This document shows positions 1 to 64,000 of a stretch of DNA of 64,000 bases, in pieces. How positions within the stretch are numbered: position 1 is the first letter of the stretch; every line of letters starts with the position of its first letter. This DNA is from Bacteroidia bacterium (GTDB taxonomy: Bacteria > Bacteroidota > Bacteroidia > NS11-12g > UBA9320), in NCBI GenBank assembly GCA_020053795.1, contig JAGVMN010000006.1:1192-65191 (forward strand), written 5' to 3'. The translations under genes were made by a program, and so were the position numbers. A model generated the notes under the pieces. The model did not search any database, was not told the DNA's origin, and saw nothing but the letters and a program-made list of their open reading frames with translations.

Positions 1-2
1 TC

Positions 3-2873
3 GTTATTGGAAATTTCACAGGATCAATTACTATTGGTTCGACGACATTAAATAGTAATGGCGGTATCGATAGTTACCTTGCTGTTTTTTCCAAGAATAC
101 ACCTCCTTATGCTTTGTTGTGGATACAACACATCGGAGGATCAGGTGATGATATTTTGTACGATTTTACAACTGAAGCTTGGGGTACTCCATCTTCGTAT
201 TCTCCGCGTATCAATTTATGTGGATCTTTTGAAAATAATTTATCAGTTTGGTCTGTTTTAAAAACTATTCATTTCGTTTCAATGGGAGGTAAGGACGGAC
301 TAATTCTGTCTTTTGACCTTCAATTGGGAGGCATAGTAGATGGTACCAGTGTTGGTGGCAGTGGGAATGATGAACTTCTTGCGATTGAACAAGAAAATAC
401 ATTGTTGTACGTACTGGGTACCCCCAAAGCAATAACTTGTGTTGGTTATTTTGAAAATACCATCTTAATTAATGGTTTTCCTTTGGCCAGTGTTGGTCAA
501 AAAGATATCTTGGTTATTACATACGTGTTAGGTGCACTTAGTACGCCTGGTGCAACTTTCACCTTACTTGAGTTTTCCGGTTTCGGGGGAAGTTTGGATG
601 ATGTAGCTACAGCAATTACATATCTTGATGGACAACTTTTTATCCCATCTAATAGTTCGACTTATTGTGTCGCAGGTTATTTTGAAAGCTCTCTTTTGAC
701 AATTGGATCAGTTCAACTTACCAACCAATCGCTGAAAGATGTTTTTCTTTTTACCTATAATTTAAGCCCTAACCCAGGGATTGTTGCAGATGTTAAGTCC
801 TTTGGTGGGACTGGTAATGAAAATGTTTTCGACATTTGTATTGGGAATAAAAATGGCAACATTTTCAGTGACGTCAGTGTATATGGAATAGGATTTACAG
901 AGAGTAATTTACTTACTGACGAAGTTGGTAATTTATATTCTATTGGTAACAACGGATTCGAAGATATCTTATGGTTTAAATTTGATATTTCCGCCGGAAC
1001 ACTTGGACATCAAATTTCCAATGTATTTATCAAAAGTTATGGAGGAAACGGTCACGATTTTGGATATGGATTAAGTAGTTTTAATCGTTCTGATAATCAT
1101 TTAAAATGGTCATCAGGGGCTTTCGGATCAATTTACATGATTCCTGTTAATAAATTACCGGTCATTTATGGAAGTGGTAGTTTTGAAAATTCAATGTCAT
1201 TATCCTCGATAAGCTTAAGCAGTTCAAATGCTGAGGATGCTTTTTGGTTTGGTTATGACCCAGCAATAAACGATTTTACATGTGCTTATTCAGTTGGTGG
1301 CAGTGGTTATAATGACGGAACTTCCATAGTATGGGACAACAGTTCAGGTAACGCTTATCTTACTGGAAATTTCCCTAATAACATCAACATTGGAAGTCAA
1401 TCATATTCTTCTTATGGTCAAACGGATTGCTATATTGCCAAAGTTGGGTGTTGTGAACTTCCTGACGGCTTCTTAAACGGCAAATCCCATGGTGATAATG
1501 GCTTTGATGGAATAACTGATATCTGTATAGACAATGCCGGGAATATATTTGCTACAGGTCAGTTTAGTTCATCAATTGTATTCTATAACTCAAGCGGAAA
1601 TGTTACGCTAACGGGGACCACTGGAGGTTTTGACGGATTCATTGCTAAGTTCAACAGCAATTACGAATGTATATGGGCTACAAGTTTTAGTTCGGCTTCG
1701 TCCGGTAGTGTAGTTAGTCCCCAAGGGATTGCTATTGATATTAATGGTAATATAGTAATCACTGGTTTTTACACCGGAAGTATTACTATTAATGCAACGA
1801 CTTATATAAGCAGCAATAGTTCAGGCGTTTATTTTGAAAACATTTTCACTTTAAGTTATAGCCCAACATTTGCTTCGGTTTCATGGGTAAATATTTTTAG
1901 TGGCTTAGAAAACGATCGAAGTTTAGCTGTTTCAATTGATCCAAGTAATAATATTATATATATTGCCGGGTGGTTTAAAGGTTCGCTTACCGTCGGAGGG
2001 ACTACATATAATAGTGCTGGCAAGAATGACCTTTTCTACGCGAAAATCAGTTCGTCTGGAACTCTTGCCTGGATTTACACCGCGGGCAGTGCTGAATACG
2101 ATGCTATCCATGGGCTTACGATCAATCAAACTACCAATAAACTTTATCTCACAGGTAGTATAAATTTTATTGGATCAAATTTTACTTATGCGGCAACAAG
2201 CCTTAACCAACTTTCTTGGAGTAATGGTGAAGAATTGTTCATTGCTTGCCATAACCTATTAACTGGGGCACTTGTTTGGATCAAAAGAGGAGGGGGTTCT
2301 TTGGGGACATCATTGAATTCTTTGGGCGTTGCAGTTGATAATTCTGGTAACTCATATATTACTGGTTATATTACAAGTCAGTGTTGTTCTCCTATATTTC
2401 AATTTGAAGGATCAAGCATCACTCACAATATTTTTGGAGCTAACTTATTTTATGCAAAATTTAATGTATCAGGTAACAATGACTTTGCTGTAATTGACGG
2501 AACGTCATATAACGGTATGACAAGGGGAGAAGGAATCTCAGTTAAGGATAATCGAATTAGTATTGTTGGCACATTTCAGGCGAGCAGTATTTCTCTCGGT
2601 GGAATTACACTTAACCGAAATGGGACAACGTTGAATGATGATTTATTCTTAATAAATGCATCTGCCAATTCTGGTTCAATAAAATGTGCATTAAGTGGCG
2701 GAGGTGCTGGTAATGATTTTTCTAAAGCAATTGAAGTTGATAATTTGGATAAAGTTATTGTTGGTGGGTCTTTTGAAAATTCCGCATCGTTTGGTTTAAT
2801 TAATTTGAATAGTTCTGGATTTCCCCCATCGGATGACGCCTTCCTGCTGGATTTATACTGTTGTGGTGATTGA
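3..2873 (+). CDS. SBBP/beta-propeller-repeat cell-surface protein; 5' end lies beyond the left window edge
   Basis: The track starts this ORF at 114, but the same frame is open from nt 3 (VIGNFTGSITIGSTTLNSNGGIDSYLAVFS...) with no stop, so the gene enters from the left. It has recurrent ~50-aa GG.G.D.g..i..D..GN.Y.tG.F motifs typical of SBBP beta-propeller repeats. I saw no recognisable T9SS tail at the C-terminus (..LDLYCCGD). Confidence 0.7.
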   Translation, partial: VIGNFTGSITIGSTTLNSNGGIDSYLAVFSKNTPPYALLWIQHIGGSGDDILYDFTTEAWGTPSSYSPRINLCGSFENNLSVWSVLKTIHFVSMGGKDGLILSFDLQLGGIVDGTSVGGSGNDELLAIEQENTLLYVLGTPKAITCVGYFENTILINGFPLASVGQKDILVITYVLGALSTPGATFTLLEFSGFGGSLDDVATAITYLDGQLFIPSNSSTYCVAGYFESSLLTIGSVQLTNQSLKDVFLFTYNLSPNPGIVADVKSFGGTGNENVFDICIGNKNGNIFSDVSVYGIGFTESNLLTDEVGNLYSIGNNGFEDILWFKFDISAGTLGHQISNVFIKSYGGNGHDFGYGLSSFNRSDNHLKWSSGAFGSIYMIPVNKLPVIYGSGSFENSMSLSSISLSSSNAEDAFWFGYDPAINDFTCAYSVGGSGYNDGTSIVWDNSSGNAYLTGNFPNNINIGSQSYSSYGQTDCYIAKVGCCELPDGFLNGKSHGDNGFDGITDICIDNAGNIFATGQFSSSIVFYNSSGNVTLTGTTGGFDGFIAKFNSNYECIWATSFSSASSGSVVSPQGIAIDINGNIVITGFYTGSITINATTYISSNSSGVYFENIFTLSYSPTFASVSWVNIFSGLENDRSLAVSIDPSNNIIYIAGWFKGSLTVGGTTYNSAGKNDLFYAKISSSGTLAWIYTAGSAEYDAIHGLTINQTTNKLYLTGSINFIGSNFTYAATSLNQLSWSNGEELFIACHNLLTGALVWIKRGGGSLGTSLNSLGVAVDNSGNSYITGYITSQCCSPIFQFEGSSITHNIFGANLFYAKFNVSGNNDFAVIDGTSYNGMTRGEGISVKDNRISIVGTFQASSISLGGITLNRNGTTLNDDLFLINASANSGSIKCALSGGGAGNDFSKAIEVDNLDKVIVGGSFENSASFGLINLNSSGFPPSDDAFLLDLYCCGD

Positions 2874-3051
2874 CGATGTGATATTTTTCTTTATAGCATT
2901 TATTTTCTTTACAAAGTAAACTTCCAAGCAAATTATTGTTTTGCTCTAAAATATGGATTATGATTAACCCACTGACAAAATTTGACAATAAAAGTCGAAA
3001 AGAAAAGTGGCTGTATGCAATGTATTTTATTAATTTGCATCTTTAAATTTT

Positions 3052-6000
3052 ATGAAAGCAAGTAGCATGTTTTTACTGACCCTTTTTGCTCTGTGTATGT
3101 TTATTTTTAGCAAGGAAGCTGAGGCTAAAAAACCACCGAAACACGTAAAAAAGACCCCAATTGCTATTGAAGCTGCCCAAGCCAACCTGAACAAGGCTCT
3201 TTCAGGGGAGAGTTTTGTTTTCAGGCAAAACTCCGGGCAATGGGAGCAACCTGTTTTGTTTCGCACGTTTCAAGGTAATCACAATGTGTCATTTCTCATC
3301 GATCGGGTTTCTTTTGGCGTTAAAAAAATGAAGTCGGCCGATGAACCTTTGCCCCAAGAACCCGGAAAAGCTGTGCCCGTTCTTTATAATGTTTGGGAGA
3401 TTCAATTCTTAAACACACAAAAAAATTCAAGCCTCTCCGGAACAGAACTAATCCAAAGCAATGTCACCTACTTCGGGCCAAACAATGCGTCGGGAAACCA
3501 TGTAGCCGAATATAATGGTTTGGTTTATCATGAAATTTATAAAGGTATTAGTGCCAAATTTTATACGGCAACTACCGGTTCTTTGAAATACGATTTTTTG
3601 GTGGCCCCCCATGCATCTCCCGGAAATATAGCTTTGAGATATAACGGAGTTCAACAGGTAAAGGTCAATGTTTTTGGACAGTTAGAAATTCAAACCTCAG
3701 AAGGGATTTTCAAAGAAGACAAGCCTGTTGCCTGGCAAATCATCAATGGGATTAAGCATTTTGTAAAAGCTGCTTTCAAAATTAATGCAGATGGGTCCGT
3801 TGGTTTTGACCTGGGCAAATACAACCCTGATTGCGAATTGGTGATAGACCCCGTTTATGTGGATTGGAGTTCTTACTTTTATGGCAAACCCAACATCAAT
3901 TCTTTTGCTTTTACTTGGATTTTGGATATAGATATCGACTTTTCTGATCAAGTTTATATCACAGGGTCAACAACAGAGTATTTCCCTTTCAAACCGGGAG
4001 CCTATGATACAACTTTGGTTAACTACGATGCCTTTATCGCCAAAATGACAGCCGACGGAGACAGTATCTTTTACTTCAGCTATTTGGGCGGAAGCTCCTG
4101 GGAATATGGCCTGTCATTGGCAGTTAACAATCAAAACCAACCTGTTATTTCTGGTCTAACGTGGTCAAACGATTTCCCGGTAACCAAAGGGGCATATGAT
4201 ACGTCACAAAAAAGTTGTACAGGTACCTGGTGCCTCAAGAGTTTTGTTACCAAATTTAATTCGACGGGAACCAGCCTTGTTTTCTCTACCTATCTTGGCG
4301 GTAAGTCTGGTTCAGGTTTTTGGAATTTAGACTGGATTCGAGGCATGATTTTGAATTCAAACGGCGATATTTATATTGTAGGCAATACAACGAGCTATGA
4401 TTACCCGGTGACTACGGGTTGTTTTCAAAAAGATTATAATGGCGGAGCTCAAATCGGTAACGATTGGGCTTCACAGGGCGATGGCTTTCTCACAAAAATG
4501 AGAGCAGATGGAACGGGCTTGGTGTTTTCTACCTTTATAGGCGGCACTAATGGCGATGTTTGTCAGGATGTTTTTCTCACCGCTTCTGAGGAAGTTTATG
4601 TAGTTGGATATACCGCATCTACAAATTTTCCTTTAACCGCCGGAGCTCCTATTTTTAATACTTATCTGAAAGGTAAATCAGATGCTTTCTTTATGAAATT
4701 CAAGGCCAATGGCAATCAAATGTTGTATTCCCACTTGATGGGTGGCTCAGGCGAAGATGTGTTCGAAGGGATGTATGTTAATGATAAAGACGAACCATTC
4801 GTGGCTGGATACAGCAACTCTTCTGATTTTCCAACTTCAAAAAATGCATATCAAAAAAGCAATGCCGGTGGTTATGACTTTGTTGTAGTAAAAATGCCAT
4901 CATCCGGAACCAATGTTTACTATTCAACTTATCTGGGTGGCAGTGCGAATGAATACTTGTTCAGCTATCCTTTTTTCAGCACAATCAAAATTGCCGCTAA
5001 TGTTAGGGAAGAAGCTATCATTTGTGGTATCTCACGCTCGAAAAATTACCCCATCACTACAGATGCCTTGCAATCCACGAATAAGTCTTCAATAAATTAT
5101 GGCACTTTGACTATGGCTAAAATATCTATGGCCGGCGATAAATTGTTATATGGAACCTACTATGGCGGAAGTTATCTCGAATATCCCGGCGGGATTAAAG
5201 TTCGAAGGACAGGCTGTGTTACCAATATTATTTTCGGTGGTTTAACATACAGCAAGGACTATCCAACCACCAAGGGTGCATATAAAGATTCAGCGAGATA
5301 TGTCAGCAGTGGTTGGACATATTCAGGGTTTGTCTCAAAATTCAGGGATACACTGCAGGTAGATTTGATCGCTCTTTCTTTGGAAGATACTATTATTGAA
5401 TGTGATAATGTTTTTGAAATTCTTGATGCCAGCAATCAAGGAGCCAACTTTCTTTGGTCACATGGTCCAAAAACCCGGTTCGTCATTCTGGAAGATACCG
5501 GCACTTACTGGGTTCAGGCTACTTATGGATGCGATACAGTTCGCGATACCATTTCACTTAAACTTGAGTATAGCCCCAAGGTGCCGGTTTTCGCCGGCGA
5601 CACACTATTCTGTGACCAGTTTCTTGGTATGTGGATAGATGCCAAAAACGACAGTATTTTACGAAAATATTTATGGAATACCAACGAAACCAGACAAAGA
5701 ATTTTTGTATCCGATACCGGCTTTTACAAAGTCCAGATTGCTACTCCCCATTGCGGAACAGCGGAAGACTCTATTCTCATAAAGCTATTGAACACACCGG
5801 TTGTGAAGCTTCCTGATGACACTTTGTTTTGCGATTCTGTTTATATTATTCTTAATGGGCAAAACTTAAAACAAGAGTCTCATTATTTGTGGTCAACCGG
5901 AGATACTGTTGAAATGATTATGGTTAACAAGCCCGGGCTTGTTTCCCTGACTGTTTCAAACAGTTGTGGTTCTGATTCCGACCAGGTTCTTTTTGAAAGA

Positions 6001-7374
6001 AATTTTGCTCCCACGGTCAAATTGCCGAATGACACCACATACTGTGGCAATTATAGTTTTACGTTGAAGGTTGGAAAACCGGACAATGATGAAACCTACA
6101 ATTGGACCGACCCGATAAATAAAACCAGCCTTTCAACTGCAGATTCATTTGATATTTTCAACCTCAACGGTGCAGTTGCCATTCAAATTGCTAATCAGTG
6201 CGGGACAGTTGGCGATTCTCTTTACCTGACCAACCTTAATCTGCCGGTCAAAGACTTAATTGACACCATTTTTCAGTGCTCGGTTGTTAATGCGTCCGTC
6301 CAAACAGGGAACCCCCTGAATAAAGAAATTTATATTTGGTCTAATGGTTCTGTTACACCAAAAACAACTTTAGTAACCCCCGGCATCCATTGGGTTAAAA
6401 TTGACAATTATTGTGGATCAGTTTCTGATTCGGTTCTTGTCATTTTAAAACAAGTTCCAACTATAGAGTTAGGAAATGATACGATTTTTTGTACAGCCGT
6501 CAATTGGTCAAAGAATGCCGACATAAATGATAATGAAGCCAATTATTTATGGAATACCGGTTCTAAAAATCAACAGATTAATATCAACTTACCCGGAACC
6601 TATAAAGTATTGGTGATCAATCGTTGCGGGGTATTTGAGGATAGTGTCAACGTTCAATTGATTCAAAATCCTGTTGTTGACCTCGGGCCTGAAGTTGTTT
6701 ATTGTGCGGTTGCTGAACCTACAACATTCGCTGTTGGAAAAGCCGGAAATCTGGAAAGCTATTCATGGAGTACGGGAGAAACTACCCCAAGTATTACCAC
6801 CAATCTGCCGGGAATGTTGAAAGTAAAAATCAACAACCGGTGTTTGACAGTTGAAGATTCTGTTATGATAAGAGTATCGCCAAACCCGATAGTTGATCTG
6901 GGTCCTGATACAATTCTGTGTGGAAATTTCAGGGTTTTACTTGATGCTGGGAATGCGGGAATGGAATATATTTGGGAGCCTCAGGGCCAGAACACACAAA
7001 CGATTCAGGCCACAGTGCAAACAATGTATAAAGTCACGGTTAAAAATGCCGATGGTTGCGTTGGTTCTGACGATTATAAGATTGGTGATAATTGCATAAG
7101 CCGCTATTATGTTCCAAACGCTTTTACCCCCGATGGGAATTACAAAAATGAGACTTTCGGACCTATACTCGAAAATTTCGAGAACTACAATATGATCATA
7201 TTCAACCGCTGGGGTGAAAGAATTTTCGAAACTACCGATTACACCAGACGATGGGACGGAACCTATATGGGAAAAGCGTGCGTGGCCGGGAACTATTTCT
7301 ACATTATCAATATTGTTACAACTGAAGAATTGGTTCATCGGCAGTTAAAAGGAACTATTACCTTATTGAGGTAA
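3052..7374 (+). CDS. giant adhesin: SBBP repeats + ~10 Ig-like modules + gliding-motility/CHU_C (T9SS type B) C-terminal sorting domain
   Basis: Signal peptide MKASSMFLLTLFALCMFIFSKEAEA. SBBP-like repeats cover aa ~290-770. Tandem ~80-aa modules follow, with the pattern DT.FC....Y.W(S/N)TG....I.V..PG.Y.V...N.CG...DS. The C-terminus YVPNAFTPDGNYKNETF...FNRWGERIFET...WDGTY matches the type B sorting domain. Confidence 0.85.
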   Translation: MKASSMFLLTLFALCMFIFSKEAEAKKPPKHVKKTPIAIEAAQANLNKALSGESFVFRQNSGQWEQPVLFRTFQGNHNVSFLIDRVSFGVKKMKSADEPLPQEPGKAVPVLYNVWEIQFLNTQKNSSLSGTELIQSNVTYFGPNNASGNHVAEYNGLVYHEIYKGISAKFYTATTGSLKYDFLVAPHASPGNIALRYNGVQQVKVNVFGQLEIQTSEGIFKEDKPVAWQIINGIKHFVKAAFKINADGSVGFDLGKYNPDCELVIDPVYVDWSSYFYGKPNINSFAFTWILDIDIDFSDQVYITGSTTEYFPFKPGAYDTTLVNYDAFIAKMTADGDSIFYFSYLGGSSWEYGLSLAVNNQNQPVISGLTWSNDFPVTKGAYDTSQKSCTGTWCLKSFVTKFNSTGTSLVFSTYLGGKSGSGFWNLDWIRGMILNSNGDIYIVGNTTSYDYPVTTGCFQKDYNGGAQIGNDWASQGDGFLTKMRADGTGLVFSTFIGGTNGDVCQDVFLTASEEVYVVGYTASTNFPLTAGAPIFNTYLKGKSDAFFMKFKANGNQMLYSHLMGGSGEDVFEGMYVNDKDEPFVAGYSNSSDFPTSKNAYQKSNAGGYDFVVVKMPSSGTNVYYSTYLGGSANEYLFSYPFFSTIKIAANVREEAIICGISRSKNYPITTDALQSTNKSSINYGTLTMAKISMAGDKLLYGTYYGGSYLEYPGGIKVRRTGCVTNIIFGGLTYSKDYPTTKGAYKDSARYVSSGWTYSGFVSKFRDTLQVDLIALSLEDTIIECDNVFEILDASNQGANFLWSHGPKTRFVILEDTGTYWVQATYGCDTVRDTISLKLEYSPKVPVFAGDTLFCDQFLGMWIDAKNDSILRKYLWNTNETRQRIFVSDTGFYKVQIATPHCGTAEDSILIKLLNTPVVKLPDDTLFCDSVYIILNGQNLKQESHYLWSTGDTVEMIMVNKPGLVSLTVSNSCGSDSDQVLFERNFAPTVKLPNDTTYCGNYSFTLKVGKPDNDETYNWTDPINKTSLSTADSFDIFNLNGAVAIQIANQCGTVGDSLYLTNLNLPVKDLIDTIFQCSVVNASVQTGNPLNKEIYIWSNGSVTPKTTLVTPGIHWVKIDNYCGSVSDSVLVILKQVPTIELGNDTIFCTAVNWSKNADINDNEANYLWNTGSKNQQININLPGTYKVLVINRCGVFEDSVNVQLIQNPVVDLGPEVVYCAVAEPTTFAVGKAGNLESYSWSTGETTPSITTNLPGMLKVKINNRCLTVEDSVMIRVSPNPIVDLGPDTILCGNFRVLLDAGNAGMEYIWEPQGQNTQTIQATVQTMYKVTVKNADGCVGSDDYKIGDNCISRYYVPNAFTPDGNYKNETFGPILENFENYNMIIFNRWGERIFETTDYTRRWDGTYMGKACVAGNYFYIINIVTTEELVHRQLKGTITLLR

Positions 7375-7450
7375 CAGTAACACAATTATACAGGTAGCCC
7401 CTGTCCTAACAAATTTCTTGTCGTCGTGTTAAATTCCTGACAAACCAGAA

Positions 7451-7858
7451 TTACTGATCTTTTAGGAAAAACCGAATAATATCGGCGGTAGAAACCATTC
7501 CTTTCAAAACATTGTTATCCGCAATGGCAATCGCATGAATCTCCCCCTTGCCCAGTTCCTCGGCAATTTCTCTGATGGTCGTTTGTGAAGGTTTTGACAA
7601 CGGATGTTCTGTCATGATATCCCGAACAAAACGTTCATGGTAAACTTTGTCACCATCATCCAAACCCGCATCCTTAATGGCGTGTATGAAATCTATCAGA
7701 CTTATCATTCCAATGAGGTTTCCATTGTCTATTACAGGTATGTGATGATGAAAATTCTTTTTCTCAAAAATATGCTTCACATCAATTAGTTTCTGCAAAG
7801 GGCCTACTGAAGTAATAGCTTTGGTCATGATAGCAGATACAGGTTTGTTCAGGCTCAT
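7451..7858 (-). CDS. CBS domain pair protein
   Basis: 135 aa with two CBS-like halves (IMTKAITSVGP...IPVIDNGNLIGMISLIDFIHA and IMTEHPLSKP...IAIADNNVLKGMVSTADIIRF). Confidence 0.75.
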   Translation of the reverse strand: MSLNKPVSAIMTKAITSVGPLQKLIDVKHIFEKKNFHHHIPVIDNGNLIGMISLIDFIHAIKDAGLDDGDKVYHERFVRDIMTEHPLSKPSQTTIREIAEELGKGEIHAIAIADNNVLKGMVSTADIIRFFLKDQ

Positions 7859-7997
7859 TTTGTAGTTCTATTTTTTATCAAAATTAGGTGTGAATGACAC
7901 GATCGCTGATGATGAATGTCAAGTTGAGCATTGACTTACATCATGATTGCCAGCCTGAATCTGTACTTAATTTGTAACATGGGTAAAATTATATAAT

Positions 7998-8375
7998 ATG
8001 AAAGCTAAAACATTGATTGAACTACTAACATTATCTTCAAATCTTTACATTATTGCGAAAGACAATGATTTATTAAGTCATTTAGGAAGTGTGGCCGAAA
8101 AAGGAAAAAATAAGCTGAATGATTTTGTGGAAGACCTGTCCGAAGGGGAAGATGACAAACAGCTAATCCGGAAATTTATGGACAAAGCCCATCAGGCAAA
8201 GGAAGAACTAGAGAAAAGGATGGAAGAAGTGGCTGTCGCCATTTATCGCAAAATGCGTATTGCACACAGCAATGAACTGGAAGAGCTAAAATCTCAAATA
8301 GATGACCTGAATAAAAGGATTGCCATAGCCACTGCCCGGATTCAATCCTTAGAAACAAAAACAATCAAAACCTGA
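7998..8375 (+). CDS. small charged coiled-coil protein (phasin-like), function unknown
   Basis: 125 aa, rich in E/K heptads. The stop lies 2 nt before the UbiB-family gene start, suggesting co-transcription. Confidence 0.5.
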   Translation: MKAKTLIELLTLSSNLYIIAKDNDLLSHLGSVAEKGKNKLNDFVEDLSEGEDDKQLIRKFMDKAHQAKEELEKRMEEVAVAIYRKMRIAHSNELEELKSQIDDLNKRIAIATARIQSLETKTIKT

Positions 8376-8377
8376 TC

Positions 8378-10099
8378 ATGGGGCTATTCGCCTATCTCGA
8401 TGTCAAATATCACTATCTGAGACGTTACAATCAGATCATTAGCGTATTGTTTAAATACGGTTTCGAAGATCTTGTTGCCTATCTCGAAGAGAATAAAAGA
8501 TTTCGGTTCATTAAAAAGTTTATTCCAAAGGAACGCTACGAACACGCCCTTAAATTGACAAAGTGGGAGAAAATGAGATTGGTTTGTGAAGAACTGGGCC
8601 CCACATTTGTAAAGTTCGGACAAATACTGAGCAATCGTCCCGACCTGCTTCCTGCCGATTTAATAAAAGAACTGGAAAAACTGCAGGACAGCGTTCCTCC
8701 GATCGGCGGGCCTATTGCCTCTGCTGTCGTAGAAGCAGAATTAAAATCAAAAACATATGAATTGTTTGCATGGTTTGACCCGATTGCTTTTGCATCGGCA
8801 TCAATTGCACAGGTGCACCGTGCTACCCTGAAAACCGGAGAACAGGTAGTCTTAAAAATTCAAAGACCGGGAATAAAGGAGGTGATTGATTCTGACATAA
8901 AGGTAATGATTTACATTGCAGGTATATTCAACACCCGAATTCCTTCCCTGAAGAGTTTTGATCCCGTCGGACTTGTTAGAAATTTTGAAGAAAGTATTAA
9001 GAAGGAACTGGACTTTATTAATGAATCTATCAACGTCCAAAGGTTTCACAACAATTTTGCTGAAGACCAATCCGACAAGGGTTACATCCACTCTCCATTA
9101 GTTTATAAGGAATTCACAACGGCAAAGGTGCTGACCCTTGAGTTCATTGACGGGATTAAAATTTCCGATCAGTTGAAGCTGACCGAAATGGGACATGACC
9201 GAAAAGTCATTGCCAGAAGGCTGGCCACTTCGTATTTTAAACAGGTTTTTAATTATGGTTTTTTTCATGCCGATCCGCATCCCGGCAATCTATTTATTCT
9301 GCCCGGCAATGTGGTGTGCTTTCTCGACTATGGGATGATGGGCAGCATACTCAGAAAAGACCTGGAACAATTCGGCTATCTTTTTTTAGCTGTCAATGCC
9401 ATGGACGTAAGAAAAATCATCCGTGCCCTGCAGATGTTGTCTGATAATCCTGTAATTAAGAATTTTCGGGCACTTGAAACGGACCTGTATGAATTTGTTC
9501 AGATTAATTCCATAGAGAAAATTCATCAAAATGAATTGAGTACCGTCATGCTGCGTTTGAAAGATATCATCATTAAACACGGGTTGAAAGTACCAACGCA
9601 TTTCTATTTGCTTGCCCGCTCACTTGTTACCGTTGAAGGGGTGATTGCCAATCTTGATCCGGAACTTGAATTGTCAAAAATGGCAAGACCCTATTTAATA
9701 AGAACGATAGCGAAGCACTATGATCCGGTAAAATTTGCCAAAAGGGTGATCAACTCCGTTTATGAAATGGGCATGTATATGGAAGAGTTCCCAAGAGACC
9801 TCAAAAATGCCATTCGAAAAATCAATACCGGTGAAATTAAAGTTGACCTGAATCACCAGGGCATTGAACCTATGATTCATACGGTTAACAGAGTAAGTCG
9901 TCAGATTATTTCCGGTTTGATTTTATCGGCCTTAATTGTCAGTTCCACCTTGATGATCATAAATAAAATCCCGCCGTTGTGGGGCAAATCATCTGCTCCG
10001 GGTATCATCGGTTTTATTATTGCCGGGATTATTACTTTTGGCATGCTGAAAGATATTAGAAAAGGAGATTACGACAATTGGTCGGGATGGGATCATTGA
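8378..10099 (+). CDS. ABC1/UbiB-family atypical protein kinase
   Basis: 573 aa with the ABC1 motifs FDPIAFASASIAQVHRA and FFHADPHPGNLF, plus two C-terminal TM helices, as in the UbiB/AarF family. Confidence 0.85.
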   Translation: MGLFAYLDVKYHYLRRYNQIISVLFKYGFEDLVAYLEENKRFRFIKKFIPKERYEHALKLTKWEKMRLVCEELGPTFVKFGQILSNRPDLLPADLIKELEKLQDSVPPIGGPIASAVVEAELKSKTYELFAWFDPIAFASASIAQVHRATLKTGEQVVLKIQRPGIKEVIDSDIKVMIYIAGIFNTRIPSLKSFDPVGLVRNFEESIKKELDFINESINVQRFHNNFAEDQSDKGYIHSPLVYKEFTTAKVLTLEFIDGIKISDQLKLTEMGHDRKVIARRLATSYFKQVFNYGFFHADPHPGNLFILPGNVVCFLDYGMMGSILRKDLEQFGYLFLAVNAMDVRKIIRALQMLSDNPVIKNFRALETDLYEFVQINSIEKIHQNELSTVMLRLKDIIIKHGLKVPTHFYLLARSLVTVEGVIANLDPELELSKMARPYLIRTIAKHYDPVKFAKRVINSVYEMGMYMEEFPRDLKNAIRKINTGEIKVDLNHQGIEPMIHTVNRVSRQIISGLILSALIVSSTLMIINKIPPLWGKSSAPGIIGFIIAGIITFGMLKDIRKGDYDNWSGWDH

Positions 10100-10296
10100 G
10101 CAAAGTACCCTTTGGAGATATTTTCAAGGCTAATCTTTTGCTATGAGAGCTATATTCTTGCTTATTGATCAGGCGTTTCACTATCCCATAAAATCAGGAT
10201 TCTACACTTAACTGCATCCATTTCCTATTTAGTCGGCGATAAAAAAGTAGTCGGATTGAGACAGGGCAGGTACTTTGAGAATGAGTTCAAGCCGTT

Positions 10297-12090
10297 TTAA
10301 AGGTCTGATTTTGGAAGACCGGCCCTGCCAATATGAAAGTATTTGAGAAACAGAGGTTCAATTTTTCTTTTTATTCTCTTGATTGTTAAAGATTTCAATT
10401 CGCCTTCAAAAAAACTATTCGATCTGAAGGCCATTTTTATGACGCCTTGGCCAGATTGTTCCGGTATTTTAAGGTAAAACCCAAACGCTCTCTGCAATTT
10501 TCCATTAGGCGGCTTGAAAGATCGAAAAGTCTTGCTGACAATAGATTTCCGGGTGTTTAAAGATATCATTAAATAAAGAATTGGGTCAGGCATTGTTGAG
10601 GTTGCACTACATTCAACCATCAGCCATGTCTCGTCAGATTTAAGGTTTTCAAAATCAAGAATTAATGAAAGCATTTCCTGAATGGAATCTTTTTCCAAAA
10701 TCAATTTAGTTTTCAGTTTATGTGCGTAAATCAGCTTTTCCTCAAAACCGATTTCGCTTTCAGGTTTCTCGTCAGTATCCAGCAAACTATAATCAAATGG
10801 AGAGGGGTTCGGGTTCAGGTAAATACCTGCATAGTACTTGCGATTCATATCGGCATGATGGATGATTCCCTGATTGCATTGCACCAGTTGAAAGATATTT
10901 ACCGCAGTGAGATAGGCACCCGTCAAAAGGAAAGGTATAGACCAATTTGTTTTTGCAGTTCGATAGATGAATGCGGCCAATGGTAAGGCGAAAACTGGAT
11001 AGCTTTGCACAAGGGCCCTGCATGAATAACTGCCCCCATAACGCCAATCGTGCCATGAAATAATCACATAAATATTCAACAGGCAAAACCAAAGCACCGA
11101 TTTTCGAAAGGCCAATTTTCGAATAAAAAAAAATCCAAAAACGAAAAAAAAAGCAACCGGCGTATAGATAAACCAACCCTTTTCCCAACCGAAAAGCACC
11201 TTCAGATGTGGGGCAAGGAAATCCCATTTGCTGCCCACATCATAAACAAAGGAACCTGTTGAATACTTCCAGTAAATAAGTTGTGGCATGACGCCGATAA
11301 ACACAATTATAACAACTAAGTATAACTGTTTAATGTTCTTTCTGACGAGGCTCCATTTGGCCTGAGCCGCTTCTTTGTTTTGCGTTTCCCAAAGCAATGG
11401 GATCAAGAACATAATGGCTTCTGTTGGACGGCTGATAGTGGCCAACCCAATAACAAAACCAATAAGACCGGCCCAAAGAAAAGAAGGCTTTTGATGCCAT
11501 TTAATTGTAGCGAAAAGTAAAATGGTGTATAGCCAAAAAATATAACCGTGGCTCATCCCTCCATCAACCGCAACGTATTGAATAAAGTTTGAGGCCAATA
11601 ACAATAACAATAAAGTGATTGCTGTGGTTTGATCATTAAAAAATATGAGCAAAACCCACCTCAAAAAGAAAATGCCCATGATGCAATAAACGATATTCCC
11701 AAAGGCAATGGCATATTGATAAGGAGGAGAAAACCCGTCTTGTTTATGACCGGTCAGTCGGGCGGCCACATGACCAATAGCAAAAAAAGGTATTTGCAAA
11801 ATGGCCACACCTCCAAGATATTTAAACACATAGTTGCCGTTTTCAACCTTGTTGGCCTGATATACTTTCCCGCCTGAAACCTGATACTGACTGTCAATTG
11901 CAGGAAACCATTTAAGCTCGGTTGCATCGTCATATATAAGAAATGCGGGCAAATATATATAATAGCCTAAAGCATCCCAGGTAGTGACTTTCAGTGGGGG
12001 ATCGGTTTTGATATTAGGAAAAGAAAATCGAAAAATCAGAGCTGTCAGTGCAACTATAACACATGCACTTAAAGACCGGATATTCTTCAT
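10297..12090 (-). CDS. polytopic membrane protein, ArnT/PMT-like (GT39/GT83-type) glycosyltransferase fold suspected
   Basis: 597 aa. The N-terminal ~420 aa contain many hydrophobic helices and the C-terminal ~170 aa look soluble. The family assignment rests on topology only. Confidence 0.4.
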   Translation of the reverse strand: MKNIRSLSACVIVALTALIFRFSFPNIKTDPPLKVTTWDALGYYIYLPAFLIYDDATELKWFPAIDSQYQVSGGKVYQANKVENGNYVFKYLGGVAILQIPFFAIGHVAARLTGHKQDGFSPPYQYAIAFGNIVYCIMGIFFLRWVLLIFFNDQTTAITLLLLLLASNFIQYVAVDGGMSHGYIFWLYTILLFATIKWHQKPSFLWAGLIGFVIGLATISRPTEAIMFLIPLLWETQNKEAAQAKWSLVRKNIKQLYLVVIIVFIGVMPQLIYWKYSTGSFVYDVGSKWDFLAPHLKVLFGWEKGWFIYTPVAFFFVFGFFFIRKLAFRKSVLWFCLLNIYVIISWHDWRYGGSYSCRALVQSYPVFALPLAAFIYRTAKTNWSIPFLLTGAYLTAVNIFQLVQCNQGIIHHADMNRKYYAGIYLNPNPSPFDYSLLDTDEKPESEIGFEEKLIYAHKLKTKLILEKDSIQEMLSLILDFENLKSDETWLMVECSATSTMPDPILYLMISLNTRKSIVSKTFRSFKPPNGKLQRAFGFYLKIPEQSGQGVIKMAFRSNSFFEGELKSLTIKRIKRKIEPLFLKYFHIGRAGLPKSDL

Positions 12091-12296
12091 TTTTGGTTTT
12101 AATATCCGGCAAACTAAATCAAAAGTTTCAAACTATTGTTTGACAGAACACTATTTGTAATGATTGCTACCCAAAACTTAAAAGGCAGCCTTTATCTGTT
12201 CCCTGCTATAAGCTTAAATGTTATTCCTTTGAATCCAGATAATCCGGAGCATTAATGTGTAAACTGAATCAATTTTTGACAACACTAAGCTACTAA

Positions 12297-12764
12297 TTAT
12301 TTGAAGTACTGAGGATATATATCCACTTGCAGGTTAACAGCTTCCCAAACTTTGGCAGCCTCAGTCTCATCATTCGCTTTTTTCAAGCTTGCCAGATGTC
12401 CCATTAAGGGTTTCAGCCATTTATGTAATGCATCATGATCGGGGCCCTGCATCTGGCATTGGCTGATTAATTGGTTCAAAACTATCTCAAATTTGCCTGC
12501 TGCCTTTTTGTAGGCAGACAAGGTTATGTCGGTGCCGCTATTGAATTCGTCAATTACGGTAAATAAATTCTCAACATTCTTGCCGGTAATAGCATCTGCA
12601 TTCCATCTGGCTCCATTATTTAGCTGCAGTTCATCTGATTCTTTGGTTTTTTTATGGTGCTTCCCCTGTATCTCAACGCCGGCCTCATTACCCCCGGATG
12701 GTTTTTGATTGTTGCAAGCCAACTGTATAAAAGCAATAAAACACAAGCTTACTATTTTTTTCAT
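12297..12764 (-). CDS. hypothetical lipoprotein
   Basis: Signal peptide with a Cys (MKKIVSLCFIAFIQLACNNQ). The mature part is helical and His-rich. Confidence 0.5.
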   Translation of the reverse strand: MKKIVSLCFIAFIQLACNNQKPSGGNEAGVEIQGKHHKKTKESDELQLNNGARWNADAITGKNVENLFTVIDEFNSGTDITLSAYKKAAGKFEIVLNQLISQCQMQGPDHDALHKWLKPLMGHLASLKKANDETEAAKVWEAVNLQVDIYPQYFK

Positions 12765-12899
12765 TTCTTTACTGAAGTTTTAGCAAAAATAGATTGCACC
12801 GGATCAAACTCCGACTGATGGAAATCAGACGATCATGCCATTTTTTACATGAGGCCGTTAGATTTCACAGGAGCATTCAGTTAAAGAATCCACATTTAA

Positions 12900-13958
12900 T
12901 TATCTCTTATTTCTATTGAAAGATAATGTTCTGAGCATCCATCTGGGTAATGGTTTTTCGGGATTCCTTTTTTTCAGATTCAAATACCAACCTATTTTTT
13001 TCATAATCGGAATTCGATGGGTTTCAACAAATTCTATCAGCGTTTTATCAGGGTCTTCTATATAGGCAAAATGACCTGCCGCTTCTCCCATGTCAAAATC
13101 AGGCGGACTATCTACTGTAAATGGAAAGCCAAGTTTGGCACATTCCACCTTTAAATCAGCCATATCCACAACATCAAAACAAAGATGAATATAACCCAGA
13201 TCACCCCAAAAGCGATCTTTAAAAATCTGTTCAGGTTTGCGACCTGTGGCCTGAATGAGTTCTATTTCTGTTGCACCCAATAATTGAGAAAATCCACCCC
13301 GTCGTGGTTTGGCATGTGTCAGTTTCACCCGTCTGAAATGATTGCTTCCACCGGGTACAGCTTTGAAATCTTCAAAAGTTCCTGTAATATCGTAGGCCAA
13401 CAGATCATAACCCAAAATATCGCGATAGAGTTTCAAGGACTGATCGATATTGGTCACTCCGATCATTACTCCGCAAACACCTCCTGTTGTATCATTGTTT
13501 TTGGAAAACCAACTCTTGCTTTCAATCACCTGAAAAGAATTGCCATAAGGGTCTTTCACCCAAAATTGCGGGGTGCCACCCGGATCGCTGTGAACTGGGG
13601 TTAAAACACGGGCTCCCGACGCGGAAATAAAGAGGTGTGCTGCCATAGCACTCCGGCATTTTATTTTACAAACATTGATTCCGAGATCTCCCAACTGAGG
13701 CACAAATGCGGCAGGCTGCGGAACCCGACTGGTGTACTGCCAAATCTCGAATCCACCACCGCCTTGCATGTTCATTGCCAGAATCGCATGTCTTTTTTGT
13801 GGTTTACCACCTGTATATGGCAGCATCAGGTTGGCATCGGCCGCTTCCTCAAATATCGGAATATCCATCTTAAAATGCTTTCTGTACCAGGTCCAGGCTT
13901 CATGAACATTTGAAACCCCTATCCCTATTTGTTGAATTCCTGAAATGATTTTTGCCAT
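12900..13958 (-). CDS. VOC-family (glyoxalase/bleomycin-resistance/dioxygenase fold) protein
   Basis: 352 aa. The N-terminus IQQIGIGVSNVHEAWTWYRKHF and repeated beta-alpha-beta-beta-beta-like modules are typical of tandem VOC domains. Confidence 0.6.
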   Translation of the reverse strand: MAKIISGIQQIGIGVSNVHEAWTWYRKHFKMDIPIFEEAADANLMLPYTGGKPQKRHAILAMNMQGGGGFEIWQYTSRVPQPAAFVPQLGDLGINVCKIKCRSAMAAHLFISASGARVLTPVHSDPGGTPQFWVKDPYGNSFQVIESKSWFSKNNDTTGGVCGVMIGVTNIDQSLKLYRDILGYDLLAYDITGTFEDFKAVPGGSNHFRRVKLTHAKPRRGGFSQLLGATEIELIQATGRKPEQIFKDRFWGDLGYIHLCFDVVDMADLKVECAKLGFPFTVDSPPDFDMGEAAGHFAYIEDPDKTLIEFVETHRIPIMKKIGWYLNLKKRNPEKPLPRWMLRTLSFNRNKR

Positions 13959-14256
13959 AAGCTGCGAATATAATTCAAGTGGTAGTACGAAAGAGTGAAA
14001 GAATGAACGAAGTGTATCTTTGGCAAAGGCGTTGCTTCTTTATCACTAACCATTCACTCCTTTCGGCCTTAACTCTGGCTGCTTTCCGGTCATAAAGCCA
14101 GAGCCGAATCCTGTGAATTATGCACAGCAATTTGCCAGGTAACTCCTTTGATTGTTTATTTAACAGAAAAAAGACCTGTTCTGAATTGGGACCAATTTGA
14201 CAATTTTTTTCTCGTGACATCCTTTTTTATGCATATTTGAATTTTATATCAGTTTT

Positions 14257-16044
14257 TTGATAAAACTACTGGCAACATTAATTGTAACAGTCGGAACACT
14301 GATTTCCATCGGACAAACTAAAGAATTTTATGACCGCATTGCGGATTCTTTAATTAGAGTGGGAAAGGCGGATTCTCTTATTCCATATTTTCAAAATGAA
14401 CTAAAATCAAATCCAAAAAGTGAAGATGTTCTTAGAATGCTTGGCTATTTATTCATTGTGAATAAACAGCCCGATCTTGGTGAAAAATATTACCGTCAGG
14501 CTTTGGTAATCAATCCAGGATGTGTCCGCTGCTTTATGAACCTTGGCAAGATTTACATAACAAGGAGCGATTATATTAAAGCGTCAGAATTATTTGATCA
14601 AGCCATTATTATAGATCCCAATGATCCCATTCTCTTTTCAGAAAGGGCACAGCTAAGAGAAATAAAAGGTGAAAAATTTGCAGCTTTGATTGATTACAAT
14701 AAGTCTGTTGAACTAGATCCATTAAATCACGAATATTATCTTCTCAGGGGAAGATTTTATTCAAAAGAAGGACGGTTTTCACTCGCCCTTTCTGACTTGA
14801 ATAAAGCCATTGAACTAGTCCCCAATCATTCCGCACCTTATTTTGAAAGGTCTCAACTTTTTTATGATAGTCGTATGTTTGAGGAAGCTTTAAACGACGC
14901 TAATTATGCCATAATACATGATAGCACCCAATACCAAATGTATGTTGGCCGGGGTGCCATTTATACTGAATTAAAACTCTATGAAAGAGCAATTTTGGAT
15001 TATTCCAAAGCTATTGCACATAGTCCGGAAGACTTCTATTCTTATTATCAACGGTCTTTAAATAAGTACAAATTAGAAGATATGGAAGGTTTTTGTGGTG
15101 ATGTTCACTTATCTCTTTCAATACTCATGAAAAATGACCCGGTGAATCAGCTAAAATCCGATATCGAATATTCAGTTGAGGTATTCTGCGACTCGACAAA
15201 AGCGAGCTATTATTATCAAAGAGGTATTGCGTTTTACAACCTTCGTCAATTTGATAAAGCGGTTGATATCTATTCAAAAGGTGTGAAGAAATTTCCAAAA
15301 AATGCGATGCTCCTTTCGTTTCGTGGCAATGCATATTTTGCTCTTGAGGAATATTCAATGGCCATAGCAGATTATGAAGCCTCTATCGAAAATAAAGAAA
15401 ATGTTTTTTTTGATATTGAGATCAATAAACGGCACACCGGTTTATCTGCCGATTCCTTACAATTATATTTAACCGGATTTGTAGCAGGAATGCAAATCAG
15501 CATGGCCGAATCTTTATTTGCATTGGGACATTATGATGAAGCCCTGATAGAAATTAACAAAGGGCTGTATATCGCACCTGAAATGAGGGAAATCGGCAAA
15601 GAAATATATTATAACGTTCGTGGGAACATATATCTGGCATTAGGGAAATACTTACTTGCACTTAATGATTTTGACAAGTGCATTCAGATAAATCCGGGGT
15701 TTCCGCTGGCATATGTAAATAGAGCTGTTGCCAAGATTAATTTGTCCAGCAAAATTCACATGAAAACATACTCAATCAGGTCAGGGGAAAGCTTTCAAAC
15801 ATTTAATCCTAACTGGACGATGCCATTGAAAGCATCTGTTAAAAAATCTGATGAGAATATTACATCTGCACTCACAGACTGCAACACTGCTATTGAAATT
15901 GAACCTAATCTGGACTTTGCATACTATATGCGTGGTCGAATAAAAAAAATGCTGGTCATGGGCGATTACTGTTATGACCTTATGAAATCCAAAGATCTTG
16001 GTTATCCGGTGGAACTTAGCCTCATAAATAGTTGTCTGCGATAA
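14257..16044 (+). CDS. TPR-repeat protein
   Basis: 595 aa with a TTG start at 14257. There are many 34-aa repeats of the form A...Y..AI.IDPN...Y..RG. Confidence 0.75.
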   Translation: MIKLLATLIVTVGTLISIGQTKEFYDRIADSLIRVGKADSLIPYFQNELKSNPKSEDVLRMLGYLFIVNKQPDLGEKYYRQALVINPGCVRCFMNLGKIYITRSDYIKASELFDQAIIIDPNDPILFSERAQLREIKGEKFAALIDYNKSVELDPLNHEYYLLRGRFYSKEGRFSLALSDLNKAIELVPNHSAPYFERSQLFYDSRMFEEALNDANYAIIHDSTQYQMYVGRGAIYTELKLYERAILDYSKAIAHSPEDFYSYYQRSLNKYKLEDMEGFCGDVHLSLSILMKNDPVNQLKSDIEYSVEVFCDSTKASYYYQRGIAFYNLRQFDKAVDIYSKGVKKFPKNAMLLSFRGNAYFALEEYSMAIADYEASIENKENVFFDIEINKRHTGLSADSLQLYLTGFVAGMQISMAESLFALGHYDEALIEINKGLYIAPEMREIGKEIYYNVRGNIYLALGKYLLALNDFDKCIQINPGFPLAYVNRAVAKINLSSKIHMKTYSIRSGESFQTFNPNWTMPLKASVKKSDENITSALTDCNTAIEIEPNLDFAYYMRGRIKKMLVMGDYCYDLMKSKDLGYPVELSLINSCLR

Positions 16045-16100
16045 TTAAGAAACCCAACTCGTCTTTCATTCCGGTTGGAAGAAACGATTTGAGCTTTTGT

Positions 16101-16889
16101 CTAATTAGCTTTCACCCTTGAGGCTATCTGGTAATAAAGCCATGGCCAAATCCTATGAACGTAATGTAAGATCAATTCACCCCTGGCAATCATCACTTCA
16201 CGTTTTCTTTTTTCAATAGCCCGAATAATTTTACGGGCACAAACATCTGCCGGAATCCCGTTTTTTTGCCCTTCGTCATAAATGCCGTGTTTGCCGCCAT
16301 CTTTGCTCAAAGCGTTGACAGAGATAGGGGTGTTTATCCGTCCCGGACTGACAATGGTGACCCCGATTCCTGTTCCGTTCAATTCCAGTCCGAGGGTTTC
16401 GAAAAATCCTTGTAAAGCATGCTTTGCCGCTGTGTAACCGGATCTATTCGGAAAGCCAAACTTGCCCGACATGCTGCTGATAACGGCAATCTGTCCATGT
16501 CCGGCTTTCAGCATGTGCGGCAATACACTTTTGGTAAGTGCCACCGAGCCGAAAAAATTCACTTCCATCAATTTCCTGAATACGGCCATACTAGTTTCTA
16601 TGGCCAAAGATCTTTGGCTGATACCACCGTTGTTGATAAGTAAATCAATTTGCCCATAAGCAGAAATGACCTTATCAACTGCGTACTCAAAATCTTCCTG
16701 TTTTTCCAGATCCAGCGGAATGACCATACACTCCGAGCCGTTCCTTTCGCAAAGAGTTTTCAAGACTTTCAGCACTTCAGCCCTACGAGAGGAAAGAACG
16801 AGCCTATTGCCGTTTCCTGCCAGTTCCAGTGCCAAAGCCTCACCTATTCCGGAACTGGCTCCTGTGATCCATATCGTCTTATTTTCCAT
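16101..16889 (-). CDS. short-chain dehydrogenase/reductase (SDR)
   Basis: Cofactor motif TGASSGIGEA, NNGG motif, and catalytic S...YTAAKHAL. Confidence 0.85.
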   Translation of the reverse strand: MENKTIWITGASSGIGEALALELAGNGNRLVLSSRRAEVLKVLKTLCERNGSECMVIPLDLEKQEDFEYAVDKVISAYGQIDLLINNGGISQRSLAIETSMAVFRKLMEVNFFGSVALTKSVLPHMLKAGHGQIAVISSMSGKFGFPNRSGYTAAKHALQGFFETLGLELNGTGIGVTIVSPGRINTPISVNALSKDGGKHGIYDEGQKNGIPADVCARKIIRAIEKRKREVMIARGELILHYVHRIWPWLYYQIASRVKAN

Positions 16890-17286
16890 TGCGTTTATCC
16901 ATACTTGTCCATTGACCGATTTTCATTTCCATCGGCTGCCTCCTTTCACAAATCTTTCAATTTTAAAATGTCTCAAAAATATTGCGTTGACAAAATTACA
17001 AATGAACGAGCTTGTTAAATTGTCACAGTCGTATAAATTAAAATTGTTCATAGTTGATGGGACAATATAGCTGAAGAAAAGGCCATGGATTGCATATCTG
17101 AAGAACATAAAAAACTTCTTGACCAACGTCTTCAGGCAATTAGTTCAGGAAGCGGAAAGTTTAGATCGTAGTCTGGAAATATGTTAGTATCCGAAGTTTT
17201 ATGTTATTTGGTTCTCAAAAATCTCAAAACTTCATTATTGGTCCACTATTATAGCTGATGACTTACTGAAAATAAATATTAACCAC

Positions 17287-20133
17287 TTATTTCTCCAGTT
17301 TCTTTTTCAAATACTGCCCCGTCACACTTTCCTTGCAACCAATCAAAGCTTCAGGCGTTCCCTGAAAAACGATATTCCCGCCTTTCTCTCCTCCGCCCGG
17401 CCCCAGGTCTATCACCCAATCCGCACATTTGATGACGTCGAGGTTGTGTTCTATGATCACAATGGTATGTCCCTTTTTGATTAATTCATCAAAGGAAGTC
17501 AAAAGCTTTTTGATGTCATGAAAATGAAGTCCGGTAGTCGGTTCATCAAAAATAAAAAGGGTATGTTCTCTTGCCGATCCCTTTCCAAGGTAAGAAGCCA
17601 GTTTGATACGTTGAGCTTCACCACCACTCAAAGTGTTGGAACTCTGGCCGAGGGTAACATAGCCCAAACCGACATCCTGCAATGGTTTGAGTCTGGAAAC
17701 TATGGTTTCGGCATCTTTAAAAAACAACATAGCTTCGTCAACCGTCAGGCATAAAACATCATAGATACTTTTGCCTTTGTAAGTGGCTTCCAAAACTTCT
17801 TCCCTGAATCGCTTTCCTTTGCAAACCTCACAGAGTAAATGCAAATCTGCCATGAACTGCATCTCTACAATCTCTTCTCCCTCCCCCAGACAATTGTCGC
17901 AACGACCACCCTCCACATTAAAAGAAAAATGGGCTCCCTTAAAACCACGTTGCTTGCTCAATGGCAAGTTACTGAACAACTCCCTTATGGTGTCGTAGGC
18001 TTTTATGTAGGTAACCGGATTCGATCTTGAAGATTTTCCAATGGGGTTTTGGTCTATGATCTCAATCCGTTCGATTTTGTTCACACTGCCTTCCAAAGAT
18101 TTGTAAGACCCCGCTTTGATGAATCCAAGATCGGTAATTTCCCTTACCAGAATGGGATATAAAACATTCTTGATTAAGCTTGTTTTACCCGACCCACTCA
18201 CACCGGTTATTGTCGTAATTACATTTAACGGAATGGTAGCATTGACATTTTTCAAGTTATGGAGTTTGGCACCGTTCAACACTATGCTGTGCGTAAATCT
18301 TCTCCTGTTTTCGGGTACCTCTATGAGATTCACATTATTCAGGTAATTTCCGGTCAAAGTATCTGAATGAAGCAGGGCATCGAAAGTTCCTTCAAAAACC
18401 AACGCTCCCCCTTGTGTTCCGGCCAACGGACCAATATCTATGATATGTTCGGAAGCCCTCATAATTTCTTCGTCGTGTTCCACAACAATTACTGTATTTC
18501 CCGTGTTTTTCAGGTTTTGCAATACGTCAATCAACTTCTCAGTATCGTGAGAATGCAGTCCAATGCTTGGCTCATCCAAAATATAGGTAGATCCCACAAG
18601 GCTGCTACCCAAAATTGTGGCGAGATTAATGCGTTGCGACTCTCCGCCAGACAATGAATTGGAAAGTCGGTTAAGTTGCAGATACCCAACACCAACTTTT
18701 AAGAGATACTCCAGCCGGTTGGTTATTTCCTTTAAAATCCGCTCTGCCACTTCCTGATCGTGCCTGTTGAGTTTCAGATCAGAGAAATATCCGTAGGCTT
18801 TCTCAATATTGAATAACAGGACTTCAGGCAGTGAAACTTTATCACTAATTCCGAATGGTTTGTTGATTGCGACAAGTTTCACATAAGAGGCATCTTTTCG
18901 CAGGCGGGTTCCCATACAATCGGGGCAAACGGTTTTCCCTTTGTATTTGGAAAGCATCACCCGGTATTGAATTTTGTAACTGTTTTCTTCAATGTATTTA
19001 AAAAACTGCCAAATGCCTTTTACCCTTTTATTTCCATTCCAAAGCAAGTCTTTTTCTTTTTGATCTAAATCTTCATAGGCCCGATGAACAGGGAAATCCA
19101 TTCTGACGGAATTGAGGATAAACTCTTTCTGCCATGCCTGCATGCTTTCTCCTCTCCAACAAGCAACGGCCCCTTCATAAACAGACAAAGACGGATTAGG
19201 CACCACCATATTCTCATCAATGCCAATGACCGAACCAAATCCCTCGCACTTATTACATGCTCCAAAGGGGTTGTTGAAACTCAGGAAATTGACACTGGGC
19301 TGTTCGAAGTTGATCCCATCAGCCTCAAAACGATTGGAGAAAGGGTGCAGCCCGTCTACTTTTTCTGATGTTGTTTTGATGTATAGTTCTCCATGCCCTT
19401 CCCAAAAGGCTGTTTCCAAGGAATCGGCAAATCTGGCCGATTGCTCTTCATCTACCTTGTCAATAATCAAACGGTCGATCAGTAACAAAACTTCTTTTTC
19501 CTTACCTTGCGGTTGCTCCAGCCATTGCTCTATTTTGATGATTTCATCGCTGGCAAGCAACAGTCTGGAGAATCCCTTTTTCATTTCTGCCAGTATGGCT
19601 TTTTTCAACTCAGCAGGACTCGAAGCTTTAATTTTTATTAATATATGTATAGTTGCATCGTTAGGGAACGTAGCAATAAACTCCAGCACATCTTTAACAG
19701 AATGACATTTTACCTCTTTGTTTGAAATTGGAGAATATGTTCTTCCTACCCTTGCAAAAAGCAATTTCAGATAGTCGTAAATCTCGGTTGATGTCGCTAC
19801 TGTAGAACGTGGATTATGTGTGTGAACCTTTTGCTCAATGGCAATGCAGGGTGATAATCCCCTTATAAAAGTCACCTCCGGCTTTTCCAGTTTACCCAGA
19901 AACTGCCGGGCATAAGACGAAAGACTTTCAACGTATCGCCTTTGGCCTTCGGCATAAAGTGTATCAAAAATAAGGGAAGATTTTCCAGATCCCGAAACAC
20001 CTGTCACCACTGTCAGTGTATTCCGCGGAATATTCACATCAATGTTTTTCAGGTTGTGCATCCGTGCACCCTTTATCTCAATGTGCTTAGGAGTAACTTT
20101 AGGAAAATCGCTCATATTTTTATTCTTTGTCAA
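17287..20133 (-). CDS. uvrA: excinuclease ABC subunit A
   Basis: 948 aa with two ABC ATPase modules ([10 protein letters not shown] twice, LSGGE signature twice), Zn-finger Cys clusters ([32 protein letters not shown]) and the canonical N-terminus [12 protein letters not shown]. Confidence 0.95.
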
Positions 20134-20315
20134 AACAACGTCCTAAAAAGAATGTTTCAAAAAGTTTTTTTCAAAATAATTTTGCATTTTCAGAAAATCA
20201 TCGCTATCTTAGCATTCGATTTCAAATTAATCATTCGCCTATAGGATAATACATCTACTTTTTACCATTACACTCAAAAGAGAATCAACCCTTTTTTAAC
20301 GTAATTAGATGTATT

Positions 20316-20897
20316 ATGAAAGCAACCCAAATCACCGATCAGGAGTTAATCCATCAGTATCTGAATGGAAACGAGCCATGTTTAGAGATGCTCATCACAA
20401 GACACAAGAGAAAAGTTTTCACTTCAATTTCCCTTATTGTTCATGATCGGTACATTGCCGAAGACTTGTTTCAAGAGACTTTCATCAAAGTTGTGAAGAC
20501 CTTTCGCTCCGGCAAATACAACGAGGAAGGTAAGTTTTTGCCATGGGTGATGAGAATTGCCCGCAATCTGGCTATTGATTATTTTAGAAAAACCAAAAGA
20601 ATGCCCACCATCACTTCCACTGATGGAGAAGATATTTTCCGGACAATAAATGTTCAGGAAGACAACCGTGAAGAAAAAATTATCCGCAACCAAAGAGATC
20701 ATGTCGTTCGTGAACTTATTCGATTGTTGCCTTTGGAGCAAAGAGAGGTGTTGATTCTGAGGCATTATGCCGAGCTCAGTTTCAAAGAAATTGCCGACCT
20801 GACGGAGGTAAGCATCAATACAGCATTAGGACGAATGAGATACGCCCTTCAGAACATGAGAAAATTAATTACAGAAAAATCTTTGAGTCTGCAATAA
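20316..20897 (+). CDS. RNA polymerase ECF-type sigma-70 factor
   Basis: 193 aa. Region 2 (DLFQETFIKV...W..RIARN.AIDYFRK) and the region 4 HTH (LSFKEIADLTEVSINTALGRMRYAL) are both present. Confidence 0.85.
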   Translation: MKATQITDQELIHQYLNGNEPCLEMLITRHKRKVFTSISLIVHDRYIAEDLFQETFIKVVKTFRSGKYNEEGKFLPWVMRIARNLAIDYFRKTKRMPTITSTDGEDIFRTINVQEDNREEKIIRNQRDHVVRELIRLLPLEQREVLILRHYAELSFKEIADLTEVSINTALGRMRYALQNMRKLITEKSLSLQ

Positions 20898-20941
20898 AGA
20901 CGAGTTCCTGCCGTTCATAGCATTGAATACAATTTCAGCCT

Positions 20942-21178
20942 ATGAACTTAAAAATTACTTACGACGACCTTATTCTCTATTACTATGGCGAAACGAACGC
21001 ACAAAGGACGGTGGATATTTTACAGGAACTTGAATTTAACCAGTCACTCAGAAATGATTTTGAAGAATTATGCAAAATCTCAGCTGAATTGGACAAGGGT
21101 TTTGCCGAACCAAACGAAACAAGTGTTCATATTGTGATGGAAGAGTCTCTTTCATCCAATCTTGAACAAACAATTTAA
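20942..21178 (+). CDS. small hypothetical protein downstream of the ECF sigma gene (possible partner/anti-sigma-like)
   Basis: 78 aa, located 44 nt after the sigma gene on the same strand. No TM segment was seen, so the role is only a positional guess. Confidence 0.35.
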   Translation: MNLKITYDDLILYYYGETNAQRTVDILQELEFNQSLRNDFEELCKISAELDKGFAEPNETSVHIVMEESLSSNLEQTI

Positions 21179-21184
21179 GCATCG

Positions 21185-23515
21185 TTAAAAGGTGTAACTG
21201 GCCGACAAACTGGGAAGAATCGGCAATTGATTAACGCGTTGGTATTTTACCCTGTCAAAATAGAAGATATTTTCGCGATTATAGACATTTGTAACACTTG
21301 CAATAATTTCCATTTTTCTATTGATGTCGGATTTCTTATTCTTAAAGACAAACATTCTTCTTACTGAAAAATCGAGCCGGTGATAATATGGCAGTCGTCC
21401 GGTATTTAAATCGGCATAACTGATAGCCAAATCTCCGTTGGTCTTTGTATAATCTGTCGTTGATCCACTGGCAAAGTCGATATTTTCATAAAAACCTTGT
21501 GTCAGTGTAAATGGAAAACCACTTCCCAGATTCCAACGGCCATTGACCTCCCAAATCCGCTGTTTGTCAAGCGTTTTCCCAAATCCATAGGAAGCCACCA
21601 CATTGACATTGTGCCTACGGTCGAAATGCGGCTGGTATTTTCTTATTCCATCATTTCGTTCAACAATATTAAAGGAATACACGGTCCAGATATAGAGTTT
21701 TTTTCCTGAATACTTGTAGGTGACATCAAATCCTTTGGCCACACCTTTTTCTACGATGAAATCCTTTCTGAGATACATAGGCTTATCCTGATTGGCTTCG
21801 GTATCATCAAAAATCTTGTCGCGGTTAATATTGGTGAGTTGGGTGAAATCTTTGATATAAAATTCCAGATTCAACTCTGTTAAAGCATTGAGGTCATATT
21901 CTACACCCGCCACTGCATGTCTTGAGGTTTGCATTCTGTGGATAATGTTTTTGTTTCCAAGTTTCTCCGGCAGGTCATCGGGGCCAGAAAGAAATCCATA
22001 GAAAAGGTTTACCACATCACGATCAGAAATAGCCGATATCAAATTCTGAGAATAGAGACCAGACGCAGCCTTCAATCTGAGCCTTCGATTCATATTGTAT
22101 TTGACCCTCAAACGTGGCTCGGGGGATGTGTTGTTCAGTGAGGCGTAATGTTGAATGCGGAACCCCATTTCTAAAATTAATTTCTCTTTGACAATTTTTT
22201 TGTACCGGATAAAACCTGAAATATCTGTAGTGTTTTCGTATTGATCGATAAACCGGTCAGCAGAATTATATATCTGAAATTCGGTTTTGAAACCGTTGAG
22301 TTGTAAGCCGTATTTCAACTCATCCTTCGCCAAAAAGTAGGTAAAATTAAGCCCCAGATTAAAACCGTTGATCCCCGAACTTCTGGGTTTCAAATCCGGC
22401 TCGGTCTGGTTTATCTTGTAACTGCTATAGGCAAACATACCGTCAATTATGGTTTTGGTTCCATCCGGAACCAGCAGAAAGTTCGCACCAAAACCATTTG
22501 AGGCCCAATCGTAAGAAGTGGTTTTTGGGAAAGCCACCTTGTCTTTGAAACTAAATGCAAAAACATTGGCCCGGCTACCGGCAGCGGCGTTTATGGACAT
22601 TTTGCCATAAAAATCGCTGAACGAATAAGGCAATTTATCGGCACCGATATAATTGTAGAAGAGTTTTGAAGAGCGATCCAAATAGGAATTTTTATAAGAC
22701 ACAATATAGGAACTGCTTCCCTTACCTTCTTCAAACTTCTTCAAGGGGCCTTCGAGCAATAATTTAGATGTAAAAGGGTTCGTACTTATTTTGCCAGTCT
22801 TGTGTTTTTTATTTCCCTCTCGAGTTTTAACATCCACAATGGCAGAGATTCTTCCACCATACTCAGAGCCAAAACCGGCAGAATAAACATCGGCAGATTT
22901 TATTATGTCTGCATCGAAGACCGAGAAAAGCCCGATTGAATGAAAGGGATTATAAATGGTCATACCATCTAATAAAACCATATTCATAACTGGAGAACCA
23001 CCCCTGATATATAACTGACCACCCTGATCGCCTGAAAAAACAACACCGGGCAACACCTGCAGGTATTGCACCAAATCTGGTTCTCCTCCTACGGTTGGTA
23101 TTTGTCTCAACTGCTTTGGGGTAACACTAATTTCGCCAATTGTTACCTGTGATTGTTTCTTTCTTCGCTCAGCTGTTACTTTGACTTCATCAAAATCATA
23201 GGCATTTTCCTTTACAAAAAAGTCCTTTTTAGAAATTCTTCCTGATTTAATTTCTATTGTCGTAATCAGTGAATCAAAACCAATGCTGGAACAAATAACG
23301 GTGTATTTGCCCGGCTTTATTTTCGTAATCGAGTAAAAGCCATTTTCATCTGTTGCTGAACCCTGTTTGGTTTCCAGCAAAAAAACATTAAAAAAACCAA
23401 CAGGCACACCCGTACCTGAGTTATATATAAATCCTCTCAATTCACCTGATTGTGCATTTGATTTACCTATGATGGAAAGGAATAACAGTAATAATAAAGG
23501 AAGTCGCTTTGGCAT
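21185..23515 (-). CDS. TonB-dependent receptor with N-terminal carboxypeptidase-regulatory-like domain
   Basis: The start was moved to the internal Met giving the signal peptide MPKRLPLLLLLFLSIIGKSNAQ. A CarboxypepD_reg-like segment (GFIYNSGTGVPV...NGFYSITKIKPGKYTV) is followed by a plug (PDLVQYLQVLPGV) and a beta-barrel with a terminal aromatic residue (..SLSASYTF). Confidence 0.85.
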   Translation of the reverse strand: MPKRLPLLLLLFLSIIGKSNAQSGELRGFIYNSGTGVPVGFFNVFLLETKQGSATDENGFYSITKIKPGKYTVICSSIGFDSLITTIEIKSGRISKKDFFVKENAYDFDEVKVTAERRKKQSQVTIGEISVTPKQLRQIPTVGGEPDLVQYLQVLPGVVFSGDQGGQLYIRGGSPVMNMVLLDGMTIYNPFHSIGLFSVFDADIIKSADVYSAGFGSEYGGRISAIVDVKTREGNKKHKTGKISTNPFTSKLLLEGPLKKFEEGKGSSSYIVSYKNSYLDRSSKLFYNYIGADKLPYSFSDFYGKMSINAAAGSRANVFAFSFKDKVAFPKTTSYDWASNGFGANFLLVPDGTKTIIDGMFAYSSYKINQTEPDLKPRSSGINGFNLGLNFTYFLAKDELKYGLQLNGFKTEFQIYNSADRFIDQYENTTDISGFIRYKKIVKEKLILEMGFRIQHYASLNNTSPEPRLRVKYNMNRRLRLKAASGLYSQNLISAISDRDVVNLFYGFLSGPDDLPEKLGNKNIIHRMQTSRHAVAGVEYDLNALTELNLEFYIKDFTQLTNINRDKIFDDTEANQDKPMYLRKDFIVEKGVAKGFDVTYKYSGKKLYIWTVYSFNIVERNDGIRKYQPHFDRRHNVNVVASYGFGKTLDKQRIWEVNGRWNLGSGFPFTLTQGFYENIDFASGSTTDYTKTNGDLAISYADLNTGRLPYYHRLDFSVRRMFVFKNKKSDINRKMEIIASVTNVYNRENIFYFDRVKYQRVNQLPILPSLSASYTF

Positions 23516-23911
23516 TTTTTGTAAAGTGTGCAATGATACGTTTTTTTTAATTACCTCCAAATAACCGGAATCGAGACTTCTATGAAATTTTACCACGCCG
23601 TTAAGGAACGATTATTGGAAATTTAGCAATGGCATGAAGAATTTATACATATTCAGAAAAATACCACAACGCAGATACAATGCGTAGAGGTATTTTTGTG
23701 AATAGGCAGTTAATAAACTCAATGACACAAATCAATTGCCTCTAAACGAATACTGGACTGCTCCGGATAAAAAAAGCCTTATGGCATTTCTACTTTGTTG
23801 GAAAGTTACGACCGCTTTGAGGAAAAGGGTTTGCATTAAACCCTTAATACACCAATATTTTGTTTTTTTATTTCGAAGATTATGGCAAGATGGTAAAGAA
23901 CTTGTTACTTT

Positions 23912-24408
23912 TTATGCCGAATAATAAGACTGGGGATTTACCATAATAGAATCATCCATAATGCTTATCTCTATGGTGCAATTGCCCTGAACCGCATTGG
24001 TACCGAATTGAAATGGCAGGCCAAATTCACAAACCAGTTGGCTTTTCGAACCCAAAGTTGAAATGGAGGTAGAACTGCTGTTAATATTTGCTCTGTATTT
24101 AAAAATTTCACTGTCGTTATTGGTTATAAGTTCAAATTGGAAATTCAGGCTGTCGGAACCTAAATTACCCGGCAGGGTGATTTTTTTTTCGTAATGTATA
24201 AAACAAGCAGATCGTTTGATGCGACGGAATCTGCCTTATTGGTTTTCTGATTGACGAATGGAATGAATCCTAATGAATTGCCCCAATAGCCCAACATTAT
24301 TGATAACGAGGCCGATTGCGTCACAAATTCGTTGTCATTATCTTTACTCTTGCAGGAGAAAATGGTTACGAAGATCAAGGCAAAATAAAAGAAGGTTTTT
24401 GTTTTCAT
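23912..24408 (-). pseudogene. lipoprotein gene split into two open frames at an A9 homopolymer
   Basis: The 82-aa ORF (24160..24408; signal MKTKTFFYFALIFVTIFSCKS) ends 7 codons after AAAAAAAAA (plus-strand T9 at 24181-24189). I translated the -1 frame codon by codon. It stays open for about 89 further codons (KKKITLPGNLGSDSLNFQFELITNNDSEIFKYRANINSS...VNPQSYYSA) to a TAA at 23912-23914. Confidence 0.55.
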
Positions 24409-24995
24409 TGTTGTCCTTAATTTATACGTAGGGCGATAAGTACAGCTAAATTAGAAACACCGGAAATTAAACGGTCAGGTAGGAATTTATGTCACTACTA
24501 ACATAGTAGGTGACAGGCACCAAGATAAGAATTAATGAAATAGCCGGTTATGGATTAACATTTGAAAAACCGGATTTGTATCGAAACATTTAGGGTTTTT
24601 CATGCTGAGGCCTTGAAACGAGGCTTCCAAAATCACGCTGATGCCTTCTATTGTCACCCATACCCTGATGAGCCAACACTTATTATTTTTTTCATTCAAA
24701 CAAAATGGTCTGTCATTAAGTCTGAATGCAACATTGGTTTGACCGAAAGCGTAATAATTTATTCTTCTTTGGGCGAAGGTTTAGATTACAACTCTGTATA
24801 AGATATCTTGTCTCATGGTAATTTCTTTTGAAACAGGGCTGTCTGGCTGAAGTTACAACGAAATATTTACTCCTGAAATTTCATTATCCTTTGTCTGATT
24901 AATAGACCTGCCATGTTCTTTGGTCGAATGTTTAAAGCAGCACTAATTCCCAAACCTATTTTTGTCACAACAAGCACGGAAACAATAATCTAATT

Positions 24996-27830
24996 ATGAA
25001 AAAAATCTTCCTTTCATCGGCAAGTTTTGCCTTTGTTTTATTTGCAACCGCACAAGTCCCAACCCTTCAACTAATTGAGAAAGTAGAGCCACAAAAAGGA
25101 AAGTTGGTTATTCCATACGAGAAGTACAAATTGACCAGCAACGACCTTACCCTGATTATTCACGAGGATCACAGTGATCCGGTTGTTCACGTTCAGGTGG
25201 CCTATCATGTAGGTTCAGCCAGAGAATCCGTAAGAAATTCAGGATTTGCTCACTTCTTTGAACACATGATGTTTCAGGGTTCTAAAAATGTGGCTGACGA
25301 AGAACATTTTAAAATAATCAGTGAAGCAGGTGGAACTAACAATGCCTTCACATCCTTCGATAAAACAGTTTATATAAACACCGCTCCCAGCAACCTTACG
25401 GAAACTATGTTATGGTTAGAAGCTGACAGAATGGGTTTACATCTTGATGGATTTACGCAAAAGAAATTCGAAAATCAAAGAGACGCGGTAAAGAACGAGA
25501 AACGCCAGCGATACGACAATCAACCCTATGGAATGGTGAATGAGAATCTTTTTAAGAATGTATTTTTCAACCACCCTTATGAGTGGACACCAATAGGGTT
25601 TGTGGACGATTTGGATGCTGCCAGTTTTGAGGATTTAAGAAGTTTCTTTTTGCGTTGGTATGGACCCAATAATGCCACTCTTGTTATTTCCGGTGATGTC
25701 AATCCACAAGATATTAAGCAATGGGTGATTAAATACTTCAGCAGTCTGGAGAAATGCCCTGCTATTAAAAACCCTAAAGTGGAGGCTCCGTTTTTCCCAG
25801 CCGATGTTTATGTCCCAATGACTGATAATATTTGGTTGCCTTTGACCTTGATGTCTTACCCCACAGTAGCAGAATATCATAAAGACCGGGCAGCACTTGA
25901 TTTATTAGGAAGCATCATGGGTGGCAACAACAACTCATTGTTGTACAAGAAATTTGTGAAATCAGAAAAAGCTGTTCAGGTGTCAACAGACCATTCGTCT
26001 TTAGAACTTAGTGGATTGTTTTCGCTGAGTGTCGTGGCGAATTTCAATGGTCTGACCTTTTCTGAAATAGAAAAGATGATTCGCGAAGTTTTTGATGAAT
26101 TTGCAAAGAATGGCATCACCGACGCCGAATTGGATAAAGCAAAAAAGGGTTATACTTCTCAGGTGATGGACAATTTGACCTCTGTTTCTTCAAAAGCACT
26201 GTTATTGAGTCATTGGAATATGATGCTCAACAAACCTTACAACTTACAGGATGAGGTCGATGTTTATCAAAAAGTCACCAAAGAAGATGTCATGCGGGTT
26301 TTTGAAAAATATATCAGGTCTCAGAAAGCCGTTATTCTCAATGTGGCTCGCGAGGAACCAAAAGAAGGTGACGATGAAAAAAGTAAAAGTATCAACCCTC
26401 ACGCAAATGTGACAAAAATAACCAATGCATTCTATGCGTCTTTGAAATACACTCCACCGGTTGACGACTTTGACAGAAGCAAAAAACCTGCGATACCACC
26501 GGCCAGAGTGGTCAAATTTCCCGATTACTATACCCAATCTTTTGACAATGGGCTGAAGGTTATTGGAACAAAAACAACAGAAATTCCGAAGGTTTATCTC
26601 TATTTAAATATTGAGGGCGGCCACATGATAGAGTCCGATAAGAAAATAAAAATAGGAACTGCCTATCTGACGGCACAGATGCTTGAACAAGGAACAGCCA
26701 AACTCAGTTCCGAAGAATATTCTGATGCGTTAGACAAATTGGGTAGCAGCATTAATATCAATGCGGGGAATTTCAATACCACCATATTTGTTGAGTCACT
26801 AAAAGAAAACCTCGATCAGACTTTTGACATCCTCCAACAAGTTTTAATGACACCAAGGTTTGACGAGAAAGATTTTCAAAGGGTAAAAAAACAAAACCTT
26901 GAAAGTGTTCAGAATCAAAAGTCCAACCCGAACCTGACGGCCAACAAGGTCTTTAATAAGATATTTTATCAAGGTACTTTCATGGCTGATTATTATACCG
27001 GTGACTATAAATCGTTGAGCAAAATTTCTCTGGCAGAGTGTAAAGCTTTTCATGCGGCTTATTATTCCCCCAATTATACGACCCTTTCAATTGCCGGAGA
27101 TATAGACAAAGATGAAGTGTTGGCAAAACTTGGATTTCTGAAAACATGGGCAAAGAAAGATTTTGTGATGCCGGTTTTCCCGCCTTTGAAAATGCCTGAT
27201 AAAACGCAAATTTATTTAGTTGACAAGCCTTATGCGGCCCAATCCACTATTGTTGTAGGGCATCCATCTCTTAAGTATGATTATAATGGAGAATATTATA
27301 AAAACACCGTAATGAATTTTCCGCTTGGCGGAGCTTTTAACAGCAGAATAAATCTGAATTTGAGAGAAGACAAAGGATACACCTATGGGGCGAGATCATA
27401 CTTCACCGGAAACAAATACAACGGGGCATATATGTTTTCCGGTGATGTGAAAAAGGAAGCCACAGACAGCACGCTAACGGAATTGATGAAAGAAATCAGA
27501 AATTTCAAAAGTGGTGGGGTGAAAGCCGAAGAACTTACATTTACGAAGAACTCGATCCTTTTGAGTGAAGCATTGAATTACGAGACTCCATTTCAGAAAT
27601 TGTCATTGCTCAATAACATCCTTCAGTATAATTTGCCGAATGATTACACCAAGGAGCAACAACAAATTGTCGCATCGTTGACAGCTCAGGACATAAACAT
27701 GCTGGCCGGCAAGAATCTTCACCCCGACAAAATGATCATTGTGGTTGTCGGACACGGCTTCAAAATAAGGTCAGGTTTGGAAAAATTAGGTCTTGGAAAA
27801 ATAAAAGAGCTGGATTACGACGGAAACTAA
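24996..27830 (+). CDS. M16 (pitrilysin/insulinase) family zinc peptidase, double-length
   Basis: 944 aa with a signal peptide, the inverted zinc motif HFFEHMMFQGS, and a second inactive M16-like half. Confidence 0.9.
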   Translation: MKKIFLSSASFAFVLFATAQVPTLQLIEKVEPQKGKLVIPYEKYKLTSNDLTLIIHEDHSDPVVHVQVAYHVGSARESVRNSGFAHFFEHMMFQGSKNVADEEHFKIISEAGGTNNAFTSFDKTVYINTAPSNLTETMLWLEADRMGLHLDGFTQKKFENQRDAVKNEKRQRYDNQPYGMVNENLFKNVFFNHPYEWTPIGFVDDLDAASFEDLRSFFLRWYGPNNATLVISGDVNPQDIKQWVIKYFSSLEKCPAIKNPKVEAPFFPADVYVPMTDNIWLPLTLMSYPTVAEYHKDRAALDLLGSIMGGNNNSLLYKKFVKSEKAVQVSTDHSSLELSGLFSLSVVANFNGLTFSEIEKMIREVFDEFAKNGITDAELDKAKKGYTSQVMDNLTSVSSKALLLSHWNMMLNKPYNLQDEVDVYQKVTKEDVMRVFEKYIRSQKAVILNVAREEPKEGDDEKSKSINPHANVTKITNAFYASLKYTPPVDDFDRSKKPAIPPARVVKFPDYYTQSFDNGLKVIGTKTTEIPKVYLYLNIEGGHMIESDKKIKIGTAYLTAQMLEQGTAKLSSEEYSDALDKLGSSININAGNFNTTIFVESLKENLDQTFDILQQVLMTPRFDEKDFQRVKKQNLESVQNQKSNPNLTANKVFNKIFYQGTFMADYYTGDYKSLSKISLAECKAFHAAYYSPNYTTLSIAGDIDKDEVLAKLGFLKTWAKKDFVMPVFPPLKMPDKTQIYLVDKPYAAQSTIVVGHPSLKYDYNGEYYKNTVMNFPLGGAFNSRINLNLREDKGYTYGARSYFTGNKYNGAYMFSGDVKKEATDSTLTELMKEIRNFKSGGVKAEELTFTKNSILLSEALNYETPFQKLSLLNNILQYNLPNDYTKEQQQIVASLTAQDINMLAGKNLHPDKMIIVVVGHGFKIRSGLEKLGLGKIKELDYDGN

Positions 27831-27862
27831 GGCTTCGAATAATTTTAACTATAATATAAAGG

Positions 27863-27895
27863 GCGTTAAAATTCATTTTTAACGCTTTTTTTTTT
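27863..27895 (+). terminator. rho-independent terminator after the M16 peptidase gene
   Basis: The 9-bp stem GCGTTAAAA / TTTTAACGC (27863-27871 / 27877-27885) has a 5-nt loop and is followed by T10 (27886-27895). Confidence 0.75.
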
Positions 27896-28030
27896 CGCAG
27901 CAACTGTCTATTTGAAGTATAACTTTAAGCGTTATTCTTTTTGAATACGTTATTCATACAACAAGTTACATATTTCAACTATGAGCAAATGATCACAGAT
28001 CGAAATACGATTTTTCATTTTTGAACGATA

Positions 28031-28062
28031 TTTGATGTACTGTCAAATTTTATGTACGTTTG
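28031..28062 (+). promoter_or_regulatory. Bacteroidota-type promoter of rnpB (-33 TTTG, -7 TAcgTTTG)
   Basis: TTTG at 28031-34 and TACGTTTG at 28055-62 are separated by a 20-nt spacer. The -7 box ends 2-4 nt before the first base of the RNase P RNA P1 stem. Confidence 0.5.
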
Positions 28063-28063
28063 C

Positions 28064-28460
28064 AGGTGCAAATCGGTCTGCCGCTTCAACCCCGATAACT
28101 ATCGGGATGGAGAGGAAAGTCCGGGCAACGAAGGGCGGTACACTTCTGAAAAGGAAGGCGGTGGTCGGGCAACTGACTATCGACAGATAGTGTAACAGAA
28201 AATAACCACCTGACCTTGGTTAGGAAAGGGTGAAAACGTGAGGTAAGAGCTCACGCATGCCGGTGGTGACATCGGTGTGGTAAAAACCTTGTACGTTGAA
28301 AAACCAAATAAATTGCGGATCAGGCGGCTCGTCTGGTTTCCCTGCAAAGGGATACCGCAAAGGGTAGGTTGATGGAGTTGCCGGGCAACCGGCATCCCAG
28401 ATAAATGGCAGACGTTTCGCTCCGGCGGAAAACAGAACCCGGCTTACAGATTTGCACTTT
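28064..28460 (+). ncRNA. rnpB: RNase P RNA, bacterial type A
   Basis: Universal motifs are present: GAGGAAAGTCCGGGC, ACAGAAA, GGTAAGAGC, AGATAAATGGC and ACAGAACCCGGCTTA. The P1 stem pairs 5' GTGCAAATC (28066-) with 3' GATTTGCAC (-28457). The ends are approximate to a few nt. Confidence 0.92.
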
Positions 28461-28503
28461 TTTAATTGAAGTACCCCTAAATAAAGACAGGAAATAGAAA
28501 ATT

Positions 28504-29871
28504 ATGGCAAGAATACTGATTGTTGACGACGAGCAAAGTATCCGCGAGACTTTGAAAGAAATTCTTCTTTATGAGGGTTATGAAGTGGTGGAAGCGGCAG
28601 ATGGAAATGCCGCTTATGAATTGATCAATAAATTCAATTACGATGTGGTGCTTTGCGATATCAAAATGCCAAAAATGGATGGCATTGAATTGTTGGAAAA
28701 ATCAGCCGAAGTTGCACCTGATCTCCCTTTCATCATGATTTCAGGTCACGGGACTATAGAAACAGCCATAGAAGCAACCAAAAAAGGGGCTTATGACTTC
28801 ATCTCCAAACCGCCGGATTTGAATAAATTGCTCATCACTGTCCGGAATGCCATTGAGAAAAACAGTCTGGTGATTGAAACCAAAGTTCTCAAAAGAAAAA
28901 TAAGCAAGACCCGCGAAATCATTGGCGACTCGCCTACCATTGATAAAATTAAGGTTACGATTGAAAAGGTGGCCCCAACTGATGCCAGAGTTTTGATTAC
29001 CGGACAAAACGGAACGGGTAAAGAGTTGGTGGCCCGCTGGATTCACGAAAAAAGCCACAGAAGCGGATCGCCGTTGATAGAAGTCAACTGTGCGGCCATC
29101 CCGACTGAATTGATAGAGAGTGAATTGTTCGGTCACGAAAAAGGTTCTTTCACTTCGGCAGTCAAACAACGGATCGGGAAATTTGAACAGGCCAATGGTG
29201 GTACCTTGTTTTTGGATGAAATAGGAGATATGAGTCAAAGTGCTCAGGCTAAAGTTCTGAGAGCTTTGCAGGAAAATAAAATAACTCGAGTAGGTGGAGA
29301 GAAAGATATAGAAGTCAATGTTAGGGTGATTGCAGCCACCAACAAAGATATTTTAAAGGAAATAGAAGACGGAAACTTCAGGATGGACCTTTACCACAGG
29401 CTCAGCGTCATTTTGCTGCATGTTCCTACATTGAATGAAAGAGTGGACGACATTCCTTTATTGACTGAAAAGTTTTTGGCAGAGATATGCGAAGACTACG
29501 GCATCAATAAAAAATATATTACACCTGCAGCCATGGAAGAACTGAAGAAAATTCAATGGACGGGTAATATCAGAGAGTTGAGAAATGTATTGGAAAGATT
29601 GGTGATACTGAGCGGAGACAAAATCACCGAGGATGATGTTATTACCCTTGCCAATCCAAGCAGTAGCCGTTCTGGCTCGCTTGATTCGGTCAATCAATTC
29701 GAGAAATTTCAGGATTTTAAGGAATATGCCGAAAAAATTTTTATTGATGCCAAGTTGAAACAAAATGCATGGAATGTGGCTAAAACAGCACAGGAAATTG
29801 ATATCCAAAGAAGCCATCTCTACAATAAAATTGAGAAATACGGATTGAAGCGTTCGGATAAACGCAGATAA
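28504..29871 (+). CDS. sigma-54-dependent response regulator (NtrC/AtoC family)
   Basis: Receiver domain (ILIVDDE...DVVLCDIKMPKMDG), AAA+ domain with Walker A GQNGTGKE and the GAFTGA-variant GSFTSA, and a C-terminal Fis-type HTH. Confidence 0.9.
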   Translation: MARILIVDDEQSIRETLKEILLYEGYEVVEAADGNAAYELINKFNYDVVLCDIKMPKMDGIELLEKSAEVAPDLPFIMISGHGTIETAIEATKKGAYDFISKPPDLNKLLITVRNAIEKNSLVIETKVLKRKISKTREIIGDSPTIDKIKVTIEKVAPTDARVLITGQNGTGKELVARWIHEKSHRSGSPLIEVNCAAIPTELIESELFGHEKGSFTSAVKQRIGKFEQANGGTLFLDEIGDMSQSAQAKVLRALQENKITRVGGEKDIEVNVRVIAATNKDILKEIEDGNFRMDLYHRLSVILLHVPTLNERVDDIPLLTEKFLAEICEDYGINKKYITPAAMEELKKIQWTGNIRELRNVLERLVILSGDKITEDDVITLANPSSSRSGSLDSVNQFEKFQDFKEYAEKIFIDAKLKQNAWNVAKTAQEIDIQRSHLYNKIEKYGLKRSDKRR

Positions 29872-29872
29872 G

Positions 29873-30835
29873 ATGATTGGCACGAATTTGCGACACGCCG
29901 CTGACTTGCTCAAGTCGGGTAAACTGGTTGCAATCCCAACAGAAACCGTTTATGGTTTGGCAGCCAATGCTTTGAATGAGCAGGCAGTTGTCAACATTTT
30001 CAAAGTCAAAAACCGCCCTTTTTTTGATCCGCTTATTGTTCACCTGCATTCTATTGATCAAATGGACAAATATGCCACTGAAATACCCCAAATTGCATAT
30101 AAGTTAGCCGAGAAATTTTGGCCCGGACCTTTGACTTTGGTTCTTAACAAAAGAGAAAATATTCCTGACATCGTAACAGCCGGATTGGATAACATTGGGT
30201 TGAGAATGCCCGCACATCCGGTTTGCATTGCTTTGCTAAAAATGCTGCCTTTTCCACTGGCGGCCCCCAGTGCCAATCCCTTTGGTTATATAAGCCCGAC
30301 ATCAGCAAAACACGTAGAAGACCAGTTGGGCGAAAAAATTGACTATATATTGGATGGTGGCCATTGTGAAATAGGGCTTGAAAGCACCATTGTCGGGTTT
30401 GATGATTCTGGTAACCCCATTGTCCTGAGGCTGGGGGGTATCAGTATTGAGGCATTGGAATTGATGGTTGGGGAGGTGTCATTGAGAATCAATCAAAACT
30501 CCGATCCCAAAGCCCCCGGACAGTTAGATGCACATTACGCTCCAAATACCAAATTAATAATTTGCGATAATTTATATGCTGAAATTCCAAAACATCAAGG
30601 CAAAAATATTGGTGTCCTCAGCCTTTCGAAAGTTTACACCCCTCTTGTTTATTTAAGTGTGACTTTGAGCAAATCTGCCAATATGGATGAAGCTGCCCGA
30701 AATCTTTTCAAGTCACTGCGATTATTAGATCAGTTGAAGGCCGATGTGATTCTTGCCGAAAGGGTTCCGGAATACGGTTTAGGCAGGGCCATTAATGACC
30801 GGTTGAAAAGGGCTGCTACTCTGCGGTCAATTTAA
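29873..30835 (+). CDS. L-threonylcarbamoyladenylate synthase (Sua5/YwlC/TsaC family, long form)
   Basis: 320 aa with the YrdC-domain motifs PTETVYGLAANA, KNRP..DPLIVH and SANPFG, plus a C-terminal Sua5 domain. Confidence 0.85.
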   Translation: MIGTNLRHAADLLKSGKLVAIPTETVYGLAANALNEQAVVNIFKVKNRPFFDPLIVHLHSIDQMDKYATEIPQIAYKLAEKFWPGPLTLVLNKRENIPDIVTAGLDNIGLRMPAHPVCIALLKMLPFPLAAPSANPFGYISPTSAKHVEDQLGEKIDYILDGGHCEIGLESTIVGFDDSGNPIVLRLGGISIEALELMVGEVSLRINQNSDPKAPGQLDAHYAPNTKLIICDNLYAEIPKHQGKNIGVLSLSKVYTPLVYLSVTLSKSANMDEAARNLFKSLRLLDQLKADVILAERVPEYGLGRAINDRLKRAATLRSI

Positions 30836-32555
30836 CCATGACCAGTTTTTTGCGGGTTCTCAACTGAATTCCCACAAATTCCTTTTGTCCAATCTCATAA
30901 ATATTTTGAAATACAGAATTACTTAAGCTATAAGTTCTACCGTAGGAGTCCCAATTTTTACCCGAAGACTTTTTGATTTTTCCACCTTTCCCAGCAGCCT
31001 TAGTTCCAACAACATAAGTTGAATAATTTAAAGACTCGGGGTCTACTTTATAAACAGCAGCTTGAGCCATTAAATACCAACTTGAACCGTCAAAAGATGT
31101 GATTACACCCTTATCATATTTAATCAAACCCCAATCGTTCTTGTCAATAAAATCCATTCGAGGATCTTCATCAGGATCTCCCAGACCTGCAGCTAATATC
31201 AAATCACCATAGTGCCAAACATAATAATAGGTGGTTCTACTGCCGACATTATCGCTGTAGGTAGTGACTGCAATTATTTCTAACCACTGTTTTTCAAGGA
31301 TTGCAGAAATCTTACCATCTTCAGTGTACGTGACCGCTATAACTGTGTTCAAATTGGTAATGCCATTTTCATAGTACTTAACAACTTCTTTTGCCGCTTT
31401 TTTCTTTTTAGAGCTTTTTTTCTTGGCCCCATACTTTTTGGCAGCATCAATTTGGCTTTTGTTAATTTTTTTAATCATCTCAGGATCAAATACAGATGTC
31501 TCATTGGAGACTTCTTCCATAGTCTTTTTATTCAATCGAGTGGCGTGAATACCGGTAGCAACATCAAGTCCTATAACGTCTTCATATAAAATTCCAACCA
31601 GGTCAACATATTCTCCATCCTTTGAAAACCCAAGATTTAAGTCCATGATCAGTAATTCACCCTCTGTTTCATATTCTATTTCATCTTCTGCATCTTTTCC
31701 CAATCTGAAGACTGAGTAGCTCAAATTTTCAATTTTTTCAGTTGTCTTTCTGCCTGCCTTCTTTGATTGTTTTTTAGTCGTAGTGACCCTTTTTTCATTT
31801 TCGGCTACCACAAACATGGTACCTTCTGCATCGCTGCGGAATCTTTTAACGTATAACTTGTTCCCGCTCTTAGAATCCACTTTGAAATTGCTTCGATGGT
31901 TGATCACTACCATATTTTTGTCAAGCAGCCAAAAAGAAAAGGACTTCAAAGTCGTCTTTCGCATTTTTTCCTCAGCCAATCGGCTAACTGTGGTGAAAAT
32001 TCTCCGCCTGCGTTCCCTTGGTGTTGGGTCAACACCTGTTACAACAATAAACTTGTCATTCTCGCTCATTTCTATTGTGTAATACCCCGGATTAAATTTC
32101 CTGCCTTTGTAAGGAACTTCAGCTACTTTGAATGGTTTTCCGGAGAATGACAAATCTGAAGGATCAACTTGAACATAAAACAAGTAGTCCTTCTTTTGGG
32201 TAGTATTCAGAAATGAAAAGAACACATAAAATTTCTTGTCAATTTTCATGAGTTTCCTGTATATGATTCTTTTCTTAAGAAGGCTCCCTGGCAATTCATT
32301 AGACTTCTTTACGGTCATGTCTTCACCAACAGTATACAGGTAGATTGGAGAATATGGGCCAGGATAGGTGTACATTTTTTGACCCAAAACCAGTAATTGA
32401 CCATTAGAGAGTTTGGAAATATCGATGGTCTCGCCGGCCTTTACTTTCATTACCTTGCTCCTGGCTTCCTTAACTTTTAGTTTTCCTTTTTGACCTAAAG
32501 CATCATTGCTAAGAACGATGCAAAGAAGGACGACGGATAGTAATTTTATTTTCAT
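30816..32555 (-). CDS. hypothetical secreted Lys-rich protein
   Basis: The start was moved to MKIKLLSVVLLCIVLSNDALGQ (signal peptide). I recognised no family. The 3' end overlaps the convergent Sua5 gene by 20 nt. Confidence 0.5.
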   Translation of the reverse strand: MKIKLLSVVLLCIVLSNDALGQKGKLKVKEARSKVMKVKAGETIDISKLSNGQLLVLGQKMYTYPGPYSPIYLYTVGEDMTVKKSNELPGSLLKKRIIYRKLMKIDKKFYVFFSFLNTTQKKDYLFYVQVDPSDLSFSGKPFKVAEVPYKGRKFNPGYYTIEMSENDKFIVVTGVDPTPRERRRRIFTTVSRLAEEKMRKTTLKSFSFWLLDKNMVVINHRSNFKVDSKSGNKLYVKRFRSDAEGTMFVVAENEKRVTTTKKQSKKAGRKTTEKIENLSYSVFRLGKDAEDEIEYETEGELLIMDLNLGFSKDGEYVDLVGILYEDVIGLDVATGIHATRLNKKTMEEVSNETSVFDPEMIKKINKSQIDAAKKYGAKKKSSKKKKAAKEVVKYYENGITNLNTVIAVTYTEDGKISAILEKQWLEIIAVTTYSDNVGSRTTYYYVWHYGDLILAAGLGDPDEDPRMDFIDKNDWGLIKYDKGVITSFDGSSWYLMAQAAVYKVDPESLNYSTYVVGTKAAGKGGKIKKSSGKNWDSYGRTYSLSNSVFQNIYEIGQKEFVGIQLRTRKKLVMVKLTAE

Positions 32556-32576
32556 AACAATATAAGAATTCATGAG

Positions 32577-33269
32577 TTAAAAGAAAATACCAACTCTATA
32601 AAAATATCCTCCATCAGGGCCTCCACTGTTATAAGTTTGGGCTGGGCTAAATTCGGTTTTTGCTTCACTTACCTTTGAAAAATATCCACCTACCCACCAG
32701 CCAAGCTCCATGGCCACTCTTTTGCCAACCAGAAACTGACCCCCTACGACATAACGTATCACATTCACACTCATCTTTGTTTCCGGGACATCGCCGTTTT
32801 TTTCAAACAACATGTTCCGATGATAGAACTGCAAACCTCTTGACACCCCATAATCAATTGCAACTCTCCTGCGATACCATTTTATACCTGCCCCAAAATA
32901 ATTGCCGGAAAGGGAACCATATTGACCATCAAACGAACCATAGCTATTTGATATATTAATATAATTGAGGCCATTGAATAAGGTAAGACCTGCTGTTGCC
33001 TCTGCCGACAATGATCTGTTTAATCTTCTCTCGTAAAACAAACCCAAATTGCCTCCAATAAGACCAGTTAAGTCAAATTTTATCGCATTACCAGCCATAG
33101 TCTTTCGACCATCATTTAGAAACTTCGAGACATTAGTCGTTGGCTGCGGAAAATCATTCTCCACACCTTTCTTATCTTCTACTTCGTCGTCCTCATCCTC
33201 CTGTGCAAAACTATAATTGATAGCACAGCCAAAAATGAGAACAAAAAATAATAGGGTAATTTTCTTCAT
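32577..33269 (-). CDS. outer-membrane beta-barrel (OmpW/porin-like) protein
   Basis: Signal peptide MKKITLLFFVLIFGCAINYSFAQ. Alternating amphipathic strands run through the sequence and it ends in an aromatic residue (..YFYRVGIFF). Confidence 0.6.
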   Translation of the reverse strand: MKKITLLFFVLIFGCAINYSFAQEDEDDEVEDKKGVENDFPQPTTNVSKFLNDGRKTMAGNAIKFDLTGLIGGNLGLFYERRLNRSLSAEATAGLTLFNGLNYINISNSYGSFDGQYGSLSGNYFGAGIKWYRRRVAIDYGVSRGLQFYHRNMLFEKNGDVPETKMSVNVIRYVVGGQFLVGKRVAMELGWWVGGYFSKVSEAKTEFSPAQTYNSGGPDGGYFYRVGIFF

Positions 33270-33399
33270 GAGCTTGTGATTTAAGGTGTCGAAAATATGA
33301 CATTAAATTGTTATTATGTATGAGAGTTAAAAAAATTTTAAACAGCCTTATTGGACCACTATGTTCGACACCTTTTTTTTATAAAGCGATAGCAGGCCA

Positions 33400-33726
33400 T
33401 TATCGGAGAAATAGAAATTGAGAAGCGATAATACCGGCTTTCAAAGGGCCTGATTTCAACTTACCCTGAGCGTTGTAAATCCAAATATCACTCTTTTGTA
33501 AATAGTCCTTCACATCTGAAACATATATGTCGCCATTGGCTGGGTCAAGGTCGAGTCCATATGTCTTTTTGCCGGTAAGATCAATGAGTGGTTTTGCAGG
33601 AAAACTTGTGGCATCAATGTCGAGCTTGTAAACACCTGAATGGAGGACGAACAGAGAATCATGATCATTGTTGAATACCATCCTTGGAAAAAACTCAGAA
33701 ATGGCAGGCAGGGAAATGGTTTTGAG
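33400..33726 (-). pseudogene. 3' fragment (last ~108 codons) of a paralog of the beta-propeller lipoprotein gene 35810..36847
   Basis: LKTISLPAISEFFPRMVF...LHSGVYKLDIDATSFPAKP...YGLDLDPANGDIYVSDVKDYLQKSDIWIYNAQGKLKSGPLKAGIIASQFLFLR aligns residue for residue with aa ~237-345 of the 345-aa protein. Upstream of L75 of the 182-aa track ORF the sequence is unrelated. Confidence 0.7.
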
Positions 33727-33993
33727 TCTCGCAGGATAAACAAAGAACATCGCATTATTTATGAAGTCGTTGATCAGAAAATTCTTATTCATTCTCTGAA
33801 AGGTCATTACTGATAAAATCATTCGTTGGGGTCTGTGCTGTAAACAACCCCATCGGTTTCGCGGGTATTTTTTTTCTTTTTTGACACGTTTCGAAATTAC
33901 AAATTCCGGGGAAATGTATTTGATGTGGTTGGTGGAAAAAAACATCAATCTTTTGGAGAAAATCTCGATGAGCAGGAGAATGTTCTTGAGAAT

Positions 33994-34977
33994 CTAAAAC
34001 TCAACTCTGTTTATTTTTTTATCGAGGTAGCTCACTTTAAACGACTGAGGTATAGTGGTAATAAATAGGTTTTTGGTAAATGCATCACTGTTTTTGGCGA
34101 AATAATGCTGGTAAGGGTATTTAATTTTCTTTATCGCCTTTACCCAGACTTCTTTGTCTTTATCAATTGAGACTAAAATGAGATTGGTAGATCGGTTAAT
34201 CGAATCCATCTCATAATAAAGACTTTTGAGTTTTTTGACACATGGCATACACCAGGATGCCCAAATATAAATGACGTTTTCCTTAGTGCTGTCTAATAGG
34301 CTGTTTAAGTCAAATTCGGTGTCTTGTGAATTTAAAATCACCATTTCGTCATAATGAAAAATTTCAGAGGAAAGTTTGTTGAATTTAAAATAGCTTTCAA
34401 CCAGTGTTTTTTTCCAATATGTCGATTTCCCTTGTAAAGCATATTTAAATGCGGTATCAATATTTTTGAAATGGCTTTCATGGAACAATGGCATTAAAAG
34501 GTTCATGCAATAGAAATACACCTCCTGATTTTTGTAACCTTCAATCCAATGAATGGCCTCGTTGAAATCAACGGCTAATACTGAGTCAATGGACATCATA
34601 CCAGCAAAAAATCTTCTGTTATATTCACTGCTTGAATTAGTTAACAGAATACTGCCTTTGGTTGAAAATCGATAATGGTTTATTGAGTTGTTTTCAAGAG
34701 AAGACACCAATGTAATTAATTCTCCAATTTTTGAGTTGAAGGTAAAAACAAAAACAATATACAATTCGCCTTTCGGGTCATAATTACAGTGAACAGTATC
34801 GCCAAATTTTAAATTTTCAGCATTGAAAACAGTATCAAGATTTTCACCGTTATATGCTGTTATTATTGCTTTCCCTTTATCAAACGGGAAGTTGCAGATT
34901 TCATTATAAATTTGTGCCAGACTGTTTGTTGTTATACAACCAAAAAATATAGGTAAAAAAAGCCAAGTCTTGTTCAT
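33994..34977 (-). CDS. thioredoxin-fold (TlpA/AhpC-like) protein with N-terminal extra domain
   Basis: Signal peptide, plus the CxxC motif in thioredoxin context (VIYIWASWCMPCVKKLK) in the C-terminal ~110 aa. Confidence 0.65.
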   Translation of the reverse strand: MNKTWLFLPIFFGCITTNSLAQIYNEICNFPFDKGKAIITAYNGENLDTVFNAENLKFGDTVHCNYDPKGELYIVFVFTFNSKIGELITLVSSLENNSINHYRFSTKGSILLTNSSSEYNRRFFAGMMSIDSVLAVDFNEAIHWIEGYKNQEVYFYCMNLLMPLFHESHFKNIDTAFKYALQGKSTYWKKTLVESYFKFNKLSSEIFHYDEMVILNSQDTEFDLNSLLDSTKENVIYIWASWCMPCVKKLKSLYYEMDSINRSTNLILVSIDKDKEVWVKAIKKIKYPYQHYFAKNSDAFTKNLFITTIPQSFKVSYLDKKINRVEF

Positions 34978-35003
34978 GATGTAAAAACAGGTTTCATGAG
35001 TTT

Positions 35004-35039
35004 AAGGTGCATCTCTGGAAAATTCCAGAGATGCACCTT
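35004..35039 (-). terminator. perfect 15-bp hairpin between two minus-strand genes (terminator-like, no U-tract)
   Basis: AAGGTGCATCTCTGG (35004-18) and CCAGAGATGCACCTT (35025-39) pair around a 6-nt loop. The hairpin lies 18 nt downstream of the stop of the Cys-rich gene. Confidence 0.4.
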
Positions 35040-35056
35040 AAAATTAATTTGGAAAT

Positions 35057-35515
35057 TTAGTAAAGTATTCCGTCAATTATAGAACGCTCTCCAACAGTAA
35101 GCACGTTGGAATAAATATTTTCCAATTCGGCGACACTATTATCGAAATTTACCCAGTTTCCAGAACTGGCAGCGGCCTTGTTTGTAGAAAGTGAACTTGC
35201 GAAAGCATTTCCACCAATACTTCCAAAGCCTAAACTGGCATTAATTAGCTCATCAAATTTATTTGATGGGTCGAGAGTTAGGGTACCTTTTTCGCCTGAT
35301 GGCTCACAAGTACATGATGCGGTAAAAATACCGCTTGTACAATTAGGTGTTTTGTCAGCAGGGCATTCAGCAGTACACTTTGCTCCTGTTAATGAAGTGG
35401 CACTACAAGAATTTGGTGCTGGTGCTTTATGTTCTATCTTAAAAGAAGACACAATAAACACGAATAAAGTACTAACAAATAGGAATGACAAGAATAGTTT
35501 GATTTTATTTTTCAT
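35057..35515 (-). CDS. small secreted Cys-rich protein, unknown function
   Basis: The start was moved to MKNKIKLFLSFLFVSTLFVFIV (signal/TM). The mature N-terminus has 7 Cys in ~32 aa (CSATSLTGAKCTAECPADKTPNCTSGIFTASCTC). Confidence 0.5.
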   Translation of the reverse strand: MKNKIKLFLSFLFVSTLFVFIVSSFKIEHKAPAPNSCSATSLTGAKCTAECPADKTPNCTSGIFTASCTCEPSGEKGTLTLDPSNKFDELINASLGFGSIGGNAFASSLSTNKAAASSGNWVNFDNSVAELENIYSNVLTVGERSIIDGILY

Positions 35516-35809
35516 TTCTTTAGAATTAAATATAGTGCCTACAAAACAAGGGTATCGGCTCTCCTTTTTACATTGAATTTTTCTTTTTGTCAACTAAAAA
35601 CCGTTATGGCATTCGGTTGAAATTCACGCGGGCCCAAATGTGAATATCTTTTCAAACGTACAACCTGTAATTTCAAATGCAAGCTTTTTAACGAAAAAAT
35701 TGTTATGATTTTTATCAGTTGTTCATTTCCGTTCTATGTCTCGTTTATTATTATGTCTCATAAGAAGTCAAAAGAACCCAGCCATCGCTCGCGTCCAGCG
35801 ACCAGATAG

Positions 35810-36847
35810 CTATCGGGTCAGAAAAAGAAATTGTGAGGCAATAACCCCTGCTTTTAATGGCCCTGCTTTAAGCTGTCCTCGGTTGTCATAAACCCAAACA
35901 TCGCTTTTTTGTTGAATGTCTTTAACGTCAGTTACATAAATGTCGCTGTTGATTGGATCCAGGCCGAGTCCATAAGTTGTTTTGTCAGAAAGCTTGATAA
36001 ATGGTTGGGCTGGAAAGACAGATTCTTCAATCCCTATTTTATACACGCCTGAGTGGAGTACATACAAAGTATCGCCACTGCTGTTTATAGAAAGCCGGGG
36101 AAAAAATTCAGAAATGGCAGGCAAGGAAATGGTTTTTAGCCCCGCACCTGCGGGCTTTGTCGATGGATCAATTTGAGTCAGAGCTCCGCTGTGCGTGGCA
36201 TCTCCGCCACTAAATATCCAAAGTTTATTGTTTTTGTCTTTTACGATATTTCCCGGTGAGGTGGGCAATGGAATGCTATCTGTGAATGTCAAAGAAACCG
36301 GATCAAGGGCCAGCAATTTTTCGTATCTGACATTTACAATCCAAAGCCTTCCATTTAAAAATATCATATCTTCCGTCCAGCCCATGCATGGGATTTCATT
36401 CAAAATAGCCAGCGTGTTCAGGTCTATCTGATAAATTACATTTTTATAAAGCTCAGTAACAAAAGCTATTTGATCACTCACCGCACAAATCTTCCGGGGG
36501 GATCGAAATTGGTCATTGAGTGCCAGACTTTTTAACGTTGAAGTATCCAGTTTTTCAATTTTACCTGAGTTGTTCACCACCAGATAAATATTGGAACCGA
36601 TCAGCACCATTTGATTTATAACGTCACCCGCCTTGCGGTCATTTGCCTTTTCGAAAACGGCGTTCTCAATAGTCATGTTTTTTTTGTCAATGGCAGAAAC
36701 CGAAGCGTTACCCCAATTGAAGTTCCCCTCGTTCATAACCAATACTTTACCCCTGACAGAAGTTGGCTGCCGTATGGCTGGCTCATCGGAACAATTAGAC
36801 AGCAGAAGTTCTGAACATAAAAGAATAAAGACTTTCAGTAAACGCAT
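35810..36847 (-). CDS. YncE-like beta-propeller surface lipoprotein, last gene of the B12-riboswitch operon (possible BtuG-like B12-capture protein)
   Basis: Lipoprotein signal (LLCSELLLSNCSDEP) and repeated blade-like segments (..NKLWIF.., ..IYVTDV.., ..VWVYD..). The start overlaps the upstream gene by 13 nt. The BtuG analogy is inferred from context and fold type only. Confidence 0.55.
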   Translation of the reverse strand: MRLLKVFILLCSELLLSNCSDEPAIRQPTSVRGKVLVMNEGNFNWGNASVSAIDKKNMTIENAVFEKANDRKAGDVINQMVLIGSNIYLVVNNSGKIEKLDTSTLKSLALNDQFRSPRKICAVSDQIAFVTELYKNVIYQIDLNTLAILNEIPCMGWTEDMIFLNGRLWIVNVRYEKLLALDPVSLTFTDSIPLPTSPGNIVKDKNNKLWIFSGGDATHSGALTQIDPSTKPAGAGLKTISLPAISEFFPRLSINSSGDTLYVLHSGVYKIGIEESVFPAQPFIKLSDKTTYGLGLDPINSDIYVTDVKDIQQKSDVWVYDNRGQLKAGPLKAGVIASQFLFLTR

Positions 36848-37809
36848 AGACGCATCGTGCTGGTTTTTAAATCGTCAACTACTTCGAGCAGGTAAACCCC
36901 CGGCAGCATAGGTGCAGAAATGAAATTGGTTTCTATTTTGTTTATCTGACTCACCAACCTGCCATGAAGGTCGAAAACACGTATAATACTTTCAGGTTCT
37001 TTCTTTTTCAATGTGATTTTCTCACCAGCCAAAACAGGATTTGGATAGGCAATACCATCTGTTGCAAAAGCCTCATCTATTCCGGAATAACCGGGCGATA
37101 AAATTGCCAAAGCATCCAGATCGAACCCACCGGTAGCAAATGCTGTCGGCCATGGGTCGTTAATTTTTCTGCCTTTGGAATCTCTGCTGCTATAGCGGTA
37201 ATCCAAACTTCCGACGACATCAGTTATTCGGATGTATTTGACATTTGATTTATTCAGCAAAACGGTATCCGGAATTTCAGCCAGATCGAAGGGGGTACCA
37301 TAGAACACCTGATGCTTGCCGGCAAGATTTTTTATTTTTTCGGGATTTAATTCCGATGAATTGGTGAATTGTAAGGTGGTGTCATGGAGGCTTTCGGTTT
37401 CAAATCCGAAATAATTAATTCCGTCAGAACTCACTTCAACAAATCCAAACTCCAGGAAATAGGCCGTGCTTGCCTTGAATCCATTCTCAAAAACAGCGAA
37501 CTCAGGTCCGATCAAATCTTTCAAAGGTTCGGTCACTGTAATAATAGCCGAACCACGGTCGCCGAGGCTGACAGCTATTCCATCGGCGATGCCCAAAGCA
37601 CTTGATGGCGTGCCATTGGTTGGCTTGCCCAGACCGGTGTCGGCCATATTTTGCCAACCTCTTTTCACTTCAATATTTGTTGTCCAACCCTTTATTTTAC
37701 CGTTGGTATAGTGTATGGCTTTGGAACCTGTGAGTCCTCCTGCCGGATCGAACTGAGCTTGGGCAGTTGAAAACCAAACGAAAAGCGAAATAAACAGATG
37801 GACTCTCAT
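36835..37809 (-). CDS. secreted protein of unknown function with T9SS type A C-terminal sorting domain
   Basis: Signal peptide MRVHLFISLFVWFSTAQAQ. The C-terminal ~80 aa (AYPNPVLAGEKITL...VFDLHGRLV...PGVYLLEVVDD..STMRLCVY) match the Por secretion tail pattern. There is a 4-nt overlap with the upstream gene. Confidence 0.6.
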   Translation of the reverse strand: MRVHLFISLFVWFSTAQAQFDPAGGLTGSKAIHYTNGKIKGWTTNIEVKRGWQNMADTGLGKPTNGTPSSALGIADGIAVSLGDRGSAIITVTEPLKDLIGPEFAVFENGFKASTAYFLEFGFVEVSSDGINYFGFETESLHDTTLQFTNSSELNPEKIKNLAGKHQVFYGTPFDLAEIPDTVLLNKSNVKYIRITDVVGSLDYRYSSRDSKGRKINDPWPTAFATGGFDLDALAILSPGYSGIDEAFATDGIAYPNPVLAGEKITLKKKEPESIIRVFDLHGRLVSQINKIETNFISAPMLPGVYLLEVVDDLKTSTMRLCVY

Positions 37810-39422
37810 TGTTTGATGAATTTGGTTTGCATGATGGTATGGTCTTGTTCTACTCTGACAATATACATTCCCGGGCTGAAATCGCCGACGTATAATCGAT
37901 CTTCTTTTGACATTTCTTTCTCAAAAACTATCCTGCCGTCTAATGACAGAATTTGTATTTGTCCGATTCCTTCAATGTTTTTGAAGCTGATAAAGTCTGA
38001 GGTGGGGTTTGGGTAAGCGGTCATTCGATGTTTAGAAATACCTTCAATAGATGCACCACAATTATATAGAAAATTTCCTAAACAGAAATAGGCCGGGGTA
38101 TTCATTCCAAATGACGAAGTGTCCGAAGATTCCATTGTAAACTCAAATGTAACCGCCAATTCTGTGAGATTGACTGGGGTCCAATTTCTAACTATATAAT
38201 CCTGATTGTTATCTAAAAATCGAAAATCAGCTAAGAAAAAAGCAATTGAATCAACCATATTTCCACTCTGGTCATAGCCCTTAATAATAAGTTTTAACCA
38301 GTCAGGATCATTCCCGGTCGGACCTCCAAATTTCTTAGAAAACTGATCACCATCTTTCATCGCGAAATAACTATATACCGAGTTTGTTACCACGACACTC
38401 ACGTTTGAGCCCCAACAATTACTTGCCAAAGAATAATATGGCAAACGAGTCCTCGCCTTATAGTTGCCAACAATGTAGTTTCTTTTTCCATCAAATCCTT
38501 TACCCGTAATTGCACTGTATTGGTTTGAAAATCCACGGGTAATAGTGTCGGAATGATTGCTAACCGCCCAACCTGACCAACTATTCCAATCGTGATTATA
38601 ATCATTCTCGAAAATGACATTATCACTGATAAAAGCTGTTTCATTTTGAACGCCATTCCAATACCCAAGCGAATCAAGAGTGAATTCGTCAAAATTTGAG
38701 TTGTTGAACGGTCTGGCTTTGAGGTGTCTTAAGCCATTGACATCATCTAAACAAAAAAACAATGGGGTATTAATCCCAAAACTACCAACATCAGAACTTT
38801 CATAATCGAAGTAAATACTGTCAGTACTTTTCCAACTTGCCATATCTATCCATAACCACTCATTGAGAATAAAATCCTGACTGTTGTCAGAAAACCTGTA
38901 ATCAACGAGATAAATTTTTGATGAATCAACCCTAATGCCACCCGAATAGCCATACGTTTTGAGTAAAAAATAGTCAGGATCATCCCCACTAATTCCTCCA
39001 AATTTCTTCGAAAAACTTGAGCCATTTTTTATATCGAGAGCTGTATAGGTGCTGTTTGTTACACGCATCCCACTTATTACAGTAGGAGAGTCAAAAACCA
39101 TCCATGCATTGCCTGAAACAACACCATATTGCGAGGTCATTTGAAATGCCCCGCCATTATAAGAACTGTATTGATTGCCATAACCGGGCGTTACAGAATC
39201 CTTCATGTTGCTGATACCAAAGCCCGACCAGACTTTATAGGTGGTATCATAGACATTTCGGAAGGTGATGCCGTTGGACTTAAAGCCCCCGCTCCCATCG
39301 GAGCCATTCCAAAAGGTGTCGGCTTTGCTGAGTTTTGGTGCTTCAAAAGTGACAGGAAATGTTTGGGCTGTGCAAAAAAATGAAGCTAATAGCATTGAAC
39401 TGGTGAAGTTGATTTTTTTCAT
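37806..39422 (-). CDS. tandem DUF4465-like domain protein with T9SS type A C-terminal sorting domain
   Basis: Two internally homologous ~220-aa halves (..WNGSDGSGGF..ITFRNVYDTTYKVWSGFGISN..GYGNQYSSY.. and ..WNGVQNETAF..VIFENDYNHDWNSWSGWAVSN..GFSNQYSAI.., each followed by FSKKFGG..G.DPD.). The C-terminal tail is AYPNPTSDFISF...LSLDGRIV...PGMYIVRV. The DUF4465 label is from memory of B12-locus proteins and was not searched. Confidence 0.55.
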   Translation of the reverse strand: MKKINFTSSMLLASFFCTAQTFPVTFEAPKLSKADTFWNGSDGSGGFKSNGITFRNVYDTTYKVWSGFGISNMKDSVTPGYGNQYSSYNGGAFQMTSQYGVVSGNAWMVFDSPTVISGMRVTNSTYTALDIKNGSSFSKKFGGISGDDPDYFLLKTYGYSGGIRVDSSKIYLVDYRFSDNSQDFILNEWLWIDMASWKSTDSIYFDYESSDVGSFGINTPLFFCLDDVNGLRHLKARPFNNSNFDEFTLDSLGYWNGVQNETAFISDNVIFENDYNHDWNSWSGWAVSNHSDTITRGFSNQYSAITGKGFDGKRNYIVGNYKARTRLPYYSLASNCWGSNVSVVVTNSVYSYFAMKDGDQFSKKFGGPTGNDPDWLKLIIKGYDQSGNMVDSIAFFLADFRFLDNNQDYIVRNWTPVNLTELAVTFEFTMESSDTSSFGMNTPAYFCLGNFLYNCGASIEGISKHRMTAYPNPTSDFISFKNIEGIGQIQILSLDGRIVFEKEMSKEDRLYVGDFSPGMYIVRVEQDHTIMQTKFIKQ

Positions 39423-41281
39423 GATGGTTTCTTTTTTTGTTTGAAAATATATTGAACGCCCACCGACCCGTTAAGTGGTGGCATGGGTCTTAAATTCACT
39501 AACTGGTATTGGCTGTTGTATAGATTGTTTGCCTCAGCTAAAAACGAAAAAGCGTTTTTATCCCAACTCAGAACAAGGCTTCCCCAATAAAAAGCTTTTA
39601 GCAGATCATCGTGATCTTCATTTAAAAAGCGGTTTGAAGTAAAAATATTTGACCACCGCAATGAAAAATTATGGTATTGAAAAGTCAGGGTTGAAGAAAG
39701 CCTGTTTGCCGGTACATAGGCAATTTGGCGGGTGACATCATAATAATCGTTTAGGTTTAGATTTTTCGAAACGAGATTGAGATGCCACAAGGCATTCCAT
39801 TTAACAGCAAATTTTCTGAAGCTCTTATGAAAATTGAGTTCTGACTCATGCCCGCGTCCCCAAACACCGGCCACATTTTGCGGCTGCCAGATGCTCAAAA
39901 CACCCGGAACCCAGTTGATGTAATTTTCAATTTTCAAAAGGTAATTGTTCCACTGCAAATCCCATTGTTTGTTGATTTGCCAATGGAAACCAAACTCTGC
40001 ATTCCATGACCTTTCTGCCTCAAGTTTTGGATTGCCCCCCGGATTCCAGTAAAGATCGTTTAAAGTTGGTAACCGATAGGCGTTCCCGACTCTGAGATTG
40101 AGTCTGATTCGTCTGGATATTTGATGTTGAAAAAATGCGGAGGCCGTGAATGGCCTTATGGAACCATTGGCCCACAGTTGTCGTGCGGCTAACAAAATGG
40201 ATGTTTTCTTCTTATGATATTTATGCGTTAAGCCCAATGAAATTTGAGACAAATTTGGCTTGCCGATATATCCTGATGATTTGCCTTCTTGTCTGGTGGC
40301 GTTCAACACACCACTGCTGATACCCATTTTCCAGTCCCGGTCAAATTCGGCAATTCCTATATAACCCTTTGATCGGTTTTTACTTTTAAGAGAAATAAGC
40401 GGATCGGTATATCGAATGCTTTCATCTAAAAAAGCGGTCCGGAAAAATGCCTTTCCATGTTTTCGAATCATAACGTACTCCACGTTTGCTCTCAAATTCA
40501 CATCATTCTGGGTTGCCTTTGATTCGTTTTGAACCCAGGTGGGCGGTATCTGCCTGTCGTTTTTCTGATACCAAATTCGTCCGAATAATTGATGCCCGTA
40601 TCCCCATTTATAATTCAATTCTTGCAACAAACCCATTGAAGATTCTTTTGCATGTCTCATGGTTTCCGCCGGCGTTGTTTTGTAGGGATTAGAAAAGTTG
40701 AAATTGTTTTTTGCCCCGCCGCTGATGAACCTTGTTCTGCTACTGAATTTCTTAGAGACAAAGGCTAAATCTTGGCCGATGAAAAAATTTCCGAAACTGC
40801 CACCCCGTATCAAAACTCGGTTGGCAAGTCCCAAAAGTTTTTTAGGACTGTTGTTTAAGATCAATGCACCTCCCATGGCCGAGTTTCCATTCAATGCAGA
40901 CGAGGTTCCGAATTCCAGGGCCTGATTGTCAATAAAAAAGGAGGGAATCAGGGCCAGATCAATGACTCCGTTCATGGGGCTTTGTAGCGAAATTCCATTC
41001 CAGAGTACCGCCGTTTGACTGGCTGAAAGCCCCCGGAGACTGACCGTTTGTAACCCTCCAGGGCCATAAGCTTTCAGGTAAATTCCATTTTGTCTGAACA
41101 GTGACTCTGACAAAGGGCGACTATTCATTTGTAGTGTCACCAGGCTGTCGGGTTTCATTTGCATCAACCCTTCGTGCAGGCGATCCGGGGTAATAATCGT
41201 TTCGCTTAGCCAGACGGTATCCATCTGTGCCCAAACAGGCACATAGGCAAAAGACAATATGATAAAAATATTCTTCACCAA
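39419..41281 (-). CDS. btuB: TonB-dependent receptor, BtuB-like (cobalamin riboswitch-controlled)
   Basis: 620 aa (BtuB-sized) with a TTG/GTG start and signal VKNIFIILSFAYVPVWAQ. Plug motifs (LRGLSASQTAVLWNGISLQSPMNG) precede a 22-strand-sized barrel. The gene lies directly downstream of a cobalamin riboswitch. Confidence 0.8.
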   Translation of the reverse strand: MVKNIFIILSFAYVPVWAQMDTVWLSETIITPDRLHEGLMQMKPDSLVTLQMNSRPLSESLFRQNGIYLKAYGPGGLQTVSLRGLSASQTAVLWNGISLQSPMNGVIDLALIPSFFIDNQALEFGTSSALNGNSAMGGALILNNSPKKLLGLANRVLIRGGSFGNFFIGQDLAFVSKKFSSRTRFISGGAKNNFNFSNPYKTTPAETMRHAKESSMGLLQELNYKWGYGHQLFGRIWYQKNDRQIPPTWVQNESKATQNDVNLRANVEYVMIRKHGKAFFRTAFLDESIRYTDPLISLKSKNRSKGYIGIAEFDRDWKMGISSGVLNATRQEGKSSGYIGKPNLSQISLGLTHKYHKKKTSILLAARQLWANGSIRPFTASAFFQHQISRRIRLNLRVGNAYRLPTLNDLYWNPGGNPKLEAERSWNAEFGFHWQINKQWDLQWNNYLLKIENYINWVPGVLSIWQPQNVAGVWGRGHESELNFHKSFRKFAVKWNALWHLNLVSKNLNLNDYYDVTRQIAYVPANRLSSTLTFQYHNFSLRWSNIFTSNRFLNEDHDDLLKAFYWGSLVLSWDKNAFSFLAEANNLYNSQYQLVNLRPMPPLNGSVGVQYIFKQKKKPS

Positions 41282-41384
41282 AACTCAATTTGTGAAGCGT
41301 CAGGGAAGGGTGTTAACTAAAATTGGAATATGCCTCAGACCAATCTTCGTGAGCCTTTTTTCCCGAAAGCTTCGAATGCAATAT

Positions 41385-41575
41385 TGGTTGCGGCAGGTCT
41401 TCTGACTTGTTCCTTCTTTTTGTGGCCTTCCCGTCTTTTCCATAGTTTTGGAACGGACAGTGGCTCTATATTTCAAAAAGAATCATTCGGAACTTACAGC
41501 ATCGGGCAATGTTCCGGTCTTTCACCGGATTCCCTTTAATCAGTTGGGTGTGACACCAAACTGAAACCGTTTCCA
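41385..41575 (-). promoter_or_regulatory. cobalamin (B12) riboswitch
   Basis: The minus strand reads ..TTAAAGGGAATCCGGTGAAAGACCGGAACATTGCCCGATGCTGTAAG..GAGCCACTGTCCG..GACGGGAAGGCC..AAGTCAGAAGACCTGCCGCAACC. The conserved core (AGGGAA..GGTGAAA.TCC, GCCACTG, GGGAAGG) and the B12 box AGTCAGAAGACCTGCC (plus-strand 41391-41407) are all present in the right order. The ends are approximate. Confidence 0.9.
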
Positions 41576-41579
41576 AGGG

Positions 41580-41587
41580 CAAATGTA
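41580..41587 (-). promoter_or_regulatory. candidate -7 box (TAcaTTTG) for the riboswitch/btuB operon
   Basis: The minus strand reads TACATTTG immediately upstream of the riboswitch 5' end. I found no convincing -33 TTTG at the canonical spacing. Confidence 0.3.
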
Positions 41588-41759
41588 GGGTATTGGATGA
41601 AAGTTGATTTTTTTAGATGTTATTTTTTTTTTGCACAAGATTGTCTGAGTCAACTTATCCTAATGCCTAACCCAAAGCTGACGGGAAATAGATGGAAAAG
41701 TTGATGGGAATAAAATTCAAAAAATCAAATTATTCTGTCACTACTCAAACGCACCAATC

Positions 41760-42431
41760 TTACGGCTGAACTTTGATGTTATAGGTTTTGTTTTGATCCT
41801 TCAGTATCAAAATGGTCGTTTGATCTAAACGGCTGATATCAAAACACAAATCTTTGGTGAAATAGGCTTTGCAAAGCTGTGGTTCAAAAAGAAGTTTACA
41901 ATCTCTTTGCGGTGGCAGGCTCTTACTCATATAGGGGCTTGCAATCAAGCCAAAGTAACGGTCCGGACTGCAACCGCTGTATCCGATTTTGAGATTTAAT
42001 CGGCCTTTGCTTGTAGAATATTCAAGAATTGAAAAGCCAGGTTGCAATGCTCTGTTAAATGAATCTATTTCCGGAATTCCCATTTTGATGGTTTGACCGT
42101 CTGGACAGGGAGATGCTGTTAGTTCTTTGATGCAGGTGATCACAACCGTTTTGCCGGCCATACAAATACTTGCCATTGGTTTTTCGTCATAATCGAAAAG
42201 TACTTTCTGACCATCGCGAAGCACAAAGGTTTTGTCAAGTATTTCTACAGGTTCCAGTTTGGAGCCATCTTGCAGAACGATCAAAAAACGGCATCCGTCA
42301 AAGCCTGTGAAGTCTTGAACAGTTCCAACAGTCTTGCAAAGGTTGTCGCCGGGCAACGGGGTTTTCTCTCGCGGTTTACAACTCACAGACGAGATAAAAA
42401 GAATGCAGAGGATGAATAAAATGTTTTTCAT
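41760..42431 (-). CDS. hypothetical lipoprotein (Cys-rich)
   Basis: Signal peptide with a Cys (MKNILFILCILFISSVSCKP). I recognised no family. Confidence 0.5.
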   Translation of the reverse strand: MKNILFILCILFISSVSCKPREKTPLPGDNLCKTVGTVQDFTGFDGCRFLIVLQDGSKLEPVEILDKTFVLRDGQKVLFDYDEKPMASICMAGKTVVITCIKELTASPCPDGQTIKMGIPEIDSFNRALQPGFSILEYSTSKGRLNLKIGYSGCSPDRYFGLIASPYMSKSLPPQRDCKLLFEPQLCKAYFTKDLCFDISRLDQTTILILKDQNKTYNIKVQP

Positions 42432-42482
42432 AACGACACAAAGATATGACCCGATTGACGAATTTTATGTCTGATATTTGTC

Positions 42483-43718
42483 TTAAAATTTGAAAGAATA
42501 GCCAAGGCCCAAACTGACATCACGGAATTTTTTCTCCGAGTAATTGAGCAATTTGCTGAGGTGGACATTGTAACCGGTTTCAATTTTGAGCATGGATTTT
42601 TGATTCAGGGCATAACCAACAGTTAATCCCGACGACCATGTAATTTGTTCTCTTTGCATAGCACCCCATTCCGGCGAAACAAAGTCGTACATATCAGGGT
42701 TGCGTTCTGCTTTGTATCGCTGCAAAAAATTGCCACTGATTGCATACCGCATAGCGAAACCTGACGAAATTTGTAAAACTGTTTTTCCTTTATTCAGGCT
42801 CACTCCAGCCAAAACCGGAAATTCAAGATAGTTGATTTGATTCCTATAGATGTCAATATCCGGAGAATTGACAGGTTTAGACTTATACAGAACGGTATCA
42901 CTTGCAGGGTTATTGATTTTAGAGACTTCGTAAATCACACCCATTTGTTGGAAACCGATGCCGGAACTGATGAAAAACCATGGTTTGGCGTAATAGTTTA
43001 TTTTCACTCCCAACCCAAAAACTGTCATATTTTGTGTTTTCGGGTTCTCTGCATTTACCGAAGACAAACTCGCCGTTAAGGCCGACTTTGATTTAGACAT
43101 GTCTTTCAATCCGGATTTTCCTGCATTCAATAATATACCGAGTTCCCATTTGCTATAAACCATTGGCAGAGTCACAGGTTCTTTAGCCATGAAGGAAGTC
43201 GGTAATAAAACTGGTATGGGGTTAAATTTCCATTGAACGGGAACGATTCCGAACGAAACAGATCGCGACAGCATTGGCCAAAGGTCAAATTTCATTTGTT
43301 CAAAAGTAGGCGTTGTATCTTCAGTGGATTCAATTAGAAAGGCATCAGAATTAAATTCTTGTCTATCCGGAGTTTTTGCAGAAACGGGTTCAGGACTTGG
43401 AGTATTTTGCAAATTTGATTTAGGTATAGTTGAGTTAAGTTCTGGCTTCACAGAATTTGTCTCGGGTAATGGGGAGATGGCGTTTTCTTTCAGACTATAT
43501 AACAAACCGGTATTGTTTTTTGTGTCATTTGTTTCTATAGACTGCATCAGCCAAAGAACAGTACCTCCAAACAAAGCAAAAAATGGAATGAGCCATATCC
43601 AATAGAATTTTCTTCGCCCGGCCATTTTCTGACTGAGTTTATTCCATGAACCATCAGATGGTTTGAGGACGAAGGTCTTATCTGCCTGCCTTAACTTGTC
43701 TTCAAAACTGCCTTGCAT
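42483..43718 (-). CDS. membrane-anchored protein downstream of ECF sigma: anti-sigma-like N-terminus + C-terminal outer-membrane beta-barrel-like domain
   Basis: There is a 28-nt overlap with the sigma gene. A single TM helix (FYWIWLIPFFALFGGTVLWLM) follows a ~35-aa cytoplasmic segment. The C-terminal ~240 aa have alternating strand patterns ending ..SLGLGYSFKF. Confidence 0.5.
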   Translation of the reverse strand: MQGSFEDKLRQADKTFVLKPSDGSWNKLSQKMAGRRKFYWIWLIPFFALFGGTVLWLMQSIETNDTKNNTGLLYSLKENAISPLPETNSVKPELNSTIPKSNLQNTPSPEPVSAKTPDRQEFNSDAFLIESTEDTTPTFEQMKFDLWPMLSRSVSFGIVPVQWKFNPIPVLLPTSFMAKEPVTLPMVYSKWELGILLNAGKSGLKDMSKSKSALTASLSSVNAENPKTQNMTVFGLGVKINYYAKPWFFISSGIGFQQMGVIYEVSKINNPASDTVLYKSKPVNSPDIDIYRNQINYLEFPVLAGVSLNKGKTVLQISSGFAMRYAISGNFLQRYKAERNPDMYDFVSPEWGAMQREQITWSSGLTVGYALNQKSMLKIETGYNVHLSKLLNYSEKKFRDVSLGLGYSFKF

Positions 43719-44263
43719 GATTCTTCGGTTTTTTCAATTTGATGTATCATTTCCTTTAGCTTCACCTTGGCCATGTGGTATTGGCTTTTGGATGTAGATT
43801 CACTTATGGCTAATTTTTCTCCAATTTCCCTATGTGTAAAACCTTCGACAGCATAAAGATTAAAAACCAGTTGATAACCTGCCGGTAAAGTTTTCACCAT
43901 GTCAATTAGTTCTTTGTATTGGATATGGTTAAGCACCGAATCATCCGCAACCCTCGACTCAACAACCAAATCAGGTTCATAACTGAATCTCAGAGCATCT
44001 TTTTTTTTGATGTGGTTAATTGCGTTGTTTACCATAATTCTTCTCATCCAACCTTCAAAACTTCCAGTTCCGGAATAAGAATCAATTTTTGTTAAAATGA
44101 TCACAAATCCATCGTGCATCATATCTTCAGCCTCCTGCATCCCGGATGCGTAACGATAGCATAGGCCCAGAAATCTTGGTGCATAAGTGTCGTATAGGGC
44201 TTTTTGATACTTTGGCCTGCCTTTTTTACAACCCTCAATAATTTCACTGAGGTTTACAGACAT
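43691..44263 (-). CDS. RNA polymerase ECF-type sigma-70 factor
   Basis: 190 aa. Region 2 (EAEDMMHDGFVIIL...W..RIMVNNAINHIKK) and the region 4 HTH (FTHREIGEKLAISESTSKSQYHMAKVKL) are both present. Confidence 0.85.
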   Translation of the reverse strand: MSVNLSEIIEGCKKGRPKYQKALYDTYAPRFLGLCYRYASGMQEAEDMMHDGFVIILTKIDSYSGTGSFEGWMRRIMVNNAINHIKKKDALRFSYEPDLVVESRVADDSVLNHIQYKELIDMVKTLPAGYQLVFNLYAVEGFTHREIGEKLAISESTSKSQYHMAKVKLKEMIHQIEKTEESCKAVLKTS

Positions 44264-44468
44264 ATGGCTCGCATTACTGACAAAGTCGGTTGAAAATAAG
44301 TTGTTTCAATGTTGAATATTTTTTTTCGATTCACAGTCATTGGCCAAAAAATATTCTTTAAATTCTGGTTCTAAGCCTTAACGTTAATACGGTTAGAAAG
44401 TATATGGCATCAGGTATAAATTGTCAGGATTGAATCAAATTTTCCTCCAAAAGGCCACAATGAATAGG

Positions 44469-47400
44469 TTATCTCATAAGATGTACCGTGCCTGATTTAT
44501 AATATGGTCGGTTTCTGTAATCAGTAAATCGCACGGTATAGATATATACATCCTGTTGGGCAGGCTTATCAAGATAAAGACCATCCCATTTGCTGTATAA
44601 ATCCAACGTAGAATATACCTTCTCACCCCAACGATTAAAAATATTCATTTCAAACTGGTTTACCGCAATACTCACCACACCAAATCCTTCATTCACATTG
44701 TCAGCGTTTGGGGTAAAAGCGTTCGGAATAAAAACGTTGGGTTCATAATTATAGCAGATTTCGTTTGACCAGGAAACAGCTTTGTTTCCTTCAATTTCAT
44801 AAGCTTTTACACGGTAACACTCGGTAAAAACGCTTACATTATTTTCAAATCTGATTCGTGTTGAGGGGTCATAATTTGATTGATAAGTAAAGTCACTTTC
44901 GTTGTTAACCCTTCGGTATATTTCATAGTAATCAACGCCATTTTGCCATCCCAGATAAGGAGTAAAGTTTATGGTCAGCGAAAGGTCAACTTCTGAAATT
45001 GAACCACTTAACAGAATATTTGTGTGGGTTTGAGTATTTCTTAAATTTCCGCATAAGTCAGTTCCTCTTACCTGATACTCGAAGGGGTTCTTGTCTGTAT
45101 TCAGTGGTTTGTCAATATAGCTTCTCAAACTACCATCAATCGAAGCAATTTTATTCCAAACTAAAGTACCCTCCGGTCGCCTGTCTAATTCGAACGGATA
45201 CGATATGGCCGGATTACCAGGAGTTTGCCATTGTACCACCATATAATTATCCGGGTAACCAACAGATACAACTTTCATCTCGATGATCAGTTTGTTAATA
45301 TATACAGGAAGTTCTAAGGTATCCCCTTTGCAGTTAAACTCAGAGATTTCCACCATCTTAATGTAGGCATCCACAACATCGTCAAAATCAATCAAAATGC
45401 TATCCGTTCCACGGCCATATAAAATATTGCCATTGGTAACACTCCAGTTGAAGGTGGAATTTTGAAAGCCTGAAACAGAATACGGAATTTTCAAAATATT
45501 GGGATGACATATAACAAAATCGCCAAATATACCAGTAGTTGTTGGTTTTGGTCGAACATAAATTATTGTATCTAAAAGCTTACCTGGACAACTGTCTTTG
45601 GTTATTTCGATTACAGAAAGCAAATAAGTACCGGGCTTATTCATTACCAGCTTTATTGTTTTGGTTCCCTGTCCGAAAATGGTATCATTCTTTCCAGCCA
45701 ATGTCCATATATAAGTGGATCCGGCAAAGCCATTCAACGTATAGCTCATAGAGTCTTCCGATTGACAAAAATCTACAGGCCCAATAATGGTATTGGCAAC
45801 AGGAAGTGGATTAATAGTGACATTCAGATAGATGAAAGGGCTTGAACAGACCCGATTATTAACCGAATCAAAAGATCGTTCCTGAACGCCCACCCTGCCA
45901 CTTCCGTTGGCACCCCAATTTACGGAAATTAAATTGCTGCTGTCTCCTGATGCCTGATTGCCGCCGTTAATAATCCAATAATGCACGCTCCCTTCCGTTT
46001 TCAGAACAGTATATGGAACTCCCTGATCAAATTCACAGACAGAGGTTTTCCCCATTGGTTTACTTCCTGCGAGTGTATAGTCTATAAAAACATTGAGTGT
46101 TACTAAATCACTCATGCATCCAAAACGATCGGTTTCAGTAACAAATACTCCACCAACTCCCGCATCTCCCCAATTTACACTTATTTGATTCGTATTCCCT
46201 CCTCCTACCTGTGTTCCTCCTGTTACCTGCCAAATATAAATGGAGCCGGAGGTGTAAGTTGTTTTATAAATAATTCCCTTTATATTCGGACAAACGGAAG
46301 GATTTCCTGAAATTGCGGGGTACGGTTTTCTGATGTCAACAAAATAAATTGCCGTGTCGCTTGGGCATCCGTTTGATCCGGTTTCAACTGCTTTTACAAT
46401 ACCCGTGCCTTTAAAACCCCAATCCACTTTGAATAAATTATTGGATGAACCGCCAGATGTACCACCATTTGCCGACCACCAATAAGATGATCCTGCGTTA
46501 TTAAAAACACTGTATTGCACACCTGATTCCAATTCGCAAACCGTGTCTAATCCACTAATAACAGGCTTTGGCGGGCTGGACAAAATAGTTATAACTTTGT
46601 TTGATGTTTGTCCTCTGCATCCGAAACGACTAATTTCAGTGACAGCAATTGAACCTGCTCCGCTTTGGTTCCACATCACAAAAACAGACGAACCTTTTGC
46701 AGAGCCTTGGATCACACCACCGGTAACAATCCATTCAAATGTTGAACCTGCACTGGCACGTTGTGCAATGTAAAGGTTGTTCTTAGAATAGTTGCATAAT
46801 CTATCCGGCCCAAAAATACCATCAGCTCCTATAAAGGGTTTTACAAGGATAGAAAAGTTCTTATTTTCAAATTTAGGTGGACAACCGTTATCCCAAACCT
46901 CAGCCGTGAAAAGGTATGGTTTGCTTGAAAACTGCGAGCAAGATGGTTGCCAACAAAACTGGGAAACCGTTGTGCCTGTTCCGGTTGTTGTTGGCAAACT
47001 CGCTAATGGGGGAATAAATCCATTAGCCCCTGTAAAAATATCACCTTTTCCTTTTAATGTTACATTATCATTATCAATATCACTGCCGGTGATATCAAAA
47101 CACAATGGTGCTCCGGCTTCTACCTCATAATTATAGGATGAACCGGATATTTTTGGTTTGTTGTTCGGTTCGCATTGAAGAACTAAAATTTGAAGGTCAA
47201 GTCTTATTCGGCTAAGTTCAATACCGTTTCTATATTCTGTCACTTCAATTGCAATAACATAACTCCCCACATTTTGCGAATAAAGTTGCGTTAACCCATT
47301 ATTCGGATCCACTGTGGCAACCCCACCCATTCCAAAAGGTGAATATTCGTTGAATCCGGAATTGTATATTACAGGGTCTATTGGCAATTTTAAATTGGCC

Positions 47401-48086
47401 GGCGGATCTGGAATAGACCCTGCCTGGGTAGGCAGACCACCTTGATAGGGCAATGCCATTCGATACACCAATAAATCACCATCAGGGTCGTAGGCAGAGT
47501 TAAGGATATTCGTTGTGTCTTTCACACACATATATGGTGACGGTACACCCGAGAATGCAGGGGAACTATTTTTGATATTGGTTGGGGGGATGTTGCAAGT
47601 AAATGTTTGGCCTTGGTAAGGTTGTCCGTTTGGACCATTGGAATTAAGGTTGTTCTGAATATTACGACAACAACGAACAAAAGTAAGACGATAGCCATAA
47701 GAACTTGAAGGCAAGTCAATCTCCCTTTCATAAAATCCTTGCTCAATACAAACATTTTTAGCGTAATAATCACAAGTAATACTTCCGGGTGGATCAACTT
47801 TTCGCCTGACTAATAATTTGAAGGTTAAGGTCTGATTTATTGATTTCTTCGCGTTGTTGTTATAAACTCCTATCTTAATTTCATTGTCAAACTCCACTGT
47901 GCTTTGTAAGCAATCTCTGAAAATGTTCAGAGTTACTTTGTAACGATACATACCGTTTGAAGTAGTTGTCAGATATTGATAGCTCATATAACCACCAACC
48001 AAATGGGTTGCCGAGGCCTCAGAAGCAATAAATAGAACATACCCCAGAAGGAAGTTTCTAAAAGTTATGTTAACGATTTTTCTCAA
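44469..48086 (-). CDS. giant adhesin with gliding-motility/CHU_C (T9SS type B) C-terminal sorting domain
   Basis: The N-terminal ATHLVGGYMSYQYL motif is typical of this family. Multiple Ig-like modules follow (..G..Y.W.V.GG........I.V.WG..G.G.V.V.E....GC..). The C-terminus is FIPNAFTPNADNVNEGF...FNRWGEKVYST...WDGLY. Confidence 0.85.
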   Translation of the reverse strand: MRKIVNITFRNFLLGYVLFIASEASATHLVGGYMSYQYLTTTSNGMYRYKVTLNIFRDCLQSTVEFDNEIKIGVYNNNAKKSINQTLTFKLLVRRKVDPPGSITCDYYAKNVCIEQGFYEREIDLPSSSYGYRLTFVRCCRNIQNNLNSNGPNGQPYQGQTFTCNIPPTNIKNSSPAFSGVPSPYMCVKDTTNILNSAYDPDGDLLVYRMALPYQGGLPTQAGSIPDPPANLKLPIDPVIYNSGFNEYSPFGMGGVATVDPNNGLTQLYSQNVGSYVIAIEVTEYRNGIELSRIRLDLQILVLQCEPNNKPKISGSSYNYEVEAGAPLCFDITGSDIDNDNVTLKGKGDIFTGANGFIPPLASLPTTTGTGTTVSQFCWQPSCSQFSSKPYLFTAEVWDNGCPPKFENKNFSILVKPFIGADGIFGPDRLCNYSKNNLYIAQRASAGSTFEWIVTGGVIQGSAKGSSVFVMWNQSGAGSIAVTEISRFGCRGQTSNKVITILSSPPKPVISGLDTVCELESGVQYSVFNNAGSSYWWSANGGTSGGSSNNLFKVDWGFKGTGIVKAVETGSNGCPSDTAIYFVDIRKPYPAISGNPSVCPNIKGIIYKTTYTSGSIYIWQVTGGTQVGGGNTNQISVNWGDAGVGGVFVTETDRFGCMSDLVTLNVFIDYTLAGSKPMGKTSVCEFDQGVPYTVLKTEGSVHYWIINGGNQASGDSSNLISVNWGANGSGRVGVQERSFDSVNNRVCSSPFIYLNVTINPLPVANTIIGPVDFCQSEDSMSYTLNGFAGSTYIWTLAGKNDTIFGQGTKTIKLVMNKPGTYLLSVIEITKDSCPGKLLDTIIYVRPKPTTTGIFGDFVICHPNILKIPYSVSGFQNSTFNWSVTNGNILYGRGTDSILIDFDDVVDAYIKMVEISEFNCKGDTLELPVYINKLIIEMKVVSVGYPDNYMVVQWQTPGNPAISYPFELDRRPEGTLVWNKIASIDGSLRSYIDKPLNTDKNPFEYQVRGTDLCGNLRNTQTHTNILLSGSISEVDLSLTINFTPYLGWQNGVDYYEIYRRVNNESDFTYQSNYDPSTRIRFENNVSVFTECYRVKAYEIEGNKAVSWSNEICYNYEPNVFIPNAFTPNADNVNEGFGVVSIAVNQFEMNIFNRWGEKVYSTLDLYSKWDGLYLDKPAQQDVYIYTVRFTDYRNRPYYKSGTVHLMR

Positions 48087-48138
48087 ACGGCACTAAGATA
48101 ACGGTTTTAATCTCGAAAACGTTTTAGTGAAAACAAAC

Positions 48139-48714
48139 TTAAGCATTATTTTGGTCAAATTTGACTAATATCTCTACAAAGTTACCCAAATCAGTTACTT
48201 CTATGTCTTTCAGATTTTCATCAATTTTTATCCCGTCGGTGTTAATATAAACGGTTTTCATCCCTGCGTTCCGCCCAAATTGCATATCGCTCGGAGAATC
48301 ACCTGCTATTACCGACTTTGTAAATACTATTTCGGGGAATTGCTTTTTCGCCGCTAAGGCCATACCAATGGCGGGTTTTCGCGTGTTTGAATTCTCCAAT
48401 GCCAGGTTCGGACTGAAGTAAACGGCATCTATCCTTCCTCCGGCATTCAACACTTTTGTTTTCATGAAATCATGTATGCTTTGAAGGTCAGATTCTGTCA
48501 TCAACCCTTTGCCAATGCCTTGCTGATTAGTGACCACAATGATCCGTGGAAATATGGCTGCCAATTCTTTCAGAGCATTTAAAGTTCCTGGAAAAAATTG
48601 AAACTCATCCTGGTGGTATATATAATCACCAATCTTCCTTTTGTTGATGACACCATCCCTGTCTAAAAATAAAGTCCAGCCTGAATCAATACCCCAAATT
48701 TCTGAAAGTTTCAT
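48139..48714 (-). CDS. gmhB: D-glycero-D-manno-heptose 1,7-bisphosphate phosphatase (HAD superfamily)
   Basis: HAD motif I LFLDRDGVIN, motif II VVTNQQGIGKG, and motif III/IV ..GDSPSD. It sits in an operon with a heptose kinase and a nucleotidyltransferase. Confidence 0.75.
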   Translation of the reverse strand: MKLSEIWGIDSGWTLFLDRDGVINKRKIGDYIYHQDEFQFFPGTLNALKELAAIFPRIIVVTNQQGIGKGLMTESDLQSIHDFMKTKVLNAGGRIDAVYFSPNLALENSNTRKPAIGMALAAKKQFPEIVFTKSVIAGDSPSDMQFGRNAGMKTVYINTDGIKIDENLKDIEVTDLGNFVEILVKFDQNNA

Positions 48715-49393
48715 TTGCTCTTTTATAATCTTCTGGAATCCCGATGTCTATGAAATACGAGTCACCCACCAACCCAAAGACATCATTGTTCTTAACAAAG
48801 GGTTTTAAAATATCGGTTTCAAAAGAAAATTCGGTTTTGACTTCACGTGCATCCAATAAGTTTTTAGTAACACAATATACGCCTGCATTAATAAGGCCAA
48901 AATCCAGAGTATCATTTTTCTCCTTAAAATCTACTACCCGAGCATCTTTAATTTCAACCGTTCCATACCGACCCGGTTGATTCATAGGTTTTAGATAAAG
49001 CGAAATAAGACCCTTTTGTTCGTGATGAAATTTTACCAAATTCATTGTTGATTCAGCAAAAAAAGTATCACCGTTGAAGATCATCACATCCCGAGTCCTA
49101 CACTGTTCCAAAGCCAATTTAATTCCGCCTCCGGTGCCCAATGGTTTTTCTTCAATTGCATAGTTCATCTTCATACCCCTGTATTCGTAGCCAAAGTGTG
49201 AAATGATTTTATCGCACATAAAACCAACCGATAAAATGACCCTTGTAACTCCCTGATCTTTCAGGAAATTTAAAAGATATTCCAGAAAGGGCTTCCCTGA
49301 TACAGGAGCCATAGGTTTGGGTAAATCAGGAACTGTGCTTTGCAATCTTGTACCGCGGCCACCTGCCAATATCACAACATCCGGATGTGTCAT
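48686..49393 (-). CDS. hddC: D-glycero-alpha-D-manno-heptose 1-phosphate guanylyltransferase-like nucleotidyltransferase
   Basis: N-terminal sugar-nucleotidyltransferase motif VILAGGRGTRL...PKPM. It has a 4-nt overlap with the kinase gene and a 29-nt overlap with gmhB. Confidence 0.65.
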   Translation of the reverse strand: MTHPDVVILAGGRGTRLQSTVPDLPKPMAPVSGKPFLEYLLNFLKDQGVTRVILSVGFMCDKIISHFGYEYRGMKMNYAIEEKPLGTGGGIKLALEQCRTRDVMIFNGDTFFAESTMNLVKFHHEQKGLISLYLKPMNQPGRYGTVEIKDARVVDFKEKNDTLDFGLINAGVYCVTKNLLDAREVKTEFSFETDILKPFVKNNDVFGLVGDSYFIDIGIPEDYKRANETFRNLGY

Positions 49394-50424
49394 ATTGAGT
49401 AAGAGTAAAGCCCTCCGCTGGTGAATTCATAAGGCCTCAAATGGCCTTCGAAAGATTTGATGGCCTCAATAACGCTGAATCGCGAATTGCCCGGGCAATA
49501 GAAAATAAAAAAACCACCGCCACCTGCTCCAGAAATTTTGCCCCCCTTAGCCCCGGCCTTCAAAGCGGCCTCATACAAAGCTTCAATAGGGGGATTGGAG
49601 ATACCCAAGGCAATAAGCTTTTTATGCTCCCAGCCAAATTGAAGAATCTCGCCTATTTTGTCCACCTGACCGGTCAGAAGTGCCTCTTTCATCATCACTG
49701 ATTGTTCCTTCAGTTTGTGGGTGGCTTCTATGGCAGGCATATCCTTTCCCTGTATGTTCTGCGTTTGTTTCTTGATAATCTCTGCACTATGTCTGCTTTT
49801 GCCGGTGTAAAACAATAACAGGTTGTTTTGAAGTTCGTTCACATATTTCTGTTTGATCCGCAGTGGATTTACGATCACTTTATCATCGTGGTAAAACTCC
49901 ATAAAATTGAAACCGCCAAATGTAGCGGCGTATTGGTCTTGTCTCCCGCCAGACAAACCGATATCAATTCTTTCAATTTCATAAGCCAGACGGGCGATAT
50001 CATATTCCCCCAAAGGAAGTTTTAACCATTCCGTGAAAACACCTAAAACGGCCACTACCAAGGTTGAAGATGAGCCAAGGCCCGAACCGGCAGGTGCATC
50101 CACATAGGTAGTCAATCTGAAAGACAAGGGATTCAGTTTAAAATCCTTGACAACTCTGTTGTAAACGCCTTTCAATAAATCCAGTTCGCCGTCAAGCGGT
50201 AGAGAATTGCTGCTCTCAAAAACCGGTTTTTTGTTGTGATCAATAGACTGAAGTTCAATCTTGCCATTGTCCAGAGGCTCTATTGTTGCATAGGCATACA
50301 TGTTGATTGTGGCGTTGAGAATGGAACCACCATACAGGTCGCAATAGGGGCTTACATCTGTACCGCCACCGGCCAGTCCTATTCTAAGTGGAGCCTTGCT
50401 TCTGTAAATCATAACTTTCGCCAA
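49390..50424 (-). CDS. hddA: GHMP-family sugar kinase, D-glycero-alpha-D-manno-heptose 7-phosphate kinase-like
   Basis: GHMP motif PAGSGLGSSSTLVVA. The N-terminus SKAPLRIGLAGGGTDVSPY is characteristic of HddA-type kinases. Confidence 0.7.
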   Translation of the reverse strand: MAKVMIYRSKAPLRIGLAGGGTDVSPYCDLYGGSILNATINMYAYATIEPLDNGKIELQSIDHNKKPVFESSNSLPLDGELDLLKGVYNRVVKDFKLNPLSFRLTTYVDAPAGSGLGSSSTLVVAVLGVFTEWLKLPLGEYDIARLAYEIERIDIGLSGGRQDQYAATFGGFNFMEFYHDDKVIVNPLRIKQKYVNELQNNLLLFYTGKSRHSAEIIKKQTQNIQGKDMPAIEATHKLKEQSVMMKEALLTGQVDKIGEILQFGWEHKKLIALGISNPPIEALYEAALKAGAKGGKISGAGGGGFFIFYCPGNSRFSVIEAIKSFEGHLRPYEFTSGGLYSYSI

Positions 50425-50580
50425 AAGTACAACATGGGTTTCAACCTTAAAACTTTCAGGACGTATTGATTGAATTTATTGAAAAGTCAATGATTTTCTG
50501 CACGCATTTTTTTTTGGTTGATTTGCCTTTGACCACGGTAAAAACTATTATTGCACTCTTTTCAACAAAAGTGATTTTTT

Positions 50581-50654
50581 GGCGGGGTAGCTCAGATGGT
50601 TAGAGCGTAGGATTCATAACCCTAAGGTCGGCAGTTCGATTCTGCTCCCCGCTA
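50581..50654 (+). tRNA. tRNA with CAT anticodon (Met, or Ile2 if lysidine-modified); no encoded CCA
   Basis: Cloverleaf: acceptor GGCGGGG/CCCCGCT (G1-U72 wobble), D arm GCTC-AGATGGTTA-GAGC, anticodon loop TTCATAA, T arm GGCAG-TTCGATT-CTGCT. Distinguishing Met from Ile2 needs tRNAscan or identity rules. Confidence 0.88.
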
Positions 50655-50821
50655 CTTCTGCAAAGGTTAATCAATAAAGACTTTCATGAATTTTTGTATT
50701 TCAAATGTTCTGTTTAGATACAACATAGGTACAACAAATAGAACTTTTCCTGTTTCATGTTTGAATCTTTCACTCCTGTGGAAACAATCACGGTAATGCT
50801 TTTTATGGATAAAAACCTTCT

Positions 50822-51215
50822 TTAACAAAACCTACTCTTTGCTTGAGAGGAAGAATCACATGATGAAATGGGGTCTGTTGCCGACACAGTATAATGTAAC
50901 ACTACAGATTTTTCGTCGGCCGGCCCGGGTTGTATCACCTGCACATTGTATGATGTGTAGTTGGTTATCCAGCCCATATCGTAGCTGTTCACGGTCATGT
51001 TTCGCTGATAAAGTACGGCATCGTCCTGTATCAATCCAATTCTGCTGCTGCCATAGAGGTGCAGTTCGTTCAGCTTCAGCCGCTCTATCACATCGTTATT
51101 GCCCAGTTCTTCGCAGGTCATGGTGTAGGTGGCCATCAGGTTGCCACCCGCGTCGCGAATATACCATGTTGTTGTGACAGTTGATGATACGGTAACCTTT
51201 TCTTGATCCGTTGTC
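50822..51215 (-). pseudogene. Rhs/YD-repeat remnant (5'- and 3'-truncated)
   Basis: It encodes ..TWYIRDAGGNL-MATYTMTCEELGNNDVIERLKLNELHLYGSSRIGLIQDDAVLYQRNMTVNSYD.., about 90% identical to the start of the 472-aa toxin ORF. After ..QPGPADEKS it runs into 27 unrelated codons and a stop. The frame opens just after a TAA, so there is no upstream Rhs shell. Confidence 0.7.
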
Positions 51216-51269
51216 CGGAACCATTATTGGCAATGGTCAAGGTTGGAGAAAAACACCAACCTTTGGGCA
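50907..51269. repeat. direct repeat copy 1 (363 bp)
   Basis: It aligns without indels to 58417-58779. I count 27 mismatches (~93% identity) and the last 31 nt are identical. Confidence 0.9.
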
Positions 51270-51922
51270 GAGAAATACCCATTATTGTTCTACAACCTGA
51301 GCAATTGAATTTCCTGATCAATAACGAGCCATTTCAGAATTCTTTACCCGGGTTTTTAAAAAGGACTAAAGACTTTTTTGTTTTTGGTTGCACCGTTGGT
51401 TTGCGGGTGAGTGATATGAAAGCTTTGAAAAAAAGCAATCTTGAGATCGCAGATAATAACTGGTACTTGAAAGTTCACTCAAAAAAGACCGGTAAATTCA
51501 CCAAAATCAAATTGCCCGAATATGCTATTGATATCATAAAGAGAAACCAAAACAGGAGCACTTTTTTGTTTCCTCCAAAGAGTAATGTAAATTTGAACAA
51601 GCATATTCAAACAATCATGGCAATGGCCGGTTGGGACCATACATTTACCAAAACAAGAATGCGTAGAGACAAACCGGTAGAAATATACAAGAATGCTCAA
51701 AAAAGAGAGCATTACCGCTTTTGCGATTTGGTGACTACTCACACTATGCGAAGAACGGCTATTACCACGTTATTGAGTCTGGGAATTGACGAACCTTCTG
51801 TGCGAAAAATAAGCGGACATGCACCAGGGAGTGTTGAGTTTTATAAGTACGTGAAATTCCACCAACAAAACCTCGATGAAAAGACCGATCTGGCATTCGA
51901 AAAATTGACCAAAATGAGCTAA
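51233..51922 (+). CDS. compact tyrosine site-specific recombinase (catalytic domain only, ~229 aa)
   Basis: The catalytic residues occur in order: R (GLRVSD), HxxR (HTMRRTAIT), GH (ISGHAP), Y (VEFYKYV). The track ORF begins at TTG 51203; the first ATG is at 51233. There is no N-terminal SAM/arm-binding domain, so it is either FimB/FimE-sized or a 5'-truncated integrase. Confidence 0.75.
   Translation: MVKVGEKHQPLGREIPIIVLQPEQLNFLINNEPFQNSLPGFLKRTKDFFVFGCTVGLRVSDMKALKKSNLEIADNNWYLKVHSKKTGKFTKIKLPEYAIDIIKRNQNRSTFLFPPKSNVNLNKHIQTIMAMAGWDHTFTKTRMRRDKPVEIYKNAQKREHYRFCDLVTTHTMRRTAITTLLSLGIDEPSVRKISGHAPGSVEFYKYVKFHQQNLDEKTDLAFEKLTKMS
51239..51263. other. 8-9-8 inverted repeat AAGGTTGG-agaaaaaca-CCAACCTT, candidate tyrosine-recombinase core site (copy 1)
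   Basis: The arms are perfect 8-bp inverted repeats with a 9-nt asymmetric spacer. The site lies 6 nt from the point where the two repeat copies diverge and covers codons 3-11 of the recombinase ORF. Confidence 0.35.
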
Positions 51923-51933
51923 AAAAGTAAAAA

Positions 51934-52980
51934 ATGGTCAATTTAAGACATAGCTCAAATTCCTATCATCAGTGCATAAACCTGAGTTCGGATTACTATC
52001 CTTTCGGGATGAACATGCCAGGCCGATCTTATTCAGGCTCTGCCTATAAATACGGGTTTAACGGACAGGAGCAGGATGACGAAGTTTCGGGGACTGGGAA
52101 TAGCTACACGGCTGAATTTTGGCAGTATGATAGTAGGTTGGGGAGAAGATTTAATACGGATCCTGTAGTAATAGCTTATTTAAGCCCCTACAATTGCTTC
52201 CAAAATAGCCCTATTGAGTATAGTGACCCCGATGGCGATTTTGTCGTTGCCGGAATAGTTGGATTTTTTAAAGGTGCATTTAGAAAGAGTAGTAAACGTG
52301 AGTTTGAAGGCGGTTGGTTTAAAGAGGCCAGGAACGAGAGTGTTCGGCATATGGCAAATTCTATTAATATTTATGCTGGAATATTTGCAGTGGATAGGAG
52401 AAGAGGATTTTTTCATGGCGTCTATCAGATATTGTCAAGGTTGACATGGGAATTGCCTCAAACAATCTATTCCCTTATATACGCTCAAAGCTTCAACATA
52501 TTCGGACATGTTCATAAAGTAGGTTATCAGAGTGGAGCCACCTACCTGTATGCTCCTGATTCACGAGGTCCTTATATGGTTGGAAATGTAATTATTGGAC
52601 AAGATGCAACTGGTGAGGTTGGAGACCTGACTCAGCAGTATTGGCAAGGAAAACAGCGAAACAGCAGGATTCTTGGACCCCTTTATTTTATACACGAAAT
52701 GTTAGAAGGACGGGAGTGGCTTCTTAATCGCATTGGTCCAATCCGTGAATGGATTGATAAGTCAGGTTTTATTGTTTCTGGTAAGGTTCAAGGTTTTAGG
52801 TATAAAGGAGCAAGAGTTCAGGCAGGTCTTTTTACATATAACGACATTGCAAGAATGTCAAGAGCAAGGTATCATATTATTATTCATAGGCGTATTAATC
52901 AGGACGGTACGGTTTATGGTTATTACCGAGATGCACTGTTCTTAAAAAACCGTAGGATAATGAGAGTTGGGCACAAATAG
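51934..52980 (+). CDS. orphan Rhs C-terminal fragment: end of Rhs core + unassigned ~245-aa toxin domain
   Basis: A stop lies 1 codon upstream of the ATG. The core end DYYPFGMNMPGRSYSGSAYKYGFNGQEQDDEVSGTGNSYTAEFWQYDSRLGRRFNTDP...YSDPDGDF (DPxG-type demarcation) is followed by unrelated sequence. Confidence 0.75.
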   Translation: MVNLRHSSNSYHQCINLSSDYYPFGMNMPGRSYSGSAYKYGFNGQEQDDEVSGTGNSYTAEFWQYDSRLGRRFNTDPVVIAYLSPYNCFQNSPIEYSDPDGDFVVAGIVGFFKGAFRKSSKREFEGGWFKEARNESVRHMANSINIYAGIFAVDRRRGFFHGVYQILSRLTWELPQTIYSLIYAQSFNIFGHVHKVGYQSGATYLYAPDSRGPYMVGNVIIGQDATGEVGDLTQQYWQGKQRNSRILGPLYFIHEMLEGREWLLNRIGPIREWIDKSGFIVSGKVQGFRYKGARVQAGLFTYNDIARMSRARYHIIIHRRINQDGTVYGYYRDALFLKNRRIMRVGHK

Positions 52981-52988
52981 CAATAAAC

Positions 52989-53711
52989 ATGAGAAAATGC
53001 GAACTAAGCATATTGACCTTGTTATTGGTTGTTGGGTGCCATCCAATTAACTCAGGAATATTTGTTACAAACCAACTCACTCAACCAATTGTAATAGAGT
53101 ATCATGCGTTTAACGGCAAATATTTTGTGGGTATTGACAAGGAATATTCCAGAAAGGATAAAGATGCCGGTTTGCTTTACAATCCATTGCTCTGCAATAG
53201 ATGTGAAATAATTCACAAAGGAGATTCAAAAGTAATCGTAATCCTGCCCCCAAAGGATAGTGTTATTATTTCTGGTTCAAAAACAAGTTACCATTATCCA
53301 GGAGATGTTTTAGTGATAGGTGAAATGAAAGTATATTCTTTAGAATCAGACCAGAACTATCCTGCGGGATTTGAAATTTTGAATCACCTTGAACCTTTTG
53401 GAAACAATAAAATTATTTCTATTGATAGTTCCAATTTTAAAACAATTTCCATTCCAGACAGTTTTAATTACCCTTGTATGAGAATTAATAAAGGCATTCT
53501 GGACACTAATAACTCTTATTTCACAGATGTAACCTTCTGTAGACTTGAAAATGACAGCATACGATTCACAGAATATGCAAGTTGGATAAGGATGAGAACG
53601 AATGTTAATTATAGAGTTTATCATGAGTATTATTATCAGATGCAAAGAGATGCTTGGGTAGAAATTTTCCCACATGAGCCAAGAAAAATTATGGTTCCTA
53701 AAAGACCTTAG
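52989..53711 (+). CDS. putative cognate immunity protein (lipoprotein)
   Basis: It starts 8 nt after the toxin stop and has a signal peptide with a Cys (LTLLLVVGCHP). The sequence is AT-rich and I recognised no family. The role is inferred from position. Confidence 0.5.
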   Translation: MRKCELSILTLLLVVGCHPINSGIFVTNQLTQPIVIEYHAFNGKYFVGIDKEYSRKDKDAGLLYNPLLCNRCEIIHKGDSKVIVILPPKDSVIISGSKTSYHYPGDVLVIGEMKVYSLESDQNYPAGFEILNHLEPFGNNKIISIDSSNFKTISIPDSFNYPCMRINKGILDTNNSYFTDVTFCRLENDSIRFTEYASWIRMRTNVNYRVYHEYYYQMQRDAWVEIFPHEPRKIMVPKRP

Positions 53712-53864
53712 CTCAAGCCATTCTGCTTAATTTACATGTACAAGTGTAATTCGCTCCGCCAAGCGAACAATTCTCAAGACAGCTGGGGGCAGTACTTTTC
53801 TATCAAAACAGTATCACATTCCTTAAATAATTTTCCTATCTTGCCTCCTTAAATTCTCATCGGT

Positions 53865-56519
53865 ATGAACTCTAAACTTACACTGATTATCGGTCTCTCA
53901 TTTTTTCTATTTATTCCATTTTCTGAGGCCCAAACCAATATAAACGGCGGCAATGTATCCGGCACTTGGACCAAGGCAGGAAGCCCGTACCTGGTGAAAG
54001 GAGACATTACCATACCCAATGACTCTACGCTGAACATTGGTGTGGGGGTAATTGTAGATTTTAAAGGAACCTATACCCTCAGAGTACAAGGCCGGATATT
54101 GGCCATTGGCAAAAGTGGGGATTCAGTGGTTTTTACTGCCGCTGCCTCCAACTGGCGAGGCATCCGTTTTGAGCGAACACCAAAGACCAATGACACCTCA
54201 CGGTTTGAGTACTGCATTATAGAAAAAAGCAATGTTGAGGGATTATCTGATACACTAAAACGTGGTGGCGGATTGTATATACAGGAATTTTCGAAAGTGG
54301 TGATAGAGAATAGTCAGATAAGAAACAACAAGGCCACTCATGGGGCGGGCATCTACCTTACTGGGAAATTAAACGAATTAAGTAGACTGAGGATTAGTAA
54401 CTCACAAATTATAAGGAATGCTTCTTACCAAGGTGGTGGTGGTTTTTTTGTTAATTATTATGGTCAACTGGACATATACAACTGTGATATTTCGAATAAT
54501 GCTTGTACTGACTATAAAGGAGGGGGAGTTTACCTTTCATACAACTCTGTTCTCAATATGGACAATTGTCGCATTGAAAAGAATATACTTATGAATCAAG
54601 TAGGAGGAGATGGAGCAGGACTTGATATTGAATATTACTCCGAAGGGAAAATCAGGAATTGTTTGATAAGAGAAAATTCAGCAGGAGGCTCAGGTGCTGT
54701 AAATATTGAAGAATACTGTCATCTAAGTTTTGAAAATTGCTTAATTTCAGGCAATCAAAGCACATTTAAGAGTAAAGCACCTAAAGGAACTGGCGTTGTC
54801 ATTTACAAGTTCTGCGATGTGATATTCCATAATTGTGACATTGTAAATAACACCAAAAATGCCTTTCCATCCACTTCAGTGGCAGTTTCTATATCTACTG
54901 GTTGCAATCCTATTTTTACCAACTGTAGAATCATGAACAACACAGGAATCGGAATCACCTTCAATGATTTCTCAACTACTAAAATGATAAATTGTATTCT
55001 AGCCAATAATGGGGGTGCAGATGGTATCAATTCTCAAACTGATTTTTATAACTGTGTTTTCGCCAACAATGTCGAAACTGAAATTGACGGAAGTGGTTTT
55101 ATTATTAGCAGTAATTGCAATTTCTATAATTGTATTTTCACCGGAAGCAGAGATAAAAACAATCAAAAGACTCAGATTGCAATTTACTCTTTGAGTGCCA
55201 AACCCAACTTCTACAATTGCATCATTGATGGAGATAGTGCAGGGTTTATCGGTATTGGGGCTCATGGGAACTTTAAAGGGGTTTACATCAACAATATGGA
55301 CGTTGACCCACAGTTTGTAAATCCCACTGTCGGGGCAGGGCCGTCCTTTGACGCCACCAAAGCAGACTGGAGCCTTAAAAATACCTGCATTGGTGTTTCC
55401 CCGGCTCTCAACAGGGGTACCATACAATTCGCTGGAGGGTTTAAGTTACCTGCAACTGATTTTGCCGGAAGTCCCAGAGTTTCGGCGGATACCGTTGATA
55501 TTGGGCCTTACGAAATTCAATACCCTAAAGACCGCATCAGCAAAAAGCCAAATGTCGGGGCTTTCACCGGTTTATGCGAAGCAAGTGACACGACATTGCG
55601 ACTGAATATGCAAGCCTCCAATCCTGTTTGGGAATGGCAACGAAGCACCAATCAGGGCAACAACTGGACATTTTATAGTGTTTCATCGGATTTGTCTCTA
55701 AAAGGAGTGAAAGCCCAGGACAGCAATCTGTACTATCGGGCTCTTATTACAGCAGATTGCGGATTGAAAGACACCTTTCAAACGGTCTTGAAAGTGTTCC
55801 TTCCTGCACCGCTTGATCTGGGTGCTGATACAGCATCTTGTTCAGGAAAAACTGTAACCCTGCAAAACAAGTATGCCCCTGTTTTAGGAAATGTTTATTT
55901 GTGGAGTAACAGCCAGCCTTCACAAAGCATACAGGTAACACCACCACAAGCCACCAAATATTCCCTGAAAATCACAACGCCGGATGGCTGTATCTCCCTC
56001 GACAGCTTATGGGTAAAGGTTGGCAATAACCCTGTTGTTTTCATAGGTAATGACACGTCTATTTATCTGACAGAATCATTGTTGTTAAAAGCTCCTATTG
56101 GACACCCCCGCTATCTTTGGAGCGACAACAGCAACAAGAATACCCTCACCCTGAATGGTGCTTCCCTAGGAAAAGGGCAATACAATGTTTGGGTATTGGT
56201 GCATGACAGCATCGGTTGCAGTGCCTCGGACACGCTGAACCTGACTGTGAAAAACGTAGGAATCACATACCTCGGACTTCCGGCATTTATTTCCATCTAT
56301 CCCAATCCGGCAAAGGAAAAGCTGATGATTGATCTTTCGGGTTATCAGGGTTCCGAATCGCTTGCGATCACTCTGCGAGACCTCAACGGGTCGGCGTTGC
56401 AAACCTGGGAGTTGACGAATTCTGCGGAAATTGATCTTTCTTCAATTTCAAAAGGGTTGTACCTTTTTGAAGTTAAGACTTCAGAGGGGAGTGGTTTTAG
56501 CAGGTTGGTGGTGGAGTAA
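53865..56519 (+). CDS. right-handed parallel beta-helix repeat protein with Ig-like modules and T9SS type A C-terminal sorting domain
   Basis: Signal peptide MNSKLTLIIGLSFFLFIPFSEAQ. About 12 PbH1-like turns are present (NSQIRNNKATHGAGIY, NCDISNNACTDYKGGGVY, NCLIRENSAGGSGAV, NCRIMNNTGIGI, NCILANNGGADGI ...). The C-terminal tail is IYPNPAKEKLMIDL...LRDLNGSAL...KGLYLFEVKT. Confidence 0.8.
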   Translation: MNSKLTLIIGLSFFLFIPFSEAQTNINGGNVSGTWTKAGSPYLVKGDITIPNDSTLNIGVGVIVDFKGTYTLRVQGRILAIGKSGDSVVFTAAASNWRGIRFERTPKTNDTSRFEYCIIEKSNVEGLSDTLKRGGGLYIQEFSKVVIENSQIRNNKATHGAGIYLTGKLNELSRLRISNSQIIRNASYQGGGGFFVNYYGQLDIYNCDISNNACTDYKGGGVYLSYNSVLNMDNCRIEKNILMNQVGGDGAGLDIEYYSEGKIRNCLIRENSAGGSGAVNIEEYCHLSFENCLISGNQSTFKSKAPKGTGVVIYKFCDVIFHNCDIVNNTKNAFPSTSVAVSISTGCNPIFTNCRIMNNTGIGITFNDFSTTKMINCILANNGGADGINSQTDFYNCVFANNVETEIDGSGFIISSNCNFYNCIFTGSRDKNNQKTQIAIYSLSAKPNFYNCIIDGDSAGFIGIGAHGNFKGVYINNMDVDPQFVNPTVGAGPSFDATKADWSLKNTCIGVSPALNRGTIQFAGGFKLPATDFAGSPRVSADTVDIGPYEIQYPKDRISKKPNVGAFTGLCEASDTTLRLNMQASNPVWEWQRSTNQGNNWTFYSVSSDLSLKGVKAQDSNLYYRALITADCGLKDTFQTVLKVFLPAPLDLGADTASCSGKTVTLQNKYAPVLGNVYLWSNSQPSQSIQVTPPQATKYSLKITTPDGCISLDSLWVKVGNNPVVFIGNDTSIYLTESLLLKAPIGHPRYLWSDNSNKNTLTLNGASLGKGQYNVWVLVHDSIGCSASDTLNLTVKNVGITYLGLPAFISIYPNPAKEKLMIDLSGYQGSESLAITLRDLNGSALQTWELTNSAEIDLSSISKGLYLFEVKTSEGSGFSRLVVE

Positions 56520-56584
56520 AACTCATACTTGATGTATTCCTTTTTACACATTTAAGGGAGTTACAAGGACAACAAAAAGGTTGG

Positions 56585-57244
56585 CTAAAATCGAAAAACA
56601 CCTAGTTTGTTTCTCAGTTTTAGATCATTATCAAGTAACCAATTAAATCTTTCTTTCCAATAATCGTTGACCAATAATTTATATTTGTTTAATAATTCAA
56701 ACTCGTCTGATTTCGCTTGATCTTGAACTATCAAATCAAGAATTATGATTGAACATTCAATCCAAGAATCTGGGTTAAATTTGAAAATATATTCTTTTAA
56801 TTTCTGAAGGGAATTCAGTGATTCAACTACTCTCAAGAGTTCTACAACATCAGCCATGAGTTTCGTCAGGGTTTTATTATCTAGCCCAATATCACTATTC
56901 AACCCATAATAGAAACTCCTTTTTAACATCCTCTGACCGTCAATTAAACAAATCCGATTATTCAGTGAAATTTTCTCTTTGACCTTCTGACTATACAATT
57001 TAGAAGAAACCTCCGTAATTATTCCAAAGGAAAGCGAAAACTGAAGATCTATGTCAGAGGAGCTTTTATAATTTATTTCAAGATCAGAATATAAATAAAC
57101 CTCATTGACCCTCTTAAATAAGCCTTTGCCTTTTTTTGAAAAGCCAAGTTCTGTTAGAAAAGCTGAATATCTTTTCTTGACTTTCAAGAATTCGATTTTA
57201 AGTTCATTCATTGAATTCTGGGATTTTTTTTCAATAAAGTTCAT
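56585..57244 (-). CDS. putative cognate immunity protein (cytoplasmic)
   Basis: ATG 57244 overlaps the toxin stop by 14 nt (the track start GTG 57289 is also possible). It has no signal peptide and is very AT-rich: the two 60-nt lines I counted are 18% and 32% GC. Confidence 0.5.
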   Translation of the reverse strand: MNFIEKKSQNSMNELKIEFLKVKKRYSAFLTELGFSKKGKGLFKRVNEVYLYSDLEINYKSSSDIDLQFSLSFGIITEVSSKLYSQKVKEKISLNNRICLIDGQRMLKRSFYYGLNSDIGLDNKTLTKLMADVVELLRVVESLNSLQKLKEYIFKFNPDSWIECSIIILDLIVQDQAKSDEFELLNKYKLLVNDYWKERFNWLLDNDLKLRNKLGVFRF

Positions 57245-58649
57245 CTGATAAATCCCATTTATTCTGTTGCCAATCTTCCCAATCTTCACGGAACTGTTCC
57301 TTGCTTTCCTCTGTCATTTCCCTTGTTTCAATGAGCTTTTCAGTTGTAAAACTACCTACACTTATTGACTGTCCTGGTAACAACAATTGCTTGGGGTCTG
57401 AGATACCATTAATATCCATTAGTTCTTGAACAGTCATACTATGTTTTGCTGCAATTGACCACAAGCAGTCACCTTGTTTTATATTATATTTCAGGGAATA
57501 TTGTGAATACTCAGTCGTATAAGTGATATCATATTTATATTCTCCAATTTGAACATTTTTGACCACACCTACGTTAGTAACTACAGGTCTATAGAGCCAA
57601 ATCTCAACTTCCCAATTTCTTACCTCTGGATAGTATTTTTGTGCTTCTTGAAGATATTCGGCAGCATCTTTTAATCCATTTTTCAACCCATTTCTTGTTG
57701 CTGATTTCCATTCACCAATTTTGCCCCATTTGTTCTCTGGTATTATTCGTGAGCCATCAGGTCTTAATTTACTTCCTCTTCCAATTGATTGATTAAATTT
57801 ATCAAATTGGCCCTCTGATTCGGCAATTTTATCTACAATTTTATGGTTATCTTTTCCTGATTGAGTAAGTCGTTTAAAATTATCAGATTTAGAGAGTTCT
57901 TTAACCCAACTAACTCTCTTTAATCCTGTTCGGACTGTTCGAACTGTAATTTTAAGAACTGTCTCTCCGGTTGCTATGACGGGATTTGAAGATACTAATA
58001 TAGGAACCATTCTTGGCAGGAATTCTGACCCTTCTAAATCAATTCCAGAAATCGGGCAATTTTCAGCAAACGCAAATGGCGAACTATGAGGATAATTTTT
58101 CCCTATTGGGTCAACGGATAAGAAGCGTCCTAACCTTGGGTCATACATTCTGAAAGTAAAGTTGTAGCTATTTCCTTCCCCTTTTATTTCATTATCTTTT
58201 TCAACTCCTCCAAACCCGTACCTATAGCCAGTGCTGGTATAAGAGCGGGCTTGCATGGTCATCCCAAAAGGATAGTAATCCGTGAAGCTCATATACTCTA
58301 CTTCGAAGTAGTCTATGGTGCCGCTGTTGTTATGGCTTATCTTGCGGTCGGTGATCACCGCCAGCACATTGCCGAGGTGGTTGCTGAGTTCGTATCGCTT
58401 ATACCCTCTGAACTGTGATTTTTCGTCGGCAGGCCCAAGTTGTATCACCTGCACATTGTATTCGGTGTAACTGGTTATCCAACCCTGATCATAGCTGTTC
58501 ACGGTCATGTTTCGCTGGTAGAGCACGGCATCATCCTGTATCAACCCTATTCTGCTGCTGCCATAGAGGTGCAGTTCGTTCAGATTCAGCCGCTCTATCA
58601 CATCGTTATTGCCCAGTTCTTCGCAGGTCATGGTGTAGGTGGCCATCAC
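57231..58649 (-). CDS. orphan Rhs fragment: ~125 aa of YD-repeat + core end + C-terminal toxin region with PD-(D/E)xK-like motif and a LysM domain
   Basis: GTG/ATG start inside a YD repeat. The core end is DYYPFGMTMQARSYTSTGYRYGFGGVEKDNEIKGEGNSYNFTFRMYDPRLGRFLSVDP...GIDLEGSE. Then comes ..ESEGQ..KLRPDGSRIIPENKWGKIGEWKS.. (E..PD..ExK spacing). LysM-like segment: YNIKQGDCLWSIAAKHSMTVQELMDINGISDPKQLLLPGQSISV. Confidence 0.75.
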   Translation of the reverse strand: MMATYTMTCEELGNNDVIERLNLNELHLYGSSRIGLIQDDAVLYQRNMTVNSYDQGWITSYTEYNVQVIQLGPADEKSQFRGYKRYELSNHLGNVLAVITDRKISHNNSGTIDYFEVEYMSFTDYYPFGMTMQARSYTSTGYRYGFGGVEKDNEIKGEGNSYNFTFRMYDPRLGRFLSVDPIGKNYPHSSPFAFAENCPISGIDLEGSEFLPRMVPILVSSNPVIATGETVLKITVRTVRTGLKRVSWVKELSKSDNFKRLTQSGKDNHKIVDKIAESEGQFDKFNQSIGRGSKLRPDGSRIIPENKWGKIGEWKSATRNGLKNGLKDAAEYLQEAQKYYPEVRNWEVEIWLYRPVVTNVGVVKNVQIGEYKYDITYTTEYSQYSLKYNIKQGDCLWSIAAKHSMTVQELMDINGISDPKQLLLPGQSISVGSFTTEKLIETREMTEESKEQFREDWEDWQQNKWDLSDELY

Positions 58650-58779
58650 ATTGCCGCCCGCGTCGCGAATATACCATGTTGATGTGACAGTTGATGATAC
58701 GGTAACCTTTTCTTGATCCGATGTCAGGAACCATTATTGGTAATGGTTAAGGTTGGAGAAAAACACCAACCTTTGGGCA
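58417..58779. repeat. direct repeat copy 2 (363 bp)
   Basis: See copy 1; the offset is exactly 7,510 nt. It contains the recombinase ATG plus 12 codons, then reads KCW-stop (stub 58743-58790). Confidence 0.9.
58749..58773. other. 8-9-8 inverted repeat AAGGTTGG-agaaaaaca-CCAACCTT, candidate recombinase core site (copy 2)
   Basis: Identical to the site at 51239-51263, and sequence identity with copy 1 ends 6 nt further on. Confidence 0.35.
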
Positions 58780-58808
58780 AGTGCTGGTGAAAAGCATGTT
58801 CAGCGGGG

Positions 58809-59276
58809 CTATCCTTTTAAACCAAGGCTTTCGAAAAAATTATTCAATCTACTGCTTAGTATAATTAGTTTTTCTCTTGGTACATTCCAAATCCAAAATC
58901 CAAATATTGTCGCACAAATCCCTAAAACAAGTGCAAGCCATTTATTCAACCAATCAGGATCATCATTCAAAATAATTGTTCTTTCTATATTTTTGGGATC
59001 GAACCAAAAAGCGACTTTATCCATTGGCTTAAAGGAGACCTCATTTAGTAACTTATTAAAAGTATAGGTACTGTCTTTATAGCTGCATTCTATTACATGA
59101 AGATTGGAGTTAGGAGCATCTGATACAGGTGTGCTTTCAACCTTAATAACTATACCTTGTACCAATACTCCTTTACTTTTAATCATTATTCGATTACTTA
59201 AGGTTATAATGAAAACACCAAACATAAAGAATCCAAAAGGAAATAATATTAATGATACTACTTTTTGAATATTCAT
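58809..59276 (-). CDS. putative immunity protein, two-TM membrane protein (DUF3592-like topology)
   Basis: ATGA start/stop overlap with the upstream toxin gene. An N-terminal TM helix (VVSLILFPFGFFMFGVFIITL), a beta-rich middle and a second TM helix (WLALVLGICATIFGFWIW) make up the protein. Confidence 0.55.
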   Translation of the reverse strand: MNIQKVVSLILFPFGFFMFGVFIITLSNRIMIKSKGVLVQGIVIKVESTPVSDAPNSNLHVIECSYKDSTYTFNKLLNEVSFKPMDKVAFWFDPKNIERTIILNDDPDWLNKWLALVLGICATIFGFWIWNVPREKLIILSSRLNNFFESLGLKG

Positions 59277-60412
59277 TGTCCAACTGTCGCTTGACCAGTG
59301 GTAAATCTCAATGTGTATTTTTTGGCTAACTGTGCATCCACAGATGATTTACCTGATCTCATAAGACCTTTTGAAAGGTCAAGGCTTGCATCCAAAATTG
59401 GACCAACTCTATATTGCGTACTTTGCGATGATAAATTCTGACTAAAAGTTCCACCCAATCCCATTCCTCCATTGAGAAATTTTGTACTTGATTCAAAATA
59501 GTTAGAATTCTCTCGAGCACCACTCAATTCGGTTTGGGGAAGTGCTTTTGAATTAAGAAAAGCATAGGCTTGACCTGTTAAACCTACTTTATACCAATCA
59601 TTCACTGAGAATGTAACACCACCATCTTTCCCTTTTGCAGACCCTACTAAACTAAAATCAATTTGAAAATTAATACCACCCGAATGCTCATCATTACCAA
59701 ATAACTCGAGTTTTGCTGATAGTGCAAAAATCCCCAATTGACCTTTACCTTGAACTCCTAATCCACCGCTTCCTGCTTCTATACCAACTCTATAAAGTCT
59801 GTTATAAGCATCATCCATTTTTTGACCGATAATATTCAACCATGGCATTGGTTCCCATACATCGGCCTTGTACTTATAATTTTTTACTTTATGATCATAA
59901 TAAGTCATATTCCCTTCAACACGTTTCTTGTCAAACACCAAATCATGTTTAATGTATTTGTGTAGAGTTCCGTAACCTCTGTCTTTGGGTGGATCAAAGG
60001 TTTTAATAATTGTTTTATGCTTCCCACCAACATTGTCAAAATAATGTGTCACTTCTTTATCTTCTAATCCGTCAAGATCAATTGCCCAAATAGGTTTGTT
60101 TCCGGCAAATTGATATGGAGTAAACCACGGATAATCCATTGTAATAGGGTCTTCACTTAAAAACTTACCTGTTCTCGGATTGTAAATCCTAAAACCATAA
60201 TCCTGATTTCCAGTTTCCTCATCCGTCTCTTTTCCGTTGAAAGAATACCTATAGCCACTGCTGGAATAAGATCGTGCCTGGATGGTCATCCCAAAGGGAT
60301 AGCCGGAAAAGGTCATATTTTGAGAGGGTAAATTCACCTTATCAAAGGTAATTTTGTTTTTAACATTTGCCAGTATACCAGATAAACATCTGGGCAATCT
60401 GTACTTCGACAT
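59273..60412 (-). CDS. orphan Rhs C-terminal fragment: core end + unassigned Gly-rich beta-type toxin domain
   Basis: Core end GYPFGMTIQARSYSSSGYRYSFNGKETDEETGNQDYGFRIYNPRTGKFLSEDP...AIDLDGLE, followed by ~290 aa of unrelated sequence ending in Gly/Ser-rich alternating segments. Confidence 0.75.
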   Translation of the reverse strand: MSKYRLPRCLSGILANVKNKITFDKVNLPSQNMTFSGYPFGMTIQARSYSSSGYRYSFNGKETDEETGNQDYGFRIYNPRTGKFLSEDPITMDYPWFTPYQFAGNKPIWAIDLDGLEDKEVTHYFDNVGGKHKTIIKTFDPPKDRGYGTLHKYIKHDLVFDKKRVEGNMTYYDHKVKNYKYKADVWEPMPWLNIIGQKMDDAYNRLYRVGIEAGSGGLGVQGKGQLGIFALSAKLELFGNDEHSGGINFQIDFSLVGSAKGKDGGVTFSVNDWYKVGLTGQAYAFLNSKALPQTELSGARENSNYFESSTKFLNGGMGLGGTFSQNLSSQSTQYRVGPILDASLDLSKGLMRSGKSSVDAQLAKKYTLRFTTGQATVGQ

Positions 60413-60537
60413 GCCCTGCAGAAACTGTACAACAGCTTTTTATATACTTGATCTTCTGATTGTTAATTTTCTTCTGTTGTAAATCAAAATCAATTTGCAA
60501 AATCGCTGGAAACATGTCAAAGAGCGGGCAGAAAAAA

Positions 60538-61014
60538 TCACTCGATTTTCCCTGAATCGTCAAACGCATCTAATATCCTCTGCTTAATTAGATGGATAAA
60601 AAGCGGAGAAATTTTAATACAGCCGGTAATATATCTTAGAAGCAAACTGCTGAATTCAGATGTTTCTAATATCCCGAAATTATAAAATTCTGTTACGATT
60701 TTAAAAAGTAGAATTATCAGGTATACTAAGGCAAAGAACAAATACAGGTCTAATGAAATAGAATCGGTCACCATAATTAAGAATAATCCAACAACAGCCA
60801 TCAAAAAAATGGTTGGATGAATCCACCAATTATCAGAGTCAATTAATGATACTAACAAGACGTAGAATGAAAGTAGTGAAAACGTTATTAAGATTCCACC
60901 GATCTCAAAGGAACCAAATAAAAATGAAAAAAATGTAAACAACAATATATATGCATAGCGATTTTTATTAAGCACCATTTGCAAAATTTTAACCCTTATA
61001 TTCTTACTTGTCAT
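60538..61014 (-). CDS. putative immunity protein, polytopic (4-5 TM) membrane protein
   Basis: It has an 11-nt overlap with the upstream toxin stop (ATGACAAGTAA) and is almost entirely hydrophobic helices. Confidence 0.55.
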   Translation of the reverse strand: MTSKNIRVKILQMVLNKNRYAYILLFTFFSFLFGSFEIGGILITFSLLSFYVLLVSLIDSDNWWIHPTIFLMAVVGLFLIMVTDSISLDLYLFFALVYLIILLFKIVTEFYNFGILETSEFSSLLLRYITGCIKISPLFIHLIKQRILDAFDDSGKIE

Positions 61015-62140
61015 AATACTCTATTCCGATGAATCTATTAATTGAACCAGAAGCCATTATTGCTCCTCCAACCCCAAACTGAATTCCAATTGATTTTGCA
61101 AGTCGTGTGGTGTAATTTGGATTGGTGTTGGTTATCCTCGACAAACCAATTGCTGTTATTCTATACTCTGTATTTTGGTCACTAATTTTATCGTTAGTCA
61201 ACATTGGAGCTAAATTATAAGTATGATCAACCGAACCTCCTATAAATACAAAATCAGTACTGGCTCCGTGGGTAATTTGAAGCTGATTTAACCCATTTTC
61301 CGTCCCATCAACAATTATTCCAGACCTTTCTATTATTGTTGGTTTCGTTGAATTAAATTCTTTAATTTTTATTTTAGAATAATAATCAACAGAGCCAAGG
61401 TTTGCATCAGCTGATATACCAAAAGCTCCCTTAATATGTCCTCCAAATCTAAGGCCAAGTGTTACTTTGCTTTCATTTCTCGAAACCCATCTCGCTTTAT
61501 CTAAAAACTGCTTTCTTGTGACAATTGTAGAAAAAAGGTTAACTTGTTTTTTTATTTCACTGCCTTCTTCTTTTACATCAATTGTTTCAGAGTATCCTTC
61601 TGTTTTTGTTCCTTCAACATCAGCATATTCTCTGCCCTTGCTATTTGTTTTTATCGTAATATCAACTTCAAATCCTTGCTCCTGAAGTTTCCATGCTTCT
61701 TTATTTGCGGTATGCTTATAAGAATCACCTTTCACCCATCTTGCAAACCTTTTAAAAGCATACCCGAGATTTCTTTTATCAGGTGGCTCAAGACCAAGTG
61801 GATCAATGAAGATCAATGGATTATTATACATCGAAGCATAAGGGCTTTCCCAAGGTTTAAAAATTAAATCGTGACTAAACCATCTACCAATCCTTACATC
61901 AAGTTGCCTGTAGTCAGTTGTGTAAGAATTTCCGTCTCCACTTACTTCATCATCTTTGGCCATTCCATTATATCCAAACCTATAGCCACTGCTGGTATAA
62001 GATCGGGCCTGGATGGTCATCCCAAAGGGATAATTTGATAAACTACTATTTACGGGAGAATGCTTCACAAAGCGAAGATATGTCATCTTTGACCATTTTG
62101 CTTTGAAAAAGCAAATCCGAGAGCTATCGGATTCAACCAT
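61004..62140 (-). CDS. orphan Rhs C-terminal fragment: core end + unassigned Gly-rich beta-type toxin domain
   Basis: The frame opens only 16 codons upstream of the ATG (after a TAG). Core end NYPFGMTIQARSYTSSGYRFGYNGMAKDDEVSGDGNSYTTDYRQLDVRIGRWFSHD...FIDPLGLE, followed by ~265 aa of unrelated sequence. Confidence 0.75.
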   Translation of the reverse strand: MVESDSSRICFFKAKWSKMTYLRFVKHSPVNSSLSNYPFGMTIQARSYTSSGYRFGYNGMAKDDEVSGDGNSYTTDYRQLDVRIGRWFSHDLIFKPWESPYASMYNNPLIFIDPLGLEPPDKRNLGYAFKRFARWVKGDSYKHTANKEAWKLQEQGFEVDITIKTNSKGREYADVEGTKTEGYSETIDVKEEGSEIKKQVNLFSTIVTRKQFLDKARWVSRNESKVTLGLRFGGHIKGAFGISADANLGSVDYYSKIKIKEFNSTKPTIIERSGIIVDGTENGLNQLQITHGASTDFVFIGGSVDHTYNLAPMLTNDKISDQNTEYRITAIGLSRITNTNPNYTTRLAKSIGIQFGVGGAIMASGSINRFIGIEYYDK

Positions 62141-62325
62141 CCGTGTTGCAAACGCGGACGAGTTGAGGTGACTGTCAACAGTTGATTTCTAATTTACAAA
62201 ACTATACAAAGTTTTAACAGGAAGAAATTTACTGAATCTATTTTCCAAATTTAGCACTATTCTAAATTGGAGAACATCCTGTATAAAACGCCTTTTTGCT
62301 TTAAAGTATAAGAGTATTCGTCTGG

Positions 62326-63741
62326 CTACTCAACTTTTTCAAACGCCCCTGCATCCGGCTTGCTGTCTCTATTTCTGTCGGCAAAATCAGAGTTAATTGG
62401 CGGGTTTAATAAAATACCTATGTCTTTTGCTCCTGAAAGCGTATCGAGCCTAAAATCGTTTTCTTTGTAATTGATAAATCTGGGGTCTTTGTTTCTGACA
62501 TTACCTGCTTTATCCAATTCAGTTATAGTGGAACGGAGGAGACTTCCTCTTATATACACAGTGTCTTTAAGAGGCTGCAAGTCAGAACCAAGTTCATCAT
62601 TGAGACTACCATAGATGATGCAGTTTTGGATGATACATTTAATATTGAATGTATTTATGATCCTGAATAAATCATCCCGTAAAATGTTGGTAAAAAAAAA
62701 TGTCGGTTCCTTGCGGCTAAAGGTATTTTCGTAAGTGGCAAAGGTGCAATGCACCAAAGTATAATCACCGCCATATTCACCAAAAAACGTATACCTCCCG
62801 CAATTAACAAATAGGCTGTTTTCCGCGTAAATCGTAGTTCCCCGTCCGGCAAGACCATCGAAAAGCATGTTTCGAACAAAGCAATTCTTCACCGTTACGT
62901 TAGTCCGCGAACTAATCTGCGGAGACCGGCACCATATACCAACCAAACCATTTTTGAAGTAAGCATAGGAAATTTCATTCCCCACCGATGGCGTGTCAAT
63001 TAATATCCCGTTCCATTGCCCGGCTACTTCCTCGTATTGGGGTTGCAGGCGGTCGCCTTCCATCATCACAGGTGCATTAACTGTACCTTTGACCTTTAAA
63101 GTTCCCTGTACATACAACCAACTATAAGGGGCAAAATAAACCTTAACACCTTCTTCTATGGTGAAAGTACAGCCCTCGGGAACAAAGATATAATCATGCA
63201 CCACATAAGGTTTCAGCTTATCACTCCAAGTCACATTGCAAAGGGTATCATTCAGGAAATAATGGGCATCCTGCCCCCAGGCAATCAGTTTGACATCCTG
63301 CACATTTCCGTTCGTATTGAATATCATGGAATCCCGGACTATTAATGGGTTGTTCGTATTATTGGGGTTGATGGTTACCTCAACAAAAATGAAAATGCTG
63401 TCACCTCCTCTGATATATATGTTTTCAAATTTCCGACCAGGCTCTCCATCCACATTGAGTCTAAAATAGGAATTGGAGCCGCCACCAAGTATGATATCCG
63501 TTTCAACGGCATTTTTATTCGGATTCACCACAACTATTTGTTTGTTGACGGACATCGGAACACCGGGTACCTGGTTATGAGCTGTGAAAACCGTATCAAA
63601 AAAGAGCGTGTCAATGGTTATTTTCAATTTGTCACTACCACTCATGCTCAATTTGTCCTTGCGACAACCGGGTTCTATTACTATGAATCCCAAAACTGAA
63701 AGAAGACCGAACCAGAATTTGAAGCTTCTACCAGTACGCAT
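62326..63741 (-). CDS. hypothetical lipoprotein with beta-helix-like repeats
   Basis: The start was moved to MRTGRSFKFWFGLLSVLGFIVIEPGCRKD (lipobox-like). Internal motifs of PbH1 flavour occur (VKNCFVRNMLFDG, NSLFVNCGRY, IQNCIIYGS). It is not Rhs-related. Confidence 0.55.
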   Translation of the reverse strand: MRTGRSFKFWFGLLSVLGFIVIEPGCRKDKLSMSGSDKLKITIDTLFFDTVFTAHNQVPGVPMSVNKQIVVVNPNKNAVETDIILGGGSNSYFRLNVDGEPGRKFENIYIRGGDSIFIFVEVTINPNNTNNPLIVRDSMIFNTNGNVQDVKLIAWGQDAHYFLNDTLCNVTWSDKLKPYVVHDYIFVPEGCTFTIEEGVKVYFAPYSWLYVQGTLKVKGTVNAPVMMEGDRLQPQYEEVAGQWNGILIDTPSVGNEISYAYFKNGLVGIWCRSPQISSRTNVTVKNCFVRNMLFDGLAGRGTTIYAENSLFVNCGRYTFFGEYGGDYTLVHCTFATYENTFSRKEPTFFFTNILRDDLFRIINTFNIKCIIQNCIIYGSLNDELGSDLQPLKDTVYIRGSLLRSTITELDKAGNVRNKDPRFINYKENDFRLDTLSGAKDIGILLNPPINSDFADRNRDSKPDAGAFEKVE

Positions 63742-64000
63742 AAGTCGCAAAAGTAATAATATCATAACAGCACTAGCTCACTTCGACTATAAATAGTTGT
63801 TAGTTTGTAAAGGAGTCCCCTTATGTATAAAAGAAATAGGAGGGTTGTCGGTGATTGAATGAGTTGTTTTTGCAAGTGATTGGAATAGTGAAAGGACTTG
63901 TAAAAACACTCATTAAAGAAGCCGAAAGATATTTCGTTTAGATCAGCAAGTACTCTTGTGTGTGGTGCTTTTGGTGGGTTGAATGAAATATCAGGAAGGA

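Follow-up and report, generated by a model that had tools for sequence, protein, structure and literature searches.

The window analysed here, a 64-kb stretch of a 66-kb contig that extends just 2.2 kb beyond it, contains four short Rhs toxin/immunity pairs. All four toxin ORFs match the Rhs core-end model TIGR03696 (Rhs_assc_core) above its cutoff of 32.5 bits, scoring 34.5, 48.7, 58.9 and 33.7 bits for cassettes 1 to 4, with the conserved YPFGM motif at codon 20, 124, 37 and 36 from the ORF start and DPxG-like boundaries reading SDPDGDF, IDLEGSE, IDLDGLE and IDPLGLE. A purpose-built core-end HMM found exactly these four core ends, which resemble the C-terminal plug of the solved Rhs/TccC shells YenC2, TccC3, RHS2 and Tse5. 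Each ORF continues into a C-terminal toxin domain of 244-262 aa, and these domains do not align with one another (best pair CT3/CT4, BLASTP E=0.05). A small ORF follows each toxin ORF, across an 8-nt gap in cassette 1 and with overlaps of 14, 4 and 11 nt in cassettes 2 to 4; the 14-nt overlap presumes an ATG start at 57244, and the first GTG would give 59 nt. The first-pass annotation, which had read the locus as 5'-truncated Rhs C-terminal toxins of mutually unrelated type with tightly coupled immunity genes in a Bacteroidota genome, was correct in these respects, and the four pairs are confirmed as real. Its claim that the Rhs shell, PAAR and VgrG are absent also agrees with our searches: there is no full-length rhs within the window, and no RHS repeat, PAAR or VgrG match was obtained in the 19 other window ORFs of at least 327 aa, a PAAR-size gene (~100 aa) being below the scanned size. 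Upstream of the core ends, tblastn with Rhs N-terminal parts detected Rhs core homology solely at 58278-58676 and 50963-51217.

Cassette 1 is encoded on the plus strand. Its toxin ORF (CT1, 51934-52980; toxin domain 244 aa) has no Pfam or PDB match in the toxin part, and the putative immunity gene 1 (52989-53711, plus strand, 33.6% GC), whose immunity role is assigned from position only, has a lipoprotein-like N-terminal signal (LLLVVGC), one N-terminal hydrophobic segment and no family match in profile searches. The convergent cassettes are separated by a probable passenger gene (53865-56519, plus strand; PF13229, PF18962; 42.3% GC) for a beta-helix protein whose C-terminus carries a type IX secretion sorting domain. 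The other three cassettes are on the minus strand. Cassette 2 (57231-58780; CT2 ORF 57231-58649) retains ~165 codons of Rhs core 5' of YPFGM, of which the part at 58650-58780 is degraded by one stop and a frameshift. CT2 carries a LysM domain (E=4e-12) and a weak, below-cutoff match to Tox-REase-9 (E=0.002); its homologues P0003, P0004 and P0087 bear PF15650 and PF01476. The putative immunity gene 2 (56585-57289, likely start ATG 57244 or later, 30.2% GC) has no hydrophobic segment by hydropathy and shares 49% identity with the ORF behind the CT2 homologue of the related locus L001, indicating that toxin and partner are co-conserved.

In cassette 3, the toxin domain of CT3 (59273-60412, 261 aa) had no relative besides itself among 5.8 billion proteins, and its AF2 single-sequence model was unusable (pLDDT 33). 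The putative immunity gene 3 (58809-59276, 30.3% GC) has two predicted membrane segments. The toxin domain of CT4 (61004-62140, 260 aa) is very rare, with three other representatives among 1.84 billion; these relatives are all 332-419 aa long and align at, or close to, their C-terminus. Its partner, the putative immunity gene 4 (60538-61014, 30.6% GC), has at least four predicted membrane segments.

To the left of cassette 1 lie two features that the first-pass annotation had overlooked, a fifth Rhs core fragment and a tyrosine recombinase remnant; it had also missed a 364-nt direct repeat. The repeat, hereafter D1, pairs the dead core fragment at 50907-51270 (copy 1, minus strand) with 58417-58780 (copy 2, within cassette 2) at ~92% identity, and an identical stop and frameshift are common to both copies. 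Copy 1 encodes ...WYIRDAGGN..LHLYGSSRIG..ADEKS, diverges ~90 codons before YPFGM and is without a toxin. The recombinase remnant (51272-51922 within an ORF at 51203-51922, plus strand; PF00589, E=1e-11) keeps the catalytic R, HxxR, H and Y residues and is 71% identical to the 354-aa protein P0126 from residue 139 onward. Its homology begins exactly at the D1 boundary; ~135 N-terminal codons are gone and were not found elsewhere in the window. The duplicated, frameshifted core fragment is the mark of illegitimate rearrangements.

A tRNA-Met gene (CAT anticodon, 50581-50655, plus strand, predicted by ARAGORN) is the left neighbour of the locus, with its 3' end ~620 nt from the recombinase gene, and the immunity genes are low in GC (30.2-33.6%, below the 5th percentile of 35.4% for 700-nt windows). 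Both would fit the remnant of an integrative genomic island at tRNA-Met, with the recombinase as integrase and the Rhs cassettes as cargo. We regard this as very improbable: the 3' end of the tRNA gene has no second, direct copy in the window, a tRNA occurs within 10 kb in 6 of 60 related loci and within ~1 kb in two, and the constant neighbour of the recombinase is the Rhs core-end site and not a tRNA. The tRNA does adjoin the locus, as the first-pass annotation stated, but the significance it gave to this position was not supported, and the adjacency is probably incidental. Likewise, its description of the array as AT-rich applies to the immunity genes only, as the cassette region as a whole has 38.3% GC vs 39.3% for the window, and uvrA has 42.2%, not ~50%.

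The cassettes share a short site at the YPFGM codons. The motif TATCCYTTYGGGATGA has exactly four copies in the window (one on the plus and three on the minus strand) vs 0.03 expected, at 58259-58274, 60286-60301 and 62017-62032 in cassettes 2 to 4 and, as TATCCTTTCGGGATGA, at 51997-52012 in cassette 1. The cassette 1 copy lies 72 nt after the recombinase stop, which fits the spacing of 73-272 nt in 51 related loci. Three of the four cassettes open abruptly at the same point, a few nt 5' of the YPFGM codons; sequence identity among the window cassettes begins 3-11 nt before the Pro codon, and in 33 pairs from related loci the repeat begins at a median of 7 nt before it. Synonymous codon choice at the site differs from that in the same ORFs (GGG, 57% vs 16%; CCG+CCC, 60% vs 35%; TTC, 49% vs 28%). 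In many cassettes a stop directly precedes the site, and these cassettes are therefore silent on their own.

Alternatively, the fragments might belong to intact rhs genes as their 3' ends, collapsed or mis-joined during assembly. The source is a metagenome-derived contig, Rhs repeats and inverted repeats often break or scramble assemblies, and several contigs with related loci (L028, L036, L061 and L158) terminate exactly in the repeats. Yet CT1, CT3 and CT4 are each directly preceded by unique sequence containing stops in every frame, each cassette abuts the preceding immunity gene or the recombinase, and among related loci short cassettes are also found in complete chromosomes and contigs of 0.25-3.2 Mb (L024, L048, L055, L069, L078). 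An assembly artefact is thus extremely unlikely.

The recombinase family (~355 aa) was searched without reference to Rhs, yielding 79 loci in genomes and 80 in metagenomes. Rhs core ends adjoin the recombinase in 64 and 63 of these, respectively, with a co-directional cassette no more than 300 nt downstream of the recombinase stop in 22 genome and 29 metagenome loci, and a divergent cassette no more than 300 nt upstream of its start in 19 and 18; 88 of 159 loci have a cassette abutting the recombinase at fixed spacing. A full-length rhs gene, with DUF6443 and RHS repeats, is in reach in 22 genome and 7 metagenome loci, and an inverted cassette accompanies it in 20 and 6 of them (26 of 29). In L024 (78 nt, 100%), L020 (124 nt, 88%) and L050 (100 nt, 88%), the longest inverted repeat has one arm in the full-length rhs, at its core end, and the other at the 5' end of an inverted cassette; in L048 this repeat is the third longest (40 nt, 98%). 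Cultured carriers include Seonamhaeicola aphaedonensis CECT 8487, Aquimarina rubra KCTC 52274, Flavobacterium beibuense F44-8 and Xanthocytophaga flavus NT2B1. The recombinase matched Xer models at sub-threshold scores only and no relative of solved structure was found, so it is not tied to known invertases.

Evidence for exchange at the site comes from four sets of near-identical contigs (99.3-100%) that differ by inversion or cassette exchange at the YPFGM repeat. The crossover could be narrowed to 18-30 nt including the YPFGM codons in three of the four: to a 30-nt run in L055/L134, despite a 63-nt identical run further on, and to common segments of 22 nt in L064/L068 and 18 nt in L118/L126. 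In L018/L101/L102, a 100% identical inverted block adjoins up to 16.7 kb in direct orientation at 99.4% identity. The contigs compared stem from different assemblies, in which segments flanked by long inverted repeats can be placed in the wrong orientation; crossovers confined to runs of 18-30 nt make this explanation less likely.

The first-pass annotation had matched the locus to the orphan, displaced modules of Enterobacteria. There, the orphans follow the main rhs gene in the same orientation, have variable core length and are reactivated by homologous recombination or amplification. Such rhs-CT/rhsI (and cdiA-CT/cdiI) modules were reportedly described by Poole and colleagues in 2011 and Koskiniemi and colleagues in 2014. 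The likeness is that each unit here is a 5'-truncated gene with an Rhs core end, a variable toxin and a small ORF in the position of a cognate immunity gene, forming a reservoir of toxin tips. On this reading the cassettes would be former tips, replaced by others gained through horizontal transfer, kept for immunity and occasionally re-fused to a main rhs by RecA, with the recombinase as unrelated debris. In its favour, the ~165 core codons of CT2 would permit homologous recombination, D1 shows that homology-driven or illegitimate rearrangement occurred here, and short Rhs-core proteins (370-770 aa) abound in Bacteroidota genomes. The truncated modules stand, but the enterobacterial anatomy does not fit, because three of the four cassettes lack core 5' of YPFGM and begin at one fixed point, a recombinase abuts cassette 1, and most cassettes in related loci face the opposite way to the main rhs, beside a dedicated tyrosine recombinase gene that a search blind to Rhs recovered. 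The natural crossovers in short segments, even with longer identical runs on offer, also speak against homologous recombination, and we consider classic orphan modules an unlikely account.

A different role for the recombinase is suggested by the rAID-1 arrays of Bacteroidota, in which a 5' tyrosine recombinase precedes at least two co-directional low-GC genes with repeated intergenic motifs (Ross et al. 2019, 10.1101/471110; PMC12247911). As in these arrays, a tyrosine recombinase heads short low-GC genes tied to interbacterial toxins, with repeats between them; in the window it is followed co-directionally by CT1 and its immunity gene, and L069, L089 and L143 have purely co-directional arrays behind the recombinase with no full-length rhs within 10 kb. 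XerC/D genes beside polyimmunity loci were noted by Zhang et al. 2012. The recombinase could capture foreign cassettes singly, or excise them, like an integron integrase, with immunity under selection and the toxins as undeployed hitch-hikers. However, rAID arrays as described consist of co-oriented orphan immunity genes with no toxins, no linked rhs and no inversion proposed, whereas the units here hold complete toxin domains and intact core ends instead of remnants, their repeat is the Rhs core end, and the full-length rhs in 29 loci belongs to the locus and has the repeat in common. Moreover, relatives of the rAID-1 recombinase with >50% identity were reported from Bacteroidales only (Ross et al. 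2019, 10.1101/471110), and the loci found here are from Chitinophagales, Flavobacteriales, Cytophagales and others. We judge this reading quite improbable.

Parallels may also be found among shufflons. In that of R64/IncI plasmids, the Rci tyrosine recombinase acts on sfx repeats and switches the PilV C-terminus (PMC5430464, PMC11852207). The Rhs loci would resemble it in joining a constant 5' part to alternative 3' segments via inversion at short opposed repeats, with one tyrosine recombinase encoded beside a multi-cassette array. They differ in that what would be switched is a polymorphic antibacterial toxin, linked to immunity genes, and not a pilus adhesin, the repeat lies within a conserved Rhs-core coding motif, and the inversion is predicted from sequence comparison. 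Phase-variable hsdS shufflons of type I restriction systems, like other programmed inversions that alter genes (Milman et al. 2023, PMC9881135), similarly exchange specificity-determining 3' parts within coding sequences, usually with inverted repeats inside the gene and a recombinase next to it; the cargo here, in contrast, includes immunity genes that must stay expressed. The main text of that survey mentions no Rhs or toxin family (PMC9881135), and we found no published description of recombinase-associated Rhs cassette switching.

Taken together, the window is probably a degenerate or satellite member of a recombinase-associated Rhs toxin-cassette switching system, widespread in Bacteroidota and apparently undescribed. 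Support comes from the association, the geometry, the inverted repeats, the natural recombinants at the site and the site codon bias. In an intact locus, a giant rhs (DUF6443 and RHS repeats, >2000 aa) would end in one toxin and immunity unit, with at least one further cassette close by, mostly in opposite orientation. Each cassette would begin where the DNA encodes the conserved core-end residues Y-P-F-G-M, and a dedicated Xer-like tyrosine recombinase gene would lie about 75-280 nt from one site. An inversion with its ends in the site of the full-length gene and in that of an inverted cassette would fuse a different toxin to the Rhs shell and leave every immunity gene in the locus, and we infer that all of these are expressed. 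The adjacent recombinase presumably catalyses it, with RecA acting on the repeats as a less likely route.

The copy in the window would have lost the main rhs and the N-terminal domain of its recombinase, keeping four cassettes (one on the plus and three on the minus strand), each with the site motif. With the main rhs absent, the recombinase truncated and the core rearranged, it is most likely unable to switch alone. It may be retained as a reserve of immunity genes along with silent toxins, on which an intact rhs and an intact recombinase encoded elsewhere in the genome could still act.

All four open reading frames (ORFs) that the first-pass annotation had read as Rhs toxin genes were recovered: cassette 1 at 51934-52980 on the plus strand and cassettes 2 to 4 at 57231-58649, 59273-60412 and 61004-62140 on the minus strand. 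They scored 34.5, 48.7, 58.9 and 33.7 bits, respectively, against NCBIfam TIGR03696 (Rhs-associated core), all above its cutoff of 32.5 bits. Their N-terminal 80-100 residues match the shell ends of the solved Rhs/TccC shells YenC2, TccC3, RHS2 and Tse5, with YPFGM starting 20, 124, 37 and 36 codons after the ORF starts and a DPxG-like boundary about 80 residues further on. The remaining 244-262 residues (toxin domains CT1 to CT4) lack resemblance to one another, as had been proposed. A kinship of CT3 and CT4, hinted at by a MAFFT alignment, was dropped because the BLASTP value of this best pair (E=0.05) is not significant. Tight coupling of each cassette to a small downstream ORF (candidate immunity genes imm1 to imm4) was borne out, with an 8-nt gap and overlaps of 14, 4 and 11 nt. 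A core-end profile found exactly four copies in the 64-kb window, and Rhs core upstream of core ends was detected only at 58278-58676 and 50963-51217; the core left amounts to about 165 codons at 58278-58780 and about 120 codons at 50907-51270. No match to RHS_repeat (PF05593) was obtained by Pfam in the four cassette ORFs or in 19 other ORFs of at least 327 aa. Since the YD/RHS repeat shell is absent, the four ORFs are cassettes and not Rhs proteins, an identity that is almost certain. The earlier statement that YD shell, PAAR and VgrG genes are missing holds for those 19 ORFs, a PAAR-size gene (about 100 aa) being below the scanned size.

The region had also been described as sharply AT-rich. 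This is true of the four putative immunity genes (30.2-33.6% GC, the 5th percentile of 700-nt windows being 35.4%), and not of the region as a whole (38.3%), which is near the window mean (39.3%); uvrA has 42.2%. At the first cassette, imm1 has 33.6% GC and the core part of CT1 43.6%.

CT1, CT3 and CT4 had no match in Pfam, NCBIfam or PDB sequences. CT3 (59276-60058) had no relative among 5.8 billion proteins, so that no alignment could be built for it, and its single-sequence AF2 model (pLDDT 33) was left out of fold searching; CT4 (61007-61786) had three relatives among 1.84 billion representatives. Both of these toxin domains are glycine-rich and paired with membrane-protein neighbors. In the toxin part of CT2 (57231-58030), a putative REase-fold domain (Tox-REase-9) precedes a LysM peptidoglycan-binding domain at the C-terminus. 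The match to Tox-REase-9 falls short of the cutoff in the window and is annotated in the homologues P0003, P0004 and P0087, where the pairing with LysM recurs, including in a long Rhs protein of a Paludibacteraceae MAG; a LysM domain is odd on a presumed cytoplasmic nuclease toxin. The partner of this REase-like domain, imm2, is predicted to be soluble, imm1 has a lipoprotein-type signal, and imm3 and imm4 have two and at least four predicted membrane segments. The predicted localisation of these immunity candidates may hint at the targets of the toxins: CT2 would be a nuclease whose immunity protein is cytosolic, and CT1, CT3 and CT4 would have envelope or membrane targets. Directly upstream of the minus-strand array lies a predicted lipoprotein of 479 aa (62326-63765), which had no Pfam family and no relative in the 80 fetched genome loci (L001-L080; see below). 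Four large window proteins (3052-7374, 37806-39422, 44469-48086 and 53865-56519) end in sorting domains for type IX secretion (CHU_C or Por_Secre_tail); the last of them, a beta-helix protein, is placed between the convergent toxin cassettes. These domains and the source organisms of all close homologues assign the window to Bacteroidota.

Between the tRNA-Met gene (50581-50655) and cassette 1 we found two features that the first-pass annotation does not mention. The first is one copy of a direct repeat, D1 (50907-51270 and 58417-58780; 364 nt, about 92% identical), which is Rhs core sequence (...WYIRDAGGN...LHLYGSSRIG...). Its second copy is the upstream part of cassette 2, and both copies are interrupted by an identical stop and frameshift a short way ahead of where the ORF begins. 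In the first copy, which is without a toxin, the similarity is lost about 90 codons short of YPFGM. An exact 26-mer taken from D1 had no match among the genome and metagenome contigs searched. The second feature is an ORF with a Phage_integrase domain (51203-51922), a tyrosine recombinase whose homologues are about 355 aa long. It aligns with them only from residue 136-139 or so, corresponding to nucleotide 51272, exactly the D1 boundary. Approximately 135 N-terminal codons are thus missing, with none of this part elsewhere in the 64-kb window, and the catalytic R, HxxR, H and Y are kept. Its stop codon is separated by 12 nt from the start codon of CT1 and by 72 nt from the YYPFGM codons of CT1, a spacing that is canonical for the family. 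Only sub-threshold Xer models matched the recombinase, and no solved relative was found.

The position beside a tRNA gene had been pointed out, and the array could be read as a tRNA-integrated genomic island. We rejected this reading: the tRNA-Met 3′ end (last 21 or 30 nt, up to 3 mismatches) has no second copy in the window, and the family loci show no tRNA association. No synteny was found between the window flanks and related loci, not even for L026, where a tRNA-Met gene is likewise present.

The closest relative of CT2 (P0002, 52% identity) is encoded on a 10-kb contig, L001, directly after a homologous, C-terminally truncated recombinase (46% identity). It is followed by an immunity homologue and then by two further short Rhs-CT/immunity pairs. 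The CT2/imm2 pair is co-conserved there (60% identity for CT2, 49% for imm2), and no other toxin or immunity protein of the window had a relative in the 80 genome loci. Apart from the window, a CT2-type toxin occurs in L001 alone; the recombinase of L001 (315-1157) has its C-terminus cut by a long Rhs core fragment (1249-2958), mirroring the N-terminal loss in the window. As the recombinase again adjoins the CT2 relative in L001, we searched with a recombinase-only alignment against one genome per species (GTDB representatives), which gave 348 relatives. The loci of 79 of these (up to 10 kb on each side) were scanned with the core-end profile, for which the window sequences and a few homologues had been aligned. 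Another 80 loci, drawn independently from metagenomes, were scanned likewise.

Rhs core ends were present in 64 of the 79 genome loci and 63 of the 80 metagenome loci. A co-directional cassette started 73-272 nt after the recombinase stop in 22 and 29 loci of the two sets, and a divergent cassette had its site, the YPFGM-coding DNA, 102-277 nt before the recombinase start in 19 and 18. Full-length rhs, defined as a core end at least 300 residues into the ORF, was in reach in 22 genome and 7 metagenome loci (the ORFs range from about 690 aa to over 3100 aa, and the locus or contig edge clips most of them), and at least one cassette was inverted relative to it in 20 and 6 of these. DUF6443 and RHS repeats were found in the two full-length genes checked. 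In almost all cassettes the Rhs homology begins 1-40 codons into the stop-to-stop frame, and several are not translatable alone because a stop codon immediately precedes the site. The recombinase is intact and adjoins the array in related loci, and intact loci are carried by cultured Flavobacteriia and Cytophagia. Taken together, the window array very probably belongs to this recombinase-associated family.

Other architectures were also observed. Purely co-directional arrays lie behind the recombinase in L069, L089 and L143, which suggests that the enzyme may insert cassettes or take them out as well, as happens in integrons and rAID-1. In L028, L036, L061 and L158, whole contigs of 4.4-10.8 kb end on both sides in inverted Rhs core ends and have the recombinase inside the invertible segment, a third architecture. 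These ends suggest that such loci systematically break assemblies; contigs of this kind are the expected assembler output at invertible segments, but also at any inverted repeat.

The repeat between the core end of full-length rhs and the 5′ end of the inverted cassette measured 78 nt (100% identity) in L024, 40 nt (98%) in L048, 124 nt (88%) in L020 and 100 nt (88%) in L050. It is the longest inverted repeat of the 21-kb locus in L024, L020 and L050, and the third longest in L048. Across 33 full-length/cassette pairs, identity starts at a median of 7 nt before the Pro codon of YPFGM and extends over 12-161 nt (median 61). As in these intact loci, homology among the window cassettes CT1, CT3 and CT4 does not begin until 3-11 nt ahead of the Pro codon; it spans 12-55 nt with 88-96% identity. 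CT2 alone keeps about 165 core codons upstream. The repeats at the cassette boundaries in the window are short, conserved and in both orientations. One motif, TATCCYTTYGGGATGA, occurs there exactly four times (51997-52012 on the plus strand; 58259-58274, 60286-60301 and 62017-62032 on the minus strand), with 0.03 copies expected by chance.

Four pairs of near-identical sequences, each from different assemblies and not from one clone, differ by inversion or exchange exactly at the site. A MAG contig of 1.5 Mb (L055) and a metagenome contig (L134) are 99.3% identical over 5 kb; the same toxin, CT_a, is fused to full-length rhs in L055 and joined to the recombinase-side leader, with its ATG two codons before YYPFGM, in L134. 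SNPs place the switch within TTACTATCCCTTTGGGATGATACAACCTGG (30 nt), despite a 63-nt identical run further on. L064 and L068 are 99.99% identical over 11.2 kb and have one leader followed by different cassettes, which share only a 22-nt segment, ATCCGTTTGGGATGTTGATGCC. L118 and L126, from sister samples, differ by a 3.6-kb inverted block with the exchange within TCCTTTGGGATGCTGATG. In the comparison of L018 with L101 and L102, a 100% identical inverted block lies beside a direct block at 99.4% (16.7 kb against L101, 12.0 kb against L102), and the block boundary coincides with the end of a core-end block. One lineage (L118 2359-3582; L126 67-1290, 5874-7181 and 7778-9097) carries about 70 additional aa in the core end, inserted after (S/P)FGM and ahead of YRYGFNG, with the recombination boundary still at the FGM codons.

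Synonymous codons at the site deviate strongly from those of the same ORFs in 183 distinct cassettes from L001-L160, which are not independent samples: 57% versus 16% for Gly GGG, 60% versus 35% for Pro CCG+CCC, and 49% versus 28% for Phe TTC. The sequence TAT-CCC-TTT-GGG-ATG holds the dyad ATCCC/GGGAT, including the otherwise rare Gly codon GGG, and this dyad is possibly the core site of the recombinase.

By analogy, the anatomy of these loci is that of a shufflon, with a giant constant 5′ gene, toxin/immunity cassettes in opposite orientation, boundary repeats, an adjoining tyrosine recombinase and natural recombinants whose crossovers lie within 18-30 nt. The most economical mechanism would be site-specific inversion at the YPFGM-coding DNA, which would exchange one toxin for another at the end of the Rhs shell. 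Whichever way it pointed, the locus would retain its full set of immunity genes, and differently armed siblings could coexist because of this. Beyond the association, geometry, repeats, recombinants and codon bias that were observed, we infer that the recombinase catalyses the inversion, that it is reversible within a clone and that the immunity genes of silent cassettes are expressed. Inversion driven by the recombinase seems to us a likely mechanism.

The window cassettes had been interpreted as orphan rhs-CT modules of the enterobacterial type, parked beside a tRNA. The cassette idea is common to both systems; orientation, the variable core remnant and the mode of recombination differ here. 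The window holds no full-length rhs for such orphans to lie downstream of, and cassettes are inverted in 26 of the 29 related loci with full-length rhs. The observation of the array itself was confirmed and its interpretation is supported in part; we now read the array as a decayed or satellite copy of an inversion system. The constant 5′ part of the gene, present in those 29 loci, is absent from the 64-kb window, which leaves the local array as no more than a remnant or satellite. The N-terminal domain of its recombinase has been lost at the junction with the frameshifted core fragment. The order of fragment, recombinase and CT1 is aberrant, because cassettes on both sides of the recombinase occur in 0 of 159 related loci. 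Judging by sequence, CT2 seems to be what is left of an rhs that was once longer, and this stump is duplicated. We conclude from these sequence features that the window probably holds a decayed copy, or at best a satellite store that would need an intact recombinase and rhs elsewhere; we somewhat favor the local copy being inactive. Overall, it is quite likely that the Rhs array of the window is a decayed, shufflon-like toxin-cassette system of the recombinase-associated kind.

To our knowledge, rare homologous recombination is the sole documented route by which stores of orphan toxin cassettes are mobilised. The loci described here appear to work like the R64 shufflon, a likeness drawn from their anatomy. 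The rAID-1 arrays of Bacteroidota are also similar in that a tyrosine recombinase heads a low-GC array (10.1101/471110; PMC12247911). Two features define them: a 5′ recombinase that is 44% or more identical to BF9343_RS08045, and downstream of it two or more genes for orphan immunity proteins, which run in the same direction and do not exceed 41% GC (Ross et al. 2019, 10.1101/471110). CT1 and imm1 are co-directional with the recombinase, but the first gene is a complete toxin cassette and not an immunity gene. XerC/D genes have been reported beside polyimmunity loci (Zhang et al. 2012). Unlike the loci here, rAID-1 and polyimmunity arrays are described as immunity-only, co-directional and without linked rhs. 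Neither Rhs nor toxins appear in the main text of a survey of gene-altering inversions (PMC9881135) or of a study of intragenic invertons (PMC10028968). A full-text literature search, with most subscription journals outside its reach, found no account of inversion or of a tyrosine recombinase as a means to switch Rhs toxins. What would be new here is the application of shufflon-type programmed inversion to a polymorphic toxin, and its absence from the searched literature is not proof of novelty.

We lean, less firmly than for the mechanism itself, toward a broader claim. The DNA for the conserved YPFGM motif at the end of the Rhs shell would be where tyrosine recombinases of a dedicated, as yet unnamed Xer-like clade carry out crossover, and the result would be a programmed toxin shufflon in hundreds of Bacteroidota species. 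A clone would continuously yield subpopulations that differ in their Rhs toxin without loss of any immunity gene. The many short Bacteroidota genes labeled "RHS repeat-associated core" would then be shufflon cassettes in a silent state and not evolutionary debris. If true, this would account for how numerous short Rhs-core genes are in Bacteroidota, provide a simple annotation rule (recombinase plus YPFGM repeat) and yield a recombinase whose defined site, about 15-30 bp long, lies within a coding motif. Toxin diversification in these bacteria would then be a programmed, reversible form of population-level bet-hedging, like the pilus or restriction-specificity shufflons.

What the first reader, a model, noticed from the sequence alone, without database searches (positions are those of the whole stretch)
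50907..58779. 363-bp direct repeats (~93% identical, offset exactly 7,510 nt) bracket recombinase + toxin cargo
nt 50907-51269 and 58417-58779 align base for base with no indel. I count 27 mismatches, 18 of them in the left ~150 nt, and the last 31 nt are identical. On the minus strand both copies encode the same 5'-truncated start of an Rhs fragment. In both, the frame opens right after a TAA, then reads WFLTSDQEKVTVSSTVTSTWYIRDAGGN-MATYTMTCEELGNNDVIERL.... The left copy then dies after 27 unrelated codons next to the tRNA, while the right copy continues into the 472-aa toxin. Because the repeats are direct, recombination between them would release a 7,510-bp circle. That circle would carry the recombinase, two toxin/immunity pairs and the beta-helix gene, and would leave a single hybrid repeat. 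The ~7% divergence argues for two homologous but independent copies (chromosomal target versus element-borne) rather than a recent duplication.
Basis: partly seen in the sequence, partly recalled or inferred. Interest (0 to 1): 0.8.

Follow-up and report, generated by a model that had tools for sequence, protein, structure and literature searches.

The report
Duplicated Rhs fragment beside dead recombinase
Two diverged copies of a toxin-gene fragment flank a 7-kb block of toxin and antidote genes, but the block's recombinase gene is broken, so this looks like a recombination scar in a decayed toxin-swapping locus rather than a live mobile element; the locus type itself, a recombinase tied to swappable Rhs toxin ends, appears to be undescribed.

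Summary
In detail: 50907-51269 and 58417-58779 are 363-nt direct repeats with 27 mismatches, no indel and sharp edges. Both are the same 5'-truncated Rhs core fragment on the minus strand. The mobile-element reading is only partly supported. The bracketed "recombinase" is the C-terminal 216 aa of a ~355-aa family. It is cut at the repeat edge (51269|51270), and no N-terminal part exists elsewhere in the window. The tRNA-Met 3' end is not duplicated. The repeats diverged under purifying selection (dN/dS 0.20), so they are two alleles of a coding sequence. In 79 related loci this recombinase family sits next to an Rhs toxin cassette in 48 of 78. In 16 of those loci a long Rhs gene lies nearby, and it is always convergent with that cassette. 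Within a locus, homology between the gene and the cassette starts abruptly at the codons for (D)YYPFGM, an imperfect palindrome. The window has four such sites (51997+, 58274-, 60301-, 62032-), none at the repeat edges. Best reading: this is a decayed recombinase-linked Rhs toxin-switching locus. The 363-nt pair is a scar of homologous insertion or duplication, capable only of RecA-type deletion. No close relative of the source genome was found, so no empty site could be tested.

The parts
50581..50655 (+). tRNA-Met (CAT), the left neighbour of the locus
   Evidence: ARAGORN and Rfam. Its 3' 30 nt occur only once in the window.
50656..50906 (.). Unique 251-nt spacer. On the minus strand it holds the 27 unrelated codons plus stop (50822-50906) that terminate the left Rhs fragment. 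Junction J1 lies at 50906|50907.
   Evidence: No similarity to anything in the window or in 84 loci. Translation.
50907..51269 (-). Left repeat (L): a 46-nt leader plus 105 codons of an Rhs core fragment, truncated at both ends
51219..51263 (.). Twin stem-loop in the leader of L. It includes AAGGTTGG-N9-CCAACCTT at 51239-51263.
   Evidence: The second stem is weakened in L by the 2 leader mismatches.
51270..51922 (+). 5'-truncated tyrosine recombinase gene: the catalytic domain only, with about 138 N-terminal residues missing. The open frame extends back into L (TTG 51203, ATG 51233).
   Evidence: Pfam PF00589. Relatives are about 355 aa. The alignment starts at residue 139 of P0122. No other recombinase-like hit in the window.
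51934..52980 (+). Rhs C-terminal toxin cassette (348 aa) beginning 12 nt after the recombinase stop. The YYPFGM site lies at about 51991-52016.
   Evidence: The same recombinase-then-cassette-then-immunity order is seen in L003-L005.
52989..53711 (+). Candidate immunity gene (240 aa) of the plus-strand cassette
   Evidence: Assigned by position only; no Pfam hit.
53865..56519 (+). Beta-helix protein with a type IX secretion (T9SS) C-terminal sorting domain (884 aa), lying between the convergent cassettes
   Evidence: Pfam PF13229 and PF18962.
56585..57289 (-). Candidate immunity gene (234 aa) of the minus-strand cassette CT1
   Evidence: Assigned by position only; no Pfam hit.
57231..58416 (-). 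Remainder of the right Rhs fragment. It holds the last part of the Rhs core, the YYPFGM site (about 58255-58280), the DPIG...DLEG region, and a toxin end with LysM and a weak Tox-REase-9 match.
58417..58779 (-). Right repeat (R): the same leader plus 105 codons, continuous with the 472-aa ORF
58729..58773 (.). Twin stem-loop in the leader of R. It lies 36 nt downstream of the stop of the 155-aa gene at 58809-59276.
58809..60412 (-). Cassette 2: Rhs-CT (59273-60412, site at about 60301) plus a candidate immunity gene (58809-59276)
60538..62140 (-). Cassette 3: Rhs-CT (61004-62140, site at about 62032) plus a candidate membrane immunity gene (60538-61014)

Best explanation
The two 363-nt copies are diverged alleles of one 5'-truncated piece of an Rhs toxin gene body. 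They sit in a decayed member of a locus type in which a dedicated Xer-like tyrosine recombinase lies next to Rhs C-terminal toxin/immunity cassettes.

Inferred from relatives: in intact relatives the recombinase-proximal cassette faces a long Rhs gene. The two share a short inverted site embedded in the codons for (D)YYPFGM. Recombination there would swap the toxin end and its immunity gene, as in a shufflon, with integron-like stacking of cassettes.

Shown here: the window keeps four such sites, one inverted relative to three, but its recombinase has lost its N-terminal ~138 residues.

Inferred: the repeat pair is not a pair of att sites. It is the scar of a homologous-recombination event. 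The most likely event is Campbell-type insertion of a circularised, ~7% diverged piece of such a module. That piece would have been closed by an illegitimate join between the hairpin-bearing start of the Rhs fragment and the middle of the recombinase gene. An equivalent tandem duplication is also possible. A deletion at 50906|50907, either before or after, then left only 363 nt of the other copy. The only rearrangement the repeats can still support is rare RecA-dependent loss of the 7,510-bp interval.
For: The repeats are real and unique to these two places.

The recombinase is truncated at the repeat edge. Family members are about 355 aa, the alignment starts at P0122 residue 139 = nt 51272, and no N-terminal part exists elsewhere in the window.

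L and R diverged as coding sequence: dN/dS is 0.20 and the 25 coding differences fall 5:5:15 by codon position (P = 2e-4 and 6e-3). They still share a non-coding leader and a stop codon. Mismatches cluster in the left 150 nt (18 of 27, P = 0.007), which suggests a mosaic.

Family context, from 79 loci. A same-strand Rhs-CT lies within 400 nt after the recombinase in 31 of 67 loci. An opposite-strand Rhs-CT lies within 400 nt before it in 13 of 70. One or the other is present in 48 of 78. All 17 long Rhs-body hits, in 16 loci, are convergent with the proximal cassette and none is co-directional (examples).

Inverted repeats between cassette and main gene are 32-124 nt long, 84-97% identical, and centred on the YYPFGM codons. 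Within-locus identity is 0.35 upstream of the site, 0.96 in the 21-nt core, then 0.84 and 0.72. The between-locus control gives 0.33, 0.73, 0.47 and 0.36. The site consensus has dyad symmetry.

The window sites are listed. L017 shows the proposed intermediate: two tandem modules, a 478-nt 92.5% direct repeat in their Rhs genes, and a second recombinase truncated where it meets the first module's Rhs gene.
Against: No rearranged or empty allele was seen, because no close relative of this genome is in the collections searched. The best match is 49% aa for the repeat peptide and 68% for a flank gene.

Inversion at the YYPFGM site is inferred from architecture only. No pair of assemblies in opposite states was found.

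The order of the two illegitimate junctions cannot be resolved.

The shared repeat edge lies 6 nt from a perfect 8-9-8 palindrome. This could mean a site-specific break rather than an accidental one.

The window contains no full-length Rhs gene, so what the fragments once belonged to is unknown.
Confidence: 0.6

Rival explanations
1. The 7.5-kb block is an integrated mobile element, the 363-nt repeats are its attL and attR, and the encoded recombinase excises it as a circle.
For: Direct repeats bracket a recombinase-like ORF and cargo next to a tRNA gene. The right 31 nt of the repeats are identical and carry a perfect palindrome of recombinase-site geometry. In L025 a module with the same gene order is flanked by 145-nt direct repeats at 96-100% identity.
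Against: The recombinase lacks its N-terminal ~138 residues, and the break is at the repeat edge. There is no tRNA 3' duplication, and tRNA linkage is absent across the family. The repeats are protein-coding sequence under purifying selection, not a short identical core. The family's conserved site is elsewhere, at the YYPFGM codons. The palindrome was not found in the 87 loci held at the time or in metagenomes.
Confidence: 0.08
2. The segment 51270-58779 underwent an in-place tandem duplication by unequal exchange at the hairpin. Most of the first copy was then deleted. The 7% divergence was introduced later by gene conversion from other Rhs paralogues in the genome.
For: A single new junction (58779|51270) explains both the shared repeat edge and the truncated recombinase. 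Hairpins are known hot spots for illegitimate joins (my own knowledge). Mismatches are clustered like a conversion tract. High-identity Rhs patches next to the site occur between different Rhs genes in L017.
Against: This model needs an extra conversion step to explain dS 0.23 with dN/dS 0.20. No paralogue donor can be examined, since only 64 kb is available. The two recombinases in L017's tandem modules are only 73-77% identical, which favours separate origins there.
Confidence: 0.2
3. The leader palindrome is a second, undescribed recombination or cleavage site that marks the end of a transferable Rhs-switch module. The repeats arose by site-specific capture of such a module at a resident copy of the same site.
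For: The repeat edge is 6 nt from an 8-9-8 palindrome. The YYPFGM site consensus can be read with the same geometry, as two 8-nt arms and a 9-nt spacer. The twin hairpins are strongly structured. Modules recur in tandem or flanked by direct repeats (L017, L025).
Against: The motif has only two copies, both inside the repeats. None was found at other cassette ends, in the 87 loci held at the time or in metagenomes. Its sequence is unrelated to the YYPFGM site.
Confidence: 0.1

Closest known systems
Rhs orphan toxin/immunity arrays and main-orphan homologous recombination (Poole et al. 2011, PMC3150448; Koskiniemi et al. 2014, PMC3967940)
   Same: The locus has 5'-truncated Rhs C-terminal fragments without start codons, each followed by an immunity gene. 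Direct repeats of core sequence could delete the interval by homologous recombination. The toxin/immunity parts have low GC.
   Different: In related loci the cassettes start at one fixed codon position (YYPFGM) instead of variable lengths of core. They face the main gene in inverted orientation, and a dedicated recombinase gene sits beside them. The window has no full-length Rhs gene.
rAID-1 recombinase-associated acquired interbacterial defence clusters of Bacteroidales (Ross et al., bioRxiv 10.1101/471110; PMC12247911), and polyimmunity loci next to XerC/D (Zhang et al. 2012, PMC3482391)
   Same: A Xer-like tyrosine recombinase lies at the 5' end of a co-directional array of horizontally acquired toxin-defence genes with repeated junction sequences and low GC. 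Arrays of up to five cassettes occur (L037, L039).
   Different: Here each unit keeps a toxin end as well as immunity. The repeated junction is inside coding sequence. A convergent full-length Rhs gene shares the site. The hosts are environmental Bacteroidota such as Chitinophagaceae, not gut Bacteroidales. Sequence relatedness to the rAID-1 recombinase could not be tested.
Shufflons and similar site-specific inversion switches: R64 Rci/pilV, type I hsdS switches, Bacteroides fragilis SusC/D shufflons, Mycoplasma vsa (from my own knowledge)
   Same: A tyrosine recombinase sits beside several inverted copies of a short site inside coding sequence. One constant gene body faces alternative silent 3' segments.
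   Different: The payload is an Rhs toxin end with its immunity gene. Inversion has not been observed. In the window the recombinase is truncated.
tRNA-adjacent integrative islands
   Same: A recombinase-like gene and low-GC cargo lie next to a tRNA gene, bracketed by direct repeats.
   Different: The repeats do not include the tRNA 3' end. They are 363 nt of diverged coding DNA. The recombinase is truncated, and its family is not tRNA-linked.

Membership tests
Integrative mobile element (genomic island with att repeats) | Intact integrase gene | tested here: not met
   Only residues ~139-354 of a ~355-aa family are encoded, and no N-terminal part exists elsewhere in the window.
Integrative mobile element (genomic island with att repeats) | Direct repeats that are the crossover sites; for tRNA islands, a duplicated tRNA 3' end | tested here: not met
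   The tRNA-Met 3' 30 nt are single-copy. The repeats are 363 nt of coding sequence at 92.6% identity with dN/dS 0.20.
Integrative mobile element (genomic island with att repeats) | Empty site or circular form in related genomes or reads | not testable with these tools
   No close relative was found in the collections searched, and no reads are available.
Rhs orphan toxin/immunity array | Rhs core C-terminal region (YD-type repeats, RYYDPxxGRF...DPxG) followed by a variable toxin end and a small downstream gene | tested here: met
   The fragments align to C-terminal parts of >2,300-aa Rhs ORFs and to 742 Rhs-annotated proteins. There are four cassettes, each with a downstream small ORF.
Rhs orphan toxin/immunity array | Linked full-length Rhs gene upstream | tested here: not met
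   No long Rhs body is present anywhere in the 64-kb window. It could lie beyond position 64000.
Shufflon-type site-specific inversion switch | Site-specific recombinase gene adjacent to the switch | tested here: inconclusive
   It is present and full-length in most relatives. In the window it is truncated.
Shufflon-type site-specific inversion switch | Two or more inverted copies of a short conserved site inside coding sequence, with homology starting at the site | tested here: met
   The window has sites at 51997(+) versus 58274, 60301 and 62032(-). For 13 within-locus inverted pairs, identity is 0.35 upstream of the site and 0.96 in the core. All 17 long Rhs-body hits are convergent with the proximal cassette.
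Shufflon-type site-specific inversion switch | Observed alternative orientations | tested here: inconclusive
   All-against-all comparison of the loci held at that point (L001-L087) found no pair differing by an inversion at the site. The only inversion seen involves an ISL3 segment in L003 versus L004.
rAID-1 | Recombinase at least 44% identical to BF9343_RS08045 | not testable with these tools
The family scores far below the XerC, XerD, XerA and integron-integrase cut-offs.
rAID-1 | Recombinase followed by two or more co-directional low-GC genes | tested here: met
   In the window the recombinase fragment is followed by the Rhs-CT and an immunity gene on the same strand, at GC 0.34-0.42. Longer co-directional arrays occur in L037 and L039.
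Integron | IntI-type integrase and attC hairpin at each cassette end | tested here: not met
   The integron integrase model scores 16 bits against a cut-off of 265. No structured element is present at the other cassette ends.

The most novel reading that the evidence does not exclude
This recombinase family is a dedicated Rhs toxin-switching enzyme. It recombines an imperfect palindrome written into the conserved (D)YYPFGM codons. By doing so it flips any of several silent toxin/immunity cassettes onto the 3' end of a convergent Rhs gene, and it builds the cassette arrays. Whole modules (recombinase, cassettes and the 3' part of the Rhs body) also move between genomes and stack in tandem. The window's 363-nt repeat pair is the scar of one such move, in a copy that has since lost its recombinase.
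Probability: 0.4. Interest if true: 0.75.

Novelty: new variant of a known kind. Interest (0 to 1): 0.5.

Why it matters
The repeat pair on its own is ordinary, because Rhs loci are classic rearrangement hot spots. What matters is the setting. Polymorphic toxins are thought to change their toxic ends by rare homologous recombination with silent cassettes. A dedicated recombinase acting at a site hidden in conserved Rhs codons would make toxin and immunity switching programmed and reversible. It would also link Rhs arrays mechanistically to shufflons and to the recombinase-associated immunity arrays of gut Bacteroidales. The idea is directly testable in a cultured carrier.

Tried and rejected
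1. Exact look-ups of the left-flank protein with two alternative starts: not on record.

2. A search for close relatives in order to find an empty site. The best protein match to the repeat peptide is 49%. The leader palindrome has no match in metagenomes. The best flank-gene relatives are 68% identical, with no tRNA-Met synteny and no homologue of the right-flank gene. This line was abandoned.

3. A tRNA-targeting island: rejected.

4. An apparent extension of recombinase homology into the left repeat. It proved to be a low-identity gapped extension from a single query.

5. A conserved 5' boundary for 'long' orphan fragments: rejected, because homologues start at variable positions.

6. The leader hairpins as a general cassette-end element, terminator or known RNA. 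There are no other copies, no structure at the other cassette ends, no terminator call and no Rfam match.

7. A weak 35-nt inverted match between 53665-53699 and the leader: judged to be at chance level.

8. A co-directional integration model, in which an element targets the Rhs site as attB: rejected, because all 17 long Rhs-body hits are convergent with the proximal cassette.

9. Direct evidence of inversion from multiple assemblies: none found.

10. Seven literature searches found no description of a recombinase-driven Rhs toxin inversion system.


Full report
OBSERVATION. The two segments 50907-51269 and 58417-58779 align without gaps over 363 nt at an offset of 7,510. There are 27 mismatches, 18 of them in the left 150 nt, and the last 31 nt are identical. 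Similarity falls to background immediately outside both ends. blastn gives E = 1e-152 and finds no third copy in the window or in 84 related loci. On the minus strand both copies carry a 46-nt non-coding leader, a TAA, and then 105 codons of Rhs core sequence. The left copy (L) ends after 27 unrelated codons, 170 nt from tRNA-Met. The right copy (R) continues into the 472-aa ORF.

GENE CONTENT. From left to right the region holds the following.
- tRNA-Met (+) and L (-).
- A recombinase-like ORF (+, PF00589).
- An Rhs C-terminal toxin cassette (+, 51934-52980) and a candidate immunity gene (+).
- An 884-aa beta-helix protein with a type IX secretion (T9SS) sorting domain (+).
- A candidate immunity gene (-) and the R-containing Rhs fragment (-), whose toxin end has LysM and a weak Tox-REase-9 match.
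- Two more Rhs-CT/immunity cassettes on the minus strand (59273-60412 with 58809-59276; 61004-62140 with 60538-61014).
The window contains no full-length Rhs gene. The toxin and immunity parts have GC of 0.32-0.36, against about 0.40 for the flanks.

THE RECOMBINASE IS A FRAGMENT. Its relatives are about 355 aa. The window ORF aligns to P0122 only from residue 139, which corresponds to nt 51272, two bases inside the edge of L, at 71% identity. No N-terminal part is encoded anywhere else in the window. One apparent extension into L was a low-identity gapped tail from a single query. The remaining frame is open and picks up an ATG at 51233 inside L, but the product would lack the whole N-terminal third. 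From established knowledge of tyrosine recombinases, a catalytic domain without the core-binding domain does not carry out recombination. The junction 51269|51270 is therefore an illegitimate join between the start of an Rhs fragment and the middle of a recombinase gene.

WHAT THE RECOMBINASE FAMILY DOES ELSEWHERE. A scan of species-representative genomes with an alignment of the family returned 79 loci, all annotated as Bacteroidota except two MAG contigs labelled Proteobacteria.
- A same-strand Rhs C-terminal cassette starts within 400 nt after the recombinase in 31 of 67 loci.
- An opposite-strand cassette ends within 400 nt before it in 13 of 70 loci.
- One or the other is present in 48 of 78 loci.
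- Arrays of up to five co-directional cassettes occur (L037, L039).
- Wherever a long Rhs body is in range, it is convergent with the recombinase-proximal cassette. This holds for all 17 hits in 16 loci, and none is co-directional. Examples include ORFs of 2,581+ and 2,317+ aa in L034 and L043.
- The inverted repeats between cassette and main gene are short (32-124 nt) and 84-97% identical. They are centred on the DNA encoding (D)YYPFGM.
- The cassettes carry stop codons or unrelated sequence right up to that motif. From the motif onward they are identical to the main gene of the same locus, and that downstream sequence differs between loci.
- For 13 within-locus inverted pairs, identity is 0.35 in the 30 nt upstream, 0.96 in the 21-nt core, then 0.84 and 0.72. 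Random between-locus pairs give 0.33, 0.73, 0.47 and 0.36.
- The consensus gATTAcTATCC.TTtGGgATGataATG has dyad symmetry about the central TTT.
- tRNA genes are not a feature of these loci.
- The family scores far below the XerA, XerC, XerD and integron-integrase cut-offs and has no PDB sequence match.
My inference is a site-specific toxin/immunity switch of the shufflon type, with integron-like cassette stacking. Inversion itself was not observed.

THE WINDOW IN THAT LIGHT. The window has the recombinase-then-cassette arrangement and four sites: 51997(+), 58274(-), 60301(-) and 62032(-). The homology of cassettes 2 and 3 to R begins at TATCC within the site. The inverted pair 51997/58274 shows the family pattern of identity, 0.27, 0.90, 0.75 and 0.67. 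The 363-nt repeats lie just outside this putative invertible segment and contain no site. With a truncated recombinase and no full-length Rhs gene, this copy of the system looks decayed.

ORIGIN OF THE REPEAT PAIR. The 25 coding differences fall 5:5:15 by codon position, with dN/dS 0.20 and dS 0.23. That is far from neutral decay (P = 2e-4), yet both copies share the same truncated start. Two routes explain this together with the truncated recombinase.
- Route (a): a linear piece of a ~7% diverged module, running from the start of the Rhs fragment to the middle of the recombinase gene, was circularised. It then integrated by a single homologous crossover in a resident copy. The repeat edge 51269 is the closure junction of that circle.
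- Route (b): an in-place tandem duplication used the same junction, followed by gene conversion from paralogues.
Either route also needs the second junction (50906|50907) as a deletion that occurred before or after. L017 shows the proposed intermediate. It has two tandem modules and a 478-nt 92.5% direct repeat in their Rhs genes, spaced 8,776 nt apart. Its second recombinase is truncated where the first module's Rhs gene ends. I favour route (a) but cannot separate the two. The repeats could still delete the interval by RecA-dependent recombination. The longest identical run is 64 nt, and 7% divergence should make that rare.

AN UNEXPLAINED DETAIL. The shared leader forms two adjacent perfect 8-bp stem-loops (z about -4). 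One of them is AAGGTTGG-N9-CCAACCTT, which ends 6 nt from the repeat edge. No other copy exists in the window, at other cassette ends, in the 87 loci held at the time or in metagenomes. It has no Rfam match. It may simply have favoured an illegitimate break. A second recombination site is not excluded.

WHAT COULD NOT BE DONE. No genome or metagenome in the collections searched is close to the source. The empty-site and strain comparisons are therefore open.

COMPARISON WITH WHAT IS KNOWN. The closest known systems are the following.
- Rhs orphan arrays, with homologous main-orphan recombination (PMC3150448, PMC3967940).
- The rAID-1 recombinase-associated immunity arrays of Bacteroidales (bioRxiv 10.1101/471110; PMC12247911), and polyimmunity loci next to XerC/D (PMC3482391).
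- Classical shufflons (from my own knowledge).
Seven full-text searches found no description of a recombinase-linked, inverted-site Rhs toxin switch.

VERDICT. The repeat pair is an ordinary kind of Rhs recombination scar. The locus type it sits in looks like an undescribed variant of recombinase-associated polymorphic-toxin arrays.

Noticed in passing
window 51991-52016(+), 58255-58280(-), about 60301(-), about 62032(-): There are four copies of a ~25-nt imperfect palindrome embedded in the (D/G/N)YYPFGM codons of the Rhs cassettes. One is inverted relative to the other three. In cassettes 2 and 3, homology to R begins at TATCC inside the site.
   Followed up: yes
window 51219-51263 and 58729-58773: Twin perfect 8-bp stem-loops lie in the shared leader of both repeats, 6 nt from the repeat edge. 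They are unique to these two places. Their function is unknown.
   Followed up: partly
window 51203-51922 (+): The truncated recombinase frame stays open back into the left repeat and gains an in-frame ATG at 51233. A catalytic-domain-only fusion protein could therefore still be made.
   Followed up: no
L017 2352-17002: Two tandem recombinase/cassette/Rhs modules are present. They share a 478-nt 92.5% direct repeat in their Rhs genes (7346-7823 and 16125-16599). The second recombinase is 5'-truncated next to the first module's Rhs gene. The two recombinases are only 73-77% identical.
   Followed up: partly
L025 4634-4777 and 12225-12353: A 145-nt direct repeat at 96-100% identity, derived from the 3' flank of a dihydrolipoyl-dehydrogenase-like gene, brackets a 7.6-kb module. 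The module runs from a 5'-truncated recombinase to a 5'-truncated Rhs fragment. This is the same bracket geometry as in the window, and it is unexplained.
   Followed up: partly
L002, L010, L012, L013, L021, L031, L046, L060, L061, L065, L080, L083, L084: In 13 of 83 loci the contig ends 81-242 nt after the recombinase gene, at or just past the YYPFGM site. This would be expected from repeat collapse or from mixed orientations in the sampled population.
   Followed up: no
L003 versus L004, about 13267-15238: Two assemblies of the same locus differ by inversion of a 1.97-kb segment that carries an ISL3 transposase gene and a sigma-70 region-4 gene, just downstream of the recombinase, Rhs-CT and immunity genes. 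It may be related to the insertion sequence or may be an assembly artefact at contig ends.
   Followed up: no
L085 10001-13167: A member of the same recombinase family (P0129, 60% identical to the window fragment) is followed by a 567-aa Laminin_G_3 protein and small ORFs instead of an Rhs cassette. The family is therefore not exclusively tied to Rhs.
   Followed up: no
window 3052-7374, 44469-48086, 53865-56519: There are several large proteins with type IX secretion (T9SS) sorting domains (CHU_C, Por_Secre_tail). An ECF sigma factor gene lies at 43691-44263, with a beta-barrel protein gene beside it. This is consistent with an environmental Bacteroidota host at 39% GC.
   Followed up: no
window 56585-57289 versus 57231-58649: The candidate immunity ORF, if started at its GTG, overlaps the 3' end of the 472-aa toxin ORF by 59 nt. 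The true start is probably further downstream.
   Followed up: no
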